The notes beneath the pieces were generated by a model. It saw nothing but the letters and a program-made list of their open reading frames with translations, searched no databases and was not told the origin of the DNA. 41,950 nucleotides of DNA from a virus (taxonomy: Duplodnaviria; Caudoviricetes), in the IMG/VR virus record IMGVR_UViG_3300049174_000096, positions 1 to 41,950 of that record. One strand, given 5' to 3'. How positions within the stretch are numbered: position 1 is the first letter of the stretch; each line of letters starts with the position of its first letter. This document shows, piece by piece, positions 1 through 41,950 of this stretch. The position numbers and the translations under genes were made by a program.

Positions 1-127
1 CGCTTCGGGAAATACCATAGTGGGTATGAATTCCGGGACAGCTACTTCAATAAATAATAGTTTGAATACAGGTTTTGGGCAGGCTGTCTTGGGAAGTTTA
101 GACATAACAGGTGCAGGAGGAAACTTC
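1..127. repeat. Terminal direct repeat (copy 1); circular-assembly overlap
   Basis: 1-127 is identical to 41824-41950 and an ORF reads through the junction; 127 matches a common assembler k-mer. Confidence 0.95.
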
Positions 128-871
128 AATTGCGCCTTCGGTTTCGGCTCTTTATTTACAAACAGCACAGGAAACAACAACGCTTCTTTTGGAAATTCTT
201 CATGCGCTAACTATGTCGGCAGTGACATGGCAGCTTTTGGATCCTCTTCGTTTACAAATCTAACAAGTGGAGACGACAACTGCGGGTTTGGTTCAGGAGC
301 CTTTGCAGGACTTCTCACAGGTAATTTTAATTGTGGATTTGGATCATTTGTCGGGAGCTCATACACTGGAGCGGAAAGCAGTAATATTCTCATCCAAAAC
401 TCAGGTGTTGTTGGGGAATCCCACACAATGCGCCTGGGAACTGACGGAATGGGCGACGGAACCGTGTCCTCAACTTATATAGCTGGAGTCGTAGGAGTCA
501 CTGTTCCTAATCAGCAGCGAGTTGTCATAGATTCTTCCACAGGACAGCTCGGAGTTCAATCCGGTTCTATAGTATCAAATTATACCAATGTCACTTTTGG
601 AATGTCTCCATACACAGTACTTGCAACTGATTACTATATATCATGTGACACGTCAGGAGGAGCAATTACTTTAAACTTCCCGAATGCTCCCACAGCTTTC
701 CAAGAATGGATCGTAAAAGATCGCACAGGAAACTCAGCAGCAAATAATGTCACCATAACTACACCTGGCGGCGTGGTGACTTTTGATGGATCGACCACTC
801 TCCTTCTAAATACAGCCTATGCAGCATTCAACCTTCTAGCCAACGCTACTCCTACTTATGAGGTATTCTAA
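1..871 (+). CDS. Tail fibre/adhesin-like protein, 3' part (gene starts at 41639 and crosses the circular junction; ~351 aa in total)
   Basis: N-x-(A/G)-F-G repeats like adhesin head repeats; C-terminal DY(Y)ISCDTSGGAITLNFP...WIVKD phage fibre-type domain; in frame with ATG 41639. Confidence 0.7.
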   Translation, partial: ASGNTIVGMNSGTATSINNSLNTGFGQAVLGSLDITGAGGNFNCAFGFGSLFTNSTGNNNASFGNSSCANYVGSDMAAFGSSSFTNLTSGDDNCGFGSGAFAGLLTGNFNCGFGSFVGSSYTGAESSNILIQNSGVVGESHTMRLGTDGMGDGTVSSTYIAGVVGVTVPNQQRVVIDSSTGQLGVQSGSIVSNYTNVTFGMSPYTVLATDYYISCDTSGGAITLNFPNAPTAFQEWIVKDRTGNSAANNVTITTPGGVVTFDGSTTLLLNTAYAAFNLLANATPTYEVF

Positions 872-2751
872 TGGGATATAGAAAGCAAAATCCCCTGACA
901 GTAGATGGAGTCCTATATGCTGATGCCAATAAAGTAACGAGCTCAACTAATGCAGGAACAGCTACCCAAGTTTTGACTTCTAATGGACCTGGAGTAGCCC
1001 CTACCTATCAAGCCGTCTCTGCCAGTGGCGCTGTGACGACTTTGACAGGCAATACAGGCGGAGCAATAGCCCCAGTTGCCGGTAACATAAATACAGTTGG
1101 CACTGGAAGCATTACTACAGCTGGAGCCGGTAACACGTTGACCACTCAACTCACTGGACTCACATCGAATGCTATCCAGGTTGGTGCAGGCACTGCAACA
1201 TTGACTCAACTTGGTCCAGTAAACAGAGCTGTTTTGACAACAGGTGCAACGGGAGTTCCTGCTTTAACATCTCTAGCTACCAACGGACAGCTCATAATAG
1301 GATCTACAGCCGGAGCGCCAGCAGCAGCTACGTTAACAGCTGGCACAGGTATTTCCATAACTAATGGATCAAACTCAATTACCATAGCCGTGAGTGGTGG
1401 GACAGTAGGAGAAACTCTGACAGGAGACACGGGGGGCGCTCGTAGTCCTACTGCTGGCAACTGGGATATAATAACCAATAATGCTGCGAAAAATTCCGGA
1501 TCTACAGTTCTCTTTTCGGGAGCTAGTAGTACTCTCACTTTAAATGTAAGCGATTCAAGCGCCAATACTATCATAGGAAGCGGTGCAGGAAATCTTTCCA
1601 CCACGACAAATAGCACTACAGGTTTAGGTCACAATGTACTAACTGCAATTTCGTCTGGGGTTAATAATACATGCGTGGGTTCCCTGAGCATGGAACATGC
1701 TACCACCGATGCCGCTTGCTGTGCTTTCGGATTTCAAGCTCTAAATGCTATGGTTGGCTCAGGAGGAAACAATACCGCAATCGGAGCAAATTCTTTACAG
1801 TCTATAACGACTGGTCAGAGTAACATAGCCATAGGCTCAAGTTCGGGTACCTCATATGGCACCTCTGACTCATCCAATATAGTGATAGGTCATACAGGAA
1901 CAACAAGCGAATCTAATGCCATCCATATAGGTACTCAAGGTTCTGGAACAGCCCAACAAAATAAATGTTTCGTAGCTGGTATTGCTGGTGTGACACCTTC
2001 AAATCCTACGCCTGTTCTCCTCAATTCTTCAACTGGACAGTTAGGAAACGTAACATCAGCTAACAGCGCTATTTTAGCTACCAATAGCTCTGGAACGTAT
2101 GCAATGAGAGCTCTTTCTGTGGTCACTCAAGTCTTCAGTGCAAGTGGCACTTATACGCCAACCTCAGGCATGCTTTATTGCAAGGTACGTGGAGTAGGAG
2201 GAGGGGGTGCAGGGGGAGGAGCACCCGCGACAGGCGCAGCTACTTATTCTGTAGGTGGAGGTGGAGGAGCTGGTGAATATGGAGAAGGTACATTTTCCGC
2301 TGCAACTGTCGGAGCTTCTCAGACTGTAACTATTGCGGCAGCTGCTACAGGAAATAGTGGCTCAGCTGGAAATAATGGAGGCACATGCAGTCTTGGTGCT
2401 TTGATTACATTTGCTGGAGGAACAGGTGGCGCGTCAGGTGCCGCTGGAACGGGGACAAACTGCCTAGGTGGCTTAGGTGGTACAGGTGGTACAGGAGGGT
2501 CTTTTCATAGTCCTGGGCAACCTGGTTTCAATGGATACGGTCAGACAGCAACATTTATATTGATTGGTGGTAATGGGGGCTCTTCCAATTTTGGAGCGGG
2601 AGGTAGGGCTCCAATATCAGCAGCTGGAGTTGCTGGATTAGGGTTTGGTTCTGGAGGTGCAGGCGCATCTAACGGAAACAATGCATCAGCAACATCTGGC
2701 GGATCTGGAACTGTCGGCCAAATAGTTATCGACGAGTATGTAATCAGCTAG
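871..2751 (+). CDS. Tail fibre/adhesin-like protein with Gly-rich C-terminal domain
   Basis: 626 aa; TLTG(N/D)TGGA..P.AGN modules, NTAIG/NIAIG repeats, and an F..SGTYTP...GGGGAGGG Gly-rich tail domain. Confidence 0.7.
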   Translation: MGYRKQNPLTVDGVLYADANKVTSSTNAGTATQVLTSNGPGVAPTYQAVSASGAVTTLTGNTGGAIAPVAGNINTVGTGSITTAGAGNTLTTQLTGLTSNAIQVGAGTATLTQLGPVNRAVLTTGATGVPALTSLATNGQLIIGSTAGAPAAATLTAGTGISITNGSNSITIAVSGGTVGETLTGDTGGARSPTAGNWDIITNNAAKNSGSTVLFSGASSTLTLNVSDSSANTIIGSGAGNLSTTTNSTTGLGHNVLTAISSGVNNTCVGSLSMEHATTDAACCAFGFQALNAMVGSGGNNTAIGANSLQSITTGQSNIAIGSSSGTSYGTSDSSNIVIGHTGTTSESNAIHIGTQGSGTAQQNKCFVAGIAGVTPSNPTPVLLNSSTGQLGNVTSANSAILATNSSGTYAMRALSVVTQVFSASGTYTPTSGMLYCKVRGVGGGGAGGGAPATGAATYSVGGGGGAGEYGEGTFSAATVGASQTVTIAAAATGNSGSAGNNGGTCSLGALITFAGGTGGASGAAGTGTNCLGGLGGTGGTGGSFHSPGQPGFNGYGQTATFILIGGNGGSSNFGAGGRAPISAAGVAGLGFGSGGAGASNGNNASATSGGSGTVGQIVIDEYVIS

Positions 2752-2760
2752 AGTTTTAAA

Positions 2761-2940
2761 ATGACAATTTCCATAGATGTAAATACTATTCCTGGACATG
2801 TAGATATAACATCTCCTCCTGGATCTTCCGTTTCTTATCTCTCCACACATCAAATGGTGTTCGATACTTCTGATGCAACCTCAACTTCTTCCGGTCTCTA
2901 TATATGGAAAAGCGGAGCCTTCGGCGCTCAAAATTGGCTC
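2761..2940 (+). pseudogene. 5' part of a virion/fibre-associated gene interrupted by the methyltransferase insert
   Basis: 60 codons ending GAFGAQNWL; joins in frame to 3961 (PLKYLATTSEIP...). Confidence 0.7.
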
Positions 2941-2990
2941 AGAAAAGCATAAAGTTCACCCCATTCTCCCTTATTTGCAGTTATATTCAT
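2928..2990 (-). pseudogene. N-terminal remnant of an HpaII-family restriction endonuclease
   Basis: ATG 2990 overlaps the MTase 3' end and reads MNITANKGEWGELYAFL, then runs into phage sequence (SQF*); matches the NKGEWxExY N-terminal motif of this family as I recall it. Confidence 0.6.
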
Positions 2991-3960
2991 TAATATTTTC
3001 TTTTAATATATTTAGCATGTTTGCTACTGTTGCGCGAATGGGGTTGACGGCTACGCTATTACCTAATTGTTTAAGTGCCTGTGCTTCTGATACAGGAAAT
3101 ATGAAGTCTTCAGGAAAACCCATCATTTTTTTACCTTCTTTTGAAGTAATGCGACGTATTTCGCCATCTACTTCATAGGTGTCCCAGTTTCTGCGATCAT
3201 CAATGCCTGAACCTCGGCCACCTACACGAAGAGTAAAACCGATTTCCTTAGAACAGTTACCCTCAAATACATCGGACATTGTGAATTCTAATGGGATTGG
3301 GTCAGGGAATCTAAAAGAATGACATCCGACAATGTCTTGTCTAAAACCGATAATATAAAGACGTGGTCTATGGGTTGGAAGGCCATAATCCGAGGCTTTT
3401 AAAATCTGGAAGGTTACGGAGTATCCCAGCTCATCTTCTAAAATGTGGCGAATAACCTCAAAAGTTCTACCATTATCGTGATTAAGGAGATGTCGCACGT
3501 TTTCGAGAAAAAATGCCTTCGGGTGCTTTGCTTTGATAATCTTAGCAATTTCAAAAAAAAGAGTCCCTCGTGTTTCAGCAAACCCTTTTTTAAATCCTGC
3601 CTGACTAAAAGGTTGACAAGGAAACCCCCCACAAAGAATGTCAACATTTTCAGGAATGCATGTTTGATTTTCATCATCGGTTATGTCCCCACGAAACATA
3701 TTATTTGTGAATAATTCCGGGGAAATATCTTTGAAATTTTCAATGTATGTTGTTCTTGCATGTGGATCCCATTCGCTGGCATACACGCATTTACCACCGA
3801 GTTGATGCAGTGCTGTGTGAAATCCCCCGATACCTGCAAATAGATCAATAAAAGTGAAGGACGCTTGCTGCTGTGGACAACTGTAAGCGTGTACATTTTC
3901 GAAGGCAAGCGCCATAACTATCACTATTATTCTAGGGTTAAGCATGTTTGTTTTTTCCAA
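2941..3960 (-). mobile_element. ~1020-bp foreign insert derived from a Type II R-M locus (MTase plus nuclease stub)
   Basis: Removing it restores a 195-aa ORF (2761-4368); antisense to the tail operon; no transposase, terminal repeats or in-frame target duplication seen; exact ends uncertain by a few codons. Confidence 0.65.
2971..3960 (-). CDS. dcm: DNA (cytosine-5)-methyltransferase (true start may be ATG 3945 or 3915)
   Basis: Motifs FIDLFAGIGG (I), GGFPCQPFS (IV), ENV (VI), RPRLYIIG (VIII), KQLGNSV (X). Confidence 0.95.
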   Translation of the reverse strand: MEKTNMLNPRIIVIVMALAFENVHAYSCPQQQASFTFIDLFAGIGGFHTALHQLGGKCVYASEWDPHARTTYIENFKDISPELFTNNMFRGDITDDENQTCIPENVDILCGGFPCQPFSQAGFKKGFAETRGTLFFEIAKIIKAKHPKAFFLENVRHLLNHDNGRTFEVIRHILEDELGYSVTFQILKASDYGLPTHRPRLYIIGFRQDIVGCHSFRFPDPIPLEFTMSDVFEGNCSKEIGFTLRVGGRGSGIDDRRNWDTYEVDGEIRRITSKEGKKMMGFPEDFIFPVSEAQALKQLGNSVAVNPIRATVANMLNILKENINEYNCK

Positions 3961-4368
3961 CCTCTTAAATATTTGGCCACCACATCTGAAATTCCAGTTA
4001 TTAATACTCCTCTGTATGCATATCCCACCCGTGCACTAAATACAGCGTATCAAGTAAGCGCAACACGGAACGCCTTCGTTGTAAACAGTATCCAGATCTC
4101 TTGTACATTATCTATTAGTGGGGGACAAACCGGAACGGTAGTCCTAGAGATTTGCCCCAACTCTGCTTTCTCAAGTGGTGTACAAGAAATTGGTGAAATA
4201 TCCAACGGCAATACGGGAACCCTTACCGTCGGTCTGAACATAGTACAAACCCTAACACAGAATCTATGCGGAAGAATCCCAGCTGGATATTATTATCGCA
4301 TGAGAACCGTGAACAATACTGGAACGCCAACCTTTACATGGAAATCTGCCCAGGAAGTGACCATCTAG
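3961..4368 (+). pseudogene. 3' part of the interrupted virion/fibre-associated gene
   Basis: Beta-rich domain PTRALNTAYQVS...IPAGYYYRMRT...QEVTI; the tracked TTG start at 3865 lies inside the MTase. Confidence 0.65.
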
Positions 4369-4615
4369 TTTGGCAATAGTTTACAGTCCACCTGGGTTCT
4401 TCTAGACTAATACAGGATACACTCAGTACAGTGAAGCCATGAATGTCAAGAAGTGCCAAGACATATCCTAGAGTGTTAGTATCAGATTTGAGTGTTAAGA
4501 CTTCAAATTGAGGCTCTGATGCTGTTTCTGGATTGCCAAGATATATAGATTCATTTGCATGAACCCCTAAAAAAGGAATAAACGCAGTTATGATACCAAT
4601 AATCTTACTTCTCAT
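4334..4615 (-). CDS. Hypothetical protein with signal-peptide-like N-terminus
   Basis: MRSKIIGIITAFIPFLGVHA; overlaps both neighbours slightly. Confidence 0.4.
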   Translation of the reverse strand: MRSKIIGIITAFIPFLGVHANESIYLGNPETASEPQFEVLTLKSDTNTLGYVLALLDIHGFTVLSVSCISLEEPRWTVNYCQTRWSLPGQISM

Positions 4616-4778
4616 GTGTCTATCCTCCTGTATGTTTAAAGACGGTCACTACATCGATGATAATCCCGTCGAAGAGATCGCAGAAGCTGTCCTCAAAGAC
4701 TATACAGGCATTGATGTAGACTTCACTCCATCTTCTGAAGAGAGACCTTCTGTGGATCTCATCAAAAAGAGGTTCTAA
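4590..4778 (+). CDS. Small putative lipoprotein
   Basis: Hydrophobic N-terminus with LSSC lipobox-like motif; AGGA upstream; lies at the end of the late operon. Confidence 0.6.
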   Translation: MIPIILLLMCLSSCMFKDGHYIDDNPVEEIAEAVLKDYTGIDVDFTPSSEERPSVDLIKKRF

Positions 4779-4966
4779 TGCCAATATATGTCTACGTAGT
4801 ATGCCTCGGGATCGCAATCTGTCTATTGTATCACCTTGTCCAAAAGGAGCTTTAGATCCTATTTCTTTTTCCTGAAATAGAAAAAACAAAAACCGATCCC
4901 AATCATAGCAAGAATAAACGCTAGATCAGACATAGATGTAAAGTTTAGTGCCCTGTAATGCATAGA

Positions 4967-5464
4967 TTATCTCCCATTGTCTGGAGCAGGAGGACATGTT
5001 CCTTGTCCAGGAGTTGGTCCTGCTCCCCAAATAGCCTCGGCTAATTTAGCATCGGAATTCCACATCTTTTCTAGAGCATCGGTTCCATAAGCCACCGCGC
5101 TTTCGCTATCGCCTCCAAGTGCACTTAAAACAGCCATAGCAGAGTCTTTTGTCGCGCTGAATAGATCGTTAATGGATTCCTTCCACGCCGCTTCTACAGC
5201 TGCACTCTCGGCATTTGAAGCCATGAGGGAGCCATTCCCATAGTTAGAAGCAAGAGTATTCCACTGCCAAGAGTTAAGATCAACGTTACCGTTCATGAAG
5301 TCCAGGCTGTTATTTACAAGTGTAGTTATAGCTGGCATATGGGGAGCAAACTGTTGCACTAATCCCTGACCCTGCTCAATAAAATGGCCACCACCTCTCA
5401 CAATGTGTCCTAAAACTTGAGGACCTTGACCAATCATTCTCTCTCCAACCGTAATATGACTCAT
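4967..5464 (-). CDS. Hypothetical protein
   Basis: 165-aa ORF with AGGAG RBS upstream. Confidence 0.7.
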   Translation of the reverse strand: MSHITVGERMIGQGPQVLGHIVRGGGHFIEQGQGLVQQFAPHMPAITTLVNNSLDFMNGNVDLNSWQWNTLASNYGNGSLMASNAESAAVEAAWKESINDLFSATKDSAMAVLSALGGDSESAVAYGTDALEKMWNSDAKLAEAIWGAGPTPGQGTCPPAPDNGR

Positions 5465-5571
5465 AAAAGTCTCCTTTTTTGTGGCAACGATAAAGCTGTG
5501 GCTTATTTATGTCTTCTCAAAAAAATACTTTAAAACCACCTAGAATCGCGTCAAATCGTTTCAGGCTACCC

Positions 5572-5970
5572 TCATACCTTCTGGTGTGCGTTATGAGGTC
5601 CTGAGGCAAATAAAGTCGGTTCCTTGGGATTCTTGGCCTCAACATCGGCACATCTTTTAACATAACTCTGGAAAGTGCTGTTGATCTTTGAAGTCACTTC
5701 TCTGTGGGAATCATGCAAAAAGATGGGAGTCGCATAAAACCCTCCATACACTTCCTTGGGAGGCTTCCAAGAAATAGTAAGCAGCGAATCTGGAACGTGT
5801 TGACTCCCGGTAATCTTCGCCATCATGCCTTTTGGTAGAGTTTGCTCTGTATGCTTCTCACAAAATCTTTTAGCCACCGCAAGATTCTTTGGATAATCTG
5901 TATGTGGTCCTCTTTGAGGCTCAACAGCGGTTCTATTCCAGCTAATTTCTTCTGACATAGGTACCTCCAA
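5572..5970 (-). CDS. Hypothetical protein downstream of the initiator (likely start ATG ~5958)
   Basis: GGAGG RBS before MSEEIS; overlaps the initiator 3' end. Confidence 0.6.
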   Translation of the reverse strand: MEVPMSEEISWNRTAVEPQRGPHTDYPKNLAVAKRFCEKHTEQTLPKGMMAKITGSQHVPDSLLTISWKPPKEVYGGFYATPIFLHDSHREVTSKINSTFQSYVKRCADVEAKNPKEPTLFASGPHNAHQKV

Positions 5971-6889
5971 ACATTTCGATTAACGCCTTTTTAAAGGTTT
6001 CTTCGGGTAAATTGAAAGGAATTTCTTTAGCCATGAGGCGATTTATTGCGAACTTATCATCAAAAGATAACCCCCTCATTTCATTCGGGTGTTTTTCTTT
6101 GAGCTGCATTGCGTAGTGACGGTTCTTTCTAACGAGTTCTTTCTCAGAATCCCCTCCCTTTTGAGCCATCATGACATCAAAATCTTTCCTCAGCTTTGAG
6201 GGGCTCAAACATGCTGACTTCCACCACTTGTGGGTAGAGGCCCACTCTATGAGATCGCGAACCTTGGAAGGATCTCTCTTATCGATCCTGAGAAGGCAAT
6301 CAAACTCTGCCCTCCACTTCTCAAGCTTTGGCTCTTTGAATTCTGGATTTCTTTCCCTAATTTTTTCGAAGAAAAAAGTACACAAAGAGTCGGCGTCAGC
6401 CGAGACCTGAGGCGGAGCCGAAGCTTTCTTTTCCGACTTCGGGGCTTCTTTATATATTGGTTTATCTTTTTCTTCTCTGTTAAGAGAAGAATGTTTTTCC
6501 TTAATGTATTCGTTTTCGGGGTCCCGAGCTTCGGTATCCCGAAAACAGGGATGTCGGAAAATATTTTTGAATTTTGGAGATTCTGAAATGTAATATTTAA
6601 ATCCACTTTTTAGATTCCCTGATTTATTCTCTTCTCTCTTTATGTAGCCAGCTTGAATAGCCTCATTTACCATCTTGTAGACTCTATTTCGCCCCATAAA
6701 TTTTTTTACATGAGAATGGACTTGGGCAATGTTCAATTGCCAGCCATTTTTCATGCTCAGTAGATATATTAAAAACCAGCGGCATTCTGGTGAGATATTT
6801 TCGTCTCTTATCAGATCTCTATTGATTTGGGCGTACGGATTTTCTTTATCATGAGGACATCTTTGGATGGTATCGGTATCATGTTTCAT
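5942..6889 (-). CDS. Phage replication initiator / replisome-organiser-like HTH protein
   Basis: N-terminal wHTH-like region (LIRDENISPECRWFLIYLLS...EAIQAGYI), charged linker, and C-terminal D.R...W...WW...LSPSKLRKDFD domain like lambda O/DnaD C-termini. Confidence 0.75.
   Translation of the reverse strand: MKHDTDTIQRCPHDKENPYAQINRDLIRDENISPECRWFLIYLLSMKNGWQLNIAQVHSHVKKFMGRNRVYKMVNEAIQAGYIKREENKSGNLKSGFKYYISESPKFKNIFRHPCFRDTEARDPENEYIKEKHSSLNREEKDKPIYKEAPKSEKKASAPPQVSADADSLCTFFFEKIRERNPEFKEPKLEKWRAEFDCLLRIDKRDPSKVRDLIEWASTHKWWKSACLSPSKLRKDFDVMMAQKGGDSEKELVRKNRHYAMQLKEKHPNEMRGLSFDDKFAINRLMAKEIPFNLPEETFKKALIEMFGGTYVRRN
6515..6542. repeat. Short direct repeats inside the initiator gene (possible iterons)
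   Basis: TTCGGGGTCCCGA (6515) and TTCGGTATCCCGA (6530), 15-bp period, beside A/T-rich linker-coding DNA. Confidence 0.35.
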
Positions 6890-7161
6890 TATTGGGCCTC
6901 CTCTCTTAGAAGGAGTCCGTCATTCACTAATTGATCCACTAGAGAATAAAATGTTTCCTTTGAAAAAATTGGAAATCTTTTAAAGAGATCTTTTTCTTTC
7001 ATTGGCGAGCCATCTCCATTCAAACATTGGGGGATTTCTCCTAAAAGAAGGGCCTTTTCCCATCCATACTTGATGATGTCTTCCATGAAGATAATGGAAG
7101 GGTAATTTCTAGATCTTATAACTGGCACGATAAGTCTCCCGTCTTGTTGGGAGATGCACAA
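6889..7161 (-). CDS. Hypothetical protein, possibly winged-helix
   Basis: Stop overlaps the initiator start; C-terminal TFYSLVDQLVNDGLL. Confidence 0.5.
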   Translation of the reverse strand: MCISQQDGRLIVPVIRSRNYPSIIFMEDIIKYGWEKALLLGEIPQCLNGDGSPMKEKDLFKRFPIFSKETFYSLVDQLVNDGLLLREEAQ

Positions 7162-7206
7162 TCTTCTCGAAAGAGAACTTGAGAAATATGTAGCTTTTCT
7201 TTTACT

Positions 7207-7236
7207 TTGAGCTTAAATGGCTGTTTTGTATAAGAT
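7207..7236 (+). promoter_or_regulatory. Sigma70-like promoter
   Basis: TTGAGC followed after 16-18 nt by TATAAG/TAAGAT. Confidence 0.45.
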
Positions 7237-7288
7237 GGCTACGCTTTAACAAGCGAAATCCCTCCCAGGACTTCATTTCGTGCATCTG

Positions 7289-7320
7289 ACCCCGAGCGAC
7301 TAACTCGGGGTTTTTTTATT
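7289..7320 (+). terminator. Rho-independent terminator
   Basis: ACCCCGAG-CGACTAA-CTCGGGGT stem-loop followed by a T run. Confidence 0.8.
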
Positions 7321-7425
7321 TTGTTAATTCCATCCTATTCGCAATAAACCATTTGAAGCAAATCCTATTTGCAGTTATCCTCCTGGTTGCTTTTAAGATA
7401 ACTTAATAAAATCGGAGGCTTTGTA

Positions 7426-7602
7426 ATGTCCTTTCAATCAAAAATTTGTGACCTAGATACCTACATTAAAGACAAAGAGGCTGCTGAAGAAATATTGAAA
7501 ATAGCCAAAAAAAGAAATATTTCTCGCAAGATTGCTTACCTTTACGAAGAAATTCTAAAGCTAGAAGAGATTTTGAAAGATCAAGAGATAGTCGAAGCAT
7601 AA
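7426..7602 (+). CDS. Small hypothetical protein (58 aa; not in ORF track)
   Basis: GGAGG RBS; MSFQSKICDLDTYIKDKEAAEEILKIAKK...; opposite strand to its neighbours. Confidence 0.6.
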   Translation: MSFQSKICDLDTYIKDKEAAEEILKIAKKRNISRKIAYLYEEILKLEEILKDQEIVEA

Positions 7603-7631
7603 AAAACCGCCCCAAGCTTGGCCTGGGACGG
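7601..7631 (-). terminator. Rho-independent terminator after the exonuclease gene
   Basis: Minus strand CCGTCCCA-9 nt-TGGGGCGG followed by TTTTTT. Confidence 0.7.
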
Positions 7632-7658
7632 CCCATGGAGAGAATATGCGACTAACAA

Positions 7659-8579
7659 CTAACTAGTAACACGAGCTGTCCATTTTACGAAAGATGGTTT
7701 CCGATACGGCTCTACCGATATTGGTTTGAATGGAATATCAGGGTAGTGAGCTTTTAGATTGTCCACATAGTCGCTAAAAGCTTGCATGTAGTCGATCGAT
7801 CCGGAGACAACGGAGCGCGTCAAAGATACTCGGCTTCCTCGGGATGATTTTCCGTCAGCAAGGCCTATCATTTGGTTGCGTATTTCTTTTTCTGCGGCCT
7901 CAACGTCACGAAGAGCAAGCAGCTTTTCTATCCAGGTGCTTGCTAGAGCCTTCCACTCTTCGCTTTCCCCCATCTCGTTGAAATCTTTTTCAGTAAGTGG
8001 AGGGGCTTTGTTACTCTTTATAAATTCCCAAAACTCTTTCTCTTTTGGGAATAATTGAGTCTCGATGTAGCTGGAATCTCTTGCGACCTCGACAATCACA
8101 CCTTTAGATCCGTCAGCGGGACTGGAAAAATAATACATGCCTGGCATCCCGGTCACATTCAAAATGTGCTGGCATTGAGGATAATACTTCTCAGGAATCT
8201 TTCCCGATTTAGCTGTAGCGTGATCCTCTTTGTTGGCCTTTTTGATCTCTACGATATTCTCAAAAGATTCATCGATGCCGTCTAAAGAAGCCTTGAGCCA
8301 CAAATGAGAGGTATTCTGAACATTCATGGGCATGAAGGTTTTTCCAATATAGCTCTCGAATTCAATACGAGAAGCTCCCTCAGTCTCTCTTCCAAAGCGC
8401 TTGGCTGCGTTGTCTTCGTTTGACCTAGAAAGAACCTTCTCTTCCCACTTTTGGAAGGGCGTAGCCCATGGAGAAACCCCCATGATAGCCGGGGCATCGC
8501 TGCCCCCAATTCCATTACGTCTCCATTCAAGCCACTCTTCATGGCTCATGTTATCGCATTTACGCCACATCTGATTCAC
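7659..8579 (-). CDS. yqaJ: YqaJ/lambda-exonuclease family recombination nuclease
   Basis: EWLEWRRNGIGGSDAPAIMGVSPW, ASLDG, EIK and YYPQCQH motifs. Confidence 0.9.
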   Translation of the reverse strand: MNQMWRKCDNMSHEEWLEWRRNGIGGSDAPAIMGVSPWATPFQKWEEKVLSRSNEDNAAKRFGRETEGASRIEFESYIGKTFMPMNVQNTSHLWLKASLDGIDESFENIVEIKKANKEDHATAKSGKIPEKYYPQCQHILNVTGMPGMYYFSSPADGSKGVIVEVARDSSYIETQLFPKEKEFWEFIKSNKAPPLTEKDFNEMGESEEWKALASTWIEKLLALRDVEAAEKEIRNQMIGLADGKSSRGSRVSLTRSVVSGSIDYMQAFSDYVDNLKAHYPDIPFKPISVEPYRKPSFVKWTARVTS

Positions 8580-9096
8580 GGGAAACCTCCTTGCCTGCGT
8601 CTAAATCAACGAAAGGATCTTTGCCTACATACAGGGCGTACAGATTGACCGGGGTCTCCTGGTACACTTCTGCGATGTCTTTATCAAGCTTGCTAGGAGA
8701 GCTAGAACGCAAGATATAACGCGTGTCCTTGCCTTCTCCATGCTTTGACACAAAGATGTCATAAAGAAGCGGGGATCCCTTATTTTGGGCTAGCGATTTC
8801 AGAGAAGCCTTTAAATTCTTCTGGCCAAAAGACCAGATCTGAAGCACACCTAAATCATAGTTCCAGATGAGCATGGCGTTAAATTCTTTCATGGGTTTGG
8901 CTGGATTAGGAGCCACTCTTGGTTTCTTATCTGGATAGAACCTAATCGGCTTGTTATCCTCACTCCAGTTCTCCCAACCCACAATCGGTTGGCTCAATAT
9001 TCGAATGCGAACCTCGTCGCCTTCAACAATTTTGCTGGGCTTAAAGTAGTCTGTGTTTCCCATGTATTTATCTTCTTCAGGAAAAAATGATGACAT
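8560..9096 (-). CDS. Putative ssDNA-binding/annealing protein
   Basis: Next to YqaJ; RIRILS...GWE.W...WNY...YD...K.G.G..T.Y pattern of a conserved phage family; acidic C-terminus. Confidence 0.5.
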   Translation of the reverse strand: MSSFFPEEDKYMGNTDYFKPSKIVEGDEVRIRILSQPIVGWENWSEDNKPIRFYPDKKPRVAPNPAKPMKEFNAMLIWNYDLGVLQIWSFGQKNLKASLKSLAQNKGSPLLYDIFVSKHGEGKDTRYILRSSSPSKLDKDIAEVYQETPVNLYALYVGKDPFVDLDAGKEVSRESDVA

Positions 9097-9119
9097 AATA
9101 ATTTACCTATTGTTTTGGA

Positions 9120-9326
9120 TTAATAATCAGCGCAAGCCAGATCGAATTCTTCTCGCTTCCACTCAAGCCATTTTTCAAAGCTCATGCAGCAGCATCCTTC
9201 TTCTACAACGTCGCAGTCGCAAGAAGCATCTAGCTCTTCATAATACTGTTCTTCTAAATCTTCAATGTTCTTAAGCATATCGCTCCCTCCACAACTTATC
9301 GTGGAACTCATCGCGATACATAGCAT
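9120..9326 (-). CDS. Small acidic Cys-rich hypothetical protein (start probably at MLKNIE)
   Basis: GGGAG upstream of the internal ATG; CDCD...GCCC. Confidence 0.5.
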   Translation of the reverse strand: MLCIAMSSTISCGGSDMLKNIEDLEEQYYEELDASCDCDVVEEGCCCMSFEKWLEWKREEFDLACADY

Positions 9327-9468
9327 GCTCTTTGTATCTTTTGTAGTGATGTTCTACCTCGTCGAAAGCTTTTAAATAAGCCTCGAGGTGGTATTTGGAC
9401 TCTGACGCGTGATAAAGAAACTCTTCACGCAAATCAGACACAATGATATTGTCTTTGATGTTTTCCAT
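9271..9468 (-). CDS. Hypothetical protein
   Basis: First ORF of the leftward early operon. Confidence 0.55.
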   Translation of the reverse strand: MENIKDNIIVSDLREEFLYHASESKYHLEAYLKAFDEVEHHYKRYKEHAMYRDEFHDKLWRERYA

Positions 9469-9699
9469 TTTGAACGTCCATTCTAATGAGTTAACTGACT
9501 CGCTTTGGCTGCAACCTTGGCGAGTCTTTTTCTTACTCTAATTCTTCAGCTATATATCTTCTTACGGAATCGTTGTTGATCGGTCATGATCTTATCAACA
9601 CCTCCCAATTTAAATCAACACAAAATGAAAAGTCGTGCATAAATACCTTCCCTGTGGCAACATAACATTTTGAAAATAACAGAGAGAATTTTACCATAA

Positions 9700-9888
9700 A
9701 TGGATCTCAAACAATATTTAGACTCGCGGAACTTTCATTATAAAGAGTTCGCCGAAATGATCGGCGTATCTGCTACTACCTTATCGAATTATATGCACAA
9801 AAGACGAGAACCACGCCCGGCCATAAGGGAAAAGATTGTTAAGGCTACCCACGGCAAAGTCACCATCCTCGATCTTTTAAAAAAATAA
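9700..9888 (+). CDS. Cro/XRE-family HTH regulator
   Basis: 62 aa; EFAEMIGVSATTLSNYM...R.P...I.KAT.GKVT..DL; divergent from the early operon. Confidence 0.85.
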   Translation: MDLKQYLDSRNFHYKEFAEMIGVSATTLSNYMHKRREPRPAIREKIVKATHGKVTILDLLKK

Positions 9889-9898
9889 TATTTCATTT

Positions 9899-9945
9899 AA
9901 ATCCAGTTACCTCTTATTAAAAAAGAAATGTTAACTGGATTTTTT
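9899..9945. promoter_or_regulatory. 11-bp inverted repeat (operator or terminator)
   Basis: AAATCCAGTTA (9899-9909) and TAACTGGATTT (9932-9942), 22-bp spacer, then a T run. Confidence 0.45.
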
Positions 9946-10375
9946 GATGTTCATATTCGAAATCCCCTATGAACCCGTATCCTGGGCTGCTCCCAAGCTT
10001 AGCAGAACTCACACGTATGACCCTAGGGAAGCGGATAAGCGAGCCATTAGATTTCTGATTAAGCAGCAATACGACGCGGAACCCCTCACCTGCCGCGTTC
10101 TATTGGCATTCCAGTTCTACTTTCCAGTTCCTAAATCAGCTTCCAAAGCCAAAAAGCAAGCTATGCTTCTAGGCGATATCATTCCCACAAAAAGGGACGT
10201 ATCCAACTGCGTCAAGCTTTACGAGGACTGCTTAAAAAAAATAGTTATAGAAGACGACAGGCAGGTAGAATTCCTGTGCGCTAGAAAGCTTTACTCTGAA
10301 AAGCCCCTAGTTCGCATAAAGGTCGTTCCTGCAGATGAATACCAGGAAACATTGTACTATGCAGATCATTGCTGA
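9944..10375 (+). CDS. rusA: RusA-family Holliday junction resolvase
   Basis: F..P.PKS.SK...P.KRDVSN..K...D.L...V.EDDRQV...RK.Y. Confidence 0.9.
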   Translation: MMFIFEIPYEPVSWAAPKLSRTHTYDPREADKRAIRFLIKQQYDAEPLTCRVLLAFQFYFPVPKSASKAKKQAMLLGDIIPTKRDVSNCVKLYEDCLKKIVIEDDRQVEFLCARKLYSEKPLVRIKVVPADEYQETLYYADHC

Positions 10376-10535
10376 AGAGGTCGACGGAGCCTACTACATA
10401 GATGTGGTTCTGACTCCTAACGACATGCAAAAAATACAAAGGATTCTCCCATGTTCAAAAAAAGATTGGCGAGATTGCAGATTTCTTGGTAAATGTTAAA
10501 ATATGTTTAACCCTTTTATACAAATGGTAATGGCT

Positions 10536-10646
10536 ATGGCTCACAAGAAAAAAGAACACATGAAGAAAGAAAAGCATCACAAAGAAGAAAAAAAAGAGAT
10601 GATGCACAAAGAAGAAAAACACATGAAGCATCATAAAAAGAAATAA
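10536..10646 (+). CDS. 36-aa Lys/His/Glu-rich microprotein (not in ORF track)
   Basis: MAHKKKEHMKKEKHHKEEKKEMMHKEEKHMKHHKKK; alternative ATGs at 10524 and 10530. Confidence 0.6.
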   Translation: MAHKKKEHMKKEKHHKEEKKEMMHKEEKHMKHHKKK

Positions 10647-10651
10647 TTCCT

Positions 10652-10816
10652 ATGGATAAAAAGATGCGCAAACAGGTCACAAAGCCCATTAGAAAGGCCG
10701 AGTCGATCCTTAAGAAAGCAGAAAAATCCAATGAGAAGCTCGCGGATTACGATGAACGTGTCCGCGATCCCATGATTGCTAAATTCAAACGCATGAAGTC
10801 TAAATGCTCAAAGTAA
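10652..10816 (+). CDS. Small basic hypothetical protein (54 aa; not in ORF track)
   Basis: MDKKMRKQVTKPIRKAESILKKAEKSNEKLADYD..RDP. Confidence 0.6.
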   Translation: MDKKMRKQVTKPIRKAESILKKAEKSNEKLADYDERVRDPMIAKFKRMKSKCSK

Positions 10817-10837
10817 ACTTTAACCCAGTCTTTAACG

Positions 10838-11152
10838 TTGCGGAAAAAGTCGATAAAGCAGCCCAAGAAGAAATTAAAGAAAATATTTTACGTTGGCAAG
10901 ACGAAGATAAAATCAAAAGATGGTACCAAGAAGTACACGTGCAAATACTCGGACGTTCCAACTGACGAACAAGGATGGGTTTTGCTACCACACTACCTAC
11001 CAATCAGCTTTGACCTCATGTACCTAAAAGTAAAAGGCCTTGATAAAAAGATTACTGGTTGGTGGACAGAAAGATCGTGGGACGGTCTACATTTTAAGAA
11101 ATCATACAAAGTAACACATTGGAAAAGGGTGCCAGAAAGTGAGTGGAGATAG
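10838..11152 (+). CDS. Hypothetical protein
   Basis: GW...YLP..FDL...GWW....WDG......V..WK pattern; start uncertain. Confidence 0.6.
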   Translation: MRKKSIKQPKKKLKKIFYVGKTKIKSKDGTKKYTCKYSDVPTDEQGWVLLPHYLPISFDLMYLKVKGLDKKITGWWTERSWDGLHFKKSYKVTHWKRVPESEWR

Positions 11153-11357
11153 AGCTTTAGCTACAGAAATCAGCGTCACCATTAAAAATTCCGATTCTAA
11201 AGTGGTAGAAAAATCTTTAGAGTATGGTAGGGTGAGTATATCAAAAGATGATCCGGCAATCGATAGACTCATCCAGCTAGCAATGGCGAAATTTGGGCCT
11301 ACGAATATCGCTGATGCATCTGATATTGTGGTAAAAACTAAAACAGTGTGGCAATAA
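11139..11357 (+). CDS. Hypothetical protein
   Basis: 72 aa, overlaps the previous gene. Confidence 0.55.
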   Translation: MSGDRALATEISVTIKNSDSKVVEKSLEYGRVSISKDDPAIDRLIQLAMAKFGPTNIADASDIVVKTKTVWQ

Positions 11358-11384
11358 AAAAGCCGCCCCAATCAAGAAGCGGCT
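11354..11384 (-). terminator. Rho-independent terminator (minus strand)
   Basis: AGCCGC-12 nt-GCGGCT followed by TTTTTATT on the minus strand. Confidence 0.6.
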
Positions 11385-11574
11385 AAAATGTTCGTTTTTA
11401 ACGAAATTTTCCAGGATATCCGTACCTTACCATAGTAACATCCCCACTAACGTGGGGAACTTGACTTTGAAAGTGCACTTTCTCCGTCATGTCTAATAAC
11501 ATATCATCTTACGTGCATTAATTCAATGCGTAAAAATTCCTTTTTTGTTACCTATTGATTAATAGTAATTAAAC

Positions 11575-12012
11575 ATGAAATTTTCCATGACATTTATCGA
11601 AGGCAATCAAGAGGCTAAAAAGCTAAAAACAGATGAACTTAAAAGGGATGCCTATGACCAGTATTGCGCTCATTTGGCCAAGGGAAAGTCCAAAAGATCT
11701 TGGTATTTTCAGCACCCTTCTTTGAGTCTTACATGGGAAACCATGGAGAAATATATCAAAGAAGATACAAGTGTTTTCGATCCTACACAAAAAAAACATG
11801 CCGAAGCTCAAGGGTTTGCTAAGTGGGAGCAGGTCGTTGAAGATTCCGCAATTGGTCAAAATAAAGACGCAAATGTCGCCGCTCTTCAGATGCTAATGCG
11901 CAATAAATATAAGTGGGATCGACACGACCAAGTGCATGAAGATGACTTATCATCTGCCGATGCCAATGAGAAGCTTCTTAATCAGATTTCGAATCTTCAG
12001 AAAAAGGTTTAG
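11575..12012 (+). CDS. Putative terminase small subunit
   Basis: G.S.......L...T...Y HTH-like N-terminus; AALQMLMRNKYKWD resembles terS C-termini; upstream of terL. Confidence 0.65.
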   Translation: MKFSMTFIEGNQEAKKLKTDELKRDAYDQYCAHLAKGKSKRSWYFQHPSLSLTWETMEKYIKEDTSVFDPTQKKHAEAQGFAKWEQVVEDSAIGQNKDANVAALQMLMRNKYKWDRHDQVHEDDLSSADANEKLLNQISNLQKKV

Positions 12013-12502
12013 CTGCATCTAATACCGCTAATGCTTGATCTGCTAAACGCATACATTCCTGCGTGACATAGTCTATGTTTTTGTAAGAGCAAGGAATTAG
12101 TTCATGCTCCTCCAAAATCTTCTTAAGATGGGGCATCCTTTCTGACAATTCCTTTCGGGAAGCCTCCAACGCTACTTGGCAAGCTGGAGTGACATCCCCA
12201 GAATGTGCGCAATCAAATCCAAAAACGTAAACACTATCCCTCCTCATTTCGGAGAAAGTTAACCCGCCATGCACATCGGCATCTATGCTGCCGTACTCTT
12301 TTCCATACCAAGGATGATCGGAATCGAGGTGAATATACCCACATAAAATCCCAAGACTATTTCGCATTATCTGACATCTTACGCCTTTATGTGAGAATTC
12401 CAAATAATCTGTCTCATTTGTCCATTCACCTATTCCCCACTCAGAATTATAAATTTTCCGTGGCCACAGGATTTTCTTTTCAGACAGAGATTCGTCGTTC
12501 AT
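11978..12502 (-). CDS. Conserved phage hypothetical protein
   Basis: LCGY......HPWYG....DVHGGLTFS...FGFDCAHSGD pattern common in phages. Confidence 0.75.
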   Translation of the reverse strand: MNDESLSEKKILWPRKIYNSEWGIGEWTNETDYLEFSHKGVRCQIMRNSLGILCGYIHLDSDHPWYGKEYGSIDADVHGGLTFSEMRRDSVYVFGFDCAHSGDVTPACQVALEASRKELSERMPHLKKILEEHELIPCSYKNIDYVTQECMRLADQALAVLDAAKPFSEDSKSD

Positions 12503-12735
12503 TACTTGCCCTCTAAATGGTTCAGCAATAATTCCACCTCATTCGTAAACCACTTGAGGTTTATTCTCGCCTTTTCTTCTGAGATTGTGAGAAGAGCTGA
12601 TGTGACCACCTGCGTCAATGCAACAAGAACTATCGCATTGGTTTTCTCCTTAAAATTTTGGCCTATCTTAAGGGCTAAATCTTTTGCCTCGTTGAACTCT
12701 TCTTGAGTAAGAGGTCTCATTTTTTCTTGTTGCAT
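12502..12735 (-). CDS. Small helical hypothetical protein (paralogue family)
   Basis: Coupled to its neighbours; helical pattern similar to the ORFs at 13103-13978. Confidence 0.65.
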   Translation of the reverse strand: MQQEKMRPLTQEEFNEAKDLALKIGQNFKEKTNAIVLVALTQVVTSALLTISEEKARINLKWFTNEVELLLNHLEGK

Positions 12736-13122
12736 TCACCCTCGCTTTAAAATACTTGATATAATTAGCATGCAGTTAGCCAGATCAATAGAGGTTACAT
12801 GATGAAGAGGCAATTTCTCAAGTGTTTCGATTGTACTGTTAAGCGTCTGAATAAGTTCTTCTCGGGTGACTGGTTCCTGGCTATTCTTTGCATTTGGGTT
12901 CTGTTCTGGTTCGCTAGCTTTTTTGTCGTAACGTACCAGTATCTCGTTACCTAGATCATCTACACGAATAAAGTCATCGCTGCCTAGTGGCCACATCCGC
13001 ATAGCAGACCCGTCACAAACGGCGATAGCGCCGCATTTGCAATAGACGATCTCGTCAGGAAGCATGCTCTCTATGATCGCTAAACATTTTCCGCATTTAG
13101 CCCTATTTCGCATGGGTATCAA
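12736..13122 (-). CDS. Zinc-binding hypothetical protein
   Basis: RNRAKCGKC...CKCGAIAV.DG. Confidence 0.7.
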   Translation of the reverse strand: MIPMRNRAKCGKCLAIIESMLPDEIVYCKCGAIAVCDGSAMRMWPLGSDDFIRVDDLGNEILVRYDKKASEPEQNPNAKNSQEPVTREELIQTLNSTIETLEKLPLHHVTSIDLANCMLIISSILKRG

Positions 13123-13342
13123 ACCTTTCTACGTAAGAGTTGGGATTTAAGTTTTTGAGAGCACTTGCTATGACCTCTCCCACATCATCGACAATCCTTT
13201 CATTTACGCCTTCTTTCACAAGTATTCTCATTGCAATATTGACGCATGCAGAAAGGGCTATGCCATGAGGGATTTTATTGAGTTCTAAGCAATCATATAG
13301 AGTGTCCATTGCTTTGAGTACATCTTCAGCTTTTAGTGCCAT
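13103..13342 (-). CDS. Small helical hypothetical protein (paralogue family)
   Basis: GGAGGA RBS; NKIPHGIALSACV...EGVN. Confidence 0.7.
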   Translation of the reverse strand: MALKAEDVLKAMDTLYDCLELNKIPHGIALSACVNIAMRILVKEGVNERIVDDVGEVIASALKNLNPNSYVERFDTHAK

Positions 13343-13682
13343 TTTCCTCCACTATAATTCTCTCAAGTGAGCCATTCAGGCCGGCCACTTTATTGAATGC
13401 GTCATGAAATTCCACAACCGCTTCGTCGCTTACTCCGATAGATGACAAGAAATCGAATAAAAATGTTACGCATATAGATACACATGCATGAGTTGGGATG
13501 TTATTTATATGAAAAAACTCCAGCAAAAGACGGTGCTGTTTTTCCACGTATTCGACTTGGTCCGTCTCTTCAACTTTCATTGTCATTAATCGGCCTCTTT
13601 GGTCTGTTCCAACATTCAAACCAGCATTCAATGCGCTCTGCATTATCTTCCGGTTTGCAACACTTTTCTTCCTTCCATTCAT
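13326..13682 (-). CDS. Small helical hypothetical protein (start probably ~13586)
   Basis: NNIPTHACVSICV...IGVS. Confidence 0.6.
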   Translation of the reverse strand: MNGRKKSVANRKIMQSALNAGLNVGTDQRGRLMTMKVEETDQVEYVEKQHRLLLEFFHINNIPTHACVSICVTFLFDFLSSIGVSDEAVVEFHDAFNKVAGLNGSLERIIVEENGTKS

Positions 13683-13767
13683 TACATGTGGGGCAGTATT
13701 TTGAATCCCATTGATCCGAATAAAATAAAACTGTACAACATGAAGAGCAAACGTCGGAAGGTTTCAT
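13570..13767 (-). CDS. Cys-rich putative zinc-finger protein
   Basis: CSSC...Y....D..YCPTCNEW.E..C......C..C..RP.RP. Confidence 0.65.
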   Translation of the reverse strand: MKPSDVCSSCCTVLFYSDQWDSKYCPTCNEWKEEKCCKPEDNAERIECWFECWNRPKRPINDNES

Positions 13768-13978
13768 TACGGATAATCTCCCATCTCGTATCCTAATTCT
13801 GACAACGCGCGACGAAGGCTATTGGTCACACCAATTATCAGTTCTTTTGGACATTTTTCTAATTCCAGCGTCGTAATAAGCATATCTATGCAAGCGGAAG
13901 TTAGAGTGACACCCATTATCTCTTTTTCTTTGCACGCGGCTAGTATCACTTGAATTGCTCGATGCACCTCTTCCATAG
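13767..13978 (-). CDS. Small helical hypothetical protein (paralogue family; start MEEVH)
   Basis: AAGG upstream; KEIMGVTLTSACI; the tracked extension to 14066 overlaps terL. Confidence 0.55.
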
Positions 13979-14039
13979 TGTTTTTGCCTTGATTTTGCAT
14001 ATGTTCTACTATATTTAAGTATTTAACATATAGGTAATC

Positions 14040-15359
14040 ATGCAAGATCTCCTCTCGGAAAAGCAATGGGAATTCATACTCAACTCAACCGCGCGCTGGA
14101 ATATAGCGCATGGCTCTGTGTCGAGCGGCAAAACTATGGGTATTACCTTCCGCTTCATGCAAGCCGTAGATGCGTGCCTAGACAGCCAAATATGGATGAT
14201 CGGACATACATCGTCAACGGTCTACGATAACGTTGTGCGCCTTATTTTAGAACCAAAATCTGACGGGTTAGATCCGCTGGCTATATTTAGACCTTATTGC
14301 ACCTGGAAAAAGGGGGATCGCGTGCTTTGGTATAAAGATAAAAAGATCTCTACAGTCGGGGCAAAGGACTCAGGAGCTATCGGCGCCATTCAAGGAAAGA
14401 CTATGAGTCTATCCTATTGCGACGAGATGACGCTGTATCCCGAGAACATCATCGATATGATCGATACGCGCCTTCGTAATAGCCATTCCATGGGCTTTGC
14501 TACCATGAACCCAAGCTACCCTACTCACAAGATCAAGGAGTGGATTGACAAGGCAATTGGAGGGGATCCCAACTACTATCAACTTCATTTTAAGCTTGAA
14601 GATAACCCTTATCTAGACCAAGCTTACAAGGATCGCATCAAGAACAGCTTGAGCGGTGTGTTCTATAAACGTAATTATCTTGGAGAATGGTGTCTTGCTG
14701 AAGGTTCTATTTTTGACTTCTTCGATCGGGGTGTTTATGTTCTCAATCGCCCTCCTCGCGCAGCTGATTACTGGATTGTTGGGGTGGATTACGGCACTAG
14801 TAACGCTTTCGCTGCTATTCTTATCGGTGTTAACTGCGGTAAGTATACACAAGAGCCGCCACTAATGTGGGCTGAAAAAGAATACTATTGGGACTCAAAA
14901 AAGACCCAAAGACAAAAGACAAGCTCGGAGTTTGCCGATGACCTCAAAGAATGGATGGAACCTTACGGAGTTAAGTCTGTGTATATTGATCCTAGCGCTG
15001 CTCACTTTAAACTGGATCTCCAGCGCCGGGGTATACATCCAGTTAACGCGGATAACGACGTTAATAACGGAATCATCAAGCTCACTTCAGAAATGAAGGC
15101 GGGGAAGCTGTTTATTTGCTCTGAATGCGTTAATTTGATCAGAGAGGTAGAAGGGTACGTCTGGCATCCCAAATGCAAAGAGAAGGGCGAAGACGAGCCT
15201 TTAAAGCAAAATGACCATGCTATCGACGCGCTGCGCTATGCTATAAATACTCACAGGCCTGCTCGCTTTGATCACGAGGAAAAGAAGCCTCCGAGTTTCA
15301 TGCCTCCAAATTCAACAATAAACCAGATAAGACACCCTAATGATTATGGATTCAGATGA
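14040..15359 (+). CDS. terL: Terminase large subunit (PBSX/Terminase_3-like)
   Basis: Walker A HGSVSSGKT, Walker B YCDE, coupling motif TMNP; nuclease GVDYG, IDPSA and NDHAIDALRY. Confidence 0.95.
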   Translation: MQDLLSEKQWEFILNSTARWNIAHGSVSSGKTMGITFRFMQAVDACLDSQIWMIGHTSSTVYDNVVRLILEPKSDGLDPLAIFRPYCTWKKGDRVLWYKDKKISTVGAKDSGAIGAIQGKTMSLSYCDEMTLYPENIIDMIDTRLRNSHSMGFATMNPSYPTHKIKEWIDKAIGGDPNYYQLHFKLEDNPYLDQAYKDRIKNSLSGVFYKRNYLGEWCLAEGSIFDFFDRGVYVLNRPPRAADYWIVGVDYGTSNAFAAILIGVNCGKYTQEPPLMWAEKEYYWDSKKTQRQKTSSEFADDLKEWMEPYGVKSVYIDPSAAHFKLDLQRRGIHPVNADNDVNNGIIKLTSEMKAGKLFICSECVNLIREVEGYVWHPKCKEKGEDEPLKQNDHAIDALRYAINTHRPARFDHEEKKPPSFMPPNSTINQIRHPNDYGFR

Positions 15360-15607
15360 TACTGCCAATTAATGACCACATCCTCCTAGAGATTGTTCCC
15401 GTCGAAAAGAAGTCGGGTATTCTTATCCTTGATGCTAAAGAAGAAGTAAAACTTCGCATTGCGTCTCTCGGTGCTGTTGCCGATCTTCCCTGCAAAGAAG
15501 GCGATTACGTTCGAATAGAGAAATATAAAGGGACAGAAATAGAGTTGTCCGATAAGCGATACATCATCATTCATCACAAGGATATAATTGCTTATGAGCC
15601 GATATAA
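15356..15607 (+). CDS. groES: GroES/Cpn10-like co-chaperonin
   Basis: LPINDHILLE...KSGILI (mobile loop)...G......KEGD.V...KY.GTEI.....Y.I....DIIA. Confidence 0.8.
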   Translation: MILPINDHILLEIVPVEKKSGILILDAKEEVKLRIASLGAVADLPCKEGDYVRIEKYKGTEIELSDKRYIIIHHKDIIAYEPI

Positions 15608-15648
15608 ATGGCCAAAAGTGCCTAAAAAACAAAGATTTGGCTGATTAC

Positions 15649-15777
15649 GCCGCCTATCCCATTGGTTGGGTATTGGCAGAGGAGAACTAGTGAAGCAAAC
15701 GTATTTTGTTTCCTTAAGTCGCTCCCGGAAGTCCAATAGCGATGATATCTAGCGGGGTTCGAATCCTTAAGGCGGCA
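15649..15777 (+). ncRNA. tRNA-like RNA with a 56-nt extension in place of the anticodon loop
   Basis: Acceptor GCCGCCT/AGGCGGC plus A; D-like stem CCCA/TGGG; TATTGG/CCAATA stem; long variable arm; GGGG-TTCGAAT-CCTT T arm. Confidence 0.55.
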
Positions 15778-15794
15778 AATTTAATGGAGACCCA

Positions 15795-15893
15795 ATGATC
15801 TGGGGCGTTATCGTTTTCTTTTGGCTTAGGTATCACGGCTCTAGAATAAAGGAGTTGGAAGGCGAGTTACATAGATTAAGGAGTCGCAAATGA
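15795..15893 (+). CDS. 32-aa membrane microprotein (not in ORF track)
   Basis: GGAG RBS; MIWGVIVFFWLRY...; ATGA overlap with the next gene. Confidence 0.45.
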   Translation: MIWGVIVFFWLRYHGSRIKELEGELHRLRSRK

Positions 15894-16615
15894 TTGTCGA
15901 TTGCATAAGTGATCTACATGGATTTTATCCGCAGCTAGAAGGCGGCGATCTTTTAATTGTTGCTGGAGATTTGACCGCAACCCATTCTTTTGAACAACTT
16001 ATGCGGTTCTACTGTTGGTTTGACAAACAGGATTATAAAAAACGTATCCTGATAGCTGGAAACCATGATGGATTATTGGAAGAATTTCCACCTACATATG
16101 GCACTTGGGAATACCTCTGCGACTCGGGCGCTGAATTCGAATATATTGAACCCTCCCTCATCTTTAGCATCAACGAAAAACCAATCATTGGTCTAGGTGA
16201 GACTAAAATCCTAAAAATCTGGGGCTCTCCTTGGACAAAGACCTTTCCCAACATGAATCCCCGCTGCAAAGCTTTTACATGCGATACAGAGAAGGAATTA
16301 AATGAGAAGTGGGCGCTGATTCCCGAAGATGTGGACATATTGATTACCCATAGTCCCCCTTATGGAATCATGGATGCAGTTCAAAGGTATGATTTTGACC
16401 ATAATTCTACCATTGAAAATTGCGGCAGCGTGAGTCTAATGAACCGGCTATATTCAGAGAAGATAAAGCCAAAGCTGCACGTATTTGGACACATTCACGA
16501 AGGCCACGGCCATATCCAAAAGATGATGGACTATCCAGGTGTGCAGTTTGTGAATGCGTCTTATGTCAACGAAAGATATCAGCCAGTAAATAAACCGATT
16601 AGGATCATTTTATGA
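15890..16615 (+). CDS. Calcineurin-like metallophosphoesterase (MPPED/239FB-like)
   Basis: ISDLHG, AGDLT, IAGNHD, LITHSPP, FGHIHEG motifs. Confidence 0.9.
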   Translation: MIVDCISDLHGFYPQLEGGDLLIVAGDLTATHSFEQLMRFYCWFDKQDYKKRILIAGNHDGLLEEFPPTYGTWEYLCDSGAEFEYIEPSLIFSINEKPIIGLGETKILKIWGSPWTKTFPNMNPRCKAFTCDTEKELNEKWALIPEDVDILITHSPPYGIMDAVQRYDFDHNSTIENCGSVSLMNRLYSEKIKPKLHVFGHIHEGHGHIQKMMDYPGVQFVNASYVNERYQPVNKPIRIIL

Positions 16616-16747
16616 CTGTTTATGAGCAGATAATTGAAATCCTTCAGAAACACAAAGTGACAAAAAGAGCGCGTCTATTTTTATTGATGGCGGCTGTCAT
16701 TGCTTCCGAAGATGAAAACCGCTAAATTTTCTGCGACATATGGGTTT

Positions 16748-16948
16748 TTAGGAATCGGCGTTGTGTCCGTATCTAGAGTTGATGATCTTTTCCAAAGGCT
16801 TTATCCTGCTGCTCAAGAACTCATTCTCGGAATAAAGCGACTCTATGTTCTGTTCCAAGATGGCTATCTTTCGATCCCTTTTCCGTATTCTATAGTCTAA
16901 TGAAATTGCCAGGCTGCCTATGATGATTAGTGTCATCGGAAAGATCAT
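16748..16948 (-). CDS. Single-TM plus coiled-coil small protein
   Basis: Hydrophobic N-terminus, basic cluster, heptad repeats. Confidence 0.55.
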   Translation of the reverse strand: MIFPMTLIIIGSLAISLDYRIRKRDRKIAILEQNIESLYSENEFLSSRIKPLEKIINSRYGHNADS

Positions 16949-16949
16949 T

Positions 16950-17117
16950 TCATTTCTCCAATTTCTTGTATTCTCTGTGTAGCCAAAGCGAAAAAAGCAA
17001 TCCTAAGCATGCGCACAAAATGAATGAGCTTTTGATCGGTATTTGTAAAAGATTAGTTAGAACCCCTAACGCAATCCCAAAAGCGATCAGTTGTGTGATT
17101 TTCTCGACCCATTCCAT
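16950..17117 (-). CDS. 55-aa two-TM membrane protein (holin-like topology; not in ORF track)
   Basis: MEWVEKITQLIAFGIALGVLTNLLQIPIKSSFILCACLGLLFSLWLHREYKKLEK. Confidence 0.5.
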   Translation of the reverse strand: MEWVEKITQLIAFGIALGVLTNLLQIPIKSSFILCACLGLLFSLWLHREYKKLEK

Positions 17118-17202
17118 AATTTCCGCTCACCTATCCTAAATAAAATATTTAATGCTAACTTTACCTTAGAAGCCCTCTCACAAACTTCGAAGGAAGGTAG
17201 CT

Positions 17203-19296
17203 ATTTCTTTCTATTATCCACCTTGGAATAACGATCTAGAGCCTAATCAAGGGAATGTTAGACAGTGGCTCGATAATTTGTACAGCAAATTTCAGCCTAT
17301 AGAGCAGGCTCGCTGGAACCAATCGAATATCGATTCCCTATTTTACGCCGGCTCTCAGACCTTCATAAATCGGTATTTCAACTTCACCCCGTCTTCTTCC
17401 TACCAAAACTTCTATTTTAACCTTTTGCAACAGCCCATAAACATGGTGACTGGCTATGAGCGCCAGCATAGAAAGGGATTTGCGTTTGTCCCTTGTGAGG
17501 GGGCAGACAGCGAGACCAGCGATCAATATACCAGACTTATCACCCATGCTGCCAATAAAGGTGGAGTGCATGAAGCTAAGTCAAAGGCAAAAGAGCAGGC
17601 AGCGATCACGGGCCTTGTACTTCTTCAACCGTATCTTGATTTCTCAGGCGCTGATCCAGCTCAAGGAGAAATGAAAACAAAGGTTTGGGAATACAACTCG
17701 TTTTTAGTGGACCCATATTTTCGCAACCCGGATATGTCAGATGCACAATTCGTATGGTGTCAGGAGTACATATCAAAGAAAGAGGCGGAGTTTCGTTTTC
17801 CAGACAAAATAGGCAAGATTGCCCCGATGTCCGGTACTCCCCAAAGATACGGTAGTTTTTATTTTCTACCTGAAAATTATAATATGGCACGCAATGACCT
17901 CATGGTTCTTAGCTATGTATGGTATAAGTGGCGACGTAAAAAGAAAAGGCTTTATTCTGCATCGAGAAATCAGTTTTTTGACTTCGCAGGGGGCCAAGAG
18001 CAATTAGATCAAATCCTTTATGCAATCCCCGATATGGAGGCTGTAGAGGTAGAAGTTCCAACATGGAAATTGGCGGTAGTTTTAAATGATCAGCTCATGT
18101 TTCAAGGCGATAATCCGCTGGGTTTTGATAGTTGTCCTTTTGTTCCTTATTTTTGGAATTACGAACCTCATCTCAATTACTATGATCTGCGCGCTCGCGG
18201 TCTTGTACGCACTATGCGGGATTCTAATTACCTTCTCAACCGCCGAATTATTATTAATCACGATATCTCTGAGGCTACTATCAATGCTGGATGGAAGCGG
18301 AAGGTAGGTGCTGTCGCTAACGAAGACAATCTGAAGCGCTCTGGTCAGGGTTGGGATGTAATCGTTAACGAAGGCTACGAGCTCACTGATGTGGAAAAGA
18401 TCATACCAAGCGAAGTGCCGCAATCGGACATGGCCCTCGCAGATCAGCTTAGAAGCCTCATCTTTGGGACATCCGGCGTTGACCTAGAGAATTGGTCAGC
18501 ACAGAATGATAAGCAATCCAGCACGCTTACAACGGTAATCAAACAGGCTGCCAATCTCATGGTGCTTCAAAAGTACTTTGATCAGTGGGATTACTCGGAC
18601 AAGCTGCTTGGCGATATCATGCTGAAGATTTCTCTTAATAACTGGAACGCTGAGAAAGTTAAGCTGATGATCGGCGAAGAGCCAACGCCGTACTTTTATT
18701 CGAAGATATTCTCTAACTACCAAGTATTAGTTGAGGAAGCGGATCTCACTCCTACCCAGCAAAACATGCAGGCGCAGCAGATGATGGATATCAACGCTGC
18801 ATTTGGAAGAGAGGTGTTCCCCCCCTCTAAAATCATTCCTCTTCTCAATATCACAGGAAAAGCCGAGGCAGTCCAATTCTTGCAGCAGCAGGAGCAAATG
18901 GCCCAGGCCCAACAACAAGAAATTACCAACATACAACACACATATGAAGAAGCAAAACTGCAAGAACTGTACTCAAAAGCTGCCGCGAATATTGCCACGG
19001 CTCGGGAAAGACACGGGCGCGCTGAAGCGGATATCGGGCTCTTTGAAGAACGCCTTTCAGAAATTACCCATAACAGGGCAATGGCGACTAAAGCAAAAAT
19101 GGAAGCGCTGGAAAAAATGGTTGATGTCATTGCCAAATACGGCGAGGTCGAAACTGCTCTTAAGATGCACGAAATAGATTCTTTGGACTATAGGCAAGAG
19201 ATTCAAGAAGACAGAGAAAAGATAGATGCAAAACAGACAGCCATGTCTAATGATTTTGTGATGCAGCTCATGGGAAAACAGGCTCAAGGGCAATAG
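17203..19296 (+). CDS. Portal protein (P22-like); probable ATT start at 17203 (track start TTG 17278)
   Basis: N...Q.INMVTG.ERQ.R, DP.F..PD.SDA, PFVP......GLVR.MRD....N.R, Q-rich C-terminal barrel; lies after terL. Confidence 0.85.
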   Translation: MSFYYPPWNNDLEPNQGNVRQWLDNLYSKFQPIEQARWNQSNIDSLFYAGSQTFINRYFNFTPSSSYQNFYFNLLQQPINMVTGYERQHRKGFAFVPCEGADSETSDQYTRLITHAANKGGVHEAKSKAKEQAAITGLVLLQPYLDFSGADPAQGEMKTKVWEYNSFLVDPYFRNPDMSDAQFVWCQEYISKKEAEFRFPDKIGKIAPMSGTPQRYGSFYFLPENYNMARNDLMVLSYVWYKWRRKKKRLYSASRNQFFDFAGGQEQLDQILYAIPDMEAVEVEVPTWKLAVVLNDQLMFQGDNPLGFDSCPFVPYFWNYEPHLNYYDLRARGLVRTMRDSNYLLNRRIIINHDISEATINAGWKRKVGAVANEDNLKRSGQGWDVIVNEGYELTDVEKIIPSEVPQSDMALADQLRSLIFGTSGVDLENWSAQNDKQSSTLTTVIKQAANLMVLQKYFDQWDYSDKLLGDIMLKISLNNWNAEKVKLMIGEEPTPYFYSKIFSNYQVLVEEADLTPTQQNMQAQQMMDINAAFGREVFPPSKIIPLLNITGKAEAVQFLQQQEQMAQAQQQEITNIQHTYEEAKLQELYSKAAANIATARERHGRAEADIGLFEERLSEITHNRAMATKAKMEALEKMVDVIAKYGEVETALKMHEIDSLDYRQEIQEDREKIDAKQTAMSNDFVMQLMGKQAQGQ

Positions 19297-19355
19297 CGCA
19301 GAAAACTTGCTTCAATTAAATTAAAGATTAATAACACATCTCTCTCGAGGTTAAG

Positions 19356-19577
19356 ATGAGTGGACGACGTATAGATGATCATAGCGCTTGGATGGGTAGA
19401 GGACGTGAATATCCTTTGCCAGACGGGCCTCATAAATTAAAGGCTGAGAGATCAGCAGAAGGCGCTGGTCGTTTAGGGTCCAGCTATCCAGACACTACAG
19501 AAGACATTTTGCGCGATCAAAATGCTGGTATTGGTAAGGCTGAAGGGCGTAAAATTAAGCCTGGATATAGAAATTAA
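19356..19577 (+). CDS. Small hypothetical protein (possible virion protein)
   Basis: GAGG RBS; follows the portal. Confidence 0.7.
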   Translation: MSGRRIDDHSAWMGRGREYPLPDGPHKLKAERSAEGAGRLGSSYPDTTEDILRDQNAGIGKAEGRKIKPGYRN

Positions 19578-19584
19578 TTGCCTA

Positions 19585-19811
19585 TCTACCATGTGTAGAA
19601 AAGGTTTGGGGCTGGTCTGAATAACCAAGCCCTCTTTATTTAACTGGGCAAGTGGCTGGGTTCGAAATCCCGATGAAGCGTTTGAGAGACGTAGAGGGAC
19701 TAGGTAATTCCTCGCCAAGTTAACAGAGATTTCACGCATTGATCTGCGAGCCTGACCCGGGCAAATGCGTCTTTACAAGGTTTTCCGCGAACCAGCCTGG
19801 CAAATCGCGGA
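19585..19811 (+). ncRNA. Candidate structured ncRNA (multi-hairpin, four-way junction)
   Basis: At least six stems in an intergenic gap; G-U pairs favour the + strand. Confidence 0.45.
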
Positions 19812-19885
19812 GTTATTCAGAGTTATATGGGGTTATAGTGAAATCCTTGTATAACCGTATATAACCGTGTATAACTAGGTATAAG
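19811..19885. repeat. 10-bp-phased inverted repeat array
   Basis: GTTAT at 19812, 19822, 19832; TATAAC at 19850, 19860, 19870 and TATAAG at 19880. Confidence 0.75.
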
Positions 19886-19886
19886 T

Positions 19887-20141
19887 ATGGCCAACAAAGT
19901 TCTAAAAGATCCAATCGCTGTTAAGGCTAAGTCCGATGGCAAGTGGCCTTGGACCTATAATGCTCCTACAAAAGATCAAGCCCATTCAGGTTACCTTTCA
20001 GCTGGTGACAATTATGGGATTGGTCGTAGGCAGCCTGTTGGCAAAATGAACGCATCCGGACCTGAATCCGGTCCTATTCCTCAAAAAGCGCATTGTTTCT
20101 CACCTAATGAGATATTCGATGGCGAAGATAAAAAAGGCTAA
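19887..20141 (+). CDS. Small Gly/Pro-rich hypothetical protein
   Basis: GDNYGIGRRQPVGKM motif shared with the next gene. Confidence 0.7.
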   Translation: MANKVLKDPIAVKAKSDGKWPWTYNAPTKDQAHSGYLSAGDNYGIGRRQPVGKMNASGPESGPIPQKAHCFSPNEIFDGEDKKG

Positions 20142-20343
20142 TCCTTTAAAGAATCCCGCTAATTTCATGGGACGCGGGGTTAATTCCCCTACTTCTGGGA
20201 CTACGCCATACCCTCATGGCGGCATGGGTGATTACTATGGGACTGGCATGAAAAACCCTATTGGAAAGATGCGATCAGATTCTATTGGCTATCGTCCAGT
20301 GTCTCGCAAACAGTTGGGTGCCGCTCCAAAGTCAATCGTGTAA
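20119..20343 (+). CDS. Small basic Gly/Pro-rich hypothetical protein (paralogue of the previous gene)
   Basis: GDYYGTGMKNPIGKM; likely start MAKIKK. Confidence 0.7.
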   Translation: MAKIKKANPLKNPANFMGRGVNSPTSGTTPYPHGGMGDYYGTGMKNPIGKMRSDSIGYRPVSRKQLGAAPKSIV

Positions 20344-20548
20344 TGAAATTTTCTGGGGGCCTCAGATTTTCTGGGCAGCACCAGCACAAAACTTCTAAGT
20401 CAAACTTCTCGTTTCTCCATCCTGTAGAAGGGTCAAAAATGCCTTCCATGATTAGATAAGAAGGGTTACGCCCACTTGTCAGTTTTGCATACACTAGACA
20501 ATCAGCTCCTTTCGGGGGCAAATCTTCATTCACATCAATCCAGTTCAT
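20282..20548 (-). CDS. DUF551-like phage protein
   Basis: MNWIDVNEDLP.....CLV...V.CW pattern. Confidence 0.65.
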   Translation of the reverse strand: MNWIDVNEDLPPKGADCLVYAKLTSGRNPSYLIMEGIFDPSTGWRNEKFDLEVLCWCCPENLRPPENFITRLTLERHPTVCETLDDSQ

Positions 20549-20742
20549 AGGAACCTCATAAAGCTCGCAGTCATGCTATTCTTGCGAAGCATATCAAGTT
20601 CAGTGGGTTTGCGTGAAACATTTTTACAGGGAGTGCAACAAACAGAGTTTCTATGGAATTCGTGGGGGTATCTCTCTTTCTGACACTTTCGACATATTCT
20701 TAGTGCGCTTTGCATGGGAAGATAGCTCCTTGTATACAGCAT
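20545..20742 (-). CDS. Small CxxC zinc-finger protein
   Basis: ICRKC.......F......C.PCK; overlaps the neighbour, start uncertain. Confidence 0.45.
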   Translation of the reverse strand: MLYTRSYLPMQSALRICRKCQKERYPHEFHRNSVCCTPCKNVSRKPTELDMLRKNSMTASFMRFL

Positions 20743-21154
20743 CTACTCGTTCATCTGTCATATCATCATCTTCTCTTTCTTCCAACTTATTTCTATTAAA
20801 CTGGAAGTCATGGATACTGTCAGAAACGGTCTTATTTGCCGTTAAAAGGTTCTTGGCATACTGACCCCACAGCTCACGTGCGGGAATCATCCAGATGACC
20901 TTTAAAACGTCGCTACCGGGGTATGCCTTAAAAAGCATGGAATTGGTCTGAGCTTTTGGTTTGGTTAGCCTGGGTTGCCAGATTAGACGCTTCGTTACCC
21001 CATCTTCATCTGTTCTGGCATGTGCAAAAATGTAGAAGGGATGTTCTCCGAAAGGTTTTTGATCGATCAGATTCTGGCAGCATTCTCCGATGTCGAAGGA
21101 CTGTTTGGTAAAATGCTGGTATCGGTCGTGCGCGTCTAGTCTATTGATTTTCAT
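20651..21154 (-). CDS. Hypothetical protein (start MKINRLDAHDR)
   Basis: GGAGGA RBS; WQPRLTKPKAQTNSMLF. Confidence 0.75.
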   Translation of the reverse strand: MKINRLDAHDRYQHFTKQSFDIGECCQNLIDQKPFGEHPFYIFAHARTDEDGVTKRLIWQPRLTKPKAQTNSMLFKAYPGSDVLKVIWMIPARELWGQYAKNLLTANKTVSDSIHDFQFNRNKLEEREDDDMTDERVDAVYKELSSHAKRTKNMSKVSEREIPPRIP

Positions 21155-21405
21155 TGATCCTCCGGAACATATCCACAGAACGGACATGCTTGTACTCTTA
21201 CCCAGTGCAAATTGCTGACTCGATTGGTCTTTGTTTGTTTTTCATGAGTAGTATGTCTGGAAATTAGGATCAATCTTCCTAGATCGTTTTCCATTTCCGA
21301 GCATTCCCAATAGACATGATCTTGTGTCCCGGCATCGCTTCTTTGCAGGGTTTTGGGAAAACAAAGGTGTTTGTACAAAGGGGAGATATCACTGTTTTTC
21401 TGCAT
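21151..21405 (-). CDS. Hypothetical protein with C-terminal CPFCG
   Basis: Overlap-coupled to both neighbours. Confidence 0.55.
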   Translation of the reverse strand: MQKNSDISPLYKHLCFPKTLQRSDAGTQDHVYWECSEMENDLGRLILISRHTTHEKQTKTNRVSNLHWVRVQACPFCGYVPEDQ

Positions 21406-22417
21406 TTAGCCTCGCTTTTGCTATTTTTACATATTCTTCTTCCTTTTCTATTCCTACGGCCGAAAATCCTAACCGCTTGGCTGCTAGTATTGTTGTCCCC
21501 GAGCCGGCGAAAGGGTCCAGAAGAATACCGTTATCTGGTGGCATGATGAGCTTGATTAGATATTCCATGAGTTTTAATGGTTTGACTGTGGGATGGTAAT
21601 TTTTTGCAGCAGCTTTTATTGACCCATATTTCCCGCACACATTATCTTCGGTGTTGTTAATTCCACCCCCACCAATAGTCTGACCAATGGGAAGGCAATC
21701 CAATCCTTCATTCCTCTCACTAGAAGACGCCTTAGCGCAATAGAAAAATCGGGATGCTCCCTCTCCCTTTCTTTCTACCCTTTCTTTTTTAGGGCCTGAT
21801 AAAATCCCACTTTGCTCATCCAGGGTATCAGCAGCTTCCTCATCAAATATGACATTGGCTGGCCAGCGGCCTATGTGGCATTTCCCGACAAAATCAACAG
21901 ACTTTGGAACATTTGGACAAGCTGTTGCCATCGATCCCATTCCGTTCGTCAAAATAGTGTCAGTCCCTATCCTACACCCATCAATATTAATCCCTGCCTG
22001 CCCCCATTTCTCGGCATTTTGCTTGAACGTTCCATCACATGGTTTCATAGCCATGATTATAGGCTCATAAGCGGGCTTTACAGCGGTTCCATATCCTTCT
22101 ATTCCAAAATGATTATGACTCTTGGGAAACCCACTTCCATAGATCCACATGAGGCAGTCTCTGATTTCCCATCCCGCATCTTCGATTGCGCAAGTTAGTC
22201 TGTGAAATGTTCTAGTACCACCCATTGCAAGCAAGTGCGCGCCGGGTTTAGATATTCTAAGCATTTCTTGCCAATATTCTACGCCAGGCACCGTATGATC
22301 CCAGCCTTTATTCATGAACGAAAGTCCGTAGGGGGGATCTGTAATAATCGCTGAAACGCAATTGTCCTCCATTGTCCTCATGACATCTAGACAATCACCT
22401 AACTCTATGTTCTGCAT
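21389..22417 (-). CDS. DNA amino-methyltransferase (N6-A/N4-C, beta class)
   Basis: ITDPPYG catalytic motif precedes HPTVKP and the LDPFAGSGTT SAM-binding motif. Confidence 0.95.
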   Translation of the reverse strand: MQNIELGDCLDVMRTMEDNCVSAIITDPPYGLSFMNKGWDHTVPGVEYWQEMLRISKPGAHLLAMGGTRTFHRLTCAIEDAGWEIRDCLMWIYGSGFPKSHNHFGIEGYGTAVKPAYEPIIMAMKPCDGTFKQNAEKWGQAGINIDGCRIGTDTILTNGMGSMATACPNVPKSVDFVGKCHIGRWPANVIFDEEAADTLDEQSGILSGPKKERVERKGEGASRFFYCAKASSSERNEGLDCLPIGQTIGGGGINNTEDNVCGKYGSIKAAAKNYHPTVKPLKLMEYLIKLIMPPDNGILLDPFAGSGTTILAAKRLGFSAVGIEKEEEYVKIAKARLNAEKQ

Positions 22418-22429
22418 CTAGCCTCTAAT

Positions 22430-22702
22430 TTATTGATTTTCAACACAATCTTCTCTGTTAATTATTTTAACAGCATTTATTCGGGACTTCATAAGGATGT
22501 AAGCGTGACGATTAACGGATGGGTAGCTTTCGAAAGGCTTTGTGACGTACACAAAGTTTTTTTTCTCAATGCCATCGATGTGATTTTTTATTTTTGAAGC
22601 CTCCGTTTTAGGTATAATTTCTAATTCCTCAAGTATTTCAACCGCCTCCCTCGACTTAACTATTCTTTCGCAAATGTTTGCGGATTCCATCAATTCTTTC
22701 AC
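22430..22702 (-). CDS. Hypothetical protein
   Basis: GAGG RBS before GTG; the same TAGAGGCTA precedes the MTase. Confidence 0.6.
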   Translation of the reverse strand: MKELMESANICERIVKSREAVEILEELEIIPKTEASKIKNHIDGIEKKNFVYVTKPFESYPSVNRHAYILMKSRINAVKIINREDCVENQ

Positions 22703-22752
22703 GTATAGCCTCTAATAAATAAATTATTCTATATAGATCTTATTTAACCAAC

Positions 22753-22773
22753 ACGCGTGCCGGCGTCAAGGCA
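22753..22773 (+). promoter_or_regulatory. Pseudoknot-like leader motif upstream of the scaffold gene
   Basis: ACGC-G-TGCC-GGCGTCAA-GGCA; similar motif at 24735-24755. Confidence 0.45.
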
Positions 22774-22782
22774 AAGGTTTGA

Positions 22783-23466
22783 ATGTCCGTAAATCCCCAA
22801 GAAAATGTAGCTCAAGAGCAACCTAAACCATCCGACAAGGAACTGAACTTCCGTAAGCAGGAAGAAATGTATGAAAGAAAGCTGGAACAAGAAAGACAAG
22901 CTAGAATGGCGGCAGAAGAAAAAGTTGCTCAACTTGCCAAGAAGACGTTTGATCAGCAGGCTGTCCCCGATGACGATGACGATGATACTGATGAGCCTTA
23001 CGTCGATCGCAGAAGACTTGAAAAGCGCCTCGGAAAGGTTGTAAAACAAGTCGGCAACGATACTGATACCAAGATCCAGAATGCTGTACAGCAAGCGCTT
23101 GCCGCAGAGCGCAGAACGCAATGGTTAAAGAACAACCCAGACTTCAACGAAGTCATGAGCCACGCGCAAGCTTTCGCAGATAGGGACCCAGAGCTAGCGG
23201 AAACTATATTGGAAATGCCCGACGGCTTTGAAAGACAAAAGCTGGTCTATAAAAACATTAAGGCGCTCGGACTTCATAAGCCTCCCGAGCAGAAAGCTCC
23301 TATTCAGGACCGAGTGGATAAAAACCTTAGGTCGCCTTATTACCAGCCATCTAATGTCGGGGGTCCTGGATATCAAACATATGCAACTGGTGGCAATGTA
23401 AGCCCAGCAGAAGGCAAAAATGCCTATGCCAAGATGCAGGAGCTGAAGAACCGACTTAGGATGTAA
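22783..23466 (+). CDS. Putative capsid scaffolding protein
   Basis: Highly charged coiled coil with an acidic tract; upstream of the capsid gene. Confidence 0.7.
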   Translation: MSVNPQENVAQEQPKPSDKELNFRKQEEMYERKLEQERQARMAAEEKVAQLAKKTFDQQAVPDDDDDDTDEPYVDRRRLEKRLGKVVKQVGNDTDTKIQNAVQQALAAERRTQWLKNNPDFNEVMSHAQAFADRDPELAETILEMPDGFERQKLVYKNIKALGLHKPPEQKAPIQDRVDKNLRSPYYQPSNVGGPGYQTYATGGNVSPAEGKNAYAKMQELKNRLRM

Positions 23467-23469
23467 TCA

Positions 23470-23700
23470 TTGGAAAAATGTTTTAATTGTAATAACCATA
23501 AAAAAACAGGGTGCATCTTGGTAAAACAAGGCGCATCCTTTTTTATTTGTGATGACTGCGATCCCTTTGATATTCCTGACTGGAAGGTCAATCAAGAGGC
23601 TGAGACGTGGGTAAGTCGGAACATAAGAAGGGCAAAGATATTAAGAGAAGCTGGGCTTTCCCCTTGGAACCGAGCAAAAGATACGGCCATTTCTTCATGA
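23470..23700 (+). CDS. Small CxxC zinc-finger protein
   Basis: CFNC...ICDDC; TTG start. Confidence 0.5.
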   Translation: MEKCFNCNNHKKTGCILVKQGASFFICDDCDPFDIPDWKVNQEAETWVSRNIRRAKILREAGLSPWNRAKDTAISS

Positions 23701-23730
23701 ATACGGCCAAAGTGGAGCGAATACGGCCAA
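23681..23730. repeat. Three direct repeats with 20-bp period
   Basis: ATACGGCCA at 23681, 23701 and 23721. Confidence 0.8.
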
Positions 23731-23748
23731 TTTGTGGCGCGATTCGTG

Positions 23749-24069
23749 TTATTTCATCATATTAGTTTCGTATTCATCTACTTCCTTTTGAATAGATGCT
23801 TTAAAATCACCTGAAGAAATTATATCTTTTGCTTCATAGATAAAAAATTCAAAGAATTTATCGCCTTCTCTCCAATTATAAAAAAATTGTCCTAATGTGA
23901 TCACGTCCGTTTTAAGATGCAAAGGCTTTTTGTCAGTTCCTTTAGAAAATAAAAAGCTCGCTGTCACGATAGGCCAGCCTTCTTTAGACACTTGGTTCGG
24001 GTGCTCTCTAATACTAATCATATCAACTATAGAAACATTATATACAAAATCATCGTATCTAAAATGCAT
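23749..24069 (-). CDS. Hypothetical protein (start MHFRY)
   Basis: AGGAG upstream; coupled to the previous stop. Confidence 0.6.
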   Translation of the reverse strand: MHFRYDDFVYNVSIVDMISIREHPNQVSKEGWPIVTASFLFSKGTDKKPLHLKTDVITLGQFFYNWREGDKFFEFFIYEAKDIISSGDFKASIQKEVDEYETNMMK

Positions 24070-24272
24070 TATTTGCTCCTGTATCGTTCTTCGATTGCAC
24101 AAAGGCGCCCGTGAAAATCTTTCATTTCTTCTCTCATCCCATCTATAGAAGCCTTTACCCAGGCCTCCATGTGTCTATGATCGGATCTAGATTCCGAACG
24201 ACTCCAAAGCCATAAAGGTATGATTACAGCGGCATTTCCTAGAACCATTGATAATACATGATACCATTCCAT
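24069..24272 (-). CDS. Single-TM plus coiled-coil small protein
   Basis: MEWYHVLSMVLGNAAVIIPLWLW...EMKDFHGRLCAIEER. Confidence 0.7.
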   Translation of the reverse strand: MEWYHVLSMVLGNAAVIIPLWLWSRSESRSDHRHMEAWVKASIDGMREEMKDFHGRLCAIEERYRSK

Positions 24273-24274
24273 GA

Positions 24275-24661
24275 TTAAATTTTCCCTTGGCTGTTAAAAT
24301 ATTCGTAAAACGTCTTTGTAAGGCAGATTAATCTATCCTCAAAATCTTCTTCCGTTTGCCACGCATCATTTCCTGAAGGCATATACATAGGAACAATTGA
24401 TTCATCTGGGCTGACTTTATCTCTTAAGATACAAGAAACGAGGCTTAAAACCTGATGGACATGCAGCAACCCATATTTGCATTTGTTGGGAAGGCCTACA
24501 AGGTCATTTTTCTCTTTCTCTAAAATATAGTCAGATATGTTCGCCGCCGCTCCTAAAAGAGTTGCCCATAGAGAAAATAACTCCGCGTCCGTTTTAAAGA
24601 ATTTCCTGAGCTTTTCTATTAATGGTACTATTTCTGGCGATTCTTCTTTTTGTGTTTCCAT
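24275..24661 (-). CDS. Hypothetical protein (start probably METQK)
   Basis: ORF track gives 24275-24727; the upstream extension covers the capsid promoter region. Confidence 0.6.
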   Translation of the reverse strand: METQKEESPEIVPLIEKLRKFFKTDAELFSLWATLLGAAANISDYILEKEKNDLVGLPNKCKYGLLHVHQVLSLVSCILRDKVSPDESIVPMYMPSGNDAWQTEEDFEDRLICLTKTFYEYFNSQGKI

Positions 24662-24734
24662 AAAATTTGCCCGTAAACGATTAATTTGATACATCTTAGT
24701 ATACGCAAGCATAAGCGTTATATGCAACTTCTAT

Positions 24735-24813
24735 CGCAGATCCAGCGTCACGGATACCCGATGTAAAAGCGAACGGACGTAGCTACGAAGAGTCGTCCTC
24801 GGTGCTCTACATC
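24735..24813 (+). promoter_or_regulatory. Structured 5' leader of the capsid gene
   Basis: CGC-AG-ATCC-AGCGTCAC-GGAT motif, then nested stems GATGTA/TACATC and GGACG/CGTCC. Confidence 0.5.
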
Positions 24814-24839
24814 AACGTAATCAGACAAAAGAGTAAAAA

Positions 24840-25378
24840 ATGTCTATTACAACTACGGGTAATCTTGGACCTATGATCTTGCAGTCCCTCGCGCCTGCGA
24901 TGCTCTATGTTCCAACACCCACAATGAACTATATTACGGTCTGCGACAAGGTATCGATGCCAGCTAATGGCGGTACAACTTGCCGTTTTATGAGACCTAG
25001 GGCATTGCAGCCCCCTACTGTCCAATTAGGTAACAGTGGGATTGATCCCCCCGCTCAAGTGCCACAACGCGACATCATTGATGCGCAAATGGCGTTCTTC
25101 GGAACGGGCTGTATTATAAACGAACAAGTCATTTTGCAAGACCAAGAAGGTGTCCTTGCGTGGGTATCTGAGCGTTTGGCGGTCGCCATGCGTCAGGCCG
25201 AAGACTTGATCCTTCGCGACTACATTGTATCTGCAGCTAGCCAAATTAACGCTGGTGGTGGATCCAATGGGGATAACCCAACTAACCTTGGAATCTCTGA
25301 TTTCAGCTTAGTTGCTACAACCCTCGATACAAATAACGCTTATAAATTCATGAGTGGTATCGAAGGTATGGACAGGTT
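24840..25378 (+). CDS. Major capsid protein (N4-gp56-like), exon 1
   Basis: MPANGGTT..F.R...L...FG....I...V......L....L...M...ED.I.RD pattern; ends in GMDR plus TT. Confidence 0.85.
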
Positions 25379-25825
25379 TGACTTACTAGACCTGTATAAA
25401 TCTTCTCTGATAGACTTGGAACTCTTAACTGCTGCATAAGCAAAAGACAACAAGGGGCAAGATTATGGATAGGATGATTTTTTGCCATCCGTGCAAAATA
25501 GAAGAAATGATCGATGATTATTATTCTGACGAATGGAAATGTCCTAAATGTAATCAGCCTGAACGCAGCAAGCGAGAAGACTCTGAGAAAGAACACTATG
25601 ATAGGGGTGCATTTGATCTCAATATCATGGTTCCTTAGAGATGCGGTGCTCTGAACATTGTGGAAACACAGTGAGGGATAAGTAGAGAAAGTCCCCGCCA
25701 ATTAATTATGGTTCCATCGTCTAAAGGGGTTGGTTCCCCGTAGTAGGACGTCATGAAACAAGGAAAATGTCAGTGCAAGCCTGACTGGGGTTTGTTGATT
25801 AATTGGTCAAAAAGTAACAGACAAG
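25379..25825 (+). ncRNA. Group I self-splicing intron (447 nt, no homing endonuclease ORF)
   Basis: P1 ACAGGTT/GACCTGT with U-G at 25378; terminal G 25825; P10 TACTA/TGGTA; P3 TCTTCTC/GAGAAGA; P7; P8 CTCTGAG/CTTAGAG; P9 CATTGTG-GAAA-CACAGTG; removal restores the frame. Confidence 0.9.
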
Positions 25826-26258
25826 TGGTACAGGCCCAGTAAGAAGCGCATATTTTATGCTTTCTTCTACTGAGCTACAAACAGACTTTGATGGTCTTGT
25901 TGGCTCTGGATTCCTTAGCCAATGGAACTATCCTACTAACGCAAGCGCTCTTCCTAGCGAATACGGATCTGTGTTCAATACACGTATCCTGACTAGCTCT
26001 GAAGCGCCAGTTGCACGCGGTGCATCTAAAAATGGTAACGATGTTTACTACAATACGGTATTGGGTAAACAGGCGATCACGCATATCAATCAGGATGGTT
26101 ATTCCATGAACCTGATCTATCGCGATCCCTACTATTCTGGAATGCTCGCACAGAACGCTACTCTTGCCGTGAAGTTTGCTCAAGCGCAAGCGATCACGCA
26201 AGACACAGCTATCCGTAACCTTCTCAGCACCAGACTCTCGTCTGTTGCAGGACCATAA
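25826..26258 (+). CDS. Major capsid protein, exon 2 (spliced product 323 aa)
   Basis: Spliced junction reads DRF-GTGPVRSAYF-MLSSTEL...Y......EYGS...R. Confidence 0.85.
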
Positions 26259-26269
26259 GGAGGTAAATT

Positions 26270-27445
26270 ATGGCTGAATATTCAAGAATAGCAAAAGGTC
26301 GTTTCACATCTACTGGTAATGCGCAGGTTGTTAACCTCCCGTTCCAGCCAGATCGCATTGAAATGACAAACTTCACAGCAACCGCGACTCCAGCAAACCA
26401 CGGCATTCCTTTTGCTTGGTGGGATGTATTAATGGGTCAAGGTACAGGGCTTGGATTAGTAAACAATGCTACCCCAGTTCTAACAAGTGGTCAGTTTTTG
26501 ACTAATGGTTTTAGTACGTTTTCAGCAGGATTACTGCTGCAATACGGACCTACATACCAATTTAGTAATTCTGGTAATCCAACATTCTCTATTTCACAAA
26601 GTTCCACAGCACCTCTTGTGACAACTTCTGTTGCTCACGGACTGGCTACTGGAAATGTTGTTATATTTGAGAATCTTTACCAGACAGCTACAACTGGTAT
26701 GGTGCAAATTTGTGGTATTCCTTTCACAGTCACTGTGACCGGCGCTACAACATTTACCATTAACTGGAACACTAACCAATCGACATACGCTGCATTTGAC
26801 AGCTCTACAGCTACGAATAATGCAGGATCTTGGAAACAAGTCCTCTATCCGTACTTGTATGCTCCAGACCAAGCAGTGATTAGTGCTATTAATACAAGCA
26901 CCAATGTCATTACTACAACATCGGCTCACAACTTTGTAGTTGGCCAAGAGGTTGCCTTTAGAATTCCTACAATCTGGGGTTCTACGCAGCTTAATAGCCT
27001 ACCTAACGTTGTGATCCCAGGCTCTCCAGGATACTATTATGTAACTGCGGTGACGCAAAATACATTCACAGTTTCTGGTAACTTGACAGCTGTTACGGCT
27101 TACAACTCCAACTTTAATGGTGGCGCTGTAATCCCGACAGGAGCTTGGACATTCCCACAGGTTGTTCCTGTAGGAGATGTCAACACAGGTGGTGTTCAAT
27201 TTAGTGGTGGCGCTCTGTATCCTTCGCCGTTGGTCTACAATGGCAGCGGAACAGCGCAGGTTTCTACTATTAATGGGCCTGCAATCCAGGGTGCATTCGT
27301 TAATAACACAAGCCAAGGATTCATTATTGGATCTGGTAACATCAAAGTTGGTGCTGCTGGAGCTGATACATCGTCTCACCTTGTCGGTGCTGCTTCGGAT
27401 GTTATCTACTGGGTAGCATACTACTCAGACCTTGCGGTAGTGTAA
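26270..27445 (+). CDS. Virion structural protein (head decoration/spike candidate)
   Basis: AGGAGG RBS directly after the capsid gene; two T...H(G/N)...G..V beta domains. Confidence 0.65.
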   Translation: MAEYSRIAKGRFTSTGNAQVVNLPFQPDRIEMTNFTATATPANHGIPFAWWDVLMGQGTGLGLVNNATPVLTSGQFLTNGFSTFSAGLLLQYGPTYQFSNSGNPTFSISQSSTAPLVTTSVAHGLATGNVVIFENLYQTATTGMVQICGIPFTVTVTGATTFTINWNTNQSTYAAFDSSTATNNAGSWKQVLYPYLYAPDQAVISAINTSTNVITTTSAHNFVVGQEVAFRIPTIWGSTQLNSLPNVVIPGSPGYYYVTAVTQNTFTVSGNLTAVTAYNSNFNGGAVIPTGAWTFPQVVPVGDVNTGGVQFSGGALYPSPLVYNGSGTAQVSTINGPAIQGAFVNNTSQGFIIGSGNIKVGAAGADTSSHLVGAASDVIYWVAYYSDLAVV

Positions 27446-27454
27446 GGATAAATG

Positions 27455-27547
27455 GCGCAGTATTCTAGATGCTACTGCGCAAGTCTAGAGGATTAAAATG
27501 CCCTAGACGCAGGGATGGATGGGAGTCAGTTCCCATCTACTCCCCTG
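27455..27547 (+). other. Three consecutive hairpins (terminator/processing element or sRNA)
   Basis: GCGCAGTA/TACTGCGC; TCTAG(A)GG/CCCTAGA; CAGGG..GATGGGA/TCCCATC..CCCTG. Confidence 0.5.
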
Positions 27548-27586
27548 TATTGTATAAGGGGCTAACCCATTATATAAGGGGTCCAC

Positions 27587-27778
27587 ATGGAATCATATGA
27601 AATGAAAGATCTTGTAAAAATCTTTACTGATCATGCCCAGAAATCTCAAGAATCAGAAATATTTAAAAATACCGATTTTAATCTTCCAAAAGCTCTCATG
27701 ACTATCTGTCAAGAGATAGCAGACCTAAGATATGAATTAAATTCCTTATCAGATCAATATTATGGGTATTATCCATAA
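27587..27778 (+). CDS. Small hypothetical protein
   Basis: AAGGGG upstream; stop overlaps the next start. Confidence 0.65.
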   Translation: MESYEMKDLVKIFTDHAQKSQESEIFKNTDFNLPKALMTICQEIADLRYELNSLSDQYYGYYP

Positions 27779-28212
27779 TGGCATACAACCCCCCTCTCAT
27801 GTTCGGTCCTATAGCTCCAGAAAGCAATCCTCCCATCAATCCGCAATACTTCCAGCCTCGCGAATATAACATTGCTTCGATTACTAATGGAAATACCACT
27901 TTAGTACAAACCACTGTTGCTCACGATTACGTAATAGGCCAATTAGTCCGCCTCCTCATATCTCAGCTGTTCGGTGCCCGTCAGTTTAACGAGCAAACAG
28001 CCTACGTAATAAATATTCCTAGTTCTACAGAAATTACTTTAGCCCTAGATTCGTCCTCCTTTGATCTATTTATAGCCAACCCAAGCCTAGATACCACCCA
28101 GCCTCAAGTCGTTGCTGTAGGCGATGCAAACACGGGTGCCATCAATTCTCAAGGAAGATTTGTAAATGGGACCTTTATTCCTGGGTCTTTCATCAATATC
28201 TCTCCTCAATAG
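27778..28212 (+). CDS. Virion structural protein (related to domains of 26270-27445)
   Basis: T.VAHDYVIGQLVRL.I...FG..Q.N...Y; PQVVAVGD.NTG; I.G.F.N shared with the upstream gene. Confidence 0.65.
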   Translation: MAYNPPLMFGPIAPESNPPINPQYFQPREYNIASITNGNTTLVQTTVAHDYVIGQLVRLLISQLFGARQFNEQTAYVINIPSSTEITLALDSSSFDLFIANPSLDTTQPQVVAVGDANTGAINSQGRFVNGTFIPGSFINISPQ

Positions 28213-28270
28213 CGCCAATAAAATATTTAGTGATATGTATTGGGTTATCTAAATAACCTTTTACGGTGTC

Positions 28271-28855
28271 ATGGAAACAAAAAAGCCTCAAGTAAACAGC
28301 GCTTCTCAGAAAGAATTAGACAGAGTTGAAAAACAATTCGACGCATTCCAAGAAGAAGTTAAGTCTTTAACACTTGATCGACTGAATGCAGCTCCTGCCG
28401 AAGAAAAAGAGCAGCAAACTAAGCTATCTCAAAAGGAAATCGCGGCCTCAAAAGACATCTATTTGAAGCCAAAGAGAACATATCCTTCCAAAGAGAAATT
28501 TAACGAAGCATTCAGGGCCGATTACGACTTCGCCAAGGAATATGTTTGCTTTATCGCTGAAAACCATGAACTCATAGGTGAAAGCATCAATATGTGGACA
28601 AAGCGATTCCCTGGAGTTCCTGCTGAAGAATGGGAAGTACCTGTTAATAAACCTGTATGGGGACCGCGTTATCTTGCAGAACAGATCAAAGGATGCTCTT
28701 ACCACAGGCTCAGCATGCAAGAAGGAAAAATCACGGGTGCTGACGGTATGGGTTCCTATTACGGAAATATGGTAGCCGATTCAACGATCCAGCGTCTAAA
28801 TGCAATTCCAGCTTCACAGAGAAAATCTATATTTATGGGAGCTAGCGGATTCTAA
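28271..28855 (+). CDS. Hypothetical protein (head-tail region)
   Basis: 194-aa ORF in the structural operon. Confidence 0.75.
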   Translation: METKKPQVNSASQKELDRVEKQFDAFQEEVKSLTLDRLNAAPAEEKEQQTKLSQKEIAASKDIYLKPKRTYPSKEKFNEAFRADYDFAKEYVCFIAENHELIGESINMWTKRFPGVPAEEWEVPVNKPVWGPRYLAEQIKGCSYHRLSMQEGKITGADGMGSYYGNMVADSTIQRLNAIPASQRKSIFMGASGF

Positions 28856-29040
28856 TGGTTGAAAAAAAGAAATGGATTCAAGGCGCTATAAAACATCCTG
28901 GTGCTCTTCACAAATCTCTTCACGTAAAGGAAGGGGAAAAGATTCCTGAATCGAAGCTTAAGAAAGCCGAGCATTCAAAGAACCCCACTACCAGAAAAAG
29001 GGCTGCTTTAGCCGAAACTTTAAAGAAGATGCATAAATGA
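28855..29040 (+). CDS. Small basic phage protein
   Basis: KKWIQGAIKHPGALH..L.V..GEKIP..KL.KA.......KRA.LA.TL pattern recurrent in phages. Confidence 0.75.
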   Translation: MVEKKKWIQGAIKHPGALHKSLHVKEGEKIPESKLKKAEHSKNPTTRKRAALAETLKKMHK

Positions 29041-29285
29041 GAGAAAGGGTCGAGGACTTAGGACGAATTGCTGTCATGATCGAACATGTCTTAGACCTCG
29101 ATGTTTTTTGCCTATATAGCGGGCGCAATAAAGACTTCTACGACTACTTCTTGTCTCTGACCGACGAAGATCGAAGGTTTGAGCTTCTTGATGGCTTAAT
29201 AAGGGGTTTGAGCGCGGTACGCGAAAGTTTGAGCGAAATCAGCGCTATTGCTGAAGGAATGGACAGATTAAATGAACTTTCTTAG
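29037..29285 (+). CDS. Hypothetical protein
   Basis: ATGA overlap with the previous gene. Confidence 0.6.
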   Translation: MRERVEDLGRIAVMIEHVLDLDVFCLYSGRNKDFYDYFLSLTDEDRRFELLDGLIRGLSAVRESLSEISAIAEGMDRLNELS

Positions 29286-30429
29286 TGATGTCATAACGTA
29301 CGTTCGGCGTATCATAAAGAGCCCTTCTAATGCTCAGATTACTGACGCTCTGATTATCGATTATATCAATCGATTTTGGATCATGGACGTGGATGCACGC
29401 CTACAGCTTTTCGACCTAAAGACAAAATATCAGTTCCAGACTATCCCAGGAATTGACTCATATAACATGCCTCTATATGATTTCCAAACGGAACCTGGCC
29501 CCCAGTCCATAGGGCTCTATCCCGTATACCAGGGGTTCTCCAACCCGTGCTCTGTGAATGGCTTCCAGGTTCCCTTTTATACGAATCGCCAGTCTTTTTT
29601 CAATGGGTATGAGAACATTTTACAGTCTCTACCTCAAGCGGCCACTGGCAATGGCACAGCTGGCCCCTACCAAATTCAACTCCCCTTCTTCCCGGCGATT
29701 CCTGGGCACATCGACATGTCGGGTATCGTCCAGTACGGGGCAAATACAGATCCAATCTATACGGACACTTTCAAGACCAATATCCCGACCACTTCTGTAT
29801 ACCCATGTGTGTACATCACAGCGACGGATGTCAACGGCAAGAATGTTATCGTTTCGGATAGCGGACAATTCTTAGATACAACGGGCGATGGGGATTTATA
29901 CGGGTTACTAATGCAGCCTGGGAATGCTCCTTTTGGGAACCAAGCTTTAGCCGGTGGCTACGACATTTCTACTAATACAGTAAACTACAACACTGGCGTT
30001 CTGAATGTCACTTTTCCGACAGTAATTCCTGCTGGCAATCCAATTCAAGTTCAGTGCTACTTTTACGAACAGGGAATACCCCGAGGAATTCTTTTTCAAA
30101 ATAACATTATAAAATTAAGGCCTCCTCCAAATATTCCTTATTTGGTCGAAATGGAAGCATACTTGACCCCATCTGCTTTCTTGAGCACCGAGGCTGCGGT
30201 TCCTTTTGCTTACATGGCTGAGTACATAGCGAGGGGAGCTGCGCGCAAAATTCTTTCAGATACGGGCGATACAGAGCAATTCATGTTCTACGAACCCATG
30301 TTTAGGGAGCAAGAGCAGCTTGTTTGGAAGCGCAGCCAGCGTCAATTCACGGCAAATAGAACTGATACCATCTTTAGCACGTCTTGGGGTCAAGGCATTG
30401 CGAACAATACTGGAGGAACCTCTCTATGA
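29272..30429 (+). CDS. Putative head-tail adaptor / tail tubular protein A with inserted domain
   Basis: Helical N-terminus (I..VRR.......DYIN), I.LRP.P...Y..E and ..IA.GAA..I C-terminal helices; position before the nozzle gene. Confidence 0.55.
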   Translation: MNFLSDVITYVRRIIKSPSNAQITDALIIDYINRFWIMDVDARLQLFDLKTKYQFQTIPGIDSYNMPLYDFQTEPGPQSIGLYPVYQGFSNPCSVNGFQVPFYTNRQSFFNGYENILQSLPQAATGNGTAGPYQIQLPFFPAIPGHIDMSGIVQYGANTDPIYTDTFKTNIPTTSVYPCVYITATDVNGKNVIVSDSGQFLDTTGDGDLYGLLMQPGNAPFGNQALAGGYDISTNTVNYNTGVLNVTFPTVIPAGNPIQVQCYFYEQGIPRGILFQNNIIKLRPPPNIPYLVEMEAYLTPSAFLSTEAAVPFAYMAEYIARGAARKILSDTGDTEQFMFYEPMFREQEQLVWKRSQRQFTANRTDTIFSTSWGQGIANNTGGTSL

Positions 30430-31025
30430 CAATTTCTTACACTTTAGGTATCCCAGCTGCTAACAATAACCCTTCGACAGACCAGCCTAATATGCAGGTC
30501 AACAATGATAACATTGCTCAATTAATCGGGATTGACCACTGCAACTTCAATGCCTCTCCTCCTGAGTTAAGCGGAGCACATTTACATGTCACTTTCCCCG
30601 CATCTCAATCCGATCCTTCGCTTACTCAAACCGAAACACAGATTTACCCTAAGGTTTTTGGAAGCGGTACTCAATTACTAGAAACATATACCGCAGCTCG
30701 AATGTCTAATTCGACTCAAATAAATGGTTACCTTCCATTTGTAAAATGCATGTTTCAATTTACTGGGGTTGTCGGTCCTTATCCCGCTGTAATCTCTCAG
30801 CCGGCTAACACTCTCTCTGTGAATGTGGCATCCATTATTCAAAATTCTTCCACTCAAGTAACTGTTACTTTTGCAACACCTCTTCCCTATACAACTTATT
30901 ACTTGTTTCCTAGCATTGAAACGACCTCTGGCCTTTTAAGCTCTGTCATTACTAAAAACACCACCTCGGTTGTATTCAGCGGATTTCTAATAGGGACAAG
31001 AACATTCTCGTTCATGGTGATCTAG
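30426..31025 (+). CDS. Tail-associated structural protein (start MTISY)
   Basis: ATGA overlap; IP....PS..QP.M..N N-terminus. Confidence 0.55.
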   Translation: MTISYTLGIPAANNNPSTDQPNMQVNNDNIAQLIGIDHCNFNASPPELSGAHLHVTFPASQSDPSLTQTETQIYPKVFGSGTQLLETYTAARMSNSTQINGYLPFVKCMFQFTGVVGPYPAVISQPANTLSVNVASIIQNSSTQVTVTFATPLPYTTYYLFPSIETTSGLLSSVITKNTTSVVFSGFLIGTRTFSFMVI

Positions 31026-33839
31026 ATGGGTCAAAAAATACTCGTCGGTAATCCGGTTACTAAAGGCTTTGTCAACAATACAACGGCATTCGGTGTAGAC
31101 AATGACGCATTCCCTGTTTTAGTAAACGCGTATCAATGGCGAGGAAGGGTCAAAAGAAAGCGCGGCACTTCTTTACTAAATCGATTAAAACGCTATTTCA
31201 ATTCTACTAATACGTCTTATTTCCCAGCTCCTGGTACCACTGCTGTCAGCGCCGGTGGTGCTGTAAATCTGTTAACTGGATTTAGTCTCCAAGCCAATGG
31301 AAACATTGTGCCAGGAACTAATCCTAACTTCGTAACGATTACGGACACCACTAGCGGGCAAATCTACACTGATCCTGCTAACGATGGTACCCTTTCCGGA
31401 AGCCTAGGAGGAAGCGGTACGATTAATTATGCGACAGGGGCTGTAGTCATTTTACCATCGGCATCTCATTCTGTGACAGCTGTTTTTAATTATTATCCAG
31501 ACCTCCCTGTAATGGGCCTTGAAGATCTTCAGATAGACACTAGCGATTTCCCTGGAACATTAGGTTTTGACACTGTATATTCGTATAATATTCTACAAAC
31601 ATCCCCATATAATATTTACAGTGTCAGCTTTTACAAAAACCCTGTTGCAACGACCCCCTATAACTATGACGGCTACGTGCGCAAAACTAACACGACGCCT
31701 ACCTCGTGGAATGGTCAAGATTACCAACAATTCTGGACTGTCAACTATGAGGGGGCTCTTTGGGCGACCAATGGGATCACAGTTCCTTTCACAAAAACAA
31801 ACATTGGGATGCAATATAAGCCGATAACGGCTATTACAATAGATGCTGCTGGGCCCCCTAATGCTTTAGCTACCTTAACTATAGTCGCTCATGGATTGGT
31901 AAAAGGAGATTTTGTTTTCATAAATGAGGTAGGGGGAATACCAGGAATCAATTTTCAAACTGGATACGTTGTTAGCAACGACCCTCAGGCTGCCAATACA
32001 GTACAAGTAGAGTTTCCTTATGCTACCTTAACGGGAGCATATTCGGGGGGAGGAATTGCTCAGTATTTGACAAACAGATCTGATGTGACCAAGGATTGCT
32101 TGAGATGGTATGACGGTGACCCTACTGACGGAAATCCAACGTCTCCTACATTGAATGGAAGTGGGGGATGGGTCAACTTCGCGCCTCCTTTAATATCAAA
32201 TGTAGCAAACAACTTTATAATTGATGATCTTCCGATTGCTCAATATTATTTAGTGGGCGCTAGAATGATAGTTCCTTTTAAAGATAGGCTATTGTTCTTT
32301 GGACCCGTTATTCAAACTTCGACTCCTAATTCTCAAGTATATTTGCAAGATAGTGTCATTTATAGCCAAAATGGCAACCCTTATTATACTGCCTCGTTTA
32401 CCGGGTCTGCTTCATCATCGGCAACAACTTTTAATCCTATCCTGACACCCGTAAATCAAACCGCAAGTCCCAATGCCTATTTCGAAGACCTGACGGGCTT
32501 TGGTGGCTACATCACAGAAGGCTCTCAACAGCCGATTACGACAGTCTCAAATAACGAAGACGTGCTTATGGTCGGATTTAGCGGCAAAGAGACGCGATTC
32601 GTTTATACCGGCAATGACATTGTTCCGTTTAACTTCTTCACCGTGAACTCTGAGTATGGATCTAACAGTACATTTTCTTCTATCAATCTAGACAGAGGCG
32701 CTTTAAAAGTGGGAGATAGAGGCGTAATCATTAGCAGTCAGGTGGCCTCTCAAAGAATTGACTTAGCGATCCCAGATCAAGTTTTCCAGTTCAATTTAAA
32801 AAATAATGGGACTGAGAGAGTAACTGCGCAAAGGGACTTTATAAGCGAATGGGTTTATTTTACTTACTGCGTTAATAGAAGACAAAGTATTGAATGGAAA
32901 TTCCCAAGTCAGACCCTACAATACAACTATAGAGATGATTCATGGGGTGTCTTTAATGAGTGTTATACAACTTATGGCCAATTTAGAAAGGTAACTGGAG
33001 AAACTTGGTCCACAATTGGGAATACATATCCGACATGGTCTGAATGGCGTGATTCATGGAATTCAGGGTCATCTACACTTTTGCAACCTGAGGTGATAGG
33101 GGGAAACCAGCAGGGGTTTGTAATATTTAGAGCAGACGGAACAGGGGAAGCCAACTCTCTTTACATTCAAAATATTTCTGCAAGCACTGTAACCTCGCCA
33201 GATCACTGCTTGAACAACGGGGACTATGTAGTCATCAGTGGATGCCTTGGCACCGTAGGATCGCAAGTAAACGGCAAAATTTTCAGTGTGGCCAATGCCA
33301 CGCAAAATACCTTCACTTTGAATCCCACAATAGTCGGTGGAACTTATTTGGGTGGTGGTTTGATCAAAAGGATGTATATCCCTTTCATTCAGACAAAACA
33401 GTTTCCTGTAGCTTGGGACATGGGACGCAAGACTAGACTAGGTCCTCAACAATATCTTCTATCGCCTACGGACAATGGTCAGGTTGAGCTTCAAATATAT
33501 TTAAGCCAGAATGCTGCATCGCCTTACAATTTTGGGCCCGTAACTCCTGCTAATAATTCTCAGAATAACACTTTGGTTTATAGCGACATTCTCTACACGT
33601 GTCCTGAAAGCACTAACTTGGGCCTTACTCCAGCTAACGTCAACCTGCAAATGCCCACTGCATCTCAGCAGGCGCAAATCTGGCATCGCATGAATACTTC
33701 TTTGATTGGTGATACGGTTCAGCTTGCAATAACCATGTCAGATGCTCAAATGAGAGATCCTGATTTTAACAACCAATTTGAGGAAATAGAACTCCATGCT
33801 TTTGTTTTAGATGTATCTCCTTCATCAATGCTGGCATAA
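31026..33839 (+). CDS. Putative tail nozzle / tubular protein B (P22 gp10/T7 gp12-like)
   Basis: 937 aa, beta-rich; N....RG.VKRKRG N-terminus; FKDRLLFF; precedes the ejection-like genes. Confidence 0.6.
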   Translation: MGQKILVGNPVTKGFVNNTTAFGVDNDAFPVLVNAYQWRGRVKRKRGTSLLNRLKRYFNSTNTSYFPAPGTTAVSAGGAVNLLTGFSLQANGNIVPGTNPNFVTITDTTSGQIYTDPANDGTLSGSLGGSGTINYATGAVVILPSASHSVTAVFNYYPDLPVMGLEDLQIDTSDFPGTLGFDTVYSYNILQTSPYNIYSVSFYKNPVATTPYNYDGYVRKTNTTPTSWNGQDYQQFWTVNYEGALWATNGITVPFTKTNIGMQYKPITAITIDAAGPPNALATLTIVAHGLVKGDFVFINEVGGIPGINFQTGYVVSNDPQAANTVQVEFPYATLTGAYSGGGIAQYLTNRSDVTKDCLRWYDGDPTDGNPTSPTLNGSGGWVNFAPPLISNVANNFIIDDLPIAQYYLVGARMIVPFKDRLLFFGPVIQTSTPNSQVYLQDSVIYSQNGNPYYTASFTGSASSSATTFNPILTPVNQTASPNAYFEDLTGFGGYITEGSQQPITTVSNNEDVLMVGFSGKETRFVYTGNDIVPFNFFTVNSEYGSNSTFSSINLDRGALKVGDRGVIISSQVASQRIDLAIPDQVFQFNLKNNGTERVTAQRDFISEWVYFTYCVNRRQSIEWKFPSQTLQYNYRDDSWGVFNECYTTYGQFRKVTGETWSTIGNTYPTWSEWRDSWNSGSSTLLQPEVIGGNQQGFVIFRADGTGEANSLYIQNISASTVTSPDHCLNNGDYVVISGCLGTVGSQVNGKIFSVANATQNTFTLNPTIVGGTYLGGGLIKRMYIPFIQTKQFPVAWDMGRKTRLGPQQYLLSPTDNGQVELQIYLSQNAASPYNFGPVTPANNSQNNTLVYSDILYTCPESTNLGLTPANVNLQMPTASQQAQIWHRMNTSLIGDTVQLAITMSDAQMRDPDFNNQFEEIELHAFVLDVSPSSMLA

Positions 33840-33841
33840 AC

Positions 33842-33985
33842 ATGAAACAAGTTTCTAAAAAAGATCATTTTAAAAAGAAACCTAACAGAAGAGAAGAGGG
33901 TCATTGGGAAGGGAAATATTGGTGCGATTGCAGAACTCGAGGCTATAGAACGTGGCTAGGCATTAAACGCTATGGGTTTGAATGA
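33842..33985 (+). CDS. 47-aa basic hypothetical protein (not in ORF track)
   Basis: Fills the gap between genes; ATGA overlap with the next gene. Confidence 0.45.
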   Translation: MKQVSKKDHFKKKPNRREEGHWEGKYWCDCRTRGYRTWLGIKRYGFE

Positions 33986-34449
33986 GCAGTAATGTCTCTA
34001 ATCAGGTTCCCTTTCTTCGAACTACCAGGACTTTTCCTGAAGAAGCTCAGCCTTTAAGCGTCGAATTAACGCGTAGCTACCTGGATATCGCAGAAAAGGT
34101 TAACGATCGAACCATTGGCATCTTCCCGTCTACAAAACCAGCCGTTACCGGAGAGTCTTGGTTTCTAAATACTGGCAGGAAACAACAGAGCCTTCGCCAA
34201 ATCTATCCCATAACTAGCGCAACCTCTTTCAACCATGGAATCAATTTCCAAAACGTCGAGCGCTTTACTGTAATCCGAGGCGTTGGATTCGATGGCACCA
34301 ACTATTACCCTATTCCCTATGTCTCTCCCACAGCTGCCGAAAACATGGGAATCTACGTCTCACCTACCCAAGTCGTTTTTAACGCTGGTGGCAGCGCTCC
34401 GGCACTGACAAAGGGAACTATTATTTTGGAATGGCTAAGTCAGGCTTAA
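33982..34449 (+). CDS. Tail-associated structural protein
   Basis: 155 aa; Y.DIA..VN.R..G; structural operon position. Confidence 0.55.
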   Translation: MSSNVSNQVPFLRTTRTFPEEAQPLSVELTRSYLDIAEKVNDRTIGIFPSTKPAVTGESWFLNTGRKQQSLRQIYPITSATSFNHGINFQNVERFTVIRGVGFDGTNYYPIPYVSPTAAENMGIYVSPTQVVFNAGGSAPALTKGTIILEWLSQA

Positions 34450-34579
34450 CGGCCATGGCTTCGCTCTTACATTCTGTCATAAGATCATCTAAAAATTTAA
34501 GCGCCTTCTCATCCAACATGTTTTTAAAGGTATTTTCAAGCTTGACGTGTGTGGTTTTTCTAGTAGTTTCGATAGTCAT
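34421..34579 (-). CDS. 52-aa hypothetical protein (not in ORF track)
   Basis: GGAG RBS; MTIETTRKTTHVKLENTFK... Confidence 0.45.
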   Translation of the reverse strand: MTIETTRKTTHVKLENTFKNMLDEKALKFLDDLMTECKSEAMAVKPDLAIPK

Positions 34580-34684
34580 GAAAATTCTCCGTTACGTAGG
34601 GCGTACCATACAAAATTAATTTGATTGGGTCAATTGGTATAAATTTGTTTAAAGTGATACTTTTAAGGAAAATATAGGTTCTCT

Positions 34685-35272
34685 ATGTCAGTCAACGCAA
34701 CAGGTCTACGTCCCGCTTCCATGTCAACAGGAAGAGCTCCTCAGTTCAGCCTTGGAAAAGCAAAAGGCGGTTATCGACCTGGACAAATGCAACAATTCAC
34801 TCCCGAGCAATTGCAACTTTTCGGGGATATGTTCTCTCATTTAGGTCCGAATAGCTTTCTATCTAAGCTGGCCTCGGGCGATCAATCCCAGTTCGAAGCC
34901 CTGGAAAAGCCCGCTTTACGCCAATTTGGCGAGCTGCAAGGAGGTCTTGCCTCTAGGTTCAGCGGAATGGGCGCTAGACGCTCTAGCGGCTTCCAGAATA
35001 CCCTTAATCAGGCTTCCAGTGATTTTGCCCAGCAACTCCAATCTCAGCGCCTAGGACTGCAAAGAAACGCTATCCAAGACCTCATGGGATTAAGCAATCA
35101 ACTTCTGCAACAACGGCCCTATGAAAACTTCTTGGTAAAGCAAGATCCTTCTGGATGGCAGCAGTTCTTGAGTGGACTGGTAGGAGGAGCGGCTAAAGGT
35201 CTAGGAGCATTCGGGACAACATTTGGGGCCAATAGACTTTTTAATAATCAGCAACAAAATCCACGGGTATAA
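34685..35272 (+). CDS. Putative internal virion / DNA ejection protein
   Basis: Q/G/S/A-rich helical protein with a Gly-rich hydrophobic C-terminal segment; podoviral gene position. Confidence 0.55.
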   Translation: MSVNATGLRPASMSTGRAPQFSLGKAKGGYRPGQMQQFTPEQLQLFGDMFSHLGPNSFLSKLASGDQSQFEALEKPALRQFGELQGGLASRFSGMGARRSSGFQNTLNQASSDFAQQLQSQRLGLQRNAIQDLMGLSNQLLQQRPYENFLVKQDPSGWQQFLSGLVGGAAKGLGAFGTTFGANRLFNNQQQNPRV

Positions 35273-35273
35273 A

Positions 35274-35861
35274 ATGGTCCAAATATTAGAAGGAAAGCCT
35301 AGTTTTGGTCAGTCGATCGGCGCTGCTTTAGGTGGTGGTTTAGGATCTGGAATTTCTCAAGGAGCCGAATTTGCACAGCAAATGATGCTTCAAAATGCCA
35401 AAACAAAAAAAGAAGACACCGGTTTAAAACTACGTGGCCTAGAGTCTATAGACGAAATGAGAGATATTCTTTCCCGCGGGAATACTGGATGGAATTTTTG
35501 GAATTATGCCACTGAAGAAGGAAGAGGCGATCGTGCTGCTATGGATGCCGCTGCTTTAAATTTGGAAAGATTAGCGGTAGAAATGCAAGGAAAGGGAACA
35601 TTAAGTAAGCCGCGCTTTGACTATATGGTTAAAAGACTTCCTTCTTCGTCAAAAAGCGATGCTGAAAATGAAAAAATACTTGATGAATGGGAAAGGATTT
35701 TAGGAGAAGGTCCTGAAAAAAAATCTAAAAAATCTAAAGGAAAGATAAAGTTTGATTCGTCTAATTCAGAGCATCGCGCAAAAGCTGAACAACTTTTTAA
35801 AACATTTGGTGACAAGGAAAAGGTAAGGGAAAAACTGAAGCTAGAATTTGAGGATGTTTAA
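35274..35861 (+). CDS. Putative internal virion / DNA ejection protein (start MVQIL)
   Basis: FGQSIGAALGGGLGSGI N-terminus followed by charged helices. Confidence 0.55.
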   Translation: MVQILEGKPSFGQSIGAALGGGLGSGISQGAEFAQQMMLQNAKTKKEDTGLKLRGLESIDEMRDILSRGNTGWNFWNYATEEGRGDRAAMDAAALNLERLAVEMQGKGTLSKPRFDYMVKRLPSSSKSDAENEKILDEWERILGEGPEKKSKKSKGKIKFDSSNSEHRAKAEQLFKTFGDKEKVREKLKLEFEDV

Positions 35862-37456
35862 TGGCTACTGATCCTCTTGATTTTTTAGATTCCCCTTCGG
35901 AAAGAAGACAATCAAAAAAGATATCTTCGGATCCTTTGGATTTTTTAGATCAAAAAGGAAAAGCAAAAAAGTCTGCTCGCGTCGGAGCTCAGTACGGCCT
36001 TGGTCAGTTAGACCGAGCAGCACTTCCTTATACAGCTTATGCGCAACTTCAGGGATCTAAAGCATTCCAATCTGCCGAATATAGGCAAAACCTCTTAGAT
36101 GAGCTCGAAAGACTTGCTGATTTAAAACGCATGGGTCAGTGGGATGAACAAGACGAAAAAAATCTACAAAGTATCCAAGCCCAACTAACCAATCCCGATG
36201 TATTCGAAGAAAAGACACAGCACATCAAACCTTATGATATCACTCCTTCTGGGCTTGTTAAAAAGGGAATAAAAGCCACCACTGATTACGATCTAGAGCC
36301 AGAAGGAGCTTTAGAAAAGACGGCTGAATTTGTAGGGGGATTCAAGCCAAAAGAAATAGTTTCTGCGGGCAAAAAGATTGGAGAGTTTGGCAAGAAAATA
36401 GCCACAAAAAATAAGCAGACTCTACCAAGTGGCTTATCAAAACCTGGCGCTGTTGATTCTAAAATCGCTCCATACACATCTATCGGCAAAGAGACTCAAA
36501 AGAGAGCCATTGAGAAGCTCAATATTGAAGCTGGTCACCTAGCAAAAGAAAAAGTATATGAGCATCTTCCGGTCGCAAAAAAAATAGAAGAAGGCTTTAA
36601 CTTCGACACCTTTTTTAAAAACCGATTTTCAAATTTAGAGAAAGCTGCCAAAAGATCGAATGCTCGCGTTGATATTACTCCTATGACTGAATTGTTCGAA
36701 AAGACAGCTGAAAAATATAGAGGGATTCCGAAACTCCACTCTGATGCCAAAAAGATTATGGCAGAACATCGCGCCTTCTATGACAAAGCTCCAACAACAG
36801 TCTCAAGGCTTTTGAAAACCTACAGATCAAACAATGCTAAACTCAAGAGCATATTTGAAACTTCCCGTCTTAAGGGATCTCAAAAAGAATATGCAGATTT
36901 TTTGGTAGACCAGAACAAAGCTATTGCTGCTTCTTTCCGGGAATCCTTGGGCAAAGACAACGCATGGGTCAAAGAGTTCGATCGTCTAAACAATGGGTTT
37001 AAAACCTGGAGAAATGGTCAGAAAACCCTTCAGGAATTGGATGGCTTCTTCGGAGGCAGGCTAACTCCACGATCCCTAGAAAAGCTTGGCAATGACCCAA
37101 GAACCCAACAGAAAATGGCTTTGTCGATTGGAGAGCAAGGAGCTAAAGAAATCGGCCAGATAGCTAAGGATTTAAAGCTCGCTCAGGATTCTATTAAGAA
37201 TATTCCGAAGGCCAAACTTGCAAAGTATGACATGGTTCTTCCTTTAACTTATTTGATCCCTGTCGTAGGGAAGGCAACAGGGTCTATCGGAAGCATTATA
37301 TTGGCGAGAAATATATTAGGAAGTCTTCTAAGCAAGCCAGCAACAAAGAGAGCATACAAAGAAGCATTAAATGCTTTGATTAATAAGGATTTTCAAGCTT
37401 ATGAGGCTGCCGCTTCCGTAATTTTAAAAGCAGCTAAACATGGAGAAGAAGATTAA
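35861..37456 (+). CDS. Putative large internal virion / DNA ejection protein
   Basis: 531 aa, helical; duplicated DPLDFLD at the N-terminus; hydrophobic segment near the C-terminus. Confidence 0.55.
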   Translation: MATDPLDFLDSPSERRQSKKISSDPLDFLDQKGKAKKSARVGAQYGLGQLDRAALPYTAYAQLQGSKAFQSAEYRQNLLDELERLADLKRMGQWDEQDEKNLQSIQAQLTNPDVFEEKTQHIKPYDITPSGLVKKGIKATTDYDLEPEGALEKTAEFVGGFKPKEIVSAGKKIGEFGKKIATKNKQTLPSGLSKPGAVDSKIAPYTSIGKETQKRAIEKLNIEAGHLAKEKVYEHLPVAKKIEEGFNFDTFFKNRFSNLEKAAKRSNARVDITPMTELFEKTAEKYRGIPKLHSDAKKIMAEHRAFYDKAPTTVSRLLKTYRSNNAKLKSIFETSRLKGSQKEYADFLVDQNKAIAASFRESLGKDNAWVKEFDRLNNGFKTWRNGQKTLQELDGFFGGRLTPRSLEKLGNDPRTQQKMALSIGEQGAKEIGQIAKDLKLAQDSIKNIPKAKLAKYDMVLPLTYLIPVVGKATGSIGSIILARNILGSLLSKPATKRAYKEALNALINKDFQAYEAAASVILKAAKHGEED

Positions 37457-37514
37457 AGGAACTTCTCGTGGAATATCATTGCATATGCTCCCAAACATAT
37501 CATAAAAATTTCTA

Positions 37515-37688
37515 TCATTTTTTATTCTCCTTTAATAAATCAATAAACATTTCATAGAGCCTGTCTGTGCTTTGAGATTGCTTCTCAAGCTTAGATTCAA
37601 TATGACTAGTAAAATACCATAACATCACAAAAATGCTTAGGATCGTCTGGACGTTGAAACCTTTAAAGAAATCGATGATCTGCTCCAT
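37515..37688 (-). CDS. 57-aa single-TM plus coiled-coil protein (not in ORF track)
   Basis: GGAGGA RBS; MEQIIDFFKGFNVQTILSIFVMLWYF...TDRLYEMFIDLLKENKK. Confidence 0.65.
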   Translation of the reverse strand: MEQIIDFFKGFNVQTILSIFVMLWYFTSHIESKLEKQSQSTDRLYEMFIDLLKENKK

Positions 37689-37993
37689 TATTTTTCCTCC
37701 GCTGTAAATAGTTCTGGAGGCGCTACGCCTTTCAAAATCAGAACAGTCTCAATTTTCACTATCTCACTTCGCACGTCGCCTATGTCGCTTCTTAAGCTAA
37801 AGTAACAACCAAATATTATACTTCCCAAAGTAACTATGACACTGCCAGCGCTTATGAAGAGGTGCCAGTCAAATGTCTTTGTGCTCATGGGAATGTCCTT
37901 GGTAGATGGCAATTCTTTTTTTCTCTTTTCTTGCCAGCGCTTTGATGCCGCAAGACTCCGTGCGCTCTTGGTAATGACTTCTGGGCTATCCAT
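37688..37993 (-). CDS. Single-TM plus coiled-coil protein
   Basis: FDWHLFISAGSVIVTLGSIIFGCYFSLRSDI...IETVLI. Confidence 0.65.
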   Translation of the reverse strand: MDSPEVITKSARSLAASKRWQEKRKKELPSTKDIPMSTKTFDWHLFISAGSVIVTLGSIIFGCYFSLRSDIGDVRSEIVKIETVLILKGVAPPELFTAEEK

Positions 37994-38125
37994 GATTCCA
38001 TTGTATTTTTGGGGATGATTATAGGGAATTTCTCCCTAATTCTCAATACGAAATGATTCCTTCAATCCCTAGCGCGGAAACTCTATATTGTTTTAATTTT
38101 AATTTAACATATCAAGGAGTTTCTT

Positions 38126-39307
38126 ATGACCATCCAGCCAGGTGCAAATCTATATACCCAAGGGTTCGGTTCTCGTCCTGAATCCGTTGAAGTCCCCCAC
38201 ATCGAAAATAGAGCGCCAAGCGCATCCGATTATAATTACCCAATAGGAAAGAGGTGGATTGATCGTGATGTAGCTTCTTATGAACTGATTGGCATAAGTA
38301 CTTCTAATGGTATTACGGCAGCTAACTGGAACCTTCTTGCGAGTGATACCGGACCCCTAGATACATTGACTGGAGATTCAGGGGGAGCTATTAGCCCTAC
38401 TGCTGGAAATATCACTCTAGCTGGAACAGGCGGCCAAATTGCCACAGCTGGTGGTGGCTCTACTATCACGTTCTCTCTGACTGGGCCCTACACTCCATCC
38501 ACCTATACTGCACACGGTGTCCTTCTTGGTGAAGGAGCTTCGCCAATTGTCGCCACAGCAGCTGGAACTAACGGTCAATTGTTGATCGGTTCAACAGGTG
38601 CAGATCCCGCATTCTCAACTGTGACTTCATCTGGTGGTACTATCACCGTAACCGGTGGAGCTCATACGCTAAACCTTGATCTAGCAGCCCCTGTGACCGT
38701 TCCTAATGGGGGAACAGGCGCAACAACATTGACGGGCGTTTTGACAGGTAATGGAACTGGAGCTGTTACAGCCAATGCGGTTACCAACCACGGTGTAGTT
38801 GTGGGGGGAGCTTCTAACGCTGTTGGTTCAACAGCCGTGGGTGCTACAGGGACCCTATTAGCGGGTGTTACAGGCGCTGATCCTGCCTTTACGGGATCTC
38901 CTTCTGTTTCAGGCACTGTAACAGCAGGCACAGGCATTACATCAACGACCGGAAACATTGTCGCCACAGCTGGTGCAGTCAATGCGGGAACCTCGATCAC
39001 AGCAACGTTGGGCGCTATTACAGCGACCAACGGCAACCTAGTCATGGGAACTGCGGGCAATAAGATTATTGTTCCTACAGGGGCTAATGCATCTGCAGGA
39101 ACATCAGGAGCCATGAGCGGTACGCCAGGAGCTGTCACAGTCGCAACTACAGCTTGCAGCGATACAGCTAAAGTATTTTATGCAAGAAACGTAACAGGAG
39201 GAACTCCTGGAGAAGTTTCTATTACAGCTCAAGATGGCACAGGTTTCACATTGACCTCTACAGGTAATGAAACCTCCACATTCAACTGGTGGATCATTAA
39301 CGCCTAA
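38126..39307 (+). CDS. Tail fibre-like protein
   Basis: AAGGAG RBS; Gly/Thr/Ala-rich; V.NGGTGAT.L and TNGQLLIGST modules. Confidence 0.75.
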   Translation: MTIQPGANLYTQGFGSRPESVEVPHIENRAPSASDYNYPIGKRWIDRDVASYELIGISTSNGITAANWNLLASDTGPLDTLTGDSGGAISPTAGNITLAGTGGQIATAGGGSTITFSLTGPYTPSTYTAHGVLLGEGASPIVATAAGTNGQLLIGSTGADPAFSTVTSSGGTITVTGGAHTLNLDLAAPVTVPNGGTGATTLTGVLTGNGTGAVTANAVTNHGVVVGGASNAVGSTAVGATGTLLAGVTGADPAFTGSPSVSGTVTAGTGITSTTGNIVATAGAVNAGTSITATLGAITATNGNLVMGTAGNKIIVPTGANASAGTSGAMSGTPGAVTVATTACSDTAKVFYARNVTGGTPGEVSITAQDGTGFTLTSTGNETSTFNWWIINA

Positions 39308-39320
39308 TTTCAGGTAGAAA

Positions 39321-39665
39321 GTGGTATTTGTATCGTATGCTGAATTTGATGAGCTTAGAGAGATCGATGGAACAACTATAAATACGAGCTATCAGCTTGT
39401 TGGGGATGTTTTCTCGGTCAATCCACGTATCATTGGAGTCAGCAATTCTACAGACGTTGATCTCTATGTTTCTTTTAATGGCGATACTAATAATCTCAGG
39501 GTAGCCGCTGGTTCTTTCAAGCTGTATGACGTTCAGGCCAATAAATCCATTTCAGGAGATAACCTCATTCCGCAAAAAATGGGAGTGTGGGTTAAAGAAT
39601 CTGATGGCGGAACTCCCACTATGGGCTGGTTTTGGGTAGAAGCTCTTTATTCTAGAAGTGGGTGA
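39321..39665 (+). CDS. Small beta-rich virion protein
   Basis: GTG start; lies in the fibre block. Confidence 0.6.
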   Translation: MVFVSYAEFDELREIDGTTINTSYQLVGDVFSVNPRIIGVSNSTDVDLYVSFNGDTNNLRVAAGSFKLYDVQANKSISGDNLIPQKMGVWVKESDGGTPTMGWFWVEALYSRSG

Positions 39666-40249
39666 ATCCCATGAAAACAATAGACGAGAAAGTAGACTAC
39701 CTCATGAGAAAGGTAGAGACCTATGACCGGGCTCTCAATGAATTTAAAGAGATCAAATCCACTCTCAATGACTCCGCAGAAAATACTAGAAAGTCAAAAA
39801 ATTTAGTTCAGAGAGCCTTCGACTCCATAAATGTTCACCAAAATGACATCGACTCCCTTTCAAAGCTATGCCAACAGATTTCTCAGGAGATAGAACGCGG
39901 CTTTAAGCATTTAGAGGGATGCATTTTGGCTTTGTCTCTAAAAGTTAATTCTTTGGACACAGAGACCAATAAAAGAATTTCTGAGATGAGAGATAATCTC
40001 AGTCAGGAAGCAGAGTCTTATTTAAATCTGGATCATTTGAAGCAAATACAAGAAGACGCGGATATTCTTTTCGTGAATTTTGCCAAAATGATTAGCAACG
40101 TTCACAACAACTATTTCGATGTCGAAGATCATATTAGAAAAATAGATGAACTTTGCCAATCCTCCAGTGGAAAAATCACCTCCATTCAAAAAGAGATATC
40201 CCGAATTCAGAACTCAATATTTAGACATCGCATTGGAGAGGCTATTTAA
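39662..40249 (+). CDS. Coiled-coil protein
   Basis: Continuous heptad repeats; coupled to both neighbours. Confidence 0.65.
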   Translation: MNPMKTIDEKVDYLMRKVETYDRALNEFKEIKSTLNDSAENTRKSKNLVQRAFDSINVHQNDIDSLSKLCQQISQEIERGFKHLEGCILALSLKVNSLDTETNKRISEMRDNLSQEAESYLNLDHLKQIQEDADILFVNFAKMISNVHNNYFDVEDHIRKIDELCQSSSGKITSIQKEISRIQNSIFRHRIGEAI

Positions 40250-41631
40250 TGATTAATAATACGACCCTATCCAACTTCCTAGATGCCTCAACAGTCGGTC
40301 GTACCTCTTCCAATCCCTTTGTAGATGAGTTCCAGGCCAGAGATCCCACTACTGCTGACATTCAATATCCGATCCAAAAGAAATGGCTAAATACCACCAC
40401 AAACGCGCTGTGGGAACTTAAGAACTTTAATTCAAACAGTGGAATTACCACAGCAAATTGGGTTCTCATTTCCAATAGTGGCGCTACTTTAGAGACTTTA
40501 ACCACTGATGATGCTGTCGTGGTGCCACCGACCAACAATAATATCAATGTCTTTGGCGATGGGGTCATAACAACTACTGGAAATTCCGGAACATCCACTG
40601 TAACAATCCACGCTGGACCCACAATCGCTACAGAATATGTTTGCGACGTCGGTAGCGCTGTTCCTGCAGCTAACATACTCAATGTACTGGGTGGCAATGG
40701 AGAGACGACTACAGGCTCAGGAAACACCATTACAATCGATTATTGGAGTGTTACCCCTTATGTCGTTGGAACGGATCCCAATTCTCAATATGCAACGATA
40801 GCCGCTGCAATTGCTCAAGCTGTAGCGGATGGTTCTAGTTCCACAAATCCAAAAAATATCTACATAAAGCCTAAAAATGGTGGATACACAGAAAATATAA
40901 CCATAAGTGATGGCATAAATCTCGTGGGTTTTGGTGGACAGACACTCATAAATGGCACTATTTCGATGTCCACGGCAGGAGATGCCACTATAAATGGATT
41001 AATGCTGCAAACAAATGGCGCTAATTTTTTATCGGTAACCGGATCTTCTGCTTCATCTATTAGGGTGCATTTGTGTTTATTAGAATGCTCTAATCACACA
41101 GGCATAAATCTTTCTTCGTCTAGTGCATCGTCTTCGATATTATTCATAAGTTGTTCTTCAGACGTAAAAACGACGGGAATCACTCTTTATGATTCGACAT
41201 CGCCAGGAAGTATAGGTTTTGTGAATTGCAGTTTAGCTAATAGCGGATCTTCTACTACACCAAGCAATAATTCAGCTGGTCTTTGTGGACTTTCCCAATG
41301 CGGGTCATCTTTGCCTTTTACGACTTCTGGAACCGGCAGCATAAATTTTTATGGAACAATAGTTAATACAGCACTTCTCAATACTTCCTGTTTGGTGACA
41401 TCCGGAACAGGTTCATCTAATAATTTCGAAAATTGTCAGCTCAGTTCAGGAACAGCTTCTTGCGTTTCGATTGGAGCAGGAACCACTGTAAGTATGACCT
41501 ATGATGCTATGAATTCTTCCAATGCACATGTCCTAACGGGGGCTGGGATTTTACAATATGCGCTATTGACATTCACCGGAGCTTCTACGGGACACAATGT
41601 ATCGACAGAAACCGCACTCCCAACGTTATAG
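40249..41631 (+). CDS. Tail fibre/spike with putative beta-helix domain
   Basis: N-terminal domain paralogous to 38126; YATIAAAI......IYIKP..G.Y.ENI entry motif typical of pectin-lyase-fold beta-helices. Confidence 0.7.
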   Translation: MINNTTLSNFLDASTVGRTSSNPFVDEFQARDPTTADIQYPIQKKWLNTTTNALWELKNFNSNSGITTANWVLISNSGATLETLTTDDAVVVPPTNNNINVFGDGVITTTGNSGTSTVTIHAGPTIATEYVCDVGSAVPAANILNVLGGNGETTTGSGNTITIDYWSVTPYVVGTDPNSQYATIAAAIAQAVADGSSSTNPKNIYIKPKNGGYTENITISDGINLVGFGGQTLINGTISMSTAGDATINGLMLQTNGANFLSVTGSSASSIRVHLCLLECSNHTGINLSSSSASSSILFISCSSDVKTTGITLYDSTSPGSIGFVNCSLANSGSSTTPSNNSAGLCGLSQCGSSLPFTTSGTGSINFYGTIVNTALLNTSCLVTSGTGSSNNFENCQLSSGTASCVSIGAGTTVSMTYDAMNSSNAHVLTGAGILQYALLTFTGASTGHNVSTETALPTL

Positions 41632-41638
41632 GTAAATC

Positions 41639-41950
41639 ATGAGCCAGAGTGGTCCATTAAGTAACAACGGAGGCGGCGGTGGTTTCATACAGACCATCAA
41701 TGGTGACATAGGAAGCATAACAGGTCCGATAGTCACCATATATGCAAATAACGCTGCAAGAAATTGTGGCTCTTCTGTTCTTTTCGATAATGCCGGAACC
41801 ATTTCCACTCTTAATGTAACCGACGCTTCGGGAAATACCATAGTGGGTATGAATTCCGGGACAGCTACTTCAATAAATAATAGTTTGAATACAGGTTTTG
41901 GGCAGGCTGTCTTGGGAAGTTTAGACATAACAGGTGCAGGAGGAAACTTC
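41639..41950 (+). CDS. Tail fibre/adhesin-like protein, 5' part (continues at position 1-871 after circularisation)
   Basis: ATG 41639, MSQSGPLSNNGGGGGFIQTINGD...; open to the end of the window. Confidence 0.75.
   Translation, partial: MSQSGPLSNNGGGGGFIQTINGDIGSITGPIVTIYANNAARNCGSSVLFDNAGTISTLNVTDASGNTIVGMNSGTATSINNSLNTGFGQAVLGSLDITGAGGNF
41824..41950. repeat. Terminal direct repeat (copy 2); circular-assembly overlap
   Basis: Identical to 1-127. Confidence 0.95.

What the first reader, a model, noticed from the sequence alone, without database searches (positions are those of the whole stretch)
2761..4368. Restriction-modification fragment inserted antisense into a virion gene, which rejoins in frame when the insert is removed
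Seen: ORF 2761 ends ...GAFGAQNWL at 2940, and the frame resumes at 3961 with PLKYLATTSEIP. Deleting 2941-3960 (1020 bp) gives one 195-aa ORF. The intervening DNA holds only a C5 methyltransferase and a nuclease stub on the opposite strand, with no transposase, inverted repeats, intron core or in-frame target duplication. Inference: the phage captured a host MTase by illegitimate recombination at the cost of a fibre-associated gene, or the contig is chimeric here. One apparent boundary coincides with the first base of the MTase ORF, which is suspiciously clean, so an artefact must be excluded.
Basis: partly seen in the sequence, partly recalled or inferred. Interest (0 to 1): 0.8.

Follow-up and report, generated by a model that had tools for sequence, protein, structure and literature searches.

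The report
Phage freshly captured a host methylase
An uncultured phage carries 1,029 bases of a bacterial restriction system (a whole DNA methylase gene plus the first codons of the cutting enzyme) inside a likely tail-fibre gene, and a short contig from another sample shows the same site unbroken, so this is likely a recent, base-resolved case of the known way phages gain protective methylases.

Summary
A 151-base contig from another study joins window 2943 directly to 3973. The insert is therefore 2944-3972 (1,029 bp) and the unbroken gene has 192 codons, not 195. Two homologues span both halves in one protein. The insert is a slice of an MTase / HpaII-family endonuclease / Vsr operon: an intact C5 MTase plus 15 endonuclease codons. 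MTase relatives about 95-97% identical in DNA occur in two other runs. No target base is lost or duplicated and I found no element ends. A 3-5 nt microhomology is likely at the left joint. A contig of the likely source run spans both joints with no difference, which makes an artefact unlikely; raw reads were not available. The broken gene, predicted to be a fibre-tip beta-sandwich, was found in 0 of 50 phage records searched, so it is likely dispensable. Best reading: recent illegitimate capture, likely from a chlamydial host, giving a likely CCGG-protecting orphan MTase. This is a known kind of event, and the scan noted similar captures on other DNA (e1-5665144, e1-5818265). The exact donor, expression and benefit are not shown.

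The parts
2761..2943 (+). 5' half (61 codons) of the interrupted gene; now runs 2 codons into the insert and stops at 2952 (63 aa)
   Evidence: ORF; matches P0004 residues 1-60 at 47%, E 1.4e-13; 43% and 47% to P0001 and P0004
2944..3972 (-). Captured 1,029-bp fragment of a bacterial type II restriction-modification operon, antisense to the interrupted gene; no target base lost or duplicated
   Evidence: Empty allele 2943|3973 in one 151-nt contig of run X2; length, frame and GC 39.5%; spanned by one contig of run X1 with 0 differences
2971..3915 (-). Intact C5-cytosine DNA methyltransferase (314 aa from ATG 3915; the open frame extends to ATG 3945 and TTG 3960); target likely CCGG, by association with an HpaII-family endonuclease
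   Evidence: PF00145 E 6e-80; motifs DLFAGIGG, GFPCQ, LENV, RxRxY and GNSV present; 95% to P0030, 86% to P0031; P0150 is the same 314-aa call
2944..2990 (-). First 15 codons of an HpaII-family restriction endonuclease, overlapping the MTase end; the frame runs into phage DNA and stops 4-5 codons later
   Evidence: Translation; the same NKGEW start follows the MTase in 12 of 15 cellular loci at 60% identity or more; 3 of 3 of those ORFs tested are RE_HpaII PF09561
2939..2943 (.). Likely microhomology at the left joint: 2941-2943 shared by phage and donor (3 nt), up to 2939-2943 (5 nt) if the donor had G at the wobble base
   Evidence: Phage side. Donor side inferred from 20 distinct cellular endonuclease starts: matches 15, 12, 20, 2 and 20 of 20 at 2943 to 2939, then 0 of 20 at 2938 and 2937. 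The true donor was not obtained
3916..3972 (-). Donor sequence upstream of the MTase, with an AAGAGG stretch near 3962-3967 that could serve as a ribosome-binding site (inferred)
   Evidence: Sequence; the frame aligns to the N-terminal extension of P0031 and resembles that of P0158 by eye; run X5 matches up to 3956
3973..4368 (+). 3' half (131 codons) of the interrupted gene; holds the whole predicted beta-sandwich fibre-tip domain; begins with a TTG codon that lacks an obvious ribosome-binding site
   Evidence: 29 homologues; phrog_31472 and phrog_28908 C-termini; fold of homologue P0004; start codons listed
871..2751 (+). Upstream glycine-rich tail-fibre gene (context)
   Evidence: phrog_863, phrog_6202 and phrog_454, tail fibre; PF21722
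4967..9096 (-). Leftward early or replication gene block; co-directional with the captured MTase, so read-through expression is possible (inferred)
   Evidence: Strands; DnaD-like and RecE/YqaJ matches; 0 terminator-like sites in 2700-5000 against 1.4 expected by chance, which is not significant

Best explanation
A 1,029-bp slice of a bacterial MTase / HpaII-family endonuclease operon sits at 2944-3972 inside a likely accessory tail-fibre gene of a complete 41.8-kb phage genome, and it likely arrived recently by illegitimate, microhomology-assisted recombination during infection of a likely chlamydial host. Shown: the empty site, intact homologues, an intact MTase, an endonuclease cut off after 15 codons, and no target loss or duplication. 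Inferred: (1) a break in the phage gene was joined to a host fragment using 3-5 shared bases at the left end; (2) the insertion was tolerated because the gene is dispensable; (3) the MTase lies in the direction of the early genes and would be expressed by read-through or from a carried signal; (4) it would methylate CCGG and protect the 57 sites of the genome against HpaII-type restriction, which would favour the variant. Losing the nuclease while keeping the MTase is the outcome selection would keep.
For: Empty allele 2943|3973 with 17 of 17 letters matching on the short side. The 5 listed X2 pieces on phage DNA total 840 nt with 0 differences from the window, so the event is recent. P0001 and P0004 span both halves. 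12 of 15 cellular loci have the same MTase followed by an NKGEW endonuclease (RE_HpaII and Vsr confirmed), and 13 locus alignments among the 45 rows printed stop at exactly 2941 (some loci are the same DNA). Runs X4 and X5 hold only the MTase part: 21 differences in 793 nt, and 43 differences plus 3 gap bases in 844 nt. One X1 contig spans both joints with 0 differences at depth 10.2, against 10.1 for its neighbour. The broken gene is in 0 of 50 phage records (positive control). One other phage record carries a 77% identical MTase among small phage genes with no endonuclease after it. Precedent: PMC4190342 passages.
Against: The empty allele rests on one 151-nt contig at depth 3 with 17 letters on one side, below the tool's 31-letter bridging rule. 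An exact 23-letter search for the empty site found 0 matches in viral contigs. No raw reads were laid and X1 may be the source sample. The true donor was not found: best cellular match 74% among 401 genomes of the chlamydial phylum, and X5 departs from the window at 3957, so the right-hand microhomology is unknown. Composition barely marks the insert: 17 of 160 windows have GC as low, and its trinucleotide distance ranks 40 of 160. CCGG is only mildly avoided (58 seen, 71 expected). No promoter signal above chance (5 found, 6.0 expected). Expression, specificity and benefit are untested. The host call has no control phylum.
Confidence: 0.78

Rival explanations
1. The capture is real but neutral or harmful: the MTase is not expressed, and the variant is a drifting or partly defective lineage that lost a fibre-tip protein.
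For: The insert is antisense to the late gene it sits in. No promoter-like excess. The same MTase was found in 0 of the 49 capsid-related phage records (four distant C5 MTases at 31-40%; the 77% hit is the one record I added because it had the gene). The silent bias of differences to X4 and X5 (11 of 14, 26 of 37) can all predate capture.
Against: The MTase is complete, with all motifs checked present, while the nuclease is cut after 15 codons. The inserted form is the assembled form in run X1. It is co-directional with the early block.
Confidence: 0.3
2. Assembly or library chimera: bacterial DNA joined into an empty phage genome in the source sample.
For: The only full-length holder is the run marked as possible source. 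No other run holds either inserted joint. Near-identical phage DNA elsewhere is empty. Only contigs were seen.
Against: It needs two exact joints with no target loss. Logan's 11,520-nt contig and the 41,950-nt record have different extents yet agree base for base across both joints. No joint or loose end is listed for X1, and its two contigs have depths 10.1 and 10.2. An empty phage at that depth would be expected to dominate the assembly (inference).
Confidence: 0.08
3. The segment is a non-autonomous mobile element moved by a transposase in trans that makes no target duplication (IS200/IS605-, IS91- or IS110-like; properties recalled).
For: Precise insertion with no target loss or duplication. 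Earlier scan notes place related RM cassettes on mobile islands (unchecked).
Against: The left end falls inside conserved endonuclease coding sequence. No repeat over 7 nt between the ends, and end folding is weak (-0.8 and -1.7 kcal/mol). No transposase in the window among 40 proteins scanned. X5 leaves the alignment at a different base, 3957.
Confidence: 0.05
4. The insert is removed at the DNA or RNA level (intron or excising cassette) so that the 192-aa protein is still made, and the X2 form is an excision product.
For: The length is a multiple of three and the empty form is exact. The same genome has a likely group I intron in its capsid gene.
Against: In-frame length has a 1 in 3 chance. 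No Rfam match. The insert is almost wholly protein-coding operon DNA on the other strand. No flanking repeats for a recombinase. The empty form was seen in a DNA run of another study, not in X1.
Confidence: 0.03

Closest known systems
Orphan MTases acquired by lactococcal phages (936-type Phi93, Phi145, Phi15; phi-50 with LlaPI from plasmid pTR2030), PMC4190342, passages read
   Same: The phage holds the MTase of a type II restriction-modification system without a working endonuclease; origin from host or plasmid DNA; non-homologous recombination proposed; protection against restriction shown there.
   Different: In the passages read, those MTases are extra ORFs between terminase genes or in the replication region. 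Here the fragment splits a coding gene, keeps a 15-codon nuclease stub, and the empty site is resolved to the base. Activity is not shown here.
MTase / HpaII-family endonuclease (PF09561) / Vsr (PF03852) operons of uncultured Chlamydiae, Babeliales and Patescibacteria (loci L002-L016)
   Same: Gene order, MTase-endonuclease overlap, NKGEW start, 60-74% MTase identity.
   Different: Only the MTase and 15 endonuclease codons are present; no Vsr. It is a fragment, not a working restriction system.
Phage morons and mosaic joints made by illegitimate recombination (concept recalled; searches gave no paper that I read)
   Same: Foreign DNA present in one phage and absent from a near-identical one; joints inside coding sequence with little or no homology.
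   Different: A classical moron lies between genes with its own promoter and terminator (recalled). This one lies inside a gene, and no such signals stood out.
Phage record G050 / L028
   Same: Same MTase family (77%), in a 35.7-kb phage, with no endonuclease after it.
   Different: It sits in line among small phage genes with no stub seen, and looks like an older, separate and settled capture (inferred; no tree built).

Membership tests
C5-cytosine DNA methyltransferases (PF00145) | Profile match above the curated cut-off; motifs for SAM binding and catalysis (FxGxG, PC, ENV, RxR, GNS) | tested here: met
   269 bits against cut-off 22; motifs located; M.HhaI E 6e-61
C5-cytosine DNA methyltransferases (PF00145) | Methylates DNA; target CCGG | not testable with these tools
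   Target inferred from the HpaII-family partner; that HpaII recognises CCGG is recalled
Type II RM system, HpaII family | MTase next to an RE_HpaII endonuclease gene start | tested here: met
   The stub aligns with the starts of RE_HpaII genes in cellular loci
Type II RM system, HpaII family | Full-length endonuclease (about 355 aa) | tested here: not met
   15 codons, then phage DNA and a stop; so it is a fragment, not a member as a system
Phage orphan MTase captured from a host RM system | Absent from a near-identical phage; present in cellular operons | tested here: met
   Empty allele from one short contig; cellular loci
Phage orphan MTase captured from a host RM system | Near-identical donor in the host genome | tested here: inconclusive
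   About 95-97% DNA matches in short contigs of runs X4 and X5 with no organism; best genome match 74% protein
Phage orphan MTase captured from a host RM system | Expressed and protects against restriction | not testable with these tools
   No RNA run holds the stretch (0 of 5 rows, searched as kind 'dna')
Insertion sequence or MITE | Transposase, terminal repeats or hairpins, target duplication | tested here: not met
Insertion sequence or MITE | Same ends at other sites | tested here: inconclusive
   No second copy in the window; donor-level relatives were seen only as short contigs
Self-splicing intron | Ribozyme core in the inserted RNA | tested here: not met
   0 Rfam matches in the window; note that Rfam also missed the likely capsid intron, so this test is weak; the insert is operon coding DNA
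Phage fibre or spike tip protein (interrupted gene) | Beta-sandwich head like those at fibre ends; location among tail genes | tested here: inconclusive
   Homologue model pLDDT 77.6; best viral match is the C-terminus of a phiEa2809 tail-spike protein, E 4e-16, rmsd 1.1; solved-structure matches weak, E 2.5e-5 or worse, query TM 0.41 or less; virion location untested

The most novel reading that the evidence does not exclude
The clean insertion, with no target base lost or duplicated, records break-and-capture repair: a double-strand break in the phage, possibly made by a host defence nuclease, was healed by end-joining onto a fragment of the host's own restriction locus, so the attack handed the phage its antidote. 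This would be an end-joining route to new phage genes in tailed phages of intracellular chlamydiae, a large family (260 related viral contigs) for which my two literature searches found no description.
Probability: 0.15. Interest if true: 0.62.

Novelty: new member of a known kind. Interest (0 to 1): 0.36.

Why it matters
Orphan methyltransferases are common in phages, but the capture step is usually erased by the time they are seen. Here the before and after states differ by one exact 1,029-bp block, the nuclease stub still marks the donor operon, and the joint anatomy (no loss, no duplication, 3-5 nt likely microhomology) constrains the mechanism. A second phage with a settled 77% relative suggests this MTase family is captured repeatedly. 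It is a clean teaching and test case for how phages gain anti-restriction genes, not a new system.

Tried and rejected
The in-frame rejoining test was rejected as evidence: 2366 of 2417 in-frame joins are open. Composition does not single out the insert. Cutting by the captured system at the joint was rejected: the nearest CCGG sites are at 2891 and 4130. Terminal repeats, hairpins and a second copy in the window were not found; the empty site folds at -7.3 kcal/mol, without a shuffle control, so I draw nothing from it. The promoter and terminator scan gave chance levels. Rfam gave nothing. Searches for a near donor failed: plasmids best 63% DNA over 73% of the query and 56.5% protein; phages only short pieces; genomes best 74%; metagenomes best 80% over most of the gene, and that locus has no endonuclease behind it. 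Searches for syntenic phages with the intact gene failed: one weak hit, 10 loci sharing only the C-terminal domain and no other window gene tested, 0 exact empty-site matches. X2 has no piece inside the insert at 89% or more, but its cover is patchy, so this is not counted. X3 holds scattered phage pieces, none in the listed bins over 2671-4272. The capsid protein had no match among named phages or in 5 MTase-bearing genomes. 31 of the 80 capsid-related loci were not searched for the split gene or the MTase. Literature searches: searches returned 0 papers; some searches returned listings, of which I read passages of PMC4190342 only; no supplements were opened.

Full report
Setting. The window is a whole virus record of 41,950 bases with a 127-base terminal repeat, so the genome is a 41,823-bp circle. 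It encodes a terminase, a P22-like portal, a phrog_1357 capsid protein, RecE/YqaJ, RusA and tail-fibre genes. Its capsid protein has 260 relatives among viral contigs, the best 80 at 92-99% identity. The host is likely chlamydial. In 401 genomes of the phylum of a Waddliaceae record, the terminase matched 8 (best 64%) and the capsid protein 5 (best 45%). Four of the 15 closest cellular MTase loci carry chlamydial names. I ran no control phylum, so this is a lead only.

Checking the observation. ORF 2761 and the frame ending at 4368 are halves of one gene. Homologue P0004 (192 aa) matches 2761-2943 with residues 1-60 (47%, E 1.4e-13) and 3985-4359 with residues 65-190 (55%, E 5.2e-40). I read 27 of the 29 homologues of the 3' half and aligned 4, chosen by eye, against the 5' half. 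Two matched it (43% and 47%) and two did not (19%), so the head domain also occurs with other N-termini.

The true joints. Run X2 (another study and habitat) holds short pieces of a near-identical phage: the 5 pieces listed on phage DNA total 840 nt with 0 differences (9 pieces across all runs were not shown). One 151-nt X2 contig, at depth 3, lies on 3973-4106, and its 17 loose letters are exactly window 2927-2943, a string that occurs once in the window. Seventeen letters is below the tool's 31-letter bridging rule, so this contig alone is weak. It is backed independently by P0001, which reads QNWLRLATT at the same place. The insert is thus 2944-3972, 1,029 bp, and the unbroken gene has 192 codons. 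No phage base is lost or duplicated.

What the insert is. On the minus strand it holds a C5 MTase (PF00145, E 6e-80) with its motifs intact. It is followed by an overlapping start at 2990 that gives 15 codons of an endonuclease before running into phage DNA. In 12 of 15 cellular loci with 60% or more MTase identity, an ORF with the same NKGEW start follows. Three of three tested are RE_HpaII, and the next gene in the one locus tested is Vsr. One of the 15 goes straight from MTase to a Vsr-like ORF, one has a diverged start and one a partial ORF (by eye). Close relatives exist: proteins at 95% and 86%, a 90% cluster of 10 members including the window's own, and MTase-only contigs in runs X4 (21 differences in 793 nt) and X5 (43 differences plus 3 gap bases in 844 nt). 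Differences to these are mostly silent (11 of 14 and 26 of 37 listed), which can all predate capture. The true donor was not found; the best genome match is 74% (6 of 401 genomes at E 1e-100).

Joint anatomy. Among the 45 blastn rows printed, 13 locus alignments stop at exactly 2941 (some loci are the same DNA). Across 20 distinct endonuclease starts, the window base is matched 15, 12, 20, 2 and 20 times at 2943 to 2939, and 0 times at 2938 and 2937. Since the empty allele shows that 2941-2943 are phage bases, phage and donor likely share 3 bases, or 5 if the donor had G at the wobble position. At the right joint the donor flank is unknown. The frame upstream of the MTase aligns to P0031's N-terminal extension up to 3960, and X5 departs at 3957. 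There is no repeat over 7 nt between the ends, no strong end hairpin and no second copy. The left end lies inside conserved coding sequence, which argues against an element terminus.

Artefact? In run X1, marked as the possible source, one 11,520-nt contig covers 2608-8000 with 0 differences and 0 gaps at depth 10.2, beside a contig at 10.1. No joint or loose end is listed for X1. Its contigs differ in extent from the window record, so two assemblies appear to agree, although probably from the same reads. Contigs drop rare variants and give flat depth, and no raw reads were served, so an artefact is unlikely but not excluded. No other run holds an inserted joint.

The broken gene. It follows glycine-rich tail-fibre genes. 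A model of homologue P0004 has pLDDT 77.6, with a confident beta-sandwich from about residue 70 and a poor N-terminus. The best viral match is the C-terminus of an Erwinia phage phiEa2809 tail-spike protein (E 4e-16, rmsd 1.1). Solved-structure matches are weak: baseplate, lambda tail tip, and TNF/C1q-like folds and lectins, at E 2.5e-5 or worse. The break at codon 61 would separate this head from its N-terminal part. The gene was found in 0 of 50 phage records (49 of the 80 capsid-related loci, chosen for length, plus one MTase-bearing record), while the same query found both halves in the window. It is therefore likely an accessory gene, though distant forms could be missed.

Likely working. 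Shown: empty and filled states, an intact MTase, a truncated nuclease, clean joints. Inferred: a host fragment was joined into a break in the phage gene with the help of a few shared bases; the loss was tolerated; the MTase points the same way as the early block at 4967-9096 and could be read through; it would methylate CCGG and protect 57 sites. Against or neutral: no promoter excess (5 found, 6.0 expected) and no informative terminator signal; CCGG only mildly avoided (ratio 0.82, third lowest of 16 palindromes); composition unremarkable. C5 MTases were found in 5 of 50 records: four distant (31-40%) among the 49 capsid relatives, and one at 77% in the record I added for that reason, where it lies among small phage genes with no nuclease after it.

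Comparison with what is known. Passages of PMC4190342 describe orphan MTases acquired by lactococcal 936-type phages, show protection against restriction, and cite phi-50 carrying LlaPI identical to plasmid pTR2030. This finding works like those cases. It is not a member of the HpaII restriction systems, since the nuclease test is not met. It is not an insertion sequence or an intron by the tests run. My searches for a closer published case and for tailed phages of environmental chlamydiae gave nothing that I read as a match, but the library lacks most subscription papers. Scan notes e1-5665144 and e1-5818265 report similar captures on other DNA; I did not check them.

Verdict. A real, recent, base-resolved capture of a host RM fragment, with corrected boundaries 2944-3972. 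New member of a known kind; interest 0.36.

Noticed in passing
window 25379-25825 (+), inside the major capsid gene 24840-26258: A 447-nt likely group I intron: the 5' exon ends in T, the insert ends in G, a P1-like pairing is visible by eye, and removal gives an open 323-codon frame. 59 of 80 relatives read through by my pattern, and about 11 of the other 21 show a related insert at the same codon by eye. Rfam does not detect it, so it may be a diverged intron family.
   Followed up: partly
window 24840-26258; loci L074-L153: The capsid protein is 92-99% identical over 180 aa in the best 80 of 260 viral contigs, yet has no match among 50,697 named phage records: a large, very conserved and apparently unnamed phage family, likely of chlamydiae.
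   Followed up: partly
window 21389-22417 (-): A second DNA methyltransferase, N6/N4 type (PF01555), lying antisense between the portal and scaffold/capsid region among other small minus-strand genes.
   Followed up: no
window 1-127 and 41824-41950: 127-base direct terminal repeat; ORFs 41639-41950 and 2-871 are one fibre gene across the contig ends.
   Followed up: yes
L028 4983-5879 (G050): Another phage with a 77% identical C5 MTase overlapping a likely metallophosphoesterase gene (by eye), no nuclease stub; likely a separate, older capture of the same family.
   Followed up: partly
run X5, record on window 3116-3956: A 95% identical MTase copy whose upstream DNA changes abruptly at 3957 into unrelated sequence; it may be another rearrangement near the same end of this cassette.
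   Followed up: no
L029 and L068: 80-85% identical MTase copies with no HpaII-type endonuclease start directly behind them: orphaned copies in other metagenome contigs.
   Followed up: no
window 26270-27445 and 31026-33839: Two proteins with an E1 FCCH-like domain above Pfam's cut-off, in the structural region.
   Followed up: no

Follow-up and report, generated by a model that had tools for sequence, protein, structure and literature searches.

The RNA gene and its surroundings

The DNA analyzed here, referred to as the window, is the whole record IMGVR_UViG_3300049174_000096 (41,950 bases); labels beginning with L denote the loci and records with which it was compared. The record is complete, with direct terminal repeats; its genes include those of a terminase, of a P22-like portal, and of the capsid and tail. 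On its plus strand lies a 129-nt tRNA-shaped RNA gene (15649–15777), positioned between a GroES-like gene (15356–15607, plus strand; Pfam PF00166) and a metallophosphoesterase gene (15890–16615, plus strand; PF00149). The GroES-like gene ends 41 nt upstream of the RNA gene; it has no tblastn match in the 12 genomes or loci compared, and the other carriers of the RNA are without it. The metallophosphoesterase gene is located downstream of the RNA gene on the same strand in five of the nine carriers and is common in non-carriers too. A 32-codon frame (15795–15893, plus strand) begins 18 bases after the RNA gene and overlaps the phosphoesterase start; as read from the sequence, it has a GGAG site 5 bases upstream and a hydrophobic first half. 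An open reading frame of 116 amino acids that runs antisense across the RNA gene is not kept in relatives.

DNA contigs from three of four sequencing runs match the window without differences, and one of these runs is possibly its source. Of 12 contigs in bacterial bins that carry this portal, one is labeled Simkania and the rest are scattered. A small window protein has matches in 2 of the 200 genomes examined from the phylum to which the Simkania-labeled bin belongs.

Architecture of the window RNA

An earlier note on this DNA had described a tRNA-shaped RNA whose anticodon loop is replaced by a 56-nt hairpin. Reading the sequence finds every stem that it named (the acceptor stem, the D hairpin, a 6-bp stem, and the interrupted 56-nt hairpin) where it had placed them, and also the discriminator A at 15777 with no CCA after it. 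The acceptor strands, 15649–15655 and 15770–15776, form seven of seven pairs. The gene runs from G1 to the discriminator A, the latter closing the 3′ segment 15770–15777. The short D arm (15658–15670) has a 4-bp stem and a 5-nt loop, TTGGT, with the equivalents of G18 and G19; U8 and A14 are absent. A 6-bp stem at the anticodon position (15671–15676 pairing with 15733–15738) carries the 56-nt arm (15677–15732), which consists, in order, of a proximal internal loop, a helix of 3 to 4 bp, a second internal loop with GUC, an 8-bp helix, and a terminal loop, the internal loops being 4–5 × 8 nt. The arm helices are GGAG/CTCC and GAAGCAAA/TTTGTTTC in the window, closed by the loop CGTAT. This pentaloop (CGUAU in the RNA, 15700–15704), with its 5 nt and a C before GUA, is unlike a normal anticodon loop; CGUA is present in all nine sequences of the family discussed below, partly by construction of the searches. 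The arm helices covary, and RNAalifold recovers the arm independently.

The 3′ half departs somewhat from the first description. A long variable region is indeed present (15739–15753), but its pairing is weak in the window copy; RNAalifold predicts two closing pairs, and in five other members the region reads as a stem of 3 to 6 bp. Likewise, the T arm exists (15754–15768, with the loop TTCGAAT at 15758–15764), but its stem has 4 bp and then one unpaired A instead of 5 bp. Two of the window T-stem pairs are G-U. A G-U pair in this stem is present in 9/9 sequences, and the fifth T pair forms in four of the nine.

Detection of the RNA from a single sequence

The window sequence on its own is not beyond chance. 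Its folding z-score is −1.74, with 11 of 200 shuffles folding as well, and the minimum-energy fold lacks the D and T arms (the cloverleaf-constrained fold has −39.3 kcal/mol vs −41.0 kcal/mol for the minimum-energy fold). The folding z-scores of the members, from −1.9 to +0.7, are equally unremarkable. Of the tools that the earlier note had named, ARAGORN, run at default settings, calls zero genes, and Rfam gives zero matches to the window. Only a relaxed ARAGORN threshold reports the RNA, along with 39 other calls. Rfam also has no match for the RNAs of L018, L033, L088, L202, L294, L295, and L130, the tRNA-Sec score of L294 (12.2 bits, E 7.7) being at chance level. Because tRNA finders and Rfam miss the gene, such RNAs are invisible in phage annotation. 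Our covariance model R2 scores the window RNA at 131 bits, with the window in its training set. What lifts the RNA above chance is that eight further distinct sequences show compensatory changes.

Relatives and distribution

These eight sequences come from related phages, giving nine in total and eight lineages. A scan of portal relatives (the best 80 of 346) yielded the carriers L018, L020, L033, and L088 within the fetched flanks. Further members came from motif scans used together with covariance models: L130, L202 (among the best 80 of 179 phosphoesterase loci), L295, and a single sequence common to L291, L294, and L302. Identity is 99% between L018 and L020 and 41–68% for every other pair within the first seven sequences. 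Several search patterns required CGUA, and the invariance of this loop is therefore partly built in; L018, L020, L033, L088, and L202 were found without this requirement.

All carriers are virus records, and their flanking genes resemble those of one phage group (for L291/L294/L302 and L295 judged by eye). The RNA gene is accessory within this group and its presence is patchy. Whole records carry the RNA in 1 of 50 cases scanned with model R1, and 50 more scanned with model R2 contain one clear member; the four other R2 matches were left uncounted (L198, two tRNAs or other tRNA-like RNAs, and a 78-nt match in L288). The neighbor genes and the orientation of the RNA gene vary among carriers. 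None of 10 terminase-relative loci carries the RNA, and blastn gives no match in annotated phages or in plasmids. An exact 22-nt pattern found nothing, and a stem-specific pattern found one unrelated RNA. The first motif pattern returned five members among 51 matches, and later ones 5 of 7 and 10 of 12; of 13 metagenome matches, three are members, all with sequences already known. The RNA was not found in 151 sampled genomes of the phylum of the Simkania-labeled bin, in which some 22 candidates were scored per genome. An arm-like hairpin in L198 (3532–3596, minus strand) and L199 (1301–1364, minus strand), with E about 0.01 and without a tRNA body, was set aside as a probable chance match; it lies opposite the junction of two genes, on the antisense strand, a profile scan over 2.8 Mb places it below E 2, and it was left uncounted.

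Covariation and the D/T elbow

Covariation across related phages, a check for which the earlier note had asked, is found in the acceptor stem, the anticodon-position stem, and both arm helices. With five sequences, RNAalifold returns the acceptor, the D arm, the 6-bp stem, both arm helices, and the T arm; of its 37 predicted pairs, 19 have changes in both partners. In the drawn structure, 93% of the cells pair and 20 of 38 pairs cov­ary, vs 9.9 ± 2.0 in shuffles (0 of 500 as high) and 1–10 with sliding partners; this structure was taken from the window, and the shuffle and slide controls are lenient to related sequences, so that kinship can inflate the counts. A hand parse of five type I lineages (types are defined below; L020, a near-duplicate of L018, was omitted) pairs 158 of 160 cells, with both partners altered in 22 of the 32 pairs. 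Among five lineages, double changes affect five of the seven acceptor positions and all 11 arm-helix positions covary, while the anticodon-position stem keeps 6/6 pairs in all six type I sequences, with five of its six positions covarying. The two type II members keep 8/8 acceptor pairs, six of them changed on both sides. An alignment of all nine fitted by the model has 29 of 38 pairs covarying, a figure biased by the fitting. The covariation shows the secondary structure of the family.

These changes bear directly on another possibility, namely that the gene is a tRNA in decay that took up a random insertion, or that its fold is due to chance. The weak folding z-score and the lack of a default tRNA call would fit such an origin, but compensatory changes occur in every helix between lineages that are only 41–68% identical. 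Unless the alignments are wrong, covariation refutes this reading, and we give it next to no credence.

The elbow leaves a signature of its own. In L033, the D loop has AG (A18) together with G55 in the T loop. Among the ordinary tRNAs in the fetched loci (194 of 205 parsed), G55 goes with AG in 4/4 cases and U55 with GG in 185/190. From the joint swap in L033, which ordinary tRNAs show too, we infer a D/T elbow that forms and is maintained by selection. In the arm, the helices vary freely, while hardly any change is seen in the terminal loop CGUA(U/A), in the bulge strand with GUC, or in the proximal loop rich in A. Free helices combined with fixed bulge and loop bases would be expected where a partner reads the surface or where a tertiary fold requires these bases. 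Acceptor pairs 2–7 vary as well, and the discriminator is A in seven and U in two of the nine sequences; judged from these alignments, the acceptor sequence is shown to be freely exchanged.

An arm at this position could also be an intron, as the earlier note had proposed as one alternative, in which case splicing would give a decoding tRNA. On its 3′ side, the insert has UAA-G/A in eight of nine sequences, like the remnant of an anticodon loop, and tRNA introns are reported for Lak phages (PMC6784885). However, across the members tested no deletion restores a common canonical loop. In the window, L033, and L088, no deletion leaves a loop that has U33 together with a purine at position 37; L018/L020 and L130 permit such a loop, but without a common product; and L295 has A at position 33 (by eye). 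Moreover, there is no bulge-helix-bulge, the internal loops being 4–5 × 8 nt vs 3-4-3, and neither a group I core nor an Rfam match is present; the terminal G is missing in most members, and the loci scanned hold no version of this body lacking the insert. We consider an intron highly improbable.

A transfer-messenger RNA was rejected as well, in agreement with the earlier note. The G3-U70 pair occurs in one of nine members only (L088), the insert is too short for a tag frame and pseudoknots, no frame is open in all members, and neither Rfam nor ARAGORN reports a tmRNA at these coordinates. The likeness to the tRNA-like domain of tmRNA lies in the acceptor, the T arm, and a long interrupted helix replacing the anticodon arm; the present family differs by having a D stem and by lacking tag frame and pseudoknots.

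Two types and their relation to known tRNAs

The insert is 50–56 nt long in all members parsed, and the bodies that carry it fall into two types. In type I (the window, L018/L020, L033, L130, and L295), the acceptor has 7 bp, the D arm combines a 4-bp stem with a loop of 5 nt, and the discriminator is A73; a mostly mismatched eighth acceptor position precedes the 4-bp T stem. In type II (L202 and L294), the acceptor has 8 bp, a tetraloop closes a D stem that reaches up to 5 bp, and the discriminator is U73; the acceptor branch consists of 8 bp, an unpaired A, and 4 bp. L088 is intermediate. The long D stem with tetraloop is present in L088, L202, and L294 and absent in the window. Compared with canonical decoding tRNA (RF00005), the family has the acceptor stem, the T arm, and the D/T elbow in common, but not the 7-nt loop with U33, the U8:A14 core, or the 5-bp T stem.

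Allo-tRNAs are marked by an 8/4 or 9/3 acceptor branch, a long D stem with tetraloop, a long variable arm, and G73 or U73, and type II agrees with published accounts of their 8/4 form (PMC5389517, PMC7609411). The likeness of the family to (8/4) allo-tRNA/tRNA-Ser (Mukai et al., PMC5389517) extends to the 4-bp T stem, the long variable arm, and an anticodon stem of at least 6 bp and, for type II, to the 8-bp acceptor, the long D stem with tetraloop, and U73. In contrast to the allo-tRNAs described there, the family is without the 7-nt anticodon loop, and type I differs further by its 7-bp acceptor with mismatched eighth position, 4-bp D stem, and A73. The closest ordinary bodies found are phage tRNA-Ser genes of 8/4 build (L129, 2994–3255, plus strand), including a tRNA-Ser with a T-arm sequence identical to that of three members. 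We infer from these features a probable descent from the 8/4 allo-tRNA/tRNA-Ser class rather than from tRNA-Leu. The earlier note had called the RNA Leu-like. A73 in seven of nine sequences and the retained elbow agree with this, but the elements U8:A14, A15-U48, and A20a are lacking, and the discriminator is U73 in two members.

The same features bear on charging. The RNA could be aminoacylated (with leucine in type I and serine in type II) and exert its effect by way of translation factors; for instance, it might sequester a synthetase or EF-Tu, or supply an amino acid to a process off the ribosome. According to a study on E. coli LeuRS, the enzyme requires A73 and elbow contacts, and tRNA-Leu truncated by removal of its anticodon arm is still chargeable given A73 and the D/T contacts (PMC9976931); A73 in 7/9 and the intact elbow are thus in line with charging, as is the T stem, with its G-U pair fixed in 9/9. 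Similarly, the traits of allo-tRNAs shared with type II (8-bp acceptor, long D stem with tetraloop, U73, and long variable arm) accompany serylation, according to PMC5389517. Yet there is no identity set common to the family: the discriminator and acceptor pairs vary, G3-U70 occurs in one of nine, and U8:A14, A15-U48, and A20a are absent. Moreover, charging leaves the conserved arm unexplained. We regard this reading as unlikely.

Comparison with other tRNA-like RNAs

A close structural precedent is RNA1 of phage T5; RNA1 and RNA2 are annotated as "tRNA-like stable RNA with unknown functions" (GenBank AY543070). In a predicted single-sequence fold, RNA1 has a tRNA body, a 6-bp stem at the anticodon position that continues into an interrupted hairpin, and variable and T arms. 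It also has a normal Leu-type D arm and sits in the tRNA cluster of a large phage, whereas the present RNAs have a short or Sec-like D arm and a 4-bp T stem and stand alone. In T5, model R2 scores only ordinary tRNAs and T-arm fragments, and the arm profile finds nothing. Hence, the layout itself is not new, given that T5 RNA1 is predicted to fold alike, although its sequence is unrelated.

The bacterial Y RNA YrlA (RF02553; PMC4201824) provides a second comparison. Like the present RNAs, it includes a tRNA-like module that does not decode, with D and T arms plus a long helix where the anticodon arm would be, and it occurs in phages; the motif GNCGAAN0-1G marks it. In YrlA, the T arm precedes the D arm and the acceptor is closed by a loop, while the present family has tRNA order; measured against that description, it is unpermuted, has an open acceptor end, lacks the GNCGAA motif, and its carriers are without a Ro60 gene. 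The resemblance raises the question of whether the RNA is a Y-RNA-like partner of Ro60 in tRNA order. The tRNA-like module with a long stem at the anticodon position would suit such a partner; type I has GUC(G/A) seven bases before RAGU, a spacing as in the YrlA-like RNA of a related phage; and the phage family uses Ro60 with YrlA-like RNAs. However, the GNCGAAN0-1G motif is absent from all nine sequences, and none of the 4 complete and none of the 3 partial carriers has TROVE, compared with 3 of 3 tested records with YrlA-like RNAs. The arm profile matches neither these YrlA-like RNAs nor a Y-RNA-like sequence near a bacterial TROVE gene, and in one candidate host phylum TROVE is over the cut-off in only 2 of 401 genomes. 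A Ro60 partner is therefore very unlikely.

Engineered tRNAs in which a cargo replaces the anticodon stem-loop are expressed in E. coli (PMC3753655). In that design the acceptor, D, and T arms are kept and a cargo hairpin replaces the anticodon stem-loop, as in the present RNAs; the scaffold is man-made, whereas the family is natural and its cargo is under selection. The tRNA introns of Lak phages (PMC6784885) are another precedent for oversized phage tRNA genes. A literature search covering mostly open-access main texts found no description of this conserved and apparently undescribed group of phage RNAs that have a tRNA shape but do not decode. It could be contained in the irregular tRNAs drawn in the supplement of PMC5389517 or in catalogs of structured phage RNAs.

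Transcription, maturation, and cis-acting roles

Elbow, T arm, and open acceptor end are features read by the enzymes that mature tRNA. Our model is that the RNA would be transcribed from the phage gene and excised by host tRNA enzymes, that is, by RNase P cleavage, 3′ trimming, and CCA addition. None of the 37 ordinary tRNAs called in the phage family encodes CCA; the host must therefore add it, and its absence from the RNA gene is no argument against function.

Maturation signals could also be the whole purpose. Acting only in cis, the RNA might serve as an RNase P, RNase Z, or RNase III signal that splits or stabilizes a polycistronic phage mRNA. The spacing suits this: the RNA begins 2–5 nt after the upstream stop codon in L033, L169, and L202, and a start codon lies within 20 nt after it in L169, L164, and L202. 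But the flanking genes differ among carriers, an ordinary tRNA would suffice without a conserved arm, and L294 is antisense to its neighbors. In L294, an 11-of-12 sigma-70 match ends 4 nt before G1 on the strand opposite to the neighbors and hints at a transcript of its own. This match is no more than a hint, because the promoter scan found three sites vs 1.2 ± 1.0 expected; in the window, the scan found no site near the RNA gene. The suggestion in the earlier note of a processing signal in the late transcript thus cannot be the whole story, as one member is antisense to its neighbors behind its own promoter-like site; we consider a role confined to cis improbable.

C4 of P1/P7 is an antisense regulator that matures as a tRNA-like RNA. 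By analogy, loops of the present RNA might pair with mRNA after tRNA-like maturation, and both the fixed terminal loop and the promoter-like site of one member would be compatible with such a regulator. Against this, the longest exact match elsewhere in four complete carrier genomes is 10–12 nt on either strand, the loop and bulge words are not over-represented in these genomes, and the bases adjoining the loop vary. The search covered exact matches in the phages' own genomes. An antisense function is, in our estimation, improbable.

A tRNA body carrying a conserved arm

The alternative that the earlier note had put first, a non-decoding tRNA mimic, gains from the combined observations: the helices covary, L033 swaps the D and T loops jointly, and the members have no common 7-nt anticodon loop. 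The RNA likely cannot read codons. Short of an even chance, but ahead of the readings weighed above, we favor a conserved non-decoding RNA with tRNA-like maturation and an arm that would bind a host factor, its most plausible role being that of a counter-defense decoy. In this model, the mature RNA would be excluded from the ribosomal decoding site, the tRNA body would act as a stable carrier for the binding arm, and the arm would engage a host-encoded partner. With its variable acceptor pairs and mixed discriminator, such an RNA does not appear to be tuned to one synthetase.

No window gene tracks with the RNA, the search for a partner gene having been made among window genes; a 114-aa gene that is apparently common to carriers was dismissed, as it is also found in 25 of 50 records. 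Since no linked phage gene was found, the partner is probably host-derived. Relatives carry ordinary tRNAs, or Ro60 with a YrlA-like RNA, as similar extras, and tRNAs are targets of bacterial defenses (PMC12851939); together with the points above, this leads us to favor a decoy in counter-defense. More speculatively, the partner would belong to a tRNA-directed anti-phage system. We know of no defense nuclease shown to bind such an arm. The fixed arm bases could instead serve tertiary folding. One idea is that the GUA of the terminal loop might mimic the Tyr anticodon. Resemblances to the hairpin ribozyme, K-turn, and loop E, judged by eye against consensus motifs, were discarded because the bases concerned are not conserved.

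A bolder form of this model would make the RNA a natural tRNA scaffold: an aptamer matured by the host that neutralizes a defense or tRNA-surveillance protein and moves as a 130-nt cassette. We consider this possible, though rather unlikely. Should the arm prove to be a decoy for a protein, the family would represent a new RNA route of phage counter-defense and nature's own version of the engineered tRNA scaffold. The family is small in size (130 nt) and has strong comparative support, and the contrast of fixed bulge and loop bases with variable helices constitutes a mutational map. The old question of what stable tRNA-like RNAs do in T5 and other phages thereby becomes testable.

Other unusual features in the phage group

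In the window, the major capsid match (24840–26258) is split over two reading frames about 420 bases apart. In L202, a frame that by eye resembles a homing endonuclease follows the first capsid piece, making an intron possible. Rfam has no match in the window.

Circularly permuted tRNA-like RNAs occur in L078 (12480–12670, minus strand), L063 (13150–13350, minus), L047 (4420–4760, plus), and L035 (6540–6760, plus). Their YrlA scores are weak (27–38 bits, below the Rfam cut-off), and an anticodon-like hairpin is kept. The records L047, L063, and L078 encode divergent TROVE-domain proteins of 438–487 amino acids, and together these RNAs and proteins form a phage Ro60/Y RNA module in this phage family. 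A bacterial genome from the phylum to which the Simkania-labeled bin belongs has, about 100 bases upstream of its TROVE match, a sequence (L262, 6286–6392, plus) that resembles the animal-type Y RNA model RF00019 (29.8 bits, E 0.045).

Further tRNA-shaped genes have enlarged or irregular anticodon arms: L004 (6483–6570, plus), L056 (8324–8410, plus), L289 (~1503–1601, plus), L290 (~1503–1607, minus), L211 (6815–6932, minus), and L235 (~3640–3820, plus). These are unrelated in sequence to the long-armed family, and the phage group has several kinds of such RNAs. L147 carries a 65-nt tRNA-like gene (13047–13111, plus) with acceptor, D, and T arms and no anticodon arm, and a tRNA-like gene in L158 (~2985–3130, minus) has an insertion of about 65 nt in its D loop.
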